Below are positions 1-46,894 of a DNA stretch of 46,894 bases, piece by piece. The notes under the pieces were generated by a model. The model was given only the letters and a program-made list of their open reading frames with translations, made no database searches and was not told the origin of the DNA. Source of the DNA: Bryobacteraceae bacterium (lineage in GTDB: Bacteria; Acidobacteriota; Terriglobia; Bryobacterales; Bryobacteraceae); NCBI GenBank assembly GCA_049520795.1, contig JBEKPK010000001.1, positions 1 to 46,894 of the forward strand. The letters are read 5' to 3'. Both the position numbers and the translations under genes were made by a program. Position 1 is the stretch's first letter. Each line of letters opens with the position of its first letter.

Positions 1-1
1 C

Positions 2-67
2 AACATCCGCATCACCGCACTGGAAGAGCGCGTCCTCTACCTCGAAACCAGGCGTCCGCCGCAGTAA
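2..67 (+). CDS. 3' end of a gene truncated by the window edge (...NIRITALEERVLYLETRRPPQ*)
   Basis: Frame is open from the window edge to TAA at 65-67. Only 21 codons are visible, so no family call is possible. Confidence 0.3.
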   Translation, partial: NIRITALEERVLYLETRRPPQ

Positions 68-231
68 AGGGCCAGCCACCCTCACTCGGCCACGGAACCG
101 CAGACGGCCCCGCGCGGGCGGCCCGGATTGAAAACGCTCCCCACCTTCCCGCGATAAAATACCGGAATGCGGCCCCTGTCCGCTTTTGATTCCACGTTTT
201 CCGGGTTTCCGCGTCATCTGTAGTAGGACCT

Positions 232-777
232 GTGGAAACCGTTTGCAGGCACATGAGCGAAGTCATCGAACCGGGTCTGGACGTTCTGGAACGGCAGAAC
301 CGCTTTGTTTCAGAGCATTTACGGGGTATTTTTGTGCGCATTTACCGGATTGTCGGGAACGCCGCGGATGCCCAGGATTTGACCCAGGAGACCTTCATCA
401 AGGCCCTCCAGCACGAGGAGCAGCTCAAGGACGAGTTCAAGGCGGCGCAATGGCTTTCGAGAATCGCGACCAATACCGCCATCGATTTCCTGCGCCGGCG
501 CAGCCGGGCCACCTTTTGCGAGCTCGACGAAGCCCCCGAGAGCCTGTCGGAAAGCCCGGAACAAATGCTGCTGCGGTCGGAGCAGAGGGAGTATTTGGAA
601 GATGGTTTGCGCCTTCTCAGCCCGCGCGAACGGGCCGCGCTGATGTTGCGCGATGTGGAAGGGATGCCGGCGGAAGAGGTGGCCCGGCAGATGAATTGTT
701 CCAAAGCCACCGTGCGGTCGCATATCGCCAACGCCCGCGCCAAGTTCCGCGGGTACGTTCTGAAGAGGAAGCGGTAG
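232..777 (+). CDS. ECF-type RNA polymerase sigma-70 family factor
   Basis: 181-aa ORF. Region 2 (DLTQETFIKAL...WLSRIATNTAIDFLRRR) and the region 4 HTH (LSPRERAALMLRDVEGMPAEEVARQMNCSKATVRSHIANAR) are both present. An anti-sigma gene follows 4 nt downstream. Confidence 0.9.
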   Translation: METVCRHMSEVIEPGLDVLERQNRFVSEHLRGIFVRIYRIVGNAADAQDLTQETFIKALQHEEQLKDEFKAAQWLSRIATNTAIDFLRRRSRATFCELDEAPESLSESPEQMLLRSEQREYLEDGLRLLSPRERAALMLRDVEGMPAEEVARQMNCSKATVRSHIANARAKFRGYVLKRKR

Positions 778-781
778 GAAT

Positions 782-1393
782 ATGAATCACCCCAATCAGG
801 CAACCCTGGCATTGCAGGCTGGCGGCGACCTCGGGCCCCTGGCCCGCTGGAGATTGGAGCGTCACCTGGCGCGCTGCGGCCGGTGCCGCGACGAGGTGGC
901 CTCTTTCCAGGCCGTGCGGGAGCTTCTCCCGGAGGTCGCCACTCTTCCGGAGATTCGCTGGAACCGTCTGGCGGCCGAGATGAAGGCGAACATCCGCCTG
1001 GGCCTGGCGGCCGGCGACTGCGTTCGCGCCGAACCGGCCCCGCTGCGCGATACTCCCCTGTTCGCCGGTGCGCGCGCTGCCGTGGCTCTGGCCAGCGTTC
1101 TGGTTCTGATGGTTACCGGCTTGGTTTTGCAGCATCCCGCGCCCAAGCCGGAAGCCGCCGCCATCGAGGGCGTGGAATTGCAAACCACGGCCCACGGCAT
1201 CCAGGTGCGCGAAGGCGGCGGAACGTTGCGCCTGCTCGATGGGGGCGCCCAGGACTTTGGGATGCAGATCAATGGCCGCCTGCGCTATGTTCCGGCGGTG
1301 ACCTATACGCCGGGCGCGCAAGGCTCCATGGGGGCCGGATACATGGATCCTGAAACGGGGTACATGACCGTCACTAACGTCTATGCGGAATAG
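782..1393 (+). CDS. Anti-sigma factor (zf-HC2-like, single-pass membrane)
   Basis: N-terminal HLARCGRCRDEV Cys/His motif, a central hydrophobic helix (AAVALASVLVLMVTGLVL), and a position directly after the ECF sigma gene. Confidence 0.75.
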   Translation: MNHPNQATLALQAGGDLGPLARWRLERHLARCGRCRDEVASFQAVRELLPEVATLPEIRWNRLAAEMKANIRLGLAAGDCVRAEPAPLRDTPLFAGARAAVALASVLVLMVTGLVLQHPAPKPEAAAIEGVELQTTAHGIQVREGGGTLRLLDGGAQDFGMQINGRLRYVPAVTYTPGAQGSMGAGYMDPETGYMTVTNVYAE

Positions 1394-2534
1394 ATCTCTA
1401 GGGCCGTTCCTGCTTATGGCATTCCTGAGCGCCGCCAGCCTGGGGGCGCAGGAAATTCCCCTGCCGAGCGGGTCCATCAAAATCAATTTCCCGGATGGCT
1501 CGCCGCTTCTGATCGCCGGCACGGTGACGGACCAGTCCCGCGCCACCGCGCGCGGCGCCGCCATGGTGATCGATCTCGACCTCCTGCTGCAGCTTCGCAA
1601 CGTCTCCGACCGCCAGATTCACGGCGTGACCCTGCGGGTGGTGGCTCAGGAAGTCACCGTGGGCGGCTATGGTTCGGTGGCCTACCCGAGCCTGCACGTG
1701 GGGCCCGGCGAGACGTTCCCGGCGCGCGTCGCCATGCAGCTTGTGCGGCCCACCCAGGCGGTATCCGCCTCCCTGGTGGAGGTGAATCTCGATGGCGTGC
1801 TGTTCCAGGATCTTTCCTTCTATGGGCCGGATCGCCTGAATTCCCGGCGCGCCATGACGGCCCGGGAGATGGAGACGCAGCGCGACCGCGACTATTTCAA
1901 GCGCGTCCTGGCGCAGGCCGGCCCCGCGGGCCTGAAGACCGCCATGCTCGAAAGCCTGACCCGCCAGGCGGAGCGGCCGCGGTTGGACGTGCGCGTAATT
2001 CGCGGCGGGCCGGCCATCACTTCGGCCGCCAACCCCGCCCCGGAGCGCACCGCCGAGTTTGCGTTCCTGAAGTTTCCGGATTCGCCGGTGGCCCCCGTGG
2101 ATGGCTATGCGCAAATCGCCGGCAATGAAGCCCGCGCCCCGCGCATCAACGTGCGGAACGATTCCAAGCGGGTGGTGAAGTATGTGGAGATCGGCTGGCT
2201 GGTGCGCGACCAAAACGGCCAGCAGTACATGGCCGCCGCGATTCCGACCGCCGATCCGGGGCTGCTCATGCGGCCTGGAGGGACGGCGCAGGTGTTGCAG
2301 GACGCCGCGCTCAACTTCTCCAGGGACGGCCGGCCGGTGAACGTCCGCAGCATGACCGGTTTTGTCAGCCAGGTGCAGTTCGCCGACGGCAAAATGTGGG
2401 TGCCGGACCGCGCCAGTCTCGAAAAAGAGTACCTGCTGGGCCTTCTGCCGCCTTCGAACGAAGAGCAGCGCCTGAGCGACCTGTATCGGAAAAAGGGCAT
2501 CGGCGCGCTGGTGGAAGAGCTGAAGAAGTACTGA
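1383..2534 (+). CDS. Secreted hypothetical protein co-transcribed with the ECF sigma/anti-sigma pair
   Basis: 383-aa ORF with a signal peptide (LLMAFLSAASLGAQE). It overlaps the anti-sigma stop by 11 nt. I recognise no domain. Confidence 0.7.
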   Translation: MRNRSLGPFLLMAFLSAASLGAQEIPLPSGSIKINFPDGSPLLIAGTVTDQSRATARGAAMVIDLDLLLQLRNVSDRQIHGVTLRVVAQEVTVGGYGSVAYPSLHVGPGETFPARVAMQLVRPTQAVSASLVEVNLDGVLFQDLSFYGPDRLNSRRAMTAREMETQRDRDYFKRVLAQAGPAGLKTAMLESLTRQAERPRLDVRVIRGGPAITSAANPAPERTAEFAFLKFPDSPVAPVDGYAQIAGNEARAPRINVRNDSKRVVKYVEIGWLVRDQNGQQYMAAAIPTADPGLLMRPGGTAQVLQDAALNFSRDGRPVNVRSMTGFVSQVQFADGKMWVPDRASLEKEYLLGLLPPSNEEQRLSDLYRKKGIGALVEELKKY

Positions 2535-2543
2535 CGGAGTTGC

Positions 2544-2568
2544 GGGGCAGGCGCTTTCGGCTGCCAAT
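2544..2568. repeat. REP-A hairpin repeat, copy 1 (GGGGCAGGCGCTTTCGGCTGCCAAT)
   Basis: GC-rich 8-bp stem with a 4-nt loop and one stem mismatch, 10 nt after the stop of 1383..2534. Near-identical copies lie at 24917 and 37186. Confidence 0.8.
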
Positions 2569-2634
2569 CGTCGATCACGCGGAGTCATGCTGTGGCCGGA
2601 AGCGGGTGGTCGCCTGAGAAGCTATAATTGGAGC

Positions 2635-2835
2635 ATGTCCGCCGATCGCAGCCGCCTTCAATCGCTTGTGGATGCCCTTCCGGACAATGAAGTGCAAGTG
2701 GCGATTTCTTTTCTTGCGGAACTGGGTGAGCAGGAAATCGTCGATGCCGAGACCGCGGCCAGGCTCGATCTGGCTCGTGCGGAACCGGGCGACGACATCC
2801 CTCTGGAAGAAGTCCGGCGCCGGCTCGGGCTGTGA
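2635..2835 (+). CDS. Type II antitoxin (partner of RelE/ParE toxin)
   Basis: 66-aa acidic protein (MSADRSRLQSLVDALPDNEVQVAISFLAELGEQE...). Its stop overlaps the GTG start of the downstream RelE-like gene by 4 nt. Confidence 0.7.
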   Translation: MSADRSRLQSLVDALPDNEVQVAISFLAELGEQEIVDAETAARLDLARAEPGDDIPLEEVRRRLGL

Positions 2836-3080
2836 CCCGCCGCGTGGTTTTCCGCCCTGCCGCGTTGCGCGATCTGGCGCGTCTCGATCGCCTCGTCCAG
2901 GCACGGATCGACGCGGCGTTGGTACGTTTCGCCGCGACAGGGCACGGCGATGTGAAGTCCCTCAAAGATCGTCCCGGTGAACTGCGCCTGCGGGTCGGCA
3001 AGTGGCGGGTCTTTTTCTGCCTGGAACCTCCCGATCTGATCCGCGTCCTCGGCATTGACAACCGGGGTGAAGCTTATTGA
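2832..3080 (+). CDS. relE: RelE/ParE-family type II toxin
   Basis: 82 aa. The C-terminal signature RLRVGKWRVFFCLEPPDLIRVLGIDNRGEAY matches the RelE/ParE pattern (yRiRvGdyRviY...v.hRkeaY). Confidence 0.85.
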   Translation: MTRRVVFRPAALRDLARLDRLVQARIDAALVRFAATGHGDVKSLKDRPGELRLRVGKWRVFFCLEPPDLIRVLGIDNRGEAY

Positions 3081-3158
3081 TTCCCGGCCCCACCGAAGAC
3101 GGTTGCCAGCGCGATGTGCGCCGCGCCGTTGCGGTCGGGTTCGAGTTCCGCCGGGCAA

Positions 3159-3205
3159 AGAATGCCCGCAAGGATGCGGGCATGGCAAGCCGGCGGCCCG
3201 CTCCA
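3159..3205. repeat. REP-B 47-nt intergenic repeat, copy 1 (reverse orientation)
   Basis: The reverse complement, TGGAGCGGGCCGCCGGCTTGCCATGCCCGCATCCTTGCGGGCATTCT, aligns along its full length with the copies at 29695 and 32234. It contains the hairpin GCCCGC-AAGGAT-GCGGGC. Confidence 0.8.
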
Positions 3206-3258
3206 CGGACATCCAATTGCCTTCCGCCCTCCGTACCCGATACACTGCCGTTATCCAC

Positions 3259-4803
<1,545 letters not shown>

Positions 4804-4824
4804 TCAAGAGCGGCTGGATAGAAT

Positions 4825-5592
4825 TTGAGAATCGACATGAACGATTTGAAGGTTGCGCTGGTGACTGGCGCCGGGAGCGGCATTGGCCGCGCCGTCAGCC
4901 TTGCCCTCGAGGCCGCTGGCTGGTCCGTGGCGCTGGCCGGCCGCCGCGCCGCACCGCTCGAACAGACCGCCGCGCTGGCCCGGGCCGGCGGCGGCAAAAT
5001 GCTGGTGGCCCCGGCCGATGTCGCCGACCCTCACTCGGTGGCGTCGCTGTTCGCCCGCATCGAAAAGGCGTTCGGCCGCCTCGACCTCCTGTTCAATAAC
5101 GCCGGCGCCACCGCGCCCGCAATCCCCATGGAAGACCTCACCTACGAACGGTGGAACGCGGTGGTAAGCGTCAACCTCACGGGCGCTTTCCTCTGTGCGC
5201 AGGCGGCGGTACGGATGATGAAGGCGCAAGACCCGCGCGGCGGCCGCATCATCAACAACGGCTCCATCTCGGCCCACTCGCCGCGGCCCAACTCAGCCCC
5301 CTACACCGCTTCCAAACACGCCCTCACGGGCCTGACCAAGTGCATCTCGCTCGATGGCCGCAAGCACAACATCGCCTGCGGCCAGATCGACATCGGCAAC
5401 GCCGCCACGGAGATGACCGAGAGAATGACAGGCGGAGTACCCCAGGCCGACGGCTCCCTCAAGCCCGAACCGCGGATGGATGTGCGCGACGTGGCCCAGG
5501 CCGTGCTTTACATGGCCCGCCTGCCGCTGGAGGCCAACGTGCAATTCATGACCGTCATGGCCACCAACATGCCGTTCATCGGGCGCGGCTGA
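4825..5592 (+). CDS. Short-chain dehydrogenase/reductase (SDR) family oxidoreductase
   Basis: TGxxxGIG cofactor motif ([11 protein letters not shown]), NNAG, and the catalytic YTASKHAL (YxxxK). An alternative start is ATG 4837. Confidence 0.9.
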
Positions 5593-5617
5593 TGGAGCGG
5601 GAAGCTTCCGAGCGTTT

Positions 5618-5750
5618 TTGACGCGGAGACGCAGAGACGCCGAGAAGATTAAGAGAAAGAATGAGAACGGAGCATAAAGACAGGGAAAGACCTTCCTGTC
5701 CTGGTCTTTCTCTTCTCGAATCTCTCTGCGACTCAGCGTCTCTGCGTCAA
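5618..5750. repeat. 133-bp imperfect palindrome between convergent genes (TTGACGC(G/A)GAGACGC... arms)
   Basis: Left arm: ttgacgcggagacgcagagacgccgagaagattaagagaaaga. Right arm, reverse-complemented: ttgacgcagagacgctgagtcgcagagagattcgagaagagaaaga. An inner hairpin pairs gaaagacc (5685-5692) with ggtctttc (5703-5710). The element sits between the SDR stop and the stop of the 5762 minus-strand gene. Confidence 0.8.
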
Positions 5751-5761
5751 GAACTGGCGCC

Positions 5762-7234
5762 CTACTTCGGATCCCCGTACTTGATGGTCGATTCGCCTTC
5801 GAACTTGTGGTAGTTCCGAAAGTCGATGACATTCTTGCTGCAGTCGTTGGTGCCGCGCTGGCAACTGAGCATCTCGGAATGCACGGGCAGCAGGTACTGC
5901 TGGGTTCCGCCCAGCCGCACGTATTGATAGTCCGTGGCGGACTCCACTTGGTCGGTCGGAAAATCCTCCGGAAAATTCCTGGCGGACATTTCGATCCTCA
6001 GTACGCGCGAGGTCGCGGGGTCGATCCATACCGCTCCGCTGTAGGCGGGGCGGAACGATTGCGAACCCATCTTTACGTCCCAGTGGGAGTTCTCGCGGGC
6101 CACTTCGAAGGCGTACTGCTTGGCGGTGACCCCGGCGATTCGGGAATCTCCCCGCACCCGGAACTCGGTGGCGGTGGCCGGCGAGAACAGGTCGATCAGC
6201 ACCGTTCCGAATTCGCCGGTCGACCAGGCCCCCACCTCCTCCACCTTTTTCTTGCTCGGTCTCCCGTCGATCATTATGTTGCGATAGTCCTCTTTGCCGT
6301 TCTCGTACACCACCTCGGTGGTCACCACATCGAGCGGCTGCCAGTTGGCCGGCCTGCTCTGGCTCTGGGATCGCCCCACTACTTCCTGGCAAATGTAGTT
6401 AGGCAGGGTCTCGGTGAAATCGAGCGCCGCGTCGGCCGCCTTGCGGATGAGCGGATCCTGCTGGCGCCCGCCAAAAGGCAGCTCCTCGTCGCGCCGGGTG
6501 GCGGAAGGCGGGGCCGTCGGAACCCGTCCAACCGGGGCGGCTTCGGCCGGCGGTATTCTGGCTTGGGCAACCTGGGGCGCCGGAGGCTGATCGGGGACAT
6601 CCTGGGCGTGCTCGCGGCTCTGGTCGGCGGGCTTGCCCCGGCGCAACTGCGGCGGGCCCGGGTCGTCCGGATCCGGCTTGGCCGGTGGGGGTTTCACATC
6701 GGTCCCCGCGGACGGAGCGGGGGCATCCGCCCAGGCGTCCACTCCCCCCTCCTTTTCCTGGGGCGTCCCGGCGGCCGCGGCGGCCTTCTCCCAGTAGACG
6801 TTGACTGCCGTCATGTAGCCTTGCTGGTCCTCCGGGCCCTCGATGGAAATCTGGTCTCCGGGCTTGAACTCGGGCGTCTTGAGCTCGTCGCCGTTCTTGA
6901 AGAACTTGGTCTTATCGGTGCGCTTGAACTCCAGCAACCGATCATCATCCAGGGCGAGCGTGATGGTCTTGGCGTCCATCTGCTTGAGGCGGCCGCGGAA
7001 ATTGGGTAGTACTCCGGTTTTGGTCCCTTGCGACGGCGCCGGGGTTTGAGGCACGCGTCCCGCCCCCGGATACGGGCGTTGCCCAGGGTAGGTGGGAGGG
7101 TAGGTAGGGGGGTAATACTGAGCGAACGCGGCTCCCGCCAGCAGACCTAATATGGACAGCGCAAGGCCGATCCGCCGGCCGGGCAAACGGCCGGAAATGC
7201 GGCGGTCTCCGGCCGGTACACCTTCCATGGACAT
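5762..7234 (-). CDS. Secreted hypothetical protein with a Pro-rich linker
   Basis: Likely start is MSMEGVPAGDRR... followed by the signal-like helix IGLALSILGLLAGAAFAQ. It then has YPPTYPPTYP repeats, a long Pro/Ala/Asp-rich linker and a C-terminal globular domain. I cannot call a family. Confidence 0.65.
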   Translation of the reverse strand: MSMEGVPAGDRRISGRLPGRRIGLALSILGLLAGAAFAQYYPPTYPPTYPGQRPYPGAGRVPQTPAPSQGTKTGVLPNFRGRLKQMDAKTITLALDDDRLLEFKRTDKTKFFKNGDELKTPEFKPGDQISIEGPEDQQGYMTAVNVYWEKAAAAAGTPQEKEGGVDAWADAPAPSAGTDVKPPPAKPDPDDPGPPQLRRGKPADQSREHAQDVPDQPPAPQVAQARIPPAEAAPVGRVPTAPPSATRRDEELPFGGRQQDPLIRKAADAALDFTETLPNYICQEVVGRSQSQSRPANWQPLDVVTTEVVYENGKEDYRNIMIDGRPSKKKVEEVGAWSTGEFGTVLIDLFSPATATEFRVRGDSRIAGVTAKQYAFEVARENSHWDVKMGSQSFRPAYSGAVWIDPATSRVLRIEMSARNFPEDFPTDQVESATDYQYVRLGGTQQYLLPVHSEMLSCQRGTNDCSKNVIDFRNYHKFEGESTIKYGDPK

Positions 7235-7504
7235 CTCTAGTGGGTGAGATGCCTTGCCGCTGGCCAAGGTTACGGGGGAAAGAGCGCGGTCTACTCCGCC
7301 CTCTTCGGTTCCGCACAAATGTCCTGCCGGTTCCATAGCCACAGTATGCGCCACCGCACACCGGCGCACAATGCCCCCAGCCGGCCGTGATATGCTGAAC
7401 TCGGCTGATTTAGCGGGTGGAGAACCATCGCCTCACAGCTTGCCGGTGGTGGACGCCGACCCGGCGGTCCACAATTCTCTGAAATAGCGCCCCAGCCCTC
7501 AAGG

Positions 7505-7807
7505 CTAGTCCAGGTCGATGTCGCGCGTGGGCGGGGCCGTGTCGGGATTCTCCTTGGCGCGCTTGAAGAGCTCGTCGAACTTCTTCTCGAGCACCTTTCC
7601 GTGCGTCTTCTCGGCCTCGAACTGCTTGCGAAACAGTTCCTCCCGGCGCGCGCCCTCGCCTTTCAGTTTGGCCACTTCGGCAGCCAGATCTTCAATCGGC
7701 TTGGGCTTCTCCGGGACGGTGTGCGCGATGACCGCGCGGGTGGCCGGATCCACCTTGAGAATTGCCTGGCAGCAAGGGCACTCGACGTCGAACATCGCTT
7801 TCGCCAT
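7505..7807 (-). CDS. Small conserved hypothetical protein (CPCC motif plus charged coiled-coil tail)
   Basis: 100 aa starting at ATG 7807 (MAKAMFDVECPCCQAILKVD...). Coding-like composition. The N-terminal extension in the track ORF is unlikely to be real. Confidence 0.55.
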   Translation of the reverse strand: MAKAMFDVECPCCQAILKVDPATRAVIAHTVPEKPKPIEDLAAEVAKLKGEGARREELFRKQFEAEKTHGKVLEKKFDELFKRAKENPDTAPPTRDIDLD

Positions 7808-7948
7808 AGGACTATCGTAGACGAGTTTGCAGCCGAGATCCGGCGAACGAGGTTGAAACCACCCCATTTGTACTATATTCGGACCTTCCGCTCTTAGTAC
7901 AGGCCGTACAAGAATGCCATTTATAATCACTCAGTTGGGGATACAATC

Positions 7949-8272
7949 TTGTTTGGGAAGCGCCGATACATTACCAGGGAACACGGGATGGCGATCGCTC
8001 AAGTATTCATTTATCTGCAACTGCTGGACCTCCTGACGACGCTGATCGGCTTGAGATTGGGGGCCTCGGAAGCCAGTCCATTCATTCGCTTACTGATGCA
8101 CGCGGGGCCGGTGGCCGGCGTGGCGTTGTCGAAAGTTTTCGCCCTGGCCCTGGGCGCGCTGTGCGTCTATCGCAAGAAGTATCACTTGATCCGGCTGGCC
8201 AGCTATTGGTACGGGGCCCTGGTGGTGTGGAACCTGATGGTGGCGCTGGCTGCTCCGGGCCGCGCGCTGTAA
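7949..8272 (+). CDS. Small membrane protein, DUF5658-like
   Basis: Three hydrophobic helices. The motif LLDLLTTLIGLRLGASEASPF resembles the DUF5658 pattern. The start could instead be the internal MAIAQV. Confidence 0.5.
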   Translation: MFGKRRYITREHGMAIAQVFIYLQLLDLLTTLIGLRLGASEASPFIRLLMHAGPVAGVALSKVFALALGALCVYRKKYHLIRLASYWYGALVVWNLMVALAAPGRAL

Positions 8273-8385
8273 CGGCCGGACCCGCTACGGGCGCACCAGC
8301 CACGAGCTCGCCGCTAGCAATCCCAGCAGCAAGCCAACTTCGCCCAGCAGGCGCCGCCAATCCGACGCCGGTTTCCGGCAGGCGC

Positions 8386-9852
8386 TCAACTGGCGGGTAT
8401 CAAATCCGGCAGGATCTTCCAATAGGTGCTTCCACATACCGTTCCCGCTTTCAAGAGACGGACGACGATTCGCCCGGATTCGTCCAGATCCACGGCATAA
8501 AGGGGCTCGTCGGCTGGTTTCACCATGTAGGCGCCGGTCTGCAGGTCCCACGACTCCGCGTAGCTCCTCACCACCATGGGATTCGTCGCCACGGCGCGGA
8601 CCCGGAACTGAGCCGTGGAGGGTTCATAGTTGCCGAAACTGTAGCAGCGTCCGATGCAGACCCGATCGATCATGTGGGTTATGGCGTTGACCTGCAAGTC
8701 GGGGTCTTCCACCACGCTCACCACGCGCTGGCCGGGAGCGATGGTGGCTACCGCGCCGCCCATCCGGTCTTCAAACGCATTCAGGGCTCGCTCGTCGCGG
8801 TACAAAAAGGCGAAGAACACCAGGGCTAACGCCAGCATCGCATAGCGTTCGAAGGGCCGCGGACGCGCCGCCGCCAGCAGGGCGCAGACGCATATTCCCA
8901 CTCCCAGCGACATCCGTTCGGCGATGAACGCCAGGGCGTGGAGGAACCCGGGAATGAAGACCGTGGCGGGGAGAATCAATATGCCCCCGGCGCTCATGAT
9001 GAAGAGCTGAAACGGAATGCTGGTGAAGACCCGCGACGCGCCCCAGGCGTGAACCAGGCTCAGGAAAAGCAAGCCCCAGAGGAACAGCAGGCCCACCAGC
9101 GCCACGTAATACTTGGCATCGAAAACCCAAACCTGATCGGCCCCCGTAATTCTGGCGGCCTGGGACGGATACCACCGCGCCGAGAAGGCCATGGTGGTCC
9201 ATACGCGAACCACCGCCATCAACGCCAGCACGCCCATGGTCAAATAGGCCCGCCCCAGCGGAGACCGTTTGCGGGCCAGGGCCGTGTAGGCCAGCAGGCA
9301 CACGCACCAGACCACCGGCAGAGCATGCGCCAGGTAGGCCAGCGCCAGCAGGCCGGCAGCCGCCGCCAGGCGCGCGGGCCTCGGGTTCCAGGCCGCCGCC
9401 ATGGCCCAAAAACACAGGCCCAGGGCCATGTAGAAGTTGAAGAAACCCATGTGGAACACCCACCCGTACGCCAGCATGGCGATGCACGGCATCATGTTCC
9501 ACGGGCGCCTGCCCGCCACGGTGGACATGAAAACGAAAGCGCCCCAGACGAATATCAGGACCGCCAGGCTGACCGCGATGCGCTGCGCTGCCTCGGCCCC
9601 GACAGCCCGGAACAATCCGCTTAACACCAGATCGAAGAGAACGTTGGTGGTCTGCGGCGCTACAATCAGCCCCTGCGCGCGGCCGCTTTCGATCAATTGC
9701 GCCAGCCAGGAGTTGTAAATATGGCTCGAAAGGTCGCCGGCCTGGATGCGCGGCTGCCAATAGCACGGAGCCAGCAGCAGCGCGGAAATCGCCAGGAGAA
9801 TCAGGCCTTCATGCCAGGCGCGCGCGCGCAAGCTGTTCGATGTCGGTGGCAT
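8386..9852 (-). CDS. Polytopic integral membrane protein with a C-terminal soluble domain (function unknown, GT-C-like architecture)
   Basis: 488 aa starting at ATG 9852 (MPPTSNSLRARAW...), which forms an ATGA overlap with the DUF362 stop. There are more than 10 hydrophobic segments and a ~120-aa non-membrane C-terminus. The track's 801-aa ORF is an artificial upstream extension. Confidence 0.75.
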   Translation of the reverse strand: MPPTSNSLRARAWHEGLILLAISALLLAPCYWQPRIQAGDLSSHIYNSWLAQLIESGRAQGLIVAPQTTNVLFDLVLSGLFRAVGAEAAQRIAVSLAVLIFVWGAFVFMSTVAGRRPWNMMPCIAMLAYGWVFHMGFFNFYMALGLCFWAMAAAWNPRPARLAAAAGLLALAYLAHALPVVWCVCLLAYTALARKRSPLGRAYLTMGVLALMAVVRVWTTMAFSARWYPSQAARITGADQVWVFDAKYYVALVGLLFLWGLLFLSLVHAWGASRVFTSIPFQLFIMSAGGILILPATVFIPGFLHALAFIAERMSLGVGICVCALLAAARPRPFERYAMLALALVFFAFLYRDERALNAFEDRMGGAVATIAPGQRVVSVVEDPDLQVNAITHMIDRVCIGRCYSFGNYEPSTAQFRVRAVATNPMVVRSYAESWDLQTGAYMVKPADEPLYAVDLDESGRIVVRLLKAGTVCGSTYWKILPDLIPAS

Positions 9853-10817
9853 CAACTGTTCTCCAAACGGATGCGCCGGAACTCGGGAAGCAGCGCGAAC
9901 GGCATGGTGACATCCTCGATGCGCTCCCCGGTCTGCGTGATTCCATTCTCGGTGATATGCGCCTGCCCGCCAGCCGCCAGGCGCAGGTACTGGATCTTCA
10001 GGGGATCGATTCGCATGATCCGGCAGCAGGTGGCGTCCACCGCCGCCGGGTCGCGCCCGGCGACCAACACGCCCACGCGTTTGGGCGCGCCCTGAATGGG
10101 GCCATTGCCTTCCATACCCACAACTCCGTCCACAATGGCGAATTGGCGTGGAAAAAGCGCATGCAGGTCCGCTATGCACTCGTCGATTCCGGCCCAATGC
10201 AGGGCGTTTTTCGGCCACCCATAGACGCCGCCGGGGACCGTTCCGAACAGGTTCTTCATGGCCAGCGTCGCCCCCACCCAGTGGTGCGTCTTCATCTTCG
10301 GCATGGAAACCAGCAGGTCGGCCGCGAGCGCCGTGCGGGGCAGATACCACTTCTTCATCCCCGAAACCTGTCTTGCCGGCCACACCCGAGCGACGTCGTC
10401 CACGTTCAGATCCACGAACACATCCTCGAAGCGCGGAAGCGTGGTGAAATAGCCGGCGGCATCGGCCAGGTCCAAGGTGTTCCGGCGATGTCCGGGCCCC
10501 TCCGCGACGATCACCCGCGAGGCCCCCAGCGCCAGGAAACTCTCGTACGCCGCGTGCACCAGCAGGGGATGCGTGTTGATCGAGTTCCCCGGTTCGAACT
10601 CCACCAGGTTGGGTTTGAGCGCCACCGTTCGTCCGCGCACGTCCAGCCGTTGGTCTTCGAGCAGCCGCCGCACCGTCGCGTAGATGCGCTGATCGTACTC
10701 GGGCGCGCGCACGATGCTCACCAGGGAGGGCGGCTCGAGCGGCGTCTGGGCGCAGCCCGTGAGCCCGGCGGCCGCCGCCGCGCTCAACCATTCCCGTCTT
10801 GTGAGGCTTCGCTTCAC
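9852..10817 (-). CDS. DUF362 domain protein with a Tat-type signal
   Basis: GTG start at 10817 gives VKRSLTRREWLSAAAAAGLTGC (twin-arginine-like). The DUF362 hallmarks are present: ALKPNLVE, MPKMKTHHWVGATLAMKNLFG and IVDGVVGMEGNGP. Confidence 0.8.
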   Translation of the reverse strand: MKRSLTRREWLSAAAAAGLTGCAQTPLEPPSLVSIVRAPEYDQRIYATVRRLLEDQRLDVRGRTVALKPNLVEFEPGNSINTHPLLVHAAYESFLALGASRVIVAEGPGHRRNTLDLADAAGYFTTLPRFEDVFVDLNVDDVARVWPARQVSGMKKWYLPRTALAADLLVSMPKMKTHHWVGATLAMKNLFGTVPGGVYGWPKNALHWAGIDECIADLHALFPRQFAIVDGVVGMEGNGPIQGAPKRVGVLVAGRDPAAVDATCCRIMRIDPLKIQYLRLAAGGQAHITENGITQTGERIEDVTMPFALLPEFRRIRLENS

Positions 10818-10821
10818 GGCG

Positions 10822-11676
10822 TCAGCACCAGAACCCGCGGCCCTTCTCCGCGTTGGCCGCCAGCACTTCGAGCGATGCCTCCGGCAGCGTCCGCGGCTCC
10901 GGGTTCTCGCGCCGGCAGTAGTCCACCGGCAGCCGCCCGTGGACCAGCAATCCCAGCCGCAGCCAGTTGATGGCATCGGCCGAACGGCATTCCCCCAGGA
11001 AGCGCTCGGCCGCCGCCAGCGCGCGCTCGATCTTGGCCGACCGCATGCCCCGCAGGGCCAGCAGCGCTATCCCCGTGGTTTCGGGATAGGACGGCAGTTC
11101 GTAGCCCAGCGCCCGCGCGGATCCGTGATTCCATCCACCGTCGCTGCAGGTGCGGGACAACAGGAATCTCCGGCCGGATTCAATCCGTTCCCGAATGAGC
11201 GAAGAGGGCCGCGACGTTGCCTCTTTCTCGAGGGCCAGGATGGTCAGCGCGGTCGGCCCCACCCAGGCGGCCGAACCGGGAACCCAGGGCCAGCCGGCGA
11301 ACTGTTGATCCGGAGCCGTGGGGTTGCCTAACAGCCACTGCCGCAGCCGGTAAACGAAGGTGGTCTCCTCGCCCGAAGTTGCGAGGAGCCATTGAATGGC
11401 CCCTTCGTGGGCCTTCGCTCCCAGACGTTCGGCTGGCAGCAAAGCCGCCAGCGCGGACACCCACGTGCTCTGGTCCACGCCCAGTTGCGGCGGCCAGCCG
11501 CCGTCGGGACGCTGGGCCAGCCGCATCCAGCGTATGCCGCGCTCCACGGCGCGCGTTTCGCCGTCCGCCAACAGCGCCAGAATGGCATACGCCGTCGGTT
11601 CGGTCCAGGACGCGCCGCGCGCGTAGGGCCACCCGCCGTCCGGGTTCTGTTTCGCTATGAGTAACTCTATCGACAT
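10822..11676 (-). CDS. Prenyltransferase/squalene-cyclase-like QW-repeat protein
   Basis: 284 aa from ATG 11676 (MSIELLIAKQNPDGGWPY...). It has repeated (Q)xxDGGW motifs (QNPDGGW, QRPDGGW, CSDGGWNHG) typical of alpha/alpha-toroid terpenoid cyclase or prenyltransferase repeats. Confidence 0.7.
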   Translation of the reverse strand: MSIELLIAKQNPDGGWPYARGASWTEPTAYAILALLADGETRAVERGIRWMRLAQRPDGGWPPQLGVDQSTWVSALAALLPAERLGAKAHEGAIQWLLATSGEETTFVYRLRQWLLGNPTAPDQQFAGWPWVPGSAAWVGPTALTILALEKEATSRPSSLIRERIESGRRFLLSRTCSDGGWNHGSARALGYELPSYPETTGIALLALRGMRSAKIERALAAAERFLGECRSADAINWLRLGLLVHGRLPVDYCRRENPEPRTLPEASLEVLAANAEKGRGFWC

Positions 11677-11726
11677 GAAGTCCGCGGGCGAAGCCCGCCC
11701 GCGCCGGAAGGCTCCGGCGCCCCCGA

Positions 11727-11822
11727 CTATCGCACCGTCCGCCGCCGGCGGCGGCGCGAGAGCAGCATCACCAGCGTGACGCCCGCTCCCAGCCAGATTG
11801 CCCCTTGCATTGCCAAATCCAT
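11727..11822 (-). CDS. 31-aa single-TM miniprotein with a poly-Arg tail (MDLAMQGAIWLGAGVTLVMLLSRRRRRRTVR)
   Basis: ATG 11822 is preceded by GGGAGAAAAAC (a good SD). It is a paralogue of the 11985..12083 peptide and lies inside the tad operon. Confidence 0.5.
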   Translation of the reverse strand: MDLAMQGAIWLGAGVTLVMLLSRRRRRRTVR

Positions 11823-11984
11823 GTTTTTCTCCCTTTCCGTAGTCGCCGGCCGGAATATTGCATCGCTTCCGCGGCCGGCCCGGCGATCCGCGCCGCGCGC
11901 GGACTGCCGGCCCTCCAACGCCCGCAGTTGCCGGCCGTGGCGCGGCCTTAGACTGCGAGCGTCGGGGAAGCGGGCATCGCCACG

Positions 11985-12083
11985 TCAGCCCTGCGCTTTG
12001 CGCGTGCGCCGCCGTTTCAGGAAGAGCAGCAGGACCGCCGCGGCGGCCAGCCAAACCCCATACTGAAGTGCAGTGTTCATCAT
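11985..12083 (-). CDS. 32-aa single-TM miniprotein with a basic tail (MMNTALQYGVWLAAAAVLLLFLKRRRTRKAQG)
   Basis: ATG 12083 is preceded by GAAGGAG with an 8-nt spacer. It starts 18 nt after the tadC stop and is a paralogue of the 11727..11822 peptide. Confidence 0.55.
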   Translation of the reverse strand: MMNTALQYGVWLAAAAVLLLFLKRRRTRKAQG

Positions 12084-12100
12084 CTCGCTTACTCCTTCTC

Positions 12101-13045
12101 TCATTGGATTTGTTTCATCATCGGGAAAAGATACTTGAAGATCTGTAACAACCCCGGGCCCGCTGCCACCACCAGCATCGACGGCAATATGAAGAAGAAA
12201 ATCGGGAATACCAGTTTCACGCCCACCTTGCCGGCCCGTTCCTCGGCCTCCTGGCGGCGCTTCGTGCGCAGATAATCCGAATGGGTGCGCAGCGATTCGC
12301 CCATGCTGGTCCCGAAGCGGTCGTTCTGAATCAGGATGGCCACCAGCTTCCTTAGCTCCGGCTCTCCGGTTCGCTCGGCGAGGTTGCGCAGGGCGTCGGA
12401 GCGGCGCTTGCCCGCCCGCATCTCCAGAATCACCAGCGACAACTCCTCGCCCAGTTGCGGGTGGCTCCCCTGCAACTCGCGGCCCACGTGTTGGATCGCC
12501 TGGTCCAGGCCCAGGCCGGCCTCGATGGATACCACCAGCAGGTCCAGCATGTCTGGCATGGAGAGCCGCAGGATCTCCTGGCGTTTGGCCACGCACTTCT
12601 CCAGTACGAAGCGCGGCAGAATCCACCCCGACGCCATGCCGAAGCCGAGCAGGGCCACCTTCATGGCCGGGTTCGGCGGCAGGCTGGACTGCAGCGCCAC
12701 ACCCAGCCCCAGCATGATCAGCGTGCTCACGATGCGCAGCCCGTAGAAGACCGCCGGGGCGCTGTCGGACCGGAAACCGCCGCGGACCAACTCCGTTCGC
12801 AGGGTGGCGATTTCCGCCGCCGAGGACGGAACCTGGGAACCGATCCGCCGCAATAATCCCACCACCGTGCTGGGCTCGGATTCCATGGGATCGCCCACGG
12901 CGCGCTTCGCGGAGTCCGTGATCACCGGATTGCCCAACAGCTTGAGGAACTTTCCCGGCTTGTAAAACGTGCGGTACCCCAGCAACGTCATCAGCACCAT
13001 CAACATGCAAAACGCGCAAATGGAAATGAGCAGTGGATGTTCCAT
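12101..13045 (-). CDS. tadC: Tad/Flp pilus assembly inner-membrane platform protein TadC (T2SS-F family)
   Basis: 314 aa with an N-terminal TM helix, a cytoplasmic T2SSF-like domain and C-terminal TM helices. It follows tadB with a 1-nt gap. Confidence 0.85.
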   Translation of the reverse strand: MEHPLLISICAFCMLMVLMTLLGYRTFYKPGKFLKLLGNPVITDSAKRAVGDPMESEPSTVVGLLRRIGSQVPSSAAEIATLRTELVRGGFRSDSAPAVFYGLRIVSTLIMLGLGVALQSSLPPNPAMKVALLGFGMASGWILPRFVLEKCVAKRQEILRLSMPDMLDLLVVSIEAGLGLDQAIQHVGRELQGSHPQLGEELSLVILEMRAGKRRSDALRNLAERTGEPELRKLVAILIQNDRFGTSMGESLRTHSDYLRTKRRQEAEERAGKVGVKLVFPIFFFILPSMLVVAAGPGLLQIFKYLFPMMKQIQ

Positions 13046-13046
13046 G

Positions 13047-14018
13047 TCACACCTTAATGTTGATGATCTTCCTGATGAAGAAATTGCCCAGGATCTGGGC
13101 GAAAATCGCGCCGCCGATCAGCCACTTGCCGTCGGAGTCCTCGGCCATGCTCCGCAGGTACGTGGGGGCTACCAGCATCATGCCGACCATGGTCGCGATC
13201 GGCAGGACCGTCAGGATCGTGGCCGTCAGGCGACCATGGGCGCTGGCCGCTTTCACCTGCCCCTTGAGACGGAATCGCTCTCGAATAACGTAGGCCAGCC
13301 GCGAGAGGATCTCGCTCAGGTTCCCGCCGGTCTGCCTTTGCAGCAAAACCGAGGAAGTGAAGAAGCGCGCGTCCAGCGACGGCACGCGCTCCGAGAAATT
13401 CCGCAGCGCGACATCGAGCGGCGCGCCCAGGTTCTGCTCGTTGAACAAGGTCCGGAACTCCTGGCCTAGAGGGTCTTGCAGCTCCTCGCCGAGCATTTCC
13501 ATGCTGATCGTAAACGCGTGGCCCGCGCGCATCGAGCGCGCCAGGAAGTCCAGCGCCTCCGGAAATTGCTCCTCGAACCTGTTCAGCCGCTTGGTTCGCT
13601 TGCGCCGCACAATGAGATACGGAATGGTGGCGAAAACTCCCGCCAATACGATGGCCGTCAGCGGCCGGCTAAACAGAAACGGAAACATGACGCCCAAGAC
13701 CAGCCCGAGGGCCGCCAGCAGCGCCATGGCCGCCAGCAGACGGGTGGAGGACCAGTTCATGCCGGCTTGCTGGATCTGCACCTGGGCATGGCGGGAGAAC
13801 TGCAGCGAGGCAATCACCCGCTTGATGCCCGTCGGCTTGTCCGGGTCGGCTTCCTTGAGCAGGTTGGCGATGGTGGTCACCGGCTCGCCCGCCGCGGTCT
13901 TCAGCATATCGCCGACCTGCTTCTTGCGCCGCGCGTCGAAAAACTTCATCCCGACGCTCACGGCCAGTAGCACGAGAGCGAAAACCACGACAAACGAGGT
14001 GATGACGGCAACCGGCAT
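13047..14018 (-). CDS. tadB: Tad/Flp pilus assembly platform protein TadB (T2SS-F family)
   Basis: 323 aa with the same topology as TadC. It abuts the cpaF stop with no gap. Confidence 0.85.
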   Translation of the reverse strand: MPVAVITSFVVVFALVLLAVSVGMKFFDARRKKQVGDMLKTAAGEPVTTIANLLKEADPDKPTGIKRVIASLQFSRHAQVQIQQAGMNWSSTRLLAAMALLAALGLVLGVMFPFLFSRPLTAIVLAGVFATIPYLIVRRKRTKRLNRFEEQFPEALDFLARSMRAGHAFTISMEMLGEELQDPLGQEFRTLFNEQNLGAPLDVALRNFSERVPSLDARFFTSSVLLQRQTGGNLSEILSRLAYVIRERFRLKGQVKAASAHGRLTATILTVLPIATMVGMMLVAPTYLRSMAEDSDGKWLIGGAIFAQILGNFFIRKIINIKV

Positions 14019-15380
14019 CTAGTTGAACTCCACCACGGTCTGAAACAGTTGCGCCGGCAGCGCGATGCCGCAGGCCTTCAGGCGTTCGGAGAACTTGGGC
14101 CGTATGCCGGTGGCCCGGAAGCGGCCCACCACCCTGCCGGTTTCCGTGATTCCGGTCTTCTCCAGCAGGAAGACGTCCTGGAGCGTGATGATGTCCTGCT
14201 CCATTCCCACTACCTCGGTGATGTGCGTGACGCGGCGCGTACCGTCGCTGAAACGCGCCACCTGCACGAAAAGGTTTACCGCCGAGGCGATCTGCTGGCG
14301 GATGGACCGCAAGCCCATGTTCGCGTTGGCCATGCCGACCATCACTTCCAGGCGGCTCAAACCGTCGCGCGGGGTGTTGGCGTGAATCGTGGTAAGCGAA
14401 CCGTCGTGGCCCGTGTTCATGGCCTGGAGCATGTCCAGCGCTTCCTCCGAGCGCACCTCGCCCACGATGATGCGGTCCGGCCGCATACGGAGGGCGTTGG
14501 TCACCAGTTGCCGGATGTGGATGGCGCCCACCCCTTCCACGTTGGCCGGGCGCGTCTCCATGCGCGCCACGTGGGTCTGCTGGAGGCGCAGCTCGGCCGC
14601 GTCTTCGATGGTGACGATCCGCTCGTCCTCCGGGATATAGGAGGAAAGCGCGTTCAGCAGAGTCGTCTTGCCCGAGCCGGTCCCACCGCAGATCAGGATG
14701 TTGAGGCGCGCCTTCACGCAGGCCTTCAACAGTTCCAGCATGCCTTCGGTCATGGCCTGCTTGGCCACCAGGTCCTCGCCCTTGAGGGCCGTCCGTCCGA
14801 AACGGCGGATCGAGAGCAGCGGCCCGTCCACCGCCACCGGTGGAATCGCCGCGTTCACACGCGAGCCGTCCGGCAAACGCGCGTCCACCAGAGGCGAAGA
14901 TTCGTCCACCCGCCGGCCCACCCGCGAAACAATCTTCTCGATGATCCGCAGCAGGTGCGCGTCGTCTTTGAACTCCACCGGCGTGCGATACAACTTCCCG
15001 CCGCGCTCTACGTACACCAGCCGCGGCCCGGTCACCAGGATGTCGCTCACGGTCGGGTCTTGCAGCAACGGCTCGAGCGGTCCCAGCCCGAAAACTTCGT
15101 CCAGAATCTCCTCGATGACGCGGTCTTTCTCCACTAGGCTGAGCGGCGTCTTCTCTTCTTCCACCAGCTTGGCCACCGCCGCGCGGATCTCGGCCCGCAC
15201 GCGCTCGCCGGCCATGGAGGATAGCACCTCCAGGTTGATTCGGTCGAGCAGCTTACGGTGGAGCGTGAACTTCAGCTCCTGGTATTCCGGCGTGTACCCC
15301 TCACGGCTAAAAAGGCGGTTTACCCAGTTGGCTTCCCGATTCTCACCGTGTCTAGGAATGACTTCCAGTGCTGCAGGCAT
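14019..15380 (-). CDS. cpaF: CpaF/TadA pilus assembly ATPase (T2SS-E/VirB11 superfamily)
   Basis: Walker A motif [14 protein letters not shown], Asp box/Walker [11 protein letters not shown]...[11 protein letters not shown], and His box [13 protein letters not shown]. Confidence 0.95.
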
Positions 15381-15395
15381 TGTCTGTTGGAGTCC

Positions 15396-16559
15396 TTATC
15401 CGAAAAGCGCGAAGCGCTTCTTGACGCCCTTTTCTTCTTCCAGGTTGGCCAGCTTGATCGCCAGCTTTGCGATCTGTTTGCTCAACTCCGAGCCGCGCGC
15501 CAGCATGCGGCCTTCGGCGTAGGTTTCGTACAACTCGGGATAGTCGTTCGGGATCATGCAGAAGATCGGAACCCCCAGCATCTTTTCCAATTCGCCCGGG
15601 GTGATATCCAGGCGCTTGGGCGAGCGGTTCAAGATCAGCCGGATCCGGTTCTTTCCGTAGCCGCTGTCGAGCAGCGTCTGGATGACCTGTTTGGCCTGGT
15701 GCAGGGCCGGCACCTCGAGCGAGGTCACCAGGCAGGCTTCGTCGATCTCCTCCAGCGCCGCCATGGTGAGGTGGCTCAGGCTTCGCCCCAGATCCACCAA
15801 CGTCCAGTCGTAGTGCGGCTTGGCGAAAGCCAGGACGTGCCTGATCTGTTCGTCCTTGATTTGTTGCTTGGAGGCCAACGCCAGGGGAGCCGCCATGATC
15901 TCCACGCCGGGGATGCCATTCGACACCAGCGCCTTCCAATAATGGATGTCCAGCCGGTGCAGGTTGTTGACCGCGTCCTGGATGGAGTACACCGCCTTCG
16001 TCTTGGTGATGAAGCCGATCATGCCGGCATCCAGATCCAGATCCGCCAGCAACACCTTTTGGTTCTGGCGGCCCAGTTCCGCCGCTACATGGCAAACCAG
16101 CGTGGTGGCCCCGCAACCGCCCTTGGCGGAGAAGAAAGCGAAAGCCTTGCCCGCGCCCTTGGCCGCGCCGTCCCGCCGGCGGCTGCGTTCCGCGGAGCGC
16201 TTTTCCAGGGCGCGGCGCAGGGATTCCCCCAGCGGCGGAAACAGGTATTCGTTGATTCCGGCGCGCAACGTAGAAAGAATCGAATCCGACGCCGCGGTGG
16301 TGTTCAACGCAATCAGCATCGGGTCGCCGGTGACCGCGCGGATGGAGGACACCAGGCCTTCCAGAGGCTCCTTCCAACGGCTGATGTCCACCAGAACCAC
16401 GTCCGGCCGCATACGATCCAGCCGGTCCAGAAAAGTGCTCAGGTCGCCAATGTCCTGGTGCTCCACGATCACGCGGAACGGCAGATCGGCCAGGCAGGCC
16501 TGCGTCTGTTCCATGAGGTCGCGGTTTTCAATCGCCAGTCCAATGGTCAGCGGATACAT
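15396..16559 (-). CDS. cpaE: CpaE/TadZ: receiver-like N-domain fused to a ParA/MinD-type ATPase
   Basis: N-terminal pseudo-receiver (RPDVVLVDIS) and a deviant Walker A (FFSAKGGCGATTLVCHVA). It sits between cpaC and cpaF. Confidence 0.85.
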   Translation of the reverse strand: MYPLTIGLAIENRDLMEQTQACLADLPFRVIVEHQDIGDLSTFLDRLDRMRPDVVLVDISRWKEPLEGLVSSIRAVTGDPMLIALNTTAASDSILSTLRAGINEYLFPPLGESLRRALEKRSAERSRRRDGAAKGAGKAFAFFSAKGGCGATTLVCHVAAELGRQNQKVLLADLDLDAGMIGFITKTKAVYSIQDAVNNLHRLDIHYWKALVSNGIPGVEIMAAPLALASKQQIKDEQIRHVLAFAKPHYDWTLVDLGRSLSHLTMAALEEIDEACLVTSLEVPALHQAKQVIQTLLDSGYGKNRIRLILNRSPKRLDITPGELEKMLGVPIFCMIPNDYPELYETYAEGRMLARGSELSKQIAKLAIKLANLEEEKGVKKRFALFG

Positions 16560-16581
16560 AGCCTTCCTTCGGTCTCGCCGC

Positions 16582-18111
16582 TCATTTCCCCGCCCCCGCG
16601 CTCCCTTCTGGCGCGGCCGGCGGAGCCGCCGGAACCGGCACGAGGCGGTACTGCGCCGGGTTCGGCGCGGCGTCGGGCTGCCCTTGCTTCTGCTGCTGCA
16701 GCAGTTGCTCGATCGGTATGGTCGGGACGGGCGGATTCACCGGAACCGGCCCGGTCTTGTCCATCCCGGGCTGGCGCATCGGCGTATCCGTGTTGCTGGG
16801 CATGAACGGCTTAGTGAATTTCAACTCCGGCGCGGCTTGGTCCGCCGGGATCGGCCGCACGATTTCCGGGGTCACGATGACCAGCAGCTCGGTGTTGCTG
16901 CGGCTCACGTTCTTCGATTGGAACAGCTTGCCCAGAATCGGGATGTCCCCGATTCCCGGCACTTTCGAAAGGGTCTCATTGGTTTGGTTGTCGATCAGGC
17001 CCGCGATGACGAAGCTCTGGCCGCTTTCCAGCTCGATTTCGGTCTGCACTCTCCGCGTGGACAGGGCTGGAACGGTAAAGCCCGCGATCGTCACCGAGTG
17101 CGTATAATCGAGCGAGCTCACCTCCGGCTGCACCTGCAGGCGAATGGTCCCGCGCGGCGTGATTATCGGGAGGAAGTTGAGCCGGACGCCGTATTCCCGC
17201 CAGGAAAGCGTCACCACGGCTCCGGTCCCGGCCGCGCCGGGTTGGATCATCGGAAATGGGAACTCGCCGCCCGCCGTGAAGAACGCCTGCTTCCCGTTGA
17301 TGGCCGGCACCGTGGGCTCGGCCAGCATTTCCAGCAGGCTCTTGCTTTCGAGCAACTGCAGAGCCGCCACCAGGTTGATATCTTTGCGGAAGAGAAAGAA
17401 ATTCACCGCGTTAGCCAGGGTGAAAGTCTGGGCCCCATTGGTGCTGACCGGCGAACCCACGCCCGCCGCCGTGGATTGGTTGAACGCCCCGCTGGCCAGG
17501 TCCGCCTCCAGATTCAGGCTGGCCGAACGGTCCACGTTGGCGAACCGCACCCTCACCAGAATCTGCGCCTCGCTCGGCGGGACTTCCACCCGCAGCAGGT
17601 TCACCGGCTTCCCCAAAGTGGACGCCACCGCCATGACGCGCTCGGCGGCCACCACGTCTTTTACGACGCCGCGCACAAAAACCGTGTCGTTGTCGAAGGT
17701 AACGTTAATGTCGTCGTCCGGGTACTCGCGGGCGAGCTGCTGGCGCACCGCTTCCAGTCTTGCCGGGCTGATCCGCACTACCAGGTCGTAGGTCAACCGG
17801 CTGCCACCCCTCTGCCATATGATGAGCGACGTCTCCCCGGGGGCCTTGCCGTTGATGAGCACTTCCTTGGGGCTGTTGGCGACCACGTCAGCCAGGTTGC
17901 CGTCGGCCACCGAAAGCCGCTCGATGGGCAGCGGGCTGTCAATGATCAGGGACTTGCCTACCGTCACGGTCCACTTCTCGACGGGCGCGCTCTGGCCGGA
18001 CGTGTTCTGTTGCTGGGCCGGCGCATCGTCCGCCGCCTCGGCCAGGCCCCAGGGCGCGCACAGCAAGACTGCCGGCGCGAGCATCCATGCGAACTGCCGC
18101 TGTGCGAACAC
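16582..18111 (-). CDS. cpaC: CpaC/RcpA outer-membrane secretin
   Basis: Signal peptide and a secretin C-domain (VPGIGDIPILGKLFQSKNVSRSNTELLVIVTPEIV). Confidence 0.9.
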   Translation of the reverse strand: MFAQRQFAWMLAPAVLLCAPWGLAEAADDAPAQQQNTSGQSAPVEKWTVTVGKSLIIDSPLPIERLSVADGNLADVVANSPKEVLINGKAPGETSLIIWQRGGSRLTYDLVVRISPARLEAVRQQLAREYPDDDINVTFDNDTVFVRGVVKDVVAAERVMAVASTLGKPVNLLRVEVPPSEAQILVRVRFANVDRSASLNLEADLASGAFNQSTAAGVGSPVSTNGAQTFTLANAVNFFLFRKDINLVAALQLLESKSLLEMLAEPTVPAINGKQAFFTAGGEFPFPMIQPGAAGTGAVVTLSWREYGVRLNFLPIITPRGTIRLQVQPEVSSLDYTHSVTIAGFTVPALSTRRVQTEIELESGQSFVIAGLIDNQTNETLSKVPGIGDIPILGKLFQSKNVSRSNTELLVIVTPEIVRPIPADQAAPELKFTKPFMPSNTDTPMRQPGMDKTGPVPVNPPVPTIPIEQLLQQQKQGQPDAAPNPAQYRLVPVPAAPPAAPEGSAGAGK

Positions 18112-18990
18112 CTATTTCTCCTCTCCGGCATTCTTGAACTCGGTCGGGGTCTTCTTGGTCCCCATGATGATCTCCATGGTGACGGGCGGTTCCTTTTTCG
18201 GCGGCGTTGCGACTTCGCGGACCACCGGAGGGGCAACCGGCGGGCGCGGCGCCAGAGCCGCGGCCGGTTTCGGGGTCCCACCGCTGTATAGGTATGCCAG
18301 CGCGGAGCCCGGCGCCTGGGCCGTCTGCCGGTCCAAAGGGTTGCGCAGAACCAGTTGGATGGTGGTCCCGTTGGCCGCCAGGCTGAGTTTCTCGGCCTGT
18401 TCGGGGGTTACCAGAAGCGTCACCACCTGGGACGGCATGGGCTTGCCTTCCGCGTCGTGCTTGAATTCCTGCCCGGCCGAAAGCACCTCCACGTTTTGCA
18501 TCACGGTGCGCGCCAGCGTGCCCAGCGTCCCGCTGCCGCCCGGCGGAGTGCCGTTGATAATCACGTCCACCCGCATGCCCGGCGTCACAAAGCCCGCCAC
18601 GCCGACTATGTCGTTCACCCGGATGGCGAACGCCCGCATGCCCTGCGGAATGGTCGAGGCGAAGCCGCCCCCCGCGCCCTTCGGGGCCAGGCGGGTTTCA
18701 ATCACCGGCTCCTGCGCGTAGATCGGGGTGATGACGCCGCGGCCTACCACGTCCTGGGGGCGCGTGGTCGCGCCGGCGGGCACGGCCCCGGGCCAATCCG
18801 TCAGCTTCACGTCTCCGTCGCGCAAAACGCTGCCCACTTCCAGATCGTGGGCCGCCAACACCACCTGAGTCATCGGCGGGCCGGCTTTGGCTGTCGGCGT
18901 CCGGTTGATGAGCGACCGGTAGGTCAGGACGCCCCCGCCCGTCGCCACGATGAACGCGAAAATTAGAACCCCGATGAATCTCTTGTTCAT
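18112..18990 (-). CDS. cpaB: CpaB/RcpC Flp pilus assembly protein (SAF domain)
   Basis: N-terminal anchor MNKRFIGVLIFAFIVATGGG and a SAF-like segment (VVLAAHDLEVGSVLRDGDV). It abuts cpaC. Confidence 0.85.
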   Translation of the reverse strand: MNKRFIGVLIFAFIVATGGGVLTYRSLINRTPTAKAGPPMTQVVLAAHDLEVGSVLRDGDVKLTDWPGAVPAGATTRPQDVVGRGVITPIYAQEPVIETRLAPKGAGGGFASTIPQGMRAFAIRVNDIVGVAGFVTPGMRVDVIINGTPPGGSGTLGTLARTVMQNVEVLSAGQEFKHDAEGKPMPSQVVTLLVTPEQAEKLSLAANGTTIQLVLRNPLDRQTAQAPGSALAYLYSGGTPKPAAALAPRPPVAPPVVREVATPPKKEPPVTMEIIMGTKKTPTEFKNAGEEK

Positions 18991-19138
18991 GCCTTGCTCC
19001 CCGTTCCGGACGTATGGAGAAGCCGGCGCCGGATGCCGGGAATCCCGTTCTCCCCAAGCCGTTCACACCCGCCATTCGACGGCGGCGCGCGAGCCCCGGG
19101 CCGCGCTCTCGATCCCCTGGCCAACTCCGGACGCCGCG

Positions 19139-19327
19139 CTAGCTGCCGCCCAGGTTGCTGTTGGCCGTACTCAGTTGCGTGCTGCCGTTGGTCCACATGC
19201 CTTTGATGCTGTTGCCCGCTCCCAGAAAAAGGGCCGCCGACGCAAGGGCCACAAAGGCAATCAAAACGGTGTACTCCACTAGGTGTTGCCCCTGTTCATC
19301 CCTCCAAAAATTCCGTAGAAACGTCAT
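19139..19327 (-). CDS. flp: Flp/Fap-family pilin, copy 1
   Basis: 62 aa: MTFLRNFWRDEQGQHLVEYTVLIAFVALASAAL.... It carries the Flp processing motif G/xxxxEY plus a hydrophobic helix. The start is set at ATG 19327. Confidence 0.9.
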   Translation of the reverse strand: MTFLRNFWRDEQGQHLVEYTVLIAFVALASAALFLGAGNSIKGMWTNGSTQLSTANSNLGGS

Positions 19328-19417
19328 GTCGTGCGCCTTGGTCGGAAGCCCGGCAGACCCGGGCTGGGCGCGACGGCGGTTGACCGACAACTGGCCGGCG
19401 CGCCCCTCCCCTGGTTT

Positions 19418-19606
19418 CTAGCTGCCGCTCAGGTTGCTATTGGCCGTGCTGAGCTGCGTGCTGGTGTTGGTCCAGATGCCCTTGATGCTGTTGCCGGCGC
19501 CCAGAAAAAGGGCCGCCGACGCAAGCGCCACGAAGGCCATGAGCAGGGTGTACTCAATGAGGTCCTGCCCCTGTTCTTCCTTCCAGAAATTCCGCAGAAA
19601 CGTCAT
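19418..19606 (-). CDS. flp: Flp/Fap-family pilin, copy 2
   Basis: 62 aa, identical to copy 1 at 53 of 62 positions. The AGGAG SD overlaps the stop of the upstream membrane-protein gene. Confidence 0.9.
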   Translation of the reverse strand: MTFLRNFWKEEQGQDLIEYTLLMAFVALASAALFLGAGNSIKGIWTNTSTQLSTANSNLSGS

Positions 19607-19617
19607 GTTGTTTGCTC

Positions 19618-21297
19618 CTATGATGAAGTTGCTTTGTCTTGAACTACGGTGATCGCTCGATCACGGGCCTCGATTTTCGTGATCTCGCGATCACGGCCTG
19701 CTCCGCCGCCGGAGGCGACGGGGTCCTTTTCGCGCGCGGCCGCCGCCACGGGGCGGAATACCAGCGCCACGCCGTCGTCGTATACCAGACGCCAGCGCCG
19801 CGATTCCTTCAATGCCCCCGCCAGCGCCATGCGCGGCGAGAGCAGAATTGTGTCGATTCCAAAACCGTTGAGCGTCCGCTCCCAGTCGTACTTCACGTTC
19901 TGAACGTCCACCACCTTGGTCTCGAACTCCGGACCGTAATAGTCGCTGCGGCCATCCACGAATACCTTGTTTCGCGGATAGCACCGGTAGATCAGATAGT
20001 CGCCCCATTGGTCGTAGGTGAATATCCGGGCGGCGGGATAGCCGCGCAGCGTCTCGATGGCCGCCACCGGAAACGACCGCGGATCGAACTCCGCACGGAA
20101 GCGCCGCGGCGGGTTGGGGGCCAGCAACAGCGCCGCCACCGCCAGTGCGCCCGCCGCGCTCACCACATGCCAGCGTGCCAGCGCGTCCGTCGAGGCGGCG
20201 TCGGCGGCTACCCGGTTGAATCTCCGCGCCGCGCTTCGCAGCCAGGCGGCTACGTTGGCCGAGGCCAGACGCTTCAGACCGGCATCGATCATGGCCGCTA
20301 CCGGAGGCGCCGCGAGCAATGCGAAAACCGGCATGTTGCGCGCCGCCACCAGCGCCCCGTGCGCCCACACGATCAGCAACAGGGGCTCCACGTAGCGCCC
20401 CCTGGCTGCGTTCCACAGCGCCGCGGCCACCCCGGCGCCCAGCATGCCTTCGTAGAATAACGCCATGGGGTGATGGAAATTCAGGGAATAGAACTCCAAA
20501 ATATAGCTTGTCGAAGGGTCGCGCAGGTAATTCAATATGTGGGCGTGCAGATGATAGAAATACGGGTTCGCCAGACTGGCCGCCAGGCATCCCGCGGCCG
20601 ACAGGAAGTACCGGGCGGCGTTCCGCCGCGCGGCCGCGCGTTGGTCGCTGTTGTGGGCCAGCGCCAGCTTCAACAGCTCCGCGCCGCCGTACGCGCCAAT
20701 CAAGAGGATGCCCACAAAGAAACCACCGTGGAGATTGGTCCACAAGATCGTGGCGAGGGGCAAGAGCATCAGGTAGGGCACGCGCCGCCAGCGCGTCTGC
20801 CCATCGCGGACCCGCTCCAGGGCGGTGTAAAACAATGCCAGGAAGAGAAGCGTAAACAGGTGCGGCCGCGCCAGCCAGTGCATCGATGAACACACCGCCG
20901 CCACCATGGTCACGCCCAGCGCGATGATCGGGTTGGCCTTGCGCCGCGCCAGCCGGAACAGGATGGTGAAAGTCGCCGATACCAGCAGGACTCCCGCCAG
21001 CACTACCAGGGCCAGCCCGCCGTGGCTGTGCAGCCACGCCCAGATGGCGTCGGTCAGCCACTCCCACGCGAACCACGGGCCCCCAGGCTTCGAAAAGGAA
21101 AACAGGTCCTGTGTAGGGACCGTGTGGTTGGCCAGAATCCAATCGCCCGTCCGGATGTGCCAGCCCGTGTCGCAGTCCTCCAGCATCGACTGCGCGCCTT
21201 CCATCCGCCCGAAAAGAAATACCATGGGCATAAGAAATGCGAAGTCCGTGAGAGACGGCAACAGCTTAATGGCCGGATTCAATCGCCGGGCGGACAT
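19618..21297 (-). CDS. Large polytopic membrane protein, GT-C-like architecture (putative glycosyltransferase; function unproven)
   Basis: About 559 aa from MSARRLNPAIK. After TM1 there is an acidic loop (MLEDCDTGWHIRTGDW), followed by more than 10 TM segments and a ~150-aa soluble C-terminus. It lies between the PilZ gene and flp. Confidence 0.7.
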   Translation of the reverse strand: MSARRLNPAIKLLPSLTDFAFLMPMVFLFGRMEGAQSMLEDCDTGWHIRTGDWILANHTVPTQDLFSFSKPGGPWFAWEWLTDAIWAWLHSHGGLALVVLAGVLLVSATFTILFRLARRKANPIIALGVTMVAAVCSSMHWLARPHLFTLLFLALFYTALERVRDGQTRWRRVPYLMLLPLATILWTNLHGGFFVGILLIGAYGGAELLKLALAHNSDQRAAARRNAARYFLSAAGCLAASLANPYFYHLHAHILNYLRDPSTSYILEFYSLNFHHPMALFYEGMLGAGVAAALWNAARGRYVEPLLLIVWAHGALVAARNMPVFALLAAPPVAAMIDAGLKRLASANVAAWLRSAARRFNRVAADAASTDALARWHVVSAAGALAVAALLLAPNPPRRFRAEFDPRSFPVAAIETLRGYPAARIFTYDQWGDYLIYRCYPRNKVFVDGRSDYYGPEFETKVVDVQNVKYDWERTLNGFGIDTILLSPRMALAGALKESRRWRLVYDDGVALVFRPVAAAAREKDPVASGGGAGRDREITKIEARDRAITVVQDKATSS

Positions 21298-21301
21298 TTT
21301 T

Positions 21302-21697
21302 TCACGCCATCCAGGAACTCGCGGCCGGATGCAGCGATTCAAACGCTCGGATCTGGTCGTGGAATGAACGAAAATCCATGTAATTCACCAGCAGTGCTAC
21401 CCGCGGGCATTCGCCTTCCATCTCCGCGATGCGCGCCACGGTCCCCTGGCAGTGAATGCACTTCTGTCCGAAACCGTGGTTGGCCGGCAGCTCGATCTCT
21501 ACCGTGAGGATCTGCCCGAGTACCGGCGGAGGCAGCGGCCCGCCCTCTCCCCGCCACACGATCAGAAGCCCGCTGCGGCTGATGTTCTCCGTGTACATCG
21601 TCCCCGGCGCCCACAGCACCGGTGAGGTCACATGGCACCGCAGTTTGATTTCCATTCGCGGGTTCTCGCGCCTATTGATGTTTTTCATTGCGGACAT
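21302..21697 (-). CDS. PilZ-domain (c-di-GMP-binding) protein
   Basis: RxxxR motif (RRENPR) and the (D/N)xSxxG motif (ENISRSGL) at PilZ-typical spacing. It is the first gene of the tad operon. Confidence 0.8.
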   Translation of the reverse strand: MSAMKNINRRENPRMEIKLRCHVTSPVLWAPGTMYTENISRSGLLIVWRGEGGPLPPPVLGQILTVEIELPANHGFGQKCIHCQGTVARIAEMEGECPRVALLVNYMDFRSFHDQIRAFESLHPAASSWMA

Positions 21698-21864
21698 CCG
21701 CGAATGTAGCTCCGCCGCGCTCCGCCATCAATCCCGTAAATGGGCTACACGGTGTTGTTGCCCAAGGTTACTAGCAAATATTCGCTTTGGATGGCGCCGC
21801 CGCGCCAGGGGCTGCGGCGCGCCCTCCCGACGGCCCCAGCCGGTCTCGAAAGAGAGGGCAAGAC

Positions 21865-22115
21865 TACGTTAATACTAGTGAATTATCTTTGACAAAAATC
21901 AGTTCATTCGCGGCCTGCATAATTCGTTAAACAATTCATAATAAACTTGTTGGTGATTTTAGTAGGGTTCACAGCTCCATGGTGACGCGCTGCTTTTCAT
22001 GGTTAATTAACGTTAATTAACCAGATTTTCTCAAATTAATTATTGACAACCGAAGTAAATAATCGGAAAATTCAAAATATTCAAGTTTTAAAGTCCGCAA
22101 GTCCTTTATGGATTT
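21865..22115. promoter_or_regulatory. AT-rich divergent control region between the tad operon and the LuxR-type regulator
   Basis: About 250 bp that is visibly AT-rich in an otherwise GC-rich window. It contains TTGACA hexamers at 21889 and 22043, two TTAATTAA sites and other A/T repeats. Confidence 0.6.
22001..22022. promoter_or_regulatory. Perfect 22-bp palindrome GGTTAATTAACGTTAATTAACC (candidate operator)
   Basis: It is exactly self-complementary (checked base by base) and lies centrally in the divergent AT-rich region. Confidence 0.6.
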
Positions 22116-22172
22116 CCGGACGCCAGGATCTCGCGTGAATAGCGGGACCGGCCGTTTGAATGGAGTGACGAT

Positions 22173-22925
22173 ATGACGCGCATTCTTCTCTATAGCGACG
22201 AACCAATTCTCTGCAAGGGCCTCGAGTCGGTGCTCCGCCAGGTGGAGGGATTCGAATTGCTGCCGACCTGCGGCTCCCTGCCCTGCCTTCTCGAACAAAT
22301 GGCGCGCCTAGCACCGGATCTGGTGCTCATGGACCTCACATCCGAGGTCACCTTCGGCGTCCTGAGCGACATGAAACACGCCTTGGCCCACACCCGCATC
22401 GTGCTATGGGTCAATGCCATTTCCACCGAGCTGGCTTTCCAGGCCATGGGGCTCGGGGTGCGGGGCATTCTGCGCAAGACCCTGCCCACCGATTTGCAGG
22501 TCAAGTGCCTGCAGAAGGTGCAGGCCGGCGAGCTGTGGTTCGAAAAGGCCCTCACCGACAGCTTCCTGTGCGCCCGCCGGGTGGCCCTCACGCAGCGTGA
22601 AGGGCAGCTCGTCAGCCTCCTCTCGCAAGGGCTGAAGAACAAGGAGATCGCCACCACCCTGATGATCTCCGAGGGGACCGTCAAGGTTTATCTTTCGCGG
22701 CTGTTCCAGAAAGTGGGCGTGAAGGATCGCTTCGAGCTGGCCCTGTTCGGGCTGAAGAACCTCTCTACCGGCCAGCTTCCGCTGGCCGAAAAAGGCCATC
22801 GCGCCGGCGCCACCGCCGTTCCGGGCCTGCGCTCCCTGGTGCTCGAGCGTCCCCCCGAGCCGCAGCGCCCGGAACCGGTTCGCTACGCCACCCCCCTGCG
22901 GCCCATCGCCTCGCGCAACTTCTGA
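22173..22925 (+). CDS. NarL/FixJ(LuxR)-family response regulator
   Basis: Receiver domain (ILLYSDEP...PDLVLMDL...) and a C-terminal GerE/LuxR HTH (LTQREGQLVSLLSQGLKNKEIATTLMISEGTVKVYLSRLFQKVGV), plus a ~45-aa Pro-rich tail. Confidence 0.9.
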   Translation: MTRILLYSDEPILCKGLESVLRQVEGFELLPTCGSLPCLLEQMARLAPDLVLMDLTSEVTFGVLSDMKHALAHTRIVLWVNAISTELAFQAMGLGVRGILRKTLPTDLQVKCLQKVQAGELWFEKALTDSFLCARRVALTQREGQLVSLLSQGLKNKEIATTLMISEGTVKVYLSRLFQKVGVKDRFELALFGLKNLSTGQLPLAEKGHRAGATAVPGLRSLVLERPPEPQRPEPVRYATPLRPIASRNF

Positions 22926-22929
22926 CCGT

Positions 22930-23009
22930 GGGATAAGGCTCCAGCCTTGTCAATCCGAGCGAAGCTCGGACGCGCAAGATTCGGATCGACAAGGCCGGAG
23001 CCTTATCCC
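22930..23009. repeat. 80-bp hairpin element (REP-C pair) between convergent genes
   Basis: The arms GGGATAAGGCTCCAGCCTTGTCAATCCGA (22930-22958) and its complement at 22981-23009 match at 27 of 29 positions, with a 22-nt spacer. A related solo copy lies at 37234. Confidence 0.85.
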
Positions 23010-23027
23010 GCTCGGGCCAGCGCCCCC

Positions 23028-24824
23028 CTAGCGCTGGTTCGCTTTCAGAATCTTCTTTCGGAGCCGGATCGATTGCGGGGTCACTTCCACGTACTCGTCT
23101 TCGCGGATGAACTCGATGGCCTGTTCCAGGTTCAGGATACGCGGCGGCACCAGGCGGATGGCCTCGTCGGCCGTGGAAGCGCGCATGTTGGTCTGCTTCT
23201 TTTCCTTCACGATGTTGCAGTCGATGTCCCGGTCGCGCGCGTTCTCTCCCACAATCATGCCTTCGTAGACCTCCGTGCCGGGCGCCACGAAGATCTCACC
23301 CCGCTCCTGGAGATTGAAAATGGCGTATCCGGTGGTCCGGCCGGGGCGGTCGGCCACCAGCGAGCCGGTGGGGCGCGTGGGGATGTCGCCCTGCCAGTCG
23401 ATGTAGCCGTGAAACAGCGAGTTCATAATGGCCGTGCCGCGCGTATCGGTGAGGATTTCGCTGCGCAGTCCGATCAATCCGCGCGACGGCACATGGAATT
23501 CCAGGCGCACGCGGCCCGATCCGTGGTTCACCATGCGGATCATTTTTCCCTTGCGCGCGCCGAGTTGTTCGATCACCACGCCCAGGAAGCTCTCCGGGCA
23601 ATCGATCACCAGGTGCTCCACCGGCTCCTGAATTCTCCCGTCCACCGTCCGCGTCAGGATTTCCGGCTTGCCCACCATCAGCTCGTATCCCTCGCGCCGC
23701 ATCATCTCGATGAGAATGGCGAGTTGCAGCTCTCCGCGGCCCATCACCTTGAAGGCGTCGTGCGAGAGTTCCTCCACGCGTATCGAGACGTTGGTCAGCA
23801 GTTCCTTATCCAGCCGCTCGCGCAGGTTGCGCGACGTTACCCATTGGCCATCCCGGCCCGCGAACGGACTCGTGTTGATGGTGAAAGCCATCGCGATGGT
23901 CGGCTCGTCGATGTGCACATGCGCCAGCGGGAGAGGCGTCTCCACGCTGGTCACCGTCTCCCCGATGGTGATGCCTTCCACGCCCGCGATGGCCAGAATG
24001 TCGCCCGGCCGCCCCACCGTTTCATCCACCCGCTTGAGGCCTTCGAAGGAATACAACTTGGTGATGCGCGTGGTTTGGAGCGATCCGTCGCGCTTGGCGA
24101 TGGCCACCGTGTCGCCGTATCGCAGGGTCCCGTTGAACACCCGTCCGATGGCCAGGCGGCCCAGGTAGTCGCTGTAATCCAGGTTGGCGACGAGCATCTG
24201 CAACACCCCGTCCGGATCGCCGGCGGGGGCCGGGATGTGTTCCAGAATCGCGTCGAAGAGGGGACGTAGATCGCTCGGAGGATCCTCCATTGAGCGCTTC
24301 GAGACGCCGGTCTTCGAAATTGTGTACAGCACCGGAAAATCGAGCTGGTCCTCGGTCGCGTCCAGGTCGATGAACAGGTCGTACACCTCGTTGAGCACTT
24401 CCTGCGGGCGCGCATCGGCGCGGTCGATCTTGTTGATCACCACGATGGGAGGCAGTTTGGCTTCGAGCGCTTTGGAGAGCACGTAACGCGTCTGCGGCAG
24501 CGGCCCCTCGCTGGCGTCCACCAGCAGCATGACCCCGTCCACCACCTTCAGGGCGCGCTCCACTTCGCCCCCGAAATCGCTGTGGCCGGGGGTATCCACG
24601 ATGTTGATCTTGACGCCGTGGTAGCGGATGCCCGTGATCTTGGAGAGAATTGTGATGCCGCGCTCGCGCTCGAGCTCGTTGGAATCCATGACCCGGTCGA
24701 CATGCTCTTCGTGCGTGCCGAAAATGCCGCTCTGGTTGAGCATGGCGTCCACGAGAGTGGTCTTGCCATGATCCACGTGCGCGATGATGGCGATGTTGCG
24801 GATGGCCGTGTTGCCGGTTTGCAT
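23028..24824 (-). CDS. typA: Translational GTPase TypA/BipA
   Basis: Starts at ATG 24824: [33 protein letters not shown].... G1-G4 motifs and EF-G-like domains are present. The upstream extension in the track ORF runs through REP sequence. Confidence 0.95.
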
Positions 24825-24916
24825 TTTTGAAGTTGAGGCGGCTGGCGGCGCCCGCGCCGTCCGGCCAGATGGGGCCTTAATCCCAAGTTTATCAGCTTTC
24901 CCCGCGTGGGACAGGT

Positions 24917-24942
24917 GGGGCAGGCGCTTTCGCCTGCCAATC
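24917..24942. repeat. REP-A hairpin repeat, copy 2 (GGGGCAGGCGCTTTCGCCTGCCAATC)
   Basis: Perfect 8-bp stem with a 4-nt loop, in the divergent region between typA and the 25051 gene. Confidence 0.8.
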
Positions 24943-25050
24943 CTCGGATCGCAAGACGATAATCTCTCCCTCCTCGGCGTTCGCCGGTAGCCGGGGGGCG
25001 TTCGCCGAAAAACGGCGGCGCGCCGGGAAGCCGCGCCGTAACCTATCCTC

Positions 25051-25287
25051 ATGCACGCCAATCACTCTCTCGCGCACGATGGATGGAGCCGGCCGTACCG
25101 CCGGGTGGCCTGGGCGCTGGCGCTGATCCTGGTCGGGGTCTTCGCGCTGCTCGGCAACCTGGGCATTTTTCACGTCGAAGATTGGTCCGACTACTGGCCT
25201 GTCGCCTTAATCGCCATCGGCGCCTTTCAGCTTGTGGACCGCATCGGCGCGGCCGTGGTCGCCTTCCGGCGCCGGGCTGTAGAATAG
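25051..25287 (+). CDS. Small two-TM membrane protein (LiaF-TM/DUF5668-like)
   Basis: 78 aa. [20 protein letters not shown]...[15 protein letters not shown] resembles the LiaI/LiaF-type TM pair. Confidence 0.5.
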
Positions 25288-25305
25288 TACCTGGACCTCG
25301 ACCCC

Positions 25306-26466
25306 ATGTTCCGGTATTTCCCTCTCATCCTGAAGAACTGCTGGCGCAACCGCCGCAGAACGGTCCTGACCGTCCTGAGCATCGCCGTGTCCATGTGCCT
25401 GCTGGGGGTGATGATCGCGGTGTATCACGCATTCTACCTGAGCGCGCCCACCAACGAAGAGGCGCGCCGCCTGGTGGTGCGCAACCGCATCTCGCTGACG
25501 GTCACCCTGCCGGAATACTACGCCGCGCGCATCAAGCAGATTCCCGGCGTGCACGAGGTCATGTACTCGCAGTGGTTCAATGGAACGTACAAGGATGCGC
25601 GGGACCCCAAGAACTTCTTCGCGCGCCTGGCCGTGGAGCCCGACAAGCTCTTCCGGATGTTCCCCGAGCTCACCATACCCGAAGACCAGCGCCGGGCTTT
25701 CGAGCGCGAACGCACCGCCTGCGTAGTGGGCCGCGAGCTGGCCAACAGCCAGAATTTCAAGATTGGCGACCGGATTCCCATAGTGGGCGATATTTTCCCC
25801 GGCGACTACGAGTTCACCGTGCGCGGCATCTTCGACAGCCCGCGTTCGAGCGACGTCCTGTTCTTCAGCCGCGACTACCTGGAGCAGACGCTGCCGGAAG
25901 GGCGCCGGGGGCAGATCGGCTCCGTCTATGTGCAGATAGACGACCCGCAATTGGGCGGGCGCATAGCCGACGCTATCGACAACGAGTTCCACAACTCGAC
26001 GGTCCAGACCAAGACCGAATCCGAGCAGGCGTTTACGGTGAGTTTCCTGGCGCTGCTGGGCAATGTCAAGATGTTGCTGCTCGGCATCGCGGGAGCCGTC
26101 ACCTTCACCATCCTGCTGGTTTCGGCCAACACCATGGCCATGTCGGTGCGCGAGCGGGTGAGGGAAGTGGGCGTGCTGAAGACCCTGGGATTCACGCCGG
26201 GCATCATCCTGACGCTGATTCTGGGCGAGGCGGCGGCCATCTCGCTGATGGGCGGCGCCGCCGGCTACCTGATCTCGGTCGGGTTGACCGGGGGCATCAG
26301 CCGGAGCCCTTACGGCGGCATGTTGCCGCCCATCGATTCCTTCGCGCCTTCGGTAGCCGTCGCCTGCATGCTCACCGCCGGCGTCATAGGGGTGGCCAGC
26401 TCGCTCGTCCCCGCGCTGGGCGCTTCGCGCATTTCCATCGTCAACGCCCTGAGGAGCGAAGACTAG
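25306..26466 (+). CDS. ABC transporter permease, FtsX/MacB-like (1 of 2)
   Basis: N-terminal TM helix, a large periplasmic domain and a C-terminal FtsX 3-TM bundle ([15 protein letters not shown] motif). Confidence 0.9.
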
Positions 26467-26468
26467 CC

Positions 26469-27632
26469 ATGGCCATTCCCATCTCCTACAACCTTCGCAA
26501 CCTGCTGGTGCGCAAGACCACCACCGCCATGACCGCGCTGGGCATCGCCCTCACGGTTGCGGTGCTGCTCGCCATACTGGCGCTGGTGGGCGGCCTGCGC
26601 TCCACGCTTTCCGCCACGGGCGACCCGCTCAACGTGCTGGTGGTGCGGAAGGGCTCCGATTCCGAGCTGGTGAGCAACTTCACGCGCACCCAGTTTCAGG
26701 ACCTGAAATTCAAGCCGGGCATCGCCGCCGGACGCGACGGGCAGCCTCTCGCCTCGCTCGAAGTGGTGACCGTGGTCAACCTCGCCAACGTGGAGAACCC
26801 GGATGGAACCAACCTGACGGTGCGCGGCGTGGCGCCGGTGGGCATCGATCTGCGTCCGGGGTTGCACATCTCCTCCGGCAGGTGGTTCCAGACGGGGCGG
26901 CGCGAGCTGGTGGTGGGGCAGTCTGCCGCCCGCCGGTTCCCGGACGCGCGGATCGGAGGGAAGATCAGGTTCGGCCGCGGCGATTGGGAAGTGGTGGGAG
27001 TGATGGAAGCCGGCAATAGCGCCCAGGCCAGCGAGCTGTGGGGCGACCTGAACCAGGTGAGCGCCGACTTGCAGCGCGTCGAGGTGCTCAGCTCCGCGCT
27101 GGTGCGCGCCCCCGACGAAGCCGCCGCCCGGGCGCTGGTCAATTCCATCTCCGACGATCAACGCCTGAATATGACCGCCCTGTTGGAAAAGGACTATTAC
27201 GCCCGGCAGACCGAGCAGGCGGCGCCCATCGAATTCACCGGAATTTTCGTGGCCATCATCATGGCCATCGGCAGCAGTTTCGCGGCCATGAACACCATGT
27301 ACGCGGCGGTGGCCCGCCGCGCCCGGGAGATCGGCACGCTGCGCGTGCTGGGCTTTTCGCGAGGCAGCATCCTGCTCAGCTTCTTCCTGGAATCGGCGCT
27401 GCTTTCGGCCCTCGGCGGCGTGCTCGGCTGCCTGCTGGCGCTGCCGCTCAACGGTATTACCACCGGCATCGGCAACGCCAACTTCTCCGAGACGGCGTTC
27501 GCTTTTCGGGTGACTCCGCAAAGCATGCTCGTGGGCTTGGCCTTCGCCGTGGTCCTGGGCAGCATTGGCGGGCTGTTCCCGGCGCGCATGGCATCGAAAA
27601 AGGAGATCCTCACGGCCCTCCGGGAAGTCTAA
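26469..27632 (+). CDS. ABC transporter permease, FtsX/MacB-like (2 of 2)
   Basis: ATG 26469 ([19 protein letters not shown]...), with the same architecture and the motif [15 protein letters not shown]. The upstream part of the track's 849-aa ORF is a shadow frame. Confidence 0.9.
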
Positions 27633-27651
27633 TCGGCGGGCCTGTAACATC

Positions 27652-28986
27652 ATGGATGCCGAACTCAAAAACCTGAAAATCGACCGCGCTCAACGCCGCC
27701 AGCCGGCGTCCTCGAAATGGGCCGTGCGCTGGATCGCCGCCGGCGCGCTGCTCCTCGTTCTGCTGCTGGGCGCATGGCGTTTCCTTTCCGCCCGATTGGA
27801 TGCCGCTCCGGTCGTGGAGGTGGCGCGGGTGACCTCAGTCAGCGCGGCCTCCGCGCCGCGGGGCGTGGTCTTGAACGCCACCGGCTACATCGTGGCCGCG
27901 CATACCATCGAGGTGGCCGCCAAGGTGGTGGGCAAGGTCAAGTGGATCGGAGTGGAGAAGGGCGACCATGTGCAGGAAGGGCAGGTGCTGGTGCGCCTGG
28001 AGGACGACGAATACCAGGCCCAGTTGCAGCAGGCCCGAGGGAACCTGGCCATGTTGCAGGCCCGCCTGGACGAAGCCCTGCACGGTTCGCGCCCGGAAGA
28101 AGTGGCCCAGGCGCTGGCCAATGTCAACTCGGCCAAGGCCGATCTGGAGAACGCCAACGTCACCCTGGAGCGCACTAAGAATTTGGTCGCCGAAAACGTG
28201 GCCCCCCGCCAGTCGCTCGACGATGCCCAGGCGCGCTACGATTCGGCGGTGGCCAAGCTCAACGCCATCCAGAAGTCCTACGAGCTGGTGAAGCTGGGCC
28301 CGCGCCTGGAAGAGATCGACGCTCTGCGCGGCCAGGTGGACCAGGCCAAGGGCGCCGTGGCGTACGCCCAAACCGCGGTGAATAACACCGTCATCGTCTC
28401 GCCAGTCACGGGCACCATTCTGGAACGCGCGGTGGAGAAGGGCGAGTTTCTCACCACCAGCTTCGTGGGAGACCGCGGCGCCAAAGGCTACGTGGTTTCG
28501 CTGGCGGACCTCAACGACCTGGAGGTGGAGCTCGACATCAGCCAGACCGATTTTGGCAAGCTGCGCTTCGCCCAGCACGGCGTGGTGACCACGGATGCCT
28601 TCCCCGACCGCAAATACGACGGTTTCATCAAGGAGATTTCCCCCGAGGCGAACCGGCAAAAAGCCACCGTGCAAATCAAGGTGAAGGTGGTCAAACCCGA
28701 CCAGTTCCTGCGGCCCGAGATGAACGCCAGCGTGGCGTTTCTTTCCGACGAAACGCCGGCGGCCGAAACCGGCGCCAAGCCGGTGGTGATAGCGCCGTCC
28801 TCGGCCGTGCGCGATGGCGCGGTTTTCCTGCTGCTCGATGGCAGGGTGGTCCGGCGCGCCGTGAAAACCGGCGCTTCGAGCGGCAGCGGCGTGCGCATCG
28901 AACAAGGGCTCAACGGGGGTGAGGACCTGATTGTGAATCCGCCGCCGGGATTGAAGGAAGGCGACAAAGTGCGCCAGAAGGCTTGA
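27652..28986 (+). CDS. HlyD/MacA-family periplasmic adaptor (membrane fusion protein)
   Basis: TM anchor, lipoyl-like motif ([18 protein letters not shown]), a long coiled coil and a beta-barrel C-terminal domain. Confidence 0.9.
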
Positions 28987-28988
28987 CT

Positions 28989-29684
28989 ATGAGCGAAATC
29001 GTCATCGAAACACGCAACCTCACCAAGGAATTCCTGCGCGACGAGTTTCATGTGGTGGCTCTCCGGAATGTGAGCCTCGAAATCGACCGCGGCGAGTTCG
29101 TGGCGCTCATGGGCCCGTCGGGCTCCGGCAAGTCCACCCTGCTGCACCTCATCGCCGCCATGGACACCCCCACGGAGGGCGAAATCGTGGTGCTGGGCCA
29201 CGATCTGCGCCAGATGAACGAGCGTCAAATCGCCCACTGGCGCAATGAAAACGTGGGCTTCGTCTTCCAGCAGTTCAACCTCATTCCGGTGCTCAGCGCC
29301 ATCGAAAACGTGGAGCTTCCGCTCAAGCTCACCAACCTGAAGAAGGCCGAGCGCCTGGAGCACGCCGCCACCGCGCTCAATCTGGTGGGCCTGGGCGACC
29401 GGCTTGCGCACTATCCCCGCCAGCTCTCCGGAGGCCAGGAGCAGCGGGTGGCCATCGCGCGGGCCATCGTGACGGATCCGGCCCTGATCCTGGCCGATGA
29501 GCCAACGGGGAACCTGGACGCCGCCTCCGCGCAAGAGGTGCTGACCATCCTGGCCAAATTGAACCGCGATTTCGGCAAGACGGTGGTAATGGTGACCCAC
29601 GATCCGCACGCCGCCCAGCACGCCAGCAAGATTCATCACCTGGAAAAAGGCGAGTTACTGGAGCAGGGCGTCGCGCCGGCGTGA
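28989..29684 (+). CDS. ABC transporter ATP-binding protein (MacB/LolD-like)
   Basis: Walker [10 protein letters not shown], signature [14 protein letters not shown] and Walker B LILADEPT. An alternative start is TTG at 28983. Confidence 0.95.
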
Positions 29685-29694
29685 CGGACCGTTG

Positions 29695-29741
29695 TGGAGC
29701 GGCCCTCCGGGCTGCCATGCCGGCATCCGCGCCGGCGTTCT
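29695..29741. repeat. REP-B 47-nt intergenic repeat, copy 2
   Basis: TGGAGCGGCCCTCCGGGCTGCCATGCCGGCATCCGCGCCGGCGTTCT, between the ABC ATPase gene and the DUF2760-like gene. Confidence 0.8.
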
Positions 29742-29796
29742 TTCGGGCGCGGCCCGGCCTCGCCATATCCGGTATCCTAGGAATCGGGGAGCTATC

Positions 29797-30321
29797 TTGA
29801 GCCGTATCTTTCTGGCATTCCGCTGTTTCTTCGGCATTCTGTTCCGTGGCGAGTTGTCCGATTCGGCGCTGGGAGATCTGCGGCTGGTGAAACGCGGGCT
29901 GGCCGCGCCGGCCAAGGCGGCCGCTCCTGCCGCACCGCCCGCGCGGACCTCCGACGGGGCCTTGCAGATGCTGGGGATTTTACAGCGCGACTCGCGCCTG
30001 GTGGACTTCCTGATGGAGGATATCGCCGCTTACTCCGACGACCAGGTGGGCGCGGCCGTGCGCGAACTGCACGATCAGTGCCGCGATTCGCTCACCCGCT
30101 ACGTCGCGCTTCAACCGGTGATCGACGGCGTGGAAGGCACATACGCCAAGGCGCCGGCCGATGCCAACGCCGTAAAGTTCGTGGGCAACGTGCCGGCTGC
30201 GCCGCCGCCGGGCGGAACCCTCCGCCACAAGGGGTGGCGCGCGGCCAAGGTGGATTTGCCCGTTTTGTCCCCCAAGCAGGACGCCGCCATCATCGCCCCC
30301 GCGGAAATCGAAATCGAGTGA
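29797..30321 (+). CDS. DUF2760-like protein (Hsp70-paralogue-associated)
   Basis: TTG start 5 nt after GGGGAG. The N-terminus (M)SRIFLAFRCFFGILF and the central LQMLGILQRDSRLVDFLMEDIAAYSDDQVGAAVRELH fit my recollection of DUF2760. Its stop overlaps the GTG start of the next gene (GTGA). Confidence 0.6.
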   Translation: MSRIFLAFRCFFGILFRGELSDSALGDLRLVKRGLAAPAKAAAPAAPPARTSDGALQMLGILQRDSRLVDFLMEDIAAYSDDQVGAAVRELHDQCRDSLTRYVALQPVIDGVEGTYAKAPADANAVKFVGNVPAAPPPGGTLRHKGWRAAKVDLPVLSPKQDAAIIAPAEIEIE

Positions 30322-32147
30322 AAACGTTGCCGCCGAAATACGTGATCGGAATCGATTTGGGCACCACCAATTCCGCGCTGGCCTACGCGGAGGTTGGCGC
30401 CGACGAATTCGCGCCGGCCAGCGTGCAACTGTTGGGCATTCCGCAACTGACCAATCCCGGCGAGGTGCGCGAAGAGGACCTGCTGCCTTCCTTTCTTTAC
30501 CTGCCTGGGCCGGCCGATTTCCCGGCCGGGACCATCGCCCTGCCTTGGGATGAAAAGCGCGCCTTCGTGGCGGGCCGCCTGGCGCAGAAACGCGGGGCGG
30601 AGAACGCCGGCCGCCTGGTCTCCTCCGCCAAGTCCTGGCTTTCGCACTCCGGCGTGGACCGCACCGCCGCGCTGCTGCCTTTCCGCGCCCCCGAAGGGGT
30701 CGACAGGATTTCGCCGGTGGAAGCCAGCCGCCGCTGCCTGGAACATCTGCGGCAAGCCTGGGACGCCAAGATGCCCGACGCGCCCTTCAGCGCGCAGCAG
30801 GCGCTGGTCACCGCGCCGGCATCCTTCGACGCGGTGGCGCGCGAGCTGACGCTCGAGGCCGCCAAACAGGCCGGCTTCGAAAACATCACCCTCCTCGAAG
30901 AGCCGCAGGCCGCCTTCTACGCCTGGATCGAGCGCCACGCCGACTGGCGCGAGCGCGTGAAGCTGGGCGACCTGATCCTGGTTGTCGATATCGGCGGCGG
31001 AACCACCGATTTCACGCTCATCGCGGTGACCGAGACCGATGGCGAACTGGGGCTCAGCCGCGTGGCCGTGGGCGAGCACATCCTGCTCGGCGGCGACAAC
31101 ATCGACCTGGCGCTGGCAGGGGTGGTTTCCGAACGGCTGGCGCAGAAGGGGACGCGCATCGACAGCCGCCAGCTTCAGGCGCTTTGGAACAATTGCCGCG
31201 CGGCCAAGGAGAAACTGCTGGAGCCCGGATCGAAGGCCAAAGAGCAGGCGGTGACGATTCTGGGCAAGGGCTCTGGTTTGGTGGGCGGTACGATCAAGGC
31301 GTCATTGCTGCGCGAAGACATCGAAAGCGTGCTCAGCGAAGGATTCCTGCCGGCCGTGCCCAGCACGGAGATGCCCGCGCGGCAGCGCCGCGGAGGCTTG
31401 CAGGAACTGGGGCTGCCCTACGCCGCCGACCCGGCCATCACGAGGCACATGGCGCGTTTCCTGCGCCAGCAGGCCGCCACCGCCGAGCACGGGGCCGTCC
31501 GCCGCGGTCCCAGCGGGCTGGCGTGTCCCACGCACGTGCTGTTCAACGGAGGTGTGCTAAATGCCGCGCTGGTGCGGGAGCGAATTCTGGGCTCCCTGAA
31601 CTCGTGGCTTGCCGAAGAGGAAATGGCGCCCGTGCGCGAGTTGGCGGGCGAGGACCTCATGCACGCGGTGGCACGCGGGGCCGCTTACTACGGCCTGGCC
31701 CGCCTGGGACGCGGCGTGCGCATTCGCGGCGGCGTGCCGCGCACGTACTACGTGGGCATCGAAAGCTCCATGCCGGCGGTTCCCGGCTTCCCTGCTCCGC
31801 TCAAAGCGCTCACGGTGGTCCCATTCGGCATGGAAGAAGGAACCGAAGCGCGCATCCCCGGCCGCGAATTCGGGTTGGTGGTGGGCGAGCCGGCCGAGTT
31901 CCGCTTCTTCCATTCCGCCACCCGCAAGAACGACCAGCCGGGCGATCTCATCGAAGATATCGGCGACGAACTGCAAGAGCTATCTCCCATGGAAGCGCGC
32001 TTCGAAGGCGGCGCGGAAGCGTCGGAAGTGGTTCCGGTATCCTTCGAAACCGTGGTCACCGAAACCGGCATGTTACAGCTCTGGTGCGTGGCCCGCGACG
32101 GGCGAAGGTGGAAGCTGGAGTTCAACGTGAGAGAGCGGGTGACATAG
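30318..32147 (+). CDS. Non-canonical Hsp70-family ATPase, paralogue A (609 aa)
   Basis: Actin-fold/Hsp70 motifs are present: IGIDLGTTNSALAY (phosphate 1), VVDIGGGTTDFTLI (phosphate 2), LLGGDNIDLALA and VLFNGGVLNAA. It has a divergent beta-rich C-domain and lacks the EEVD and lid features of DnaK. Confidence 0.85.
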   Translation: MKTLPPKYVIGIDLGTTNSALAYAEVGADEFAPASVQLLGIPQLTNPGEVREEDLLPSFLYLPGPADFPAGTIALPWDEKRAFVAGRLAQKRGAENAGRLVSSAKSWLSHSGVDRTAALLPFRAPEGVDRISPVEASRRCLEHLRQAWDAKMPDAPFSAQQALVTAPASFDAVARELTLEAAKQAGFENITLLEEPQAAFYAWIERHADWRERVKLGDLILVVDIGGGTTDFTLIAVTETDGELGLSRVAVGEHILLGGDNIDLALAGVVSERLAQKGTRIDSRQLQALWNNCRAAKEKLLEPGSKAKEQAVTILGKGSGLVGGTIKASLLREDIESVLSEGFLPAVPSTEMPARQRRGGLQELGLPYAADPAITRHMARFLRQQAATAEHGAVRRGPSGLACPTHVLFNGGVLNAALVRERILGSLNSWLAEEEMAPVRELAGEDLMHAVARGAAYYGLARLGRGVRIRGGVPRTYYVGIESSMPAVPGFPAPLKALTVVPFGMEEGTEARIPGREFGLVVGEPAEFRFFHSATRKNDQPGDLIEDIGDELQELSPMEARFEGGAEASEVVPVSFETVVTETGMLQLWCVARDGRRWKLEFNVRERVT

Positions 32148-32233
32148 CCATCTTCGCGTGGAGGACGCTTCAGCGGGGACGACTCGCCGCGAGCCGCAAT
32201 AATTGTCGGAAACTGGCGTCTGAACCGCAGCCG

Positions 32234-32280
32234 TAGAGCGGGCTTCCAGCCTGCCATGCCGGCGCCCTTGCCGGCATTCT
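32234..32280. repeat. REP-B 47-nt intergenic repeat, copy 3
   Basis: TAGAGCGGGCTTCCAGCCTGCCATGCCGGCGCCCTTGCCGGCATTCT, about 85 nt after the stop of Hsp70 paralogue A. Confidence 0.8.
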
Positions 32281-32345
32281 CCCCGGCCAAGCGAAGTGCG
32301 AGGCGTGTTGGGCTATCGGGGATATACTTGTTTGCGGAGCCACTC

Positions 32346-33263
32346 ATGATGAGACGCAATCTGCTGTTGGCGGGGACGCTTGGTTTCACGCTGCTCCATG
32401 GCCAGACACTGCCCCCCGAGCAGAAGCAGAAAGTGGACGGCGCGGTTCCCGCCAAGGCGCCGGTCAAGCCGAAGAGACCTCGCCGCATGTTGGTGAGTAA
32501 CCTCGCCATGCGCGACGGCCATCTCTGGCGCGGCAGCTCCGACGCCACCATTCCGGCAGCTAACTACGCCATCGGGCAGATGGGCAAACGCACCGGCGCT
32601 TACGAGGCGGTCTTCAGCGACGATGTCGAGATGTTCCGCCCCGGCCGGATCAAACAGTTCGACGCCATCTGCTTTCTGAATACGGTAGGCGTGCTGTTTG
32701 ACGACCCGGAGCTAAAGAAATCGCTGCTCGCCTTCATCGCCAACGGCAAGGGGTTCGTGGGGATTCACGATGCCATCGCAACCTTCGTGCAGTATCCCAA
32801 GTACGACCAGTGGCCGCCATTCGGCCAGATGCTGGGCGCCACCGAGAATGGCGGACATCCCTGGGACGGCGAGACGATGACGGTAAAGGTGGAGGACCCC
32901 AAGAGCCCGCTCGATGCCGTGTTTCACGGCCAGGAATTCCAGATTGCCGACCAGGCTTTCCAGTTTCAGGAGCCGGCCCTGCGCGACCATCTCCACGTGC
33001 TCCTCAGCATCGATGTGGAGAAGACCGGCTTCTCTCCCAGCCGCCGCATCCTGCCGGTGCGCATGGCGGACAAGGATTTTCCCGTGACTTGGATCCGCGC
33101 CTATGGGAAGGGCCGCGTGTTCTACAGCTCTCTGGGGCATGGCGCGCCGGTCTTCTGGAACGCTCCGCTGCTCGAACACTTCCTGGCCGGCATCCAATAC
33201 GCCCTGGGCGATCTGAAAGCGGATAGCCGGCCCAGCGGAATGCTGCCCGCGGCGAAGAAGTAA
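32346..33263 (+). CDS. ThuA-like (trehalose-utilisation domain) secreted protein
   Basis: Signal peptide MMRRNLLLAGTLGFTLLHG and ThuA-type motifs GFVGIHDA and FPVTWIRAYGKGRVFYSSLGH. Confidence 0.75.
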   Translation: MMRRNLLLAGTLGFTLLHGQTLPPEQKQKVDGAVPAKAPVKPKRPRRMLVSNLAMRDGHLWRGSSDATIPAANYAIGQMGKRTGAYEAVFSDDVEMFRPGRIKQFDAICFLNTVGVLFDDPELKKSLLAFIANGKGFVGIHDAIATFVQYPKYDQWPPFGQMLGATENGGHPWDGETMTVKVEDPKSPLDAVFHGQEFQIADQAFQFQEPALRDHLHVLLSIDVEKTGFSPSRRILPVRMADKDFPVTWIRAYGKGRVFYSSLGHGAPVFWNAPLLEHFLAGIQYALGDLKADSRPSGMLPAAKK

Positions 33264-33325
33264 GACGGCGGGATGCGAAGACCTTGACCGTGGCGATTCC
33301 GGCAGCGGGTAGCTAACGCTTTACA

Positions 33326-33526
33326 ATGGAACTGGTGAAGGTCCGCGATCTGCTGCGGCTCGTCGAGGCGGATGGATGGCGCCATGTCCGAACGACTGGA
33401 AGCCATAGGCACTATAAGCACGCGCAGAAACCGCACGTCGTGACGATCCCCGGACACCCCGGCGATGACGTACCGACCGGCACGCTGAAGTCGGTTCTAA
33501 GGGCCGCTGGATTGGAGAAGAAGTAA
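33326..33526 (+). CDS. hicA: HicA-family type II toxin
   Basis: 66 aa; ADGWRHVRTTGSHRHYKH...VVTIPGHPGDDVPTGTLKSVLRAAGL matches the HicA pattern. Confidence 0.9.
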   Translation: MELVKVRDLLRLVEADGWRHVRTTGSHRHYKHAQKPHVVTIPGHPGDDVPTGTLKSVLRAAGLEKK

Positions 33527-33750
33527 TGAGCCAGAAATACGCGGTGATTTTCGAGCGGGCAGCGAGCAATTGGGCCGCGTACGTTCCCGATCTACCCGGC
33601 TGCATCACGACCGGCAGGACCTTAGAGGAGACGGAGCGCAATATCCGAGAGGCGATTCAAGGGCACTTGCAGACCCTCCGCGAATTCGGCGATCCCATTC
33701 CCCACCCGACCAGCCTCGCCAGGGAAATTGAAATCCCGCCGGCCGCGTAA
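33526..33750 (+). CDS. hicB: HicB-family antitoxin (short form, no appended DNA-binding domain)
   Basis: YAVIFERAASNWAAYVPDLPGCITTGRTLEETERNIREAIQGHL matches the HicB/UPF0150 pattern. Its ATG overlaps the hicA TAA by 1 nt. Confidence 0.85.
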   Translation: MSQKYAVIFERAASNWAAYVPDLPGCITTGRTLEETERNIREAIQGHLQTLREFGDPIPHPTSLAREIEIPPAA

Positions 33751-33931
33751 GGCCTGACGGCCTCGGCGGAAGACGGCAATGCCATTTGCCGACCTGCCGA
33801 GGAAGCGGCCAGGTTCGCGCGTGGGGTACCCACGCGGACGCCCAGCGTGCCGCTGATGCGCCGGGAAATTTCGTCCCGTTTTCCTCTGCTCGTAGAAGTA
33901 AACCGGTCGAAAAGGGGCCCGAGGTCCCATC

Positions 33932-34126
33932 CTAGCTCTGGTGTTTCGCGATCAACTCCCGGACCTTGGGCAACAGGTCGCGGGGAACATTCATGACGGT
34001 CTCGGCGGACTCAACGCCGGCTTCGTCCTCCGCCAAGGCTTCATCGTCGGTCTGCTCTCCGTAATGAGCGAGCACCCGGCGTACTCTGCCCTCATCCCAT
34101 GCTTCCGGGAACTTGTTTTGGCTCAT
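33932..34126 (-). CDS. Putative antitoxin of the upstream small toxin
   Basis: 64-aa acidic protein (…WDEGRVRRVLAHYGEQTDDEALAEDEAG…) that forms an ATGA overlap with the toxin-like gene. Confidence 0.5.
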   Translation of the reverse strand: MSQNKFPEAWDEGRVRRVLAHYGEQTDDEALAEDEAGVESAETVMNVPRDLLPKVRELIAKHQS

Positions 34127-34407
34127 TGGCGTTTCTTCTTTCTGCGCCGGCGATACGCCACCAAGGGCTTTCCGGTCAGATCGTAGGCCGTAATCACGAA
34201 CACGGAGTCCAGTTCAGCGTCCGGGACGTAGATGACACGCAAGTATCTGCCAGACGCTGTCCGTCCCAACGCAATTCTGGAACCTTCGCGGGCCGCCCGA
34301 TCCTCTCCCGGTTTCTCCAAGACATCAATGACCTCGGCCTCGTCCACCCCATGGTTACGAATATGGGGCAACCCGGTTGCAGGATCGACATAGAATCGGG
34401 CGTTCAA
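34123..34407 (-). CDS. Small toxin-like protein (BrnT/DUF497- or DUF4258-like)
   Basis: 94 aa; HIRNHGVDEAEVIDVL...GRTASGRYLRVIYVPDAELDSVFVITAYDL fits those small RNase-toxin patterns. The toxin-first gene order matches brnTA. Confidence 0.5.
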   Translation of the reverse strand: MNARFYVDPATGLPHIRNHGVDEAEVIDVLEKPGEDRAAREGSRIALGRTASGRYLRVIYVPDAELDSVFVITAYDLTGKPLVAYRRRRKKKRQ

Positions 34408-34487
34408 GCTTCTTCGACTTCAATTCTAACCCCGAATGACAAGCGCGCGGGCGACCCGCAGCCCCGCCATCCCTTAAGCTAAAAGTG

Positions 34488-37130
34488 ATGAAGATCGGCA
34501 TCGACCTCGGCACTACCAATTCCGCGCTGGCTTACATTGACGAATGCGAGGCGGAGGATCGCGACTTTCCGCCGGTACATATCTTTGAGACGCCGCAGCT
34601 TGTGGCCGCCGGGCGCATCGAAGCGCGGCGCACGCTGCCTTCGTTTTTGTTTCTGGAGGAGGGGCAGCCGGTCGGCGTCTACGCGCGTGAGCAGGGGGCG
34701 CTCGTGCCGACGCGCCTGGTGCATTCGGCGAAATCGTGGCTCTCCAACCCCGACGTGGACCGCACCGCCAAGATCCTGCCCTGGGATTCGCCGGAGAGCG
34801 GGCGCGCGCTTTCTCCGGTGGAAGTTTCGGCGCGCATCATCGGTAAATTCCGCGAGGAGTGGGACCGTGCGCACGCCGAACCCCTGGCGGAGCAGGATAT
34901 CGTGCTCACCGCGCCTGCCTCGTTCGACGAAGAAGCGCGCGAGCTCACCGTGGAGGCCGCGCGGCAGGCCGGCATCGAGAAGCTGACCCTGCTCGAAGAG
35001 CCCGCCGCGGCCTTCTATTCGTGGATCGCCAACAACCTGGCGCAGTCGCGCAAGAAGCTCTTCGACGGCCAGGTGGTTCTGATCTGCGACGTGGGCGGCG
35101 GCACCAGCGACTTCAGCCTGATCCGCGTTTCGCGCGACGGCGACCTGGTCAACTTCACCCGTACCGCCGTGGGCAAGCACCTCCTGCTGGGTGGGGACAA
35201 TCTGGATCTCACCCTGGCCTGGCTGGCGGAGAGCAAACTGGGCTCTCAGCTTTCCATACGCCAGCGCAGCGGCTTGCGGCGGCAGTGCTCGGCGGCCAAG
35301 GAGAAGTTGCTGAACGACGCCAACCTGAAGTCGGTGGAAATCACCGTGCTCGGCGCGGGATCGGCGCTGATCGGCCGGTCGCTCAAGACCGAGATCCTGC
35401 GCGAGGAAGCGCTGGAACTCGCGCTCGAAGGCTTCCTGCCGTTCACCGAGCGCGGCGAGGCGCCCAAAGAGGAGAAGCGCAGCCTGTTCCGGGAGTTGGG
35501 CCTGCCCTACGTCAGCGACGCCGCCATCACGCGCCACCTGAACGCGTTCCTGGAACCCACCGGCCAGACGCCGGACGCCATTTTGTTCAACGGCGGCTTC
35601 TTCATTCCGGAGATCCTGCAAGAGCGGGTGGCCGAGGTGGTGGGGCGCTGGTACGGGCGGCGGCCCGAGGTTTTCGAAAACACGGAGCTCGATCTGGCGG
35701 TGGCGCGCGGGGCCGCTTATTATTCCTACGTGCGTTCCACTGGCAGCGGCGTGCTGGTGCGCGGCGGTTTGCCGCGCACCTACTACATCGGCCTGGGCGA
35801 GCCGCGCGACGGCAAGTTTCCGGCCGTGTGCCTGGTCCCGCGCGGCGCCGAAGAGGGATCCACCATCGAGATCGATAACGACGCGCTGCAACTGGTGGCC
35901 AACCGGCCGGTTGGGTTCCGGCTGTATAGCTCGCTGACGCGCAGCGAAGACAAGCTCGGCGACGTGCTCGAGTTTCGCGCCGAAGATGCGGATCTGCACA
36001 TGCACGCGCCCCTCAACGCGGTGATCCGCTTCGGCAAGAAGGCCGAGGAGCGGCTAATCCCAGTGAAACTCGGGGCGCGGCTGACGGAGATCGGCACGCT
36101 CGAGACATGGTGCGAATCGAAAATCAGCGACAACCGCTGGCGGCTGCGGTTCGAGCTGCGCAAGAAGGCCGCCGAACAGCCGGCGGAACGCAAAGCGGCG
36201 GCGGTGGTGAGCGAGCAGGCGCTCAAATCGTCGCTGGAGCTGATCCAGGCCGTGTTCGCGCCCAACGCCAAATCGCCCATCGCGCCGGAAGAGGTCCCCG
36301 CGAAGCTGGAACAAACCATGGGGTTGGGAAGAAACTCCTGGCCGCTGGCCACCATTCGCCATCTGGCGGACGCTTTCCTGGCGGTAGCCGACGGCCGCAA
36401 GAAGAGCCCTGCATATGAAATCCGCTGGTTCAACCTGTGCGGCTTTTGCCTGCGGCCCGGCTTCGGGTACCCCGGCGACGATTTCCGCATAGAACAAACC
36501 CGCCGCATCTACGTGGGTGGTATCACCCACGGCAACCAGGTGCAATGCGAAATCGACTGGTGGATATTCTGGGGGCGCGTGGCGGGCGGGATGAACCGCA
36601 ACCAGCAGGCCGACGTCTACCAGCGGCTCTCCGGGTTCCTGCTGCCGCGCGGCGCCAGGAAGCCGCAGCGCATCAACCCGTCGCTGTTGCGCGAAATGTG
36701 GCGCGCCGCCGCCAGCCTGGAGTTGCTGCCCATCGGCGTGAAAACGGAATTGGGGGACGCTCTTATCCGGCGCGTGAAGGCCGGCGATTTCAAGGAAAGC
36801 GAGATCTGGTGCCTGTCGCGTCTGGGCGCCCGCAAGCTGTTCTATGGTCCCATGAACCTGGTGGTCCCGCCGGCTACGGCCACCCGTTGGGCCGAAGCGC
36901 TGCTCAACGTGGCCGGCGCCGGCGAAGCGCTGGCCGCCATCGCGCGCCGCACCGAAGACCCTACGCGCGATCTACCGGCGGCCACGCTCGAGAATGTGCG
37001 CCGCAAGCTAGAATCCACGCCGCACGCGGAGCGCCTGCTGGCCGTGTTCGAAGGCGACGAAGCAGACGACCGGGCGCTGGGGCGGATCTTCGGCGAGGAG
37101 CTGCCGTCGGGGCTGGTGCTGATGGAGTAA
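34488..37130 (+). CDS. Non-canonical Hsp70-family ATPase, paralogue B (880 aa) with a ~320-aa C-terminal extension
   Basis: Hsp70 motifs IGIDLGTTNSALAY, ICDVGGGTSDFSLI, LLGGDNLDLTLA and ILFNGGFFIPE. It shares the SAKSWLS...VDRTA segment and the beta-rich domain with paralogue A. Residues ~560-880 are a helical, W/R-rich domain of unknown family. Confidence 0.85.
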   Translation: MKIGIDLGTTNSALAYIDECEAEDRDFPPVHIFETPQLVAAGRIEARRTLPSFLFLEEGQPVGVYAREQGALVPTRLVHSAKSWLSNPDVDRTAKILPWDSPESGRALSPVEVSARIIGKFREEWDRAHAEPLAEQDIVLTAPASFDEEARELTVEAARQAGIEKLTLLEEPAAAFYSWIANNLAQSRKKLFDGQVVLICDVGGGTSDFSLIRVSRDGDLVNFTRTAVGKHLLLGGDNLDLTLAWLAESKLGSQLSIRQRSGLRRQCSAAKEKLLNDANLKSVEITVLGAGSALIGRSLKTEILREEALELALEGFLPFTERGEAPKEEKRSLFRELGLPYVSDAAITRHLNAFLEPTGQTPDAILFNGGFFIPEILQERVAEVVGRWYGRRPEVFENTELDLAVARGAAYYSYVRSTGSGVLVRGGLPRTYYIGLGEPRDGKFPAVCLVPRGAEEGSTIEIDNDALQLVANRPVGFRLYSSLTRSEDKLGDVLEFRAEDADLHMHAPLNAVIRFGKKAEERLIPVKLGARLTEIGTLETWCESKISDNRWRLRFELRKKAAEQPAERKAAAVVSEQALKSSLELIQAVFAPNAKSPIAPEEVPAKLEQTMGLGRNSWPLATIRHLADAFLAVADGRKKSPAYEIRWFNLCGFCLRPGFGYPGDDFRIEQTRRIYVGGITHGNQVQCEIDWWIFWGRVAGGMNRNQQADVYQRLSGFLLPRGARKPQRINPSLLREMWRAAASLELLPIGVKTELGDALIRRVKAGDFKESEIWCLSRLGARKLFYGPMNLVVPPATATRWAEALLNVAGAGEALAAIARRTEDPTRDLPAATLENVRRKLESTPHAERLLAVFEGDEADDRALGRIFGEELPSGLVLME

Positions 37131-37185
37131 GGGCCCGTCTTGAAGTGGCCATTCCAACCGCTCCCTGACAACGTGCGAAAGATCC

Positions 37186-37211
37186 GGTTGGCAGGCGAAA
37201 GCGCCTGCCCC
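37186..37211. repeat. REP-A hairpin repeat, copy 3 (reverse orientation)
   Basis: The reverse complement is GGGGCAGGCGCTTTCGCCTGCCAACC. It lies 56 nt after the stop of Hsp70 paralogue B. Confidence 0.8.
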
Positions 37212-37233
37212 ACAAGTCCTTCGACAACAAGGT

Positions 37234-37260
37234 GGGACAGGCTTCCGGCTGTCAATCCGA
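37234..37260. repeat. REP-C solo copy (GGGACAGGCTTCCGGCTGTCAATCCGA)
   Basis: Related to the arms of the 22930-23009 hairpin (GGGATAAGGCTCCAGCCTTGTCAATCCGA). Confidence 0.6.
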
Positions 37261-37364
37261 CATTGCCCGAGGAAGACGCGGAGGCGCTGGTCGATGCCGG
37301 CGGTGGCACGCCGGTTCGCTGGGTCCCCGGCGAAGGTTGGGTGGAGGGGAATCCTCAGAGGTGG

Positions 37365-37612
37365 CGTATCCAACGGTAGGCTTCTTTGCGGTCGCCGACG
37401 AACTCGAAGTCAACCAGGCGCTCGTGGCTGTAGACAGAGAAAACGAGGCGGTAATCGCGACCGAGACGGACGGAGAAGCGGTTCGCCCGCCCCTGGAGCT
37501 TCTTGCCCTGCTAAGGGTTCGATAACACATCGAGGATGGCTTGGACGGCCTTTTGCCGGATCTGGGAACGGAGGGCGAGCAGGTCCTTTTCGAAGGAACT
37601 GGCGTAGCTACC
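37365..37612 (-). pseudogene. Decayed RelE/ParE-family toxin (in-frame TAG, no usable start codon)
   Basis: The minus-strand frame reads ...GSYASSFEKDLLALRSQIRQKAVQAILDVLSNP*QGKKLQGRANRFSVRLGRDYRLVFSVYSHERLVDFEFVGDRKEAYRWIRHL*. The TAG is at 37513-37511. No in-frame ATG, GTG or TTG precedes the conserved N-terminus. Confidence 0.8.
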
Positions 37613-37793
37613 GAAGCCGAGCGAGAAGATCCGGGAGCGGATGGCGTCGATCTTTCAGCCTGGCGTCGCAGAGGGCATCGAGGGCTTGATCCTCGGTCGC
37701 TACGGCGGTCTTGAGGGCGCGGCGGTAAACCTTGTCGACGGAGAGAGGGGCGCTGCGGCGAGCAGACGCCGGGGTAGCGACGCGGGCTTTCAT
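37608..37793 (-). CDS. Antitoxin-like protein upstream of the decayed RelE
   Basis: 61 aa from ATG 37793 (MKARVATPASARRSAPLSVDKVYRRALKTAVATEDQALDAL...). Its stop overlaps the toxin remnant. The C-terminus may itself be altered. Confidence 0.55.
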   Translation of the reverse strand: MKARVATPASARRSAPLSVDKVYRRALKTAVATEDQALDALCDARLKDRRHPLPDLLARLR

Positions 37794-37835
37794 GACCAGA
37801 TTCATTCTATCACCCGTCACCCTGGAAGCTGCCGA

Positions 37836-38210
37836 TGTGGGGCCACGCCTTCGGGCTTGCCGCCGGCTTTTAGCCTGAATTACAAAATTAACTTTGGATA
37901 AACTGAACTGCCACAGGCAGTTTCCTTGAAAAAATGGGCTTTGTCGTATCAGGGCACGGCTTGAGCCGTGCCGATCAGGCAGCAGTCTCTGGGCTTTAGC
38001 CCCTGGCTTGGAAACCCCGGCGCAAATCCTTCTCATCCTCTTGAAAAAACAGCGGCTAAAGCTCTCTGAGTGCTTCCGTTTGCGGCACGCCTGGGCCGAG
38101 CCCTGATACAATGCGCCCAACTTCGGGATTCAGGTTTAGCCGGCGTCACGCACCGGCGCGAGGAACGCCGGCCAGAAGGCCGGCGGCAAGCCCGAAGGCT
38201 TGACCCCACA
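37836..38210. mobile_element. MITE-like non-coding element bounded by 32-bp inverted repeats
   Basis: IR-L is TGTGGGGCCACGCCTTCGGGCTTGCCGCCGGC (37836-37867). The reverse complement of 38179-38210 is TGTGGGGTCAAGCCTTCGGGCTTGCCGCCGGC, matching at 30 of 32 positions. The interior is lower in GC, non-coding and rich in hairpins. Confidence 0.55.
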
Positions 38211-38277
38211 ACAGCGCGCCGGCTCTTCCACTATTGCGTCGCACACCCCATTCAGGGTAGAGCGTGAGGTACGCGGG

Positions 38278-38835
38278 CTACCTCGAAGATTCTGATCCCC
38301 AGCCCCGCAGGAACCGCCAGGTGTAGTGCACGCCACTCCAAACCGTCAGGGCCGCGCACGGCCAGATGAGCAACCGTGAGACGGCGTTGGGAAACGCGCC
38401 GGGGATGGCGTCGCGCGTCATCCAGGCCCCCGCCGTCAACATCTGGACGAACGTCGAAGCCTTGCCCCAAACGCTGGGCGGGAACTTCCGGGCGGGGGTG
38501 AGCCACAGCATGAGGATGGCGCCCAGCAGGATATAGAAATCGCGGGCGAAGATGATTATCACCAGCCAGAGGGGCACGATGCGAGCTACGGCCAGCGCCA
38601 GGAATGCGCCGCTGAGCAGGCACTTGTCGGCGATGGGGTCTAGATAGGCGCCGGCTTGGGTAGCGCTCCCGAGGCGGCGGGCGGCGGCGCCATCGAGAAC
38701 ATCGGTCATCGAGGCGGTGAAGAACAGCGCCAGGGCCAGCATGTGGCGGCCGGCCAGCACGGAGGCGGCGATGAAAGGCAGAAGCGCCAGGCGCAGCAGG
38801 GTTATCAGGTTGGGGAGGTTTATCCAGCGCGGCAT
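38278..38835 (-). CDS. pgsA: CDP-alcohol phosphatidyltransferase (PgsA-like)
   Basis: Contains the D-x2-D-G-x2-A-R-x8-G-x3-D-x3-D motif (DVLDGAAARRLGSATQAGAYLDPIADK) and multiple TM helices. Confidence 0.8.
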   Translation of the reverse strand: MPRWINLPNLITLLRLALLPFIAASVLAGRHMLALALFFTASMTDVLDGAAARRLGSATQAGAYLDPIADKCLLSGAFLALAVARIVPLWLVIIIFARDFYILLGAILMLWLTPARKFPPSVWGKASTFVQMLTAGAWMTRDAIPGAFPNAVSRLLIWPCAALTVWSGVHYTWRFLRGWGSESSR

Positions 38836-39035
38836 CTGAAAAAGAGTGTAGCGCGCCGGGCCGGCCGTGCCCGGCCCCTACAGAAGGGTCAGTGCCGCTC
38901 CTTCAGGGGCGGCGGTTAGGAGCCCGCGCCCCAAAAGGAACAGTATATCTCTGAGGGAGGGCCGGGCGGGACGGGATCTCGTGATCCTATCCCGCCAGGA
39001 GGACGTTTACCAGCAGTTGGCTTTTGCCTGTATAG

Positions 39036-40202
39036 TCAGACCAGGGCGGGGATTGTCTCAAAACTTTCGCACTCCGCGGCGCCCGCCGCCGGCTTGCAGT
39101 CGTAGATCCGCGGAACCACGCCGTACCGCTCCTGGTAGGCGATCGATATCCGCTCCCGAAAATGCGCCGCCGCTTCGGCGCGCAGCATGGTTACCGTGCA
39201 GCCGCCGAACCCGCCCCCCGTCATGCGCGAGCCATACACTCCATCGATGGCCAGCGCGGCCTCCGCCAGGAAGTCCAGCTCCTCGCAGCTCACCTGGTAG
39301 TCGTACTGGAGGCTGTGGTGCGATTCCACCAGCAGCCGGCCCATAGCGGCGAGGTCGGCCGCTTCGCTCGCCTCCACGAACCGGTTTACGCGCACATTCT
39401 CGGTGACGATGTGACGCGCGCGGCGCCCCACCACATCGGGAAGAAGTTGGGCGGCGGTTTCGAGCTCGTCAGGCGTCACGTCGCGCAGGCTTTCGATGGC
39501 CGGGTACTGGGTCTTGAGAATCTCCACGGCGGCGCCGCACTCCCGCACGCGGTCTTTGTAGGCGGAGCCGGCCAGGGCGTGCTTCACCATGGTATTTACG
39601 GCTATGAAGGCCACGCCCGCGGGCAGGGAAACATAGCGATGCCCCAGGCTGCGGCAATCGATCTCCACGGCGGAATGCTCCCGGCCGAACACGGAGATGT
39701 ACTGATCCATGATGCCGCACGGCACGCCGACGAAGTTATGCTCCGAGCGCTGGCACAGCTTGGCCAGTTCGAGCCGTGCGATGGGCCGTCGGTTGAGAAA
39801 TGCGAGCGCCGAGGAAACCTCCAGCGCGGCCGAGGAGCTGAGGCCCGAGCCATCGGGCACGGTGGCGCGGATCAGCAGGTTGGCCGGGGCGATGGCGAAA
39901 CCCAGGCGGATCAGCTCGCGCGCCACGCCGATGGGGTAATCGGTCCAGTGATGGGCGGGGGAGAGATCCATGAGACCTGCGGCCTCGAACTCGCGCATCT
40001 CCTTGCGGTCTTCGGAGTAGAGGCGCAGCTTGCCGTCGCCCGAGGGCGCCGTGGCTACGTAGGCGGCCATCTCCAACGCCATGGGCAGCACGAAGCCGCA
40101 ATTGTAGTCCGTGTGCTCGCCGATCACGTTGACGCGGCCGGGCGCCCGGAAGACGCGAAGGCCTTCCGCGGAGGGGTACAACCGCTCGAATTCCGCGATC
40201 AT
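39036..40202 (-). CDS. galK: Galactokinase
   Basis: Galactokinase signature GRVNVIGEHTDYNCGF, GHMP motif PDGSGLSSSAALEV and C-terminal GSRMTGGGFGGCTV. Confidence 0.95.
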   Translation of the reverse strand: MIAEFERLYPSAEGLRVFRAPGRVNVIGEHTDYNCGFVLPMALEMAAYVATAPSGDGKLRLYSEDRKEMREFEAAGLMDLSPAHHWTDYPIGVARELIRLGFAIAPANLLIRATVPDGSGLSSSAALEVSSALAFLNRRPIARLELAKLCQRSEHNFVGVPCGIMDQYISVFGREHSAVEIDCRSLGHRYVSLPAGVAFIAVNTMVKHALAGSAYKDRVRECGAAVEILKTQYPAIESLRDVTPDELETAAQLLPDVVGRRARHIVTENVRVNRFVEASEAADLAAMGRLLVESHHSLQYDYQVSCEELDFLAEAALAIDGVYGSRMTGGGFGGCTVTMLRAEAAAHFRERISIAYQERYGVVPRIYDCKPAAGAAECESFETIPALV

Positions 40203-40393
40203 GCCTTGCCGCCGGCCCGCTTGGCCATAATCAGCAGGAAGGCTCCGAAGACCAGCATTGGCAGACCGCTGTATAGGTTGACATTCGCGTCGGTCAGCGC
40301 CGCGCGCGTTTCCGGCGCGAAGACGCCCATACCCACAAGGATAAGGCCGAGCAAGGTGAAAAACAGGCCCGAAGGCAATCTTAGATCCATCAT
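40199..40393 (-). CDS. Small two-TM membrane protein between the symporter and galK
   Basis: 64 aa (MMDLRLPSGLFFTLLGLILVGMGVF...LPMLVFGAFLLIMAKR). It starts 1 nt after the symporter stop and forms an ATGA overlap with the galK start. Confidence 0.6.
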   Translation of the reverse strand: MMDLRLPSGLFFTLLGLILVGMGVFAPETRAALTDANVNLYSGLPMLVFGAFLLIMAKRAGGKA

Positions 40394-40394
40394 G

Positions 40395-42050
40395 TCAGAA
40401 AAACCAGAAATTGAGAACCACCAGAATGGCGCAAACCGCTATGGCCAGCGGCCAGGGCCGCTGATACCACACTTCGCCGGAAGTGTCGGGGAGCTTGGTA
40501 AGCCCGTAAACCAGCCCCTCCAACTCCTTCTCGGGCTTCGGCTGAGTGGCCAGGCTCACCACCAGAGTCACCAGGAAGCAGCCCGTAAAGGCCAGCAGGG
40601 CGATCCACCAGCTTTGCGCCATGGCCGAGGGAAACGTGTGCAGGTTGCCCAGAATTCCACCCTTGCCTTCGGCCACCGTCAGGCACCAGGTGAGCGATGC
40701 CACCGTGGTACCGGTGACCAGGCCGGAGAATGCGCCATGCCCGGTGCTGCGCTTCCAGAACATGCCCAGCAGGAAGGTCGCAAAGAGCGGAGCGTTGACG
40801 AATCCGAAGACCAGTTGCAGCAGGTCCATGATGTTGTTGTAGTGCTGCGCCACGTACGCCGCCCCGATGGAGAGCAGCACGCCCACGATGGTGGTGACTC
40901 GGCCCACGTTGAGGTAGTGCCGGTCCGGCGCGTTCTTGCGGATATGGCTTTGGTAGATGTCATAAGTCCACACCTGGTTGAAGGCCGTCACGTTCCCCGC
41001 CATGCCCGACATGAACGAAGCCATGAGGCCCGTCAAGCCTACCCCCAGCAAGCCCGCCGGATAGAATTTGGCCATCAGCGTCGTAATCACCTGGTTGTAA
41101 TCGGGCCCGCCATCGGCGGCCATGGGGAGACTGTAGCCGGAACCCGCCTTAGCCGCCAGGGCCACCGCGGCAATGCCGGGTACGATTACGATGAAGGGCA
41201 GCAACATCTTGGGGAACGCCCCAATCAGCGGAGTGCGCCGCGCGGCGGACATGGAATCGGCGGCCATGGCGCGCTGCACCACCAGGAAGTTCGTGCACCA
41301 GTATCCGAAGGAAAGCACGAAGCCCAGGCCGGCCACAATCCCGAAAACTTCCACCCCCATGGGGTTCGACTGCGTGCTGCCCGCGTAAGCCCAGGCGTGG
41401 GTCATCACGGGTTTGAGACGCGATGCCATGCCCTGCCATCCGCCCGCCTTCGCCACCGCGAGAATCGCCAGCGGAGAGAAGCCGGCGACGATCAACAGGA
41501 ATTGCAGAACCTCGTTATAGATGGCGCTGGTGAGCCCGCCCAGAAAAGTATACGCCATGACGATGGCGGCCGAGGCAAGCACCGAGGTGTTGAAGTCCCA
41601 GCCCAGCGCCAGATGCAGCAACAGCCCGAGCGCGTACATCGAGATGCCCGACGAAAAGATGGTCATCACCGCGAAGCTGACGGCGTTGTACGTGCGCGTC
41701 TTCTCGTCGTAGCGCATCTTCAAATACTCGGGCACGGAGCGGGCCTTGCTGCCGTAATAGAACGGCATCATGAATATGCCCATGAACAGGATGGCCGGTA
41801 TGGCGCCGATCCAGTAGAAGTGGGCGGTCATGATTCCGTACTTCGCGCCGGAGGCCGACATGCCGATAAGTTCCTGGGCGCCCAGGTTGGCGGCGATGAA
41901 AGCCAGGCTCGTGATCCACACGGGGACGCTTCGTCCCGCCATGAGGAAATCGCTGCTGCTGGACATTCGTTTCCGGAGCATCCAGCCAATGCCTAAGACG
42001 AAGGCAAAGTAAACAATCAGAATGAGATAGTCGACCGGCGCGAGATGCAA
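40395..42050 (-). CDS. Sodium:solute symporter family (SGLT-like) transporter
   Basis: 551 aa with about 13-14 TM helices. The N-terminal motif DYLILIVYFAFVLGIGWMLRK...SDFLMAGRSVP is typical of SSS/SGLT transporters. It is co-operonic with galK. Confidence 0.9.
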   Translation of the reverse strand: MHLAPVDYLILIVYFAFVLGIGWMLRKRMSSSSDFLMAGRSVPVWITSLAFIAANLGAQELIGMSASGAKYGIMTAHFYWIGAIPAILFMGIFMMPFYYGSKARSVPEYLKMRYDEKTRTYNAVSFAVMTIFSSGISMYALGLLLHLALGWDFNTSVLASAAIVMAYTFLGGLTSAIYNEVLQFLLIVAGFSPLAILAVAKAGGWQGMASRLKPVMTHAWAYAGSTQSNPMGVEVFGIVAGLGFVLSFGYWCTNFLVVQRAMAADSMSAARRTPLIGAFPKMLLPFIVIVPGIAAVALAAKAGSGYSLPMAADGGPDYNQVITTLMAKFYPAGLLGVGLTGLMASFMSGMAGNVTAFNQVWTYDIYQSHIRKNAPDRHYLNVGRVTTIVGVLLSIGAAYVAQHYNNIMDLLQLVFGFVNAPLFATFLLGMFWKRSTGHGAFSGLVTGTTVASLTWCLTVAEGKGGILGNLHTFPSAMAQSWWIALLAFTGCFLVTLVVSLATQPKPEKELEGLVYGLTKLPDTSGEVWYQRPWPLAIAVCAILVVLNFWFF

Positions 42051-42236
42051 GCAAGTACCTCAGAAGTTGGGTTTCCGATGCGGAACTCTGAGTCTACCAT
42101 AGCGCCGCAAGAGTGGCGCCCGTTGTGCGGACATGCTCACGTTCTTGACGCGGAGTCGCGGAAAACGGAGGAATTCAAAAAGGATAGGTGGAAACCTCTG
42201 TCAGGGGCCTGAGCGGCGCCGTCGGGCTGACGTAAC

Positions 42237-43808
42237 ATGGTATCCATGGCATCCGCAACCGTATCCCAGTTCCGCAACGAGCCCTGGACCGATTTCTCCG
42301 TGCCCGCCAATCGGGAGGCCATGGAGAAGGCTCTGGCGCAGGTACGCTCCTCTTTCGGCCGCGAATATCCGCTTCGCCTCGGTGGCGAGTGGATTTCCAC
42401 CGGCGACAAACTGATCTCCGTCAACCCCTCGAACGTGAATGAGGTCGTGGGCGTGCATCACCGGGCCGACGCCGCGCTGGCTAAGCGCGCGGTGGAAAGC
42501 GCCTGGGCCGCGTATCCGGCCTGGAGCCGCACGCCCGCCGAGGAGCGCGTCCGCCTGCTGTTCGAGGCCGCCCGCATCCTGCGCGCGCGCAAGATGGAGT
42601 TTGACGCATGGTTGGTCTATGAAGCCGGCAAGACCTGGATCGAGGCCGAGGCCGACGTTTGCGAGGGCATCGATTTCTGCGAGTACTACGCGCGCGAGAT
42701 GCTGCGCCTGGCCGGCCCCCAGCCGGTGGTGCAACTGCCCGGCGAGCGGGACGAGCTGCTCTACATCCCGCTGGGCGTAGGCGTGGTGATCCCACCCTGG
42801 AATTTTCCGCTGGCGATTCTGGCGGGGATGACCGTCGCCGCGCTGGTCACCGGCAATACAGTCGTCCTCAAGCCTTCGAGCGAAACCCCCACCATCGGCG
42901 CCAAGTTCGGCGAAGTCCTCCTGGAGGCCGGATTCCCGGAGTCGTGTTTCACCGTGCTCACCGGCAGCGGCTCGGCCATCGGCGACCTTCTGGTTGAGCA
43001 CCCCAAGACGCGCTTCGTCTGCTTCACCGGCTCGCGCGACGTGGGCTTGCGCATCAATGAACTGGCCGCCAGACACCAGCCCGGCCAGATCTGGATCAAG
43101 CGCGTGATCGCCGAAATGGGCGGCAAGGATCCCATTGTCGTGGACGCCGATTCGGATCTCGACAGCGCCGTCCAAGGCGTCCTCGTCTCCGCCTTCGGCT
43201 ACCAGGGGCAGAAATGTTCCGCCTGCTCGCGCGCCATTGTGGACGCTAAGGTCTACGATGCGTTCGTCGAGAAGCTGGCCGCTCGGGCCAGCGCCATTCA
43301 GGTGGGCCCTTGCGACGACCCGCGCTACTACATGGGGCCGGTGATCAGCGAAAGCGCGCGCAAAACCATCCTGAGTTACATAGAGATCGGCAAGGCCGAG
43401 GGACGGATGGTGGTGGGCGGCGCGGCGGCCCCCGAGGGCGGCTACTTCATCCCGCCCACGGTCATAGCCGATGTCGAGCCCTCCGCCAGAATCTTCCAGG
43501 AGGAGATCTTCGGACCCGTCCTGGCCGTCACCCGCGCGCGGGATTTCGAAGACGCCATCGACAAAGCCAACGACTCGGAGTACGGCTTGACCGGCGCTGT
43601 CTATTCGAATGACCCCGAGCACCTCCGCCTGGCCCGCGAGCGCTTCCACGTGGGCAACCTGTACTTCAACCGCAAGTGCACCGGCGCCATGGTCGGCGCG
43701 CACCCCTTCGGCGGCTTCAATATGTCCGGCACGGATTCCAAAGCCGGCGGCCCGGACTATTTGCTGTTGTTTCTGCAAGCCAAGGCGGTGGCGGCGAAAG
43801 TGGGGTAG
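42237..43808 (+). CDS. pruA: 1-pyrroline-5-carboxylate (L-glutamate gamma-semialdehyde) dehydrogenase
   Basis: Aldehyde dehydrogenase fold with the catalytic FGYQGQKCSACSR and EMGGKDP. The N-terminus FRNEPWTDFS...REYPLRLGGEW is typical of RocA/PruA-type P5CDH. Confidence 0.9.
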   Translation: MVSMASATVSQFRNEPWTDFSVPANREAMEKALAQVRSSFGREYPLRLGGEWISTGDKLISVNPSNVNEVVGVHHRADAALAKRAVESAWAAYPAWSRTPAEERVRLLFEAARILRARKMEFDAWLVYEAGKTWIEAEADVCEGIDFCEYYAREMLRLAGPQPVVQLPGERDELLYIPLGVGVVIPPWNFPLAILAGMTVAALVTGNTVVLKPSSETPTIGAKFGEVLLEAGFPESCFTVLTGSGSAIGDLLVEHPKTRFVCFTGSRDVGLRINELAARHQPGQIWIKRVIAEMGGKDPIVVDADSDLDSAVQGVLVSAFGYQGQKCSACSRAIVDAKVYDAFVEKLAARASAIQVGPCDDPRYYMGPVISESARKTILSYIEIGKAEGRMVVGGAAAPEGGYFIPPTVIADVEPSARIFQEEIFGPVLAVTRARDFEDAIDKANDSEYGLTGAVYSNDPEHLRLARERFHVGNLYFNRKCTGAMVGAHPFGGFNMSGTDSKAGGPDYLLLFLQAKAVAAKVG

Positions 43809-43810
43809 GG

Positions 43811-44008
43811 ATGAGGAAGCAATACCGTAGTCCCCTTATGGCATCGATCCACAAGACTGCCGACGACGTCCACGACGCCGGCGTGATGGACAAGCGCACG
43901 ATGCGCGAATTCGACGACCTGTGCCTCACACCGGCGCCGCCGCTGAAGCCTTCCGCCGTTTATGCAAAGGGCCTTTCACCTACTCAAATGCGCAAGAAAC
44001 GCCGATAA
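43811..44008 (+). pseudogene. Truncated N-terminal remnant of an XRE/HTH-type antitoxin (COG2944-like)
   Basis: MASIHKTADDVHDAGVMDKRTMREFDDLCLTPAPPLKPSA matches the N-terminal half of that family. The HTH half is absent and replaced by VYAKGLSPTQMRKKRR*. No partner toxin is present. Confidence 0.45.
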
Positions 44009-44014
44009 TCATGC

Positions 44015-44722
44015 GTGAAGCGGGTTGGTACAATGGGCCAGGCTGTATTCCCTTCAATGGCCACGCAATTCTCTAGCGCAAAGGGCGAACGGACGGGGTA
44101 TCACCCGCCAGGGTCCGTCTGGGAAGGAGAAGATGCGGAACTTCTCGAGCAGATGCTGGCATTCTATCCGCGGAAGCGCCCGAAGCGGGTTCTAGATGCC
44201 ACCGTGAACGGCGGACGGTTCTGGCGGGGAAGCAAGAGGCCCGTCTATGGGCTCGACATTGACATTGCGCACCGGCCGCAGATCGTGGCCGACAACACGC
44301 AGATGCCCTTCAGGAACGCGGCGTTCGATGTCGTGGTTTACGACCCTCCGCACATTCCGAATCAAGGCAGGGACCACCAGAAGGACTTCAACGTGCGCTT
44401 CGGGCTTGTGCTCCGTTCGCCCAAAGAGAACCAGTACACATTTACCCACACGTACCCGCCGTTTGTGGCGGAGGCCTACCGTGTTTTGAAACCGGAGGGT
44501 CTCCTACTCTGCAAGATCACGGACTATGTGCACCACCACCGCTACAACTGGGCGCACGTGGACTTCATAGACGCCGCAAGGAAAGCTGGTTTCTGCGCCT
44601 GCGACTGCATCGTCAAGACCCGAAAAGGTCCGATCATCGACCCGAGGTGGAAGACGGCCCACCACACGCGGCGGCAGCACTGCTATTGGCTGGTCTTCCG
44701 AAAGTCCAAGAAATGCGAATGA
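44015..44722 (+). CDS. Putative DNA amino-methyltransferase (N6-A or N4-C) with a DPPH catalytic motif
   Basis: Rossmann motif order I (VLDATVNGG), II (VYGLDID) and IV (VVVYDPPH), then EAYRVLKPEGLLL. It is translationally coupled to a PD-(D/E)xK protein. G+C is visibly lower than in flanking genes. Confidence 0.6.
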   Translation: MKRVGTMGQAVFPSMATQFSSAKGERTGYHPPGSVWEGEDAELLEQMLAFYPRKRPKRVLDATVNGGRFWRGSKRPVYGLDIDIAHRPQIVADNTQMPFRNAAFDVVVYDPPHIPNQGRDHQKDFNVRFGLVLRSPKENQYTFTHTYPPFVAEAYRVLKPEGLLLCKITDYVHHHRYNWAHVDFIDAARKAGFCACDCIVKTRKGPIIDPRWKTAHHTRRQHCYWLVFRKSKKCE

Positions 44723-45693
44723 GGCGCGGCCCAATCAAGGCTCCGGGTTCGAGCCGCCAGATCGCCTTTCATCAACTGCTGGTTGCAGCCCGGAAGAGCT
44801 TGCTGGTGGATGCACTCAAGGAGGCTCTGCGGGGCGCCGACCCCAACACCATAAAGAAACAACTCTCGACCTACGTGCCAACCGACGTTCAGAAGCTTCT
44901 CGCGGCCAGCGGGATCCGCGACGAACATGTATTCCCCGTGCCTGCTTTGCTGGAGTCGAAACCAACGCTGGTCGGATACTACCGTCTTCTCCTGGGCGTT
45001 CCGCAGAAGACCTTCTACAAGGGCGCCACGGGCATGGGGCAATTCAAGAGCATGGAGACCCGCGGGCTGCTGAAGCCGGCAAAGCGGCCCGACCTGGAAG
45101 GGTTTTGCGCGGCGATGGCCCGCAGTTTGGCGGAACTGGTGCGTCAGATGGCCCCGCCAATCTCGAAGCGAGATGTGCTCGAACTGCCTTTGCTGACGCT
45201 TGGCTCACAGCTTCAGGGCGGCAACAACAACGCGATTGGCAAAAGGGCGACCGTTGAAGTGTTCTTGGCCGTGTCGGAGTTGGTCAAGGGCCACGTCATA
45301 TCCCAGGACGAACGGAGAATCAGCATCCAGAATGCCGCCGGACGTAGAGTCACCATCGCGTTGGCCTCCGATCCCGATATCCGAATTCAAGAAGACTTTG
45401 AGGGACAACCGCGGAACAAGGTGGCGATTGAGATCAAAGGGGGCACGGACATCAGCAACGCCCATAACCGGGCGGGCGAGGCCGAGAAGTCTCACCAAAA
45501 GGCGAAGAAAGACGGGTTTCGCGACTATTGGACGATTATCTCCAAGGCGGGCCTGAGCGTCGAAAAGCTGAGATCGGAATCGCCAACCACGAACGACTGG
45601 TTCGATGTGGCCCAGGTGTTGGGCAGGGAAGGCGAAGACTGGAACCAGTTCAAGAGTCGATTCGCCGATGCCGCGGGCATCCCGCTCAAATGA
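44719..45693 (+). CDS. Putative type II restriction endonuclease (PD-(D/E)xK)
   Basis: Candidate catalytic core SDPDIRIQ...x19...VAIEIKGGTD. Its ATG forms an ATGA overlap with the methyltransferase stop (alternative ATG at 44713). I cannot confirm the family by eye; it is possibly XcyI-like. Confidence 0.55.
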   Translation: MRRGPIKAPGSSRQIAFHQLLVAARKSLLVDALKEALRGADPNTIKKQLSTYVPTDVQKLLAASGIRDEHVFPVPALLESKPTLVGYYRLLLGVPQKTFYKGATGMGQFKSMETRGLLKPAKRPDLEGFCAAMARSLAELVRQMAPPISKRDVLELPLLTLGSQLQGGNNNAIGKRATVEVFLAVSELVKGHVISQDERRISIQNAAGRRVTIALASDPDIRIQEDFEGQPRNKVAIEIKGGTDISNAHNRAGEAEKSHQKAKKDGFRDYWTIISKAGLSVEKLRSESPTTNDWFDVAQVLGREGEDWNQFKSRFADAAGIPLK

Positions 45694-45824
45694 TGGTGGC
45701 GACAGACTTCGTTTCCTAGGTTGCCACTCACAGGATATCCCGGCATTCTGGTAAAGACCGGCCTCATATAATCCTCCAAATCCTGCTAACCGCCCCGCAA
45801 TCCCGTAGTCTAAAGAACAGCCGG

Positions 45825-46400
45825 ATGGAGCAGACAGACGCAGCCCTGGTCGGCCAGGCGCGCGCGGGCGATCCCGACGCGTTTCGCTTGCTGGTGGAGC
45901 GCCACGCCCGTTCTTTGTTCGGCCTGGCGTATCGCATGACCGGAAACGAATCGGACGCCGAGGACGTGGTTCAGGAGAGCTTTCTGCGCGCCTACCGGCA
46001 ACTCAAGAGCTTCGACGAACGGGCCGGCTTTGGTACGTGGCTGTATCGGATCGCAGTGAATGGCTCGCTCGACCTGATTCGCTCACGGGGACGCCGCATG
46101 GAGGCATTTGCCCCGGCCGGGGATGACGCCGTGGATCTGGTTGCCGAGACGCCTTCCAAGGATGCGAGCCCCGAGCGACTCGCCTTGAGCGGCGAGATCC
46201 GGCAGCGGATGGTTGCGGGCATGGCGCGGCTGAGCGCGAACGAGAGAGCCGCCTTTGCGCTGCGGCACTTCGAAGGCATGCGAATCGAGGAGTTGAGCCG
46301 CGTTCTGGGCTGCCAGCCCGGCGCGGCCAGGCACAGCGTGTTTCGCGCCGTGCAGAAACTGCGGCGGGCCCTGGAGCCCGCGGTCGGTACCGTGAAATGA
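45825..46400 (+). CDS. ECF-type RNA polymerase sigma factor
   Basis: Region 2 (DAEDVVQESFLRAYRQL...WLYRIAVNGSLDLIRSR) and region 4 (LSANERAAFALRHFEGMRIEELSRVLGCQPGAARHSVFRAVQKLR). Confidence 0.9.
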   Translation: MEQTDAALVGQARAGDPDAFRLLVERHARSLFGLAYRMTGNESDAEDVVQESFLRAYRQLKSFDERAGFGTWLYRIAVNGSLDLIRSRGRRMEAFAPAGDDAVDLVAETPSKDASPERLALSGEIRQRMVAGMARLSANERAAFALRHFEGMRIEELSRVLGCQPGAARHSVFRAVQKLRRALEPAVGTVK

Positions 46401-46894
46401 ACCATCTGGGCGAGGAAGATCTGATCTTGCATTACTACGGCGAAGATGACGATCCGTCCGAGGCCGGGCGGCATCTGGAAGAGTGCTCCGAGTGCCGGTC
46501 CCTCTTTGCTTCGCTCCAGAGCGCGCTCGATGCGGTGGATTGCGCACCCGTACCCGAGCGCGATGCCGAGTACGGAGCCCGCGTCTGGCGGCGGATTGAA
46601 AGCCGCCTGGAGTCCCGTCCGAAGCCGTGGTTGTGGAGCAACCCCTGGCGCTGGGCGGCGGCCGGAGTCGCGTTCGCGGGTTTGCTGGCGGCGGCCTTCC
46701 TGGCCGGCCGCTTCCTTCCAGGCAGGCCCGCGCCGGCCGTGGCGGCGGACTCGCAGGTCCGCGAGCGCATCTTGCTGGTGGCCGTGGGCGACTACCTGGA
46801 GCGCTCCCAAATGGTGTTGATCGAGCTGGCCAACGCCAATTCGGGCGGCGGATTGGACATTTCCGCCCAGCAGGCTCGCGCCGAAGACCTCGTA
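46397..46894 (+). CDS. Anti-sigma factor, 5' partial (runs off the window end)
   Basis: Its ATG forms an ATGA overlap with the sigma stop. I translated it manually as MNHLGEEDLILHYYGEDDDPSEAGRHLEECSECRSLF... followed by the TM helix WAAAGVAFAGLLAAAFLAG. The frame stays open to 46894. It is absent from the ORF track because it has no stop. Confidence 0.75.
   Translation, partial: MNHLGEEDLILHYYGEDDDPSEAGRHLEECSECRSLFASLQSALDAVDCAPVPERDAEYGARVWRRIESRLESRPKPWLWSNPWRWAAAGVAFAGLLAAAFLAGRFLPGRPAPAVAADSQVRERILLVAVGDYLERSQMVLIELANANSGGGLDISAQQARAEDLV

Follow-up and report, generated by a model that had tools for sequence, protein, structure and literature searches.

In eukaryotes, Hsp70 chaperones are found in pairs with related partners, as in Hsp70-Hsp110, BiP-Grp170/Lhs1, and Ssb with the atypical Ssz1 in RAC, and Tim44 serves as the membrane tether of mitochondrial Hsp70. 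A 2026 review describes the bacterial derivatives of DnaK as unexplored and proposes Hsp110-like co-chaperone roles for them (PMC13580251). In Myxococcus, loss of non-canonical hsp70 genes leads to less sporulation and less oxidative resistance without being lethal (PMC8265645). The system closest to the locus analyzed here is a gene trio encoding a DUF2760 protein, an Hsp70, and an Hsp70-DUF3731 fusion (PF10816, PF00012, and PF12531); Vibrio cholerae VC1375-VC1373 ('DnaK-related protein') probably represents this trio, as judged solely by annotation names and operon structure. The V. cholerae genes are in-biofilm repressed (PMC9201469), and HapR activates the VC1375 promoter (PMC10328515). 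The domains of the trio already have Pfam DUF entries and PGAP names ('DUF2760 domain-containing protein', 'Hsp70 family protein'), while our literature search found no paper that mentions them and no publication on a function; the term 'undescribed', used in a first-pass annotation of this DNA, therefore holds for the literature and not for the domain databases.

The window, a stretch of 46,894 nucleotides from a Bryobacteraceae bacterium, carries the same families in the same order and on the same strand as the trio, including the coupling of the DUF2760 gene to the first Hsp70 gene. The DUF2760 protein (174 aa; 29797..30321, + strand) begins at a TTG codon at 29797, with GGGGAG located 7 nt upstream. 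The last 4 nt of its gene (GTGA, within ...GAGTGAAAACG) include the GTG with which Hsp70 paralogue A (609 aa; 30318..32147, + strand; Pfam HSP70, E 1.4e-17) starts, so that the translational coupling noted in the first-pass annotation can be read directly in the sequence. Hsp70 paralogue B has 880 aa counted from the ATG at 34488, a start that agrees with the gene call in relatives, and comprises an N-terminal part of 558 aa with the NBD and an A-type C-terminal domain (34488..36161, + strand; Pfam HSP70, E 1.6e-22), followed by a C-terminal DUF3731 domain (36162..37130, + strand). Whereas the trio is usually contiguous, A and B lie 2.3 kb apart in the window because of a strain-variable insert (32148..34461, delimited by Pfam and blastn colinearity), which splits the operon and is not part of the module. 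The 7.3 kb span originally treated as one module thus contains unrelated inserted cargo.

Next, we compared this arrangement across genomes. The operon of DUF2760, A, and B is conserved, and its order and orientation are kept across phyla. Co-localization of the three genes, which the first-pass annotation had put forward as a check, was found in the same order, contiguously and on one strand, in 48-49 of the 63 informative loci from many phyla, and 4-nt overlaps couple the operon in most phyla; a Comamonadaceae replicon is annotated with the trio in the same arrangement. There is no fourth conserved partner, every other gene family being present in at most 8 of 80 loci. B is encoded in at least 584 genomes (confirmed stretches out of 600 pattern matches) of the 185,579 species genomes scanned, and its carriers span about ten phyla, with representatives in Binatia, Desulfobacterota, Chloroflexota, Planctomycetota, Nitrospirota, Myxococcota, Fibrobacterota, Rhodothermales, and Proteobacteria. 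The module was absent from 50,697 INPHARED phage records and from 2.9 million viral contigs of IMG/VR, and it occurred in 10 of 72,556 plasmid records, mostly replicons of 0.9-3.5 Mb. The trio is chromosomally inherited and widespread. Strong purifying selection acts on each of the three genes, also when they are separated (dN/dS 0.06-0.17 overall; 0.07-0.17 for the DUF2760 gene and 0.06-0.11 for paralogue A), and B homologues from more than 120 clusters share 85-99% identity.

We then asked how A and B relate to known Hsp70 proteins. The two share 44% identity over ~560 residues, and their alignment agrees with the initial description of two paralogues carrying the full set of Hsp70 nucleotide-binding motifs (IGIDLGTTNSALAY, D(I/V)GGGT(T/S)DF, LLGGDN(I/L)DL, and LFNGG) along with further common segments (SAKSWLS..VDRTA and RW(K/R)L.F..R). 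Paralogue A consists of an intact Hsp70-type NBD, which the Pfam HSP70 match covers only in part, and a ~150-aa C-terminal domain, with no helical lid. Using a DnaK reference sequence checked against 2KHO for residue mapping, we found the equivalents of D8, K70, E171, D194, T199, and D201 to be invariant in the A family (48 sequences), the catalytic motifs to be invariant in the B family as well (39 diverse homologues), and the phosphate-1 motif DLGTT to be invariant across both. At the level of sequence, both ATPases retain every catalytic residue.

At the DnaJ-contact positions, the A family carries T/E/Q in place of R167/N170/T173, and the linker of the paralogues reads VRIRGG, compared with the hydrophobic VLLLD of DnaK. 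NCBIfam models scored A and B at 60-97 bits overall against cut-offs of 620-1019, in keeping with the dedicated, non-canonical Hsp70 module that had been proposed. The DnaK models (TIGR02350 / NF001413) yielded 62-63 bits for A and 77-78 bits for B (cut-offs 648-822), and the HscA models (TIGR01991 / NF003520), which were the highest-scoring for both proteins, yielded 81-97 bits (cut-offs 620-708). An assignment to canonical DnaK was rejected on the basis of scores far under the cut-off and the changed DnaJ-contact residues and VLLLD linker, and an assignment to HscA on the basis of similarly low scores and the absence of an HscB-type J-domain in the window. A and B resemble HscA and HscC in being specialized Hsp70 paralogues that are not of the heat-shock type, but differ from them in their low scores, the VRIRGG linker, the absence of hscB/isc or J-protein neighbours, and the lack of an SBD or lid recognizable by sequence. 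A profile of the post-NBD C-terminal domain found no PDB sequence and gave no match to the DnaK SBD by hhalign; without sequence similarity to that domain, Hsp70-like client binding rests on assumption.

The C-terminal extension of B, which had initially been assigned to no family, matches PF12531 (DUF3731, 'DNA-K related protein') over B residues 641-879 with 239.8 bits (cut-off 25; E 5.4e-71). Structure prediction and a fold search, both suggested in the first-pass annotation, gave an AF2 model of high confidence (pLDDT 91.4, pTM 0.88) with 16 helices, for which the top Foldseek matches were designed armadillo proteins and importin-alpha (E 7e-3, TM ~0.46). DUF3731 is thus predicted to be a basic, all-alpha, armadillo-like solenoid, with a pI of 9.0 versus 5.3 for the remainder of B. 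The domain forms 1,478 clusters at 50% identity (among 1.84 billion representatives) and is always C-terminal in full-length proteins among the 150 matches listed. B itself ends in a conserved FGEELPSGLVL tail.

The DUF2760 protein matches PF10816 with 136.9 bits (cut-off 25; E 4.1e-40; profile 2-124 of 124), and the match spans residues 52-172. The earlier label of a 'DUF2760-like N-terminus' was accordingly right as to the family and wrong as to the place, the RIFLAFRCFFGILF N-terminal helix falling outside the Pfam domain. In a cross-phylum alignment, the protein is made up of a hydrophobic/amphipathic helix (residues 3-17), an Ala/Pro-rich linker, the domain, and a conserved C-terminal APAEIEIE tail; its structure model is of low confidence (pLDDT 47). 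An N-terminal hydrophobic helix is present in most lineages. Of the 55 hmmsearch rows for relatives, 44 ORFs could be scored, and 37 of these showed a TM-like segment, defined as a 19-aa Kyte-Doolittle window of >=1.6 located 50-100 residues upstream of the DUF2760 domain; the N-termini used were those of the ORFs and may carry residues that precede the true start. In the window's lineage, the N-terminus is a short amphipathic segment (KD 1.5) with no clear transmembrane helix. The DUF2760 protein is probably membrane-anchored, as far as these sequence features indicate.

To profile the co-chaperone context, we searched the six-frame translation of the window by phmmer with the J-domains of E. 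coli DnaJ, CbpA, and HscB and with GrpE, and found neither a J-domain nor GrpE at E<=10, as the first-pass annotation had stated. Of 85 loci, 2 have a J-domain ORF at a distance of up to 8 kb from the module, none has GrpE near it, and none links dnaK, dnaJ, or grpE to it.

The most likely reading of the locus is a J/GrpE-independent two-Hsp70 machine at the membrane, with a mechanism that we infer as follows. The DUF2760 protein would be the tether to the cytoplasmic face of the inner membrane, and A and B would constitute a paired Hsp70 machine, in which the long B would take an Hsp110/Grp170-like role as nucleotide-exchange partner and/or client receptor via its solenoid. Pairing of A with B would replace DnaJ and GrpE, and cycles of ATP would serve to bind a single specific client, to keep hold of it, or to remodel it, rather than acting on the general proteome. 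The client could be a protein, or else an extended peptide of acidic character, for instance the APAEVEI tail that is invariant in DUF2760. We consider the chances about even that the three-gene operon, running from DUF2760 through the lidless Hsp70 (A) to Hsp70-DUF3731 (B), encodes a paired, membrane-tethered machine. Less likely than not is the stronger proposal of a self-sufficient J/GrpE-free two-Hsp70 machine, in which DUF2760 provides the membrane anchor, B combines Hsp110/Grp170-like exchange activity with client reception, and the solenoid of B may dock the acidic APAEVEI tail or B's own LPxGL tail. The Hsp110-type role suggested for B draws on the paired-paralogue operon and the greater length of B.

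Such a machine would resemble the eukaryotic paired Hsp70s in having two paralogues together, one with an extended C-terminus, a dedicated tether, and a specialized task (PMC13580251). Homology to A and B is limited to the NBD, the extension of B is a predicted armadillo-like solenoid as opposed to the extended helical lid of the eukaryotic partners, and the eukaryotic systems still use J-proteins, whereas the trio has no conserved J-protein beside it. If true, the trio would represent a prokaryotic counterpart, or the precursor logic, of eukaryotic paired Hsp70 systems, and cooperation of two Hsp70 paralogues without the usual co-chaperones, if shown, would bear on the origin of Hsp110-type partners. 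With both ATPases intact, no J-protein or GrpE, a probable membrane tether, and a distribution over hundreds of species in ~ten phyla, the trio is among the more tractable of such systems; the confidently modelled solenoid with its invariant Arg/Trp/Gly motifs and the two conserved C-terminal tails offer handles for binding tests.

It is rather unlikely, in our estimation, that A and/or B are instead auxiliary co-chaperones, which would assist housekeeping DnaK by promoting exchange or enhancing disaggregation, with DUF2760 as a regulator. The tight coupling of DUF2760, A, and B, with 4-nt overlaps in most phyla, argues for a self-contained unit, and dnaK, dnaJ, and grpE are unlinked in the 85 loci. 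Both paralogues keep full catalytic sets, whereas decay could be tolerated in a protein that served purely in exchange. A role of this kind has nevertheless been proposed for NBD-containing DnaK derivatives (PMC13580251), and the Myxococcus non-canonical hsp70 deletions (PMC8265645) are compatible with it, although these genes can be likened to A and B as a non-canonical class only. B also stands without A or DUF2760 nearby in ~12 of the 63 loci, beside LeuRS, Mfd, and FtsH, and sits >8 kb from A in some close relatives, and for these reasons it may act alone or with canonical DnaK.

Less probable still is an actin-fold system, in which A and B would not chaperone proteins but would polymerize, or would remodel membranes or the synthesis of envelope lipids. 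Weak matches to MreB/Mbl in Pfam and NCBIfam, the probable membrane anchor in DUF2760, the basic solenoid in B, and a post-NBD domain that is not detectably an Hsp70 SBD are consistent with this possibility, as are the lipid and envelope genes that recur in our tally of the flanks (CDP-alcohol phosphatidyltransferase, LpxR, and lipid A acyltransferases) and a PEMT gene that overlaps B in one relative (L001). However, the MreB scores do not exceed the gathering threshold and are limited to the shared fold core, and the K70 context, DxGGGTxD, LLGGDNxD, and the best matches to HscA and DnaK place both proteins in the Hsp70 branch.

The conflict genes reported at first pass near the module are all present. 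By Pfam, the insert contains genes for a ThuA-like protein (32256-33263, + strand), HicA (33326-33526, + strand), HicB (33526-33750, + strand), a BrnA-like protein (33932-34126, - strand), and BrnT/DUF4258 (34123-34407, - strand), and a decayed RelE-like gene with an in-frame stop and an XcyI REase and MTase pair also lie within 8 kb of the module. Blastn colinearity between the window and a relative (L002) stops exactly at 32147 and picks up again at 34462. In relatives, one of them 97% identical, a KaiC-KaiB-kinase cassette takes the place of the insert (KaiC-KaiB-KaiB-PAS kinase in L002 and L003). L090 shares the window's insert, and A and B are adjacent in L088 and L001. The insert differs among relatives of 93-99% identity and is missing at 86-87% identity, where A and B are contiguous. 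Insertion of ThuA and two toxin-antitoxin pairs has split the operon in the window's lineage, and the toxin-antitoxin genes are cargo in an insertion hotspot, not conserved partners.

These genes had suggested a stress, conflict, or defence sensor-effector, in which the Hsp70-like ATPases would detect an infection or a stress and set off a response, with HicAB, BrnTA, the decayed ParE-like toxin, and the XcyI restriction-modification pair, all within 8 kb, marking a defence island. AbiEii adjoins DUF2760 in one relative, A and B weakly match the PADLOC candidate PDC-M61B (E 1e-5, ~95 aa of shared fold), and CnuD of type III coiled-coil nuclease tandem (CoCoNuT) type IV restriction systems has a comparable domain order, in which HEAT-like helical repeats come after an Hsp70-like NBD/SBD (eLife 2024; PMC11090510). 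CnuD, however, has degenerate Walker-A-like motifs, while those of A and B are invariant, and it is encoded with an McrB-type NxD GTPase, McrC/DUF2357, and often HEPN (PMC11090510); McrB/McrC and the other CoCoNuT partners are absent among the window genes scanned (27.5-46.4 kb), and the partners are absent from the top 25 flank families. The 102 flanking ORFs from ~60 genomes are housekeeping or metabolic, with PADLOC matches that are scattered and fall in generic domains, and PADLOC-DB v2 gave no full-length defence-model match for any component and none at all for DUF2760. No effector domain was found in the module, nor a recurrent defence-island or mobile-element location in the flank survey and the phage, viral, and plasmid collections. 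With the conflict genes confined to strain-variable cargo, the module sitting among housekeeping genes, no conserved fourth gene or effector, near-absence from mobile elements, and slow evolution of the genes (dN/dS ~0.1), the defence reading is unsupported and highly improbable. An odd ATPase beside toxin-antitoxin genes need not be a defence system.

A second variable spot, likewise outside the module, lies just 3' of B (37355..37805, - strand). By tblastn with the intact pair of L002, it holds the decayed ParE/RelE-like toxin gene (~37355-37612, - strand) and its antitoxin gene (~37629-37805, - strand). The window lacks PemK at this spot, where L002 carries it.

The window comes from a Bryobacteraceae acidobacterium, and its module comprises three forward-strand (+) genes. 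The first, at 29797-30321, encodes a 174-residue protein that matches Pfam DUF2760 with E = 4.1e-40, bearing out the similarity proposed in the first-pass annotation. The match covers residues 52-172, and the N-terminal hydrophobic helix, which had been taken as the DUF2760-like part, therefore lies outside the domain. Coupling of this gene to the Hsp70 paralogue A (30318-32147, 609 residues) can be read directly, as its stop codon overlaps the GTG start of A (GAGTGA). Paralogue B (34488-37130, 880 residues) is 44% identical to A across ~560 residues, and all motifs described as shared are present in both. The extra 320 residues of B, previously considered unassignable to any family, are Pfam PF12531 (DUF3731, "DNA-K related protein"; E = 5.4e-71). 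As originally reported, the window contains no detectable J-domain protein or GrpE. With these corrections, the original observation is confirmed.

We then determined the distribution of the three genes. Among the 63 loci with enough upstream DNA, DUF2760, A and B follow one another on a single strand in 48-49, so that the trio does co-localise in other genomes; in two (L039 and L043) DUF2760 is directly followed by B without A, and in ~12 B stands alone. Such lone-B loci (L030, L033, L037, L040, L045, L046, L061, L069-L071, L079) occur in Chloroflexota, Isosphaeraceae and some Deltaproteobacteria, beside LeuRS, Mfd, FtsH and ComEC. The three genes are contiguous in relatives at 86-87% identity (L001, L088) and recur on an annotated Comamonadaceae replicon. 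An exhaustive HMMER search with the DUF3731 region over 1.84 billion representatives returned 1,478 clusters at 50% identity, and DUF3731 is C-terminal in every full-length protein (880-1,130 aa) among the 150 matches listed. More than 120 protein clusters contain a B of 85-99% identity. Scanning a single genome per species with a sequence pattern yielded at least 584 confirmed matches among the 600 listed, from Binatia, Desulfobacterota, Chloroflexota, Planctomycetota, Nitrospirota, Myxococcota, Fibrobacterota, Rhodothermales and Proteobacteria. Clustering of flanking ORFs gave no fourth conserved gene: the most frequent families, all generic ABC ATPases or kinases, reached at most 8 of 80 loci. 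Within 8 kb of the module, a J-domain ORF was found in only 2 of 85 loci (L023, 1280-1723, ~2 kb upstream of DUF2760; L032, 15646-16416) and GrpE in none of the 85. All three genes are under strong purifying selection (dN/dS 0.06-0.17). Together, these data show that the trio forms a self-contained unit of three genes, two of them Hsp70 paralogues, that is inherited vertically and has no canonical co-chaperones.

The non-canonical status proposed for the two paralogues was upheld by their scores of 60-97 bits on NCBIfam models for DnaK and HscA (cut-offs 620-1019); judged by these profiles, A and B are not DnaK or HscA. The Pfam HSP70 match spans only part of the nucleotide-binding domain (NBD). 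When 48 A-family sequences were aligned to E. coli DnaK (reference sequence confirmed against PDB 2KHO), D8, K70, E171, D194, T199 and D201 (DnaK numbering) were invariant in all 48, and in the B family DLGTT, SAKSW, EEP, DxGGGTxD, GGDNxD and NGG are all invariant; by these motifs, both ATPases of the trio are intact. In the same alignment the DnaJ-contact positions R167/N170/T173 of DnaK are T/E/Q in the A family, and the interdomain linker reads V-R-I-R-G-G in the paralogues, in contrast to VLLLD in DnaK. A profile of the ~150-residue domain that follows the NBD in A gave zero matches in the PDB, and its hhalign alignment to the DnaK substrate-binding domain was limited to the last 13 NBD residues.

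Across phyla the DUF2760 protein shows strong conservation (LQREGRLxDFLxEDI..Y.DAQIGAAVR.IH.GC ... LRH.GW), and its C-terminus reads APAEVEI(E) with almost no variation (window 30295-30318). Among relatives, 37 of 44 scoreable ORFs (from 55 hmmsearch rows) carry a 19-residue segment of mean Kyte-Doolittle hydropathy ≥1.6 upstream of the domain and at a consistent distance from it, suggesting that the trio probably has a membrane tether; in the lineage of the window this segment is shorter and amphipathic. An AlphaFold model of DUF2760 was unusable (pLDDT 47; alignment 72-94% identical), and its sequence profile had no significant match in the PDB.

DUF3731, modeled with AlphaFold from an alignment of 86 sequences (28-89% identical), yielded 16 helices with mean pLDDT 91.4 and pTM 0.88. 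Because the best Foldseek matches in the PDB were designed armadillo-repeat proteins and importin-alpha, all weak (E = 7e-3, TM ~0.46), we assign the predicted fold as an armadillo/HEAT-like solenoid that has no specific relative among solved structures. The model shows a solenoid of the peptide/protein-binding type, the binding itself being putative. A Foldseek search of viral structures gave no meaningful match, nor did the sequence profile give a significant one in the PDB. Invariant motifs are E.RW.NL.GFCLRPG.G...D..R, EWWILWRRVAGGL and W.LGR.GAR, and the tail of B, FG(D/E)SLPxGLxL (window 37095-37127), is nearly invariant across phyla. The pI of the DUF3731 domain is 9.0, as opposed to 5.3 for the remainder of B; the tails of DUF2760 and B could be docking peptides.

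We propose that A and B would work as a pair, by analogy with Hsp70 and Hsp110/Grp170 or with Ssb and Ssz1, in which B may provide an exchange and/or client-receptor function, DUF2760 would place the machine at the membrane, and the acidic tail of DUF2760 may bind to the basic DUF3731 solenoid. Independently, a 2026 review suggested that bacterial DnaK derivatives have Hsp110-like roles and described them as unexplored (PMC13580251). Alternatively, the trio could be auxiliary to the housekeeping DnaK; we consider this possible, if doubtful. An actin-fold membrane or envelope function, weighed with the probable tether on one side and the intact Hsp70 motifs on the other, appears unlikely.

The module is split in the window by mobile cargo. 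A blastn comparison with L002, a relative with a 97%-identical B, shows colinearity that ends at the stop codon of A (32147) and resumes at 34462, 23 nt ahead of B. Between these blocks the window holds 2.3 kb (32148-34461) with a ThuA-like gene (32256-33263, +), HicA and HicB (33326-33750, +) and a BrnA-like/BrnT (DUF4258) pair (33932-34407, -), whereas L002 holds 5.0 kb (4994-9974) with genes for KaiC, for two KaiB proteins and for a PAS histidine kinase. A 99% relative (L090) has the insert of the window; a 93% relative has a Phd-PIN pair and other genes before B, with A not within 9 kb; and on a contig with a 93%-identical DUF2760, DUF2760-A is followed by a Kai cassette, with B absent from the remaining ~8 kb. 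Coordinates of the junction cargo are 6001-8916 in L086 and 12841-17382 in L091. Cargo thus varies among 93-99% identical relatives, some having B >8 kb from A. A second place of variable content lies directly downstream of B: the window carries there a ParE/RelE-like toxin gene interrupted by an in-frame stop (…SNP*QGKK…; ~37355-37612, -) and an adjoining, apparently intact antitoxin (~37629-37805, -), and L002 has an intact toxin-antitoxin pair and PemK, which the window lacks. Because close relatives carry different cargo at both places, this Bryobacteraceae clade has two insertion hotspots, the A/B junction and the 3' flank of B, and toxin-antitoxin modules accumulate at them. Promoter and terminator scans around the split scored no better than shuffles. 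In L091 an AbiEii-family gene (8793-9644, -) lies directly upstream of DUF2760, as mobile conflict cargo around the module and not within it. The window also encodes an XcyI-family restriction endonuclease (44015-45693, +; Pfam E = 2e-89) that overlaps with a weak match to N6/N4 DNA methylase; the XcyI gene is present in L090 too, at equal distance from B.

The neighbourhood of the module had been described as dense in conflict genes; toxin-antitoxin genes are indeed present, but in a strain-variable insert and flank. The proposed defence or conflict sensor-effector found no support in PADLOC, flanks, phage and plasmid searches or domain content, and we regard it as very improbable. PADLOC had no match for DUF2760 and, for A and B, a sole match to one candidate model through the shared fold (E = 1e-5). 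Across 102 flanking ORFs from ~60 genomes, PADLOC matches were scattered and to generic domains, and the recurrent Pfam families were beta-lactamase fold, DUF401, ketoacyl synthase, RecA, dihydroorotate dehydrogenase, lipid A acyltransferase, ABC transporters and sigma-54 activators. DUF3731 relatives were found in none of 50,697 phage records or 2.9 million IMG/VR contigs, and in 10 of 72,556 plasmid records, mostly replicons of 0.9-3.5 Mb. The module contains no nuclease, protease or pore domain, nor any other effector domain. The closest conflict-system analogue, by its description, is CoCoNuT CnuD, which like B joins an Hsp70-like NBD/SBD to helical (HEAT-like) repeats; in CnuD, however, the ATPase motifs are degenerate and McrBC partners are obligatory (PMC11090510), whereas the motifs of the trio are invariant.

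Our literature search found no paper mentioning DUF2760, DUF3731, PF10816 or PF12531, and "DnaK-related protein" only in gene lists. The Vibrio cholerae "DnaK-related protein" operon VC1375-VC1373, reportedly repressed in biofilms (PMC9201469) and with a promoter reported to be HapR-activated (PMC10328515), is probably the same trio, a candidate identity that serves as a lead. The Myxococcus StkA locus was rejected as an equivalent, StkA being followed by SCP2-like StkB and PhaE-like StkC, not DUF2760/DUF3731 (PMC4319316). Because the families already have Pfam DUF and PGAP names, the window adds one member of a catalogued, functionally uncharacterised kind; the module offers a clean, widespread and testable way into unstudied bacterial Hsp70 biology.

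As raw occurrences, envelope and lipid genes recur beside the module: a CDP-alcohol phosphatidyltransferase in the window (38278-38835, -), a PEMT/ICMT methyltransferase overlapping the stop of B in L001 (12649-13206), LpxR in L005 (1459-2487), and, in the flanking-ORF set, lipid A and PlsC-type acyltransferases, ketoacyl synthases and DUF401 membrane proteins. A secretin with a pilus-formation N-terminal domain and a BON domain (Tad/type II-like; 16582-18111, -) is unrelated to the trio. In L001, an 86% relative, gene A (8168-10004) runs over two frames (ORFs 8174-9901 and 8811-10004), either as a frameshift pseudogene or through an assembly error; fragmentation of a similar kind, as is typical of long-read errors, occurs in L091.
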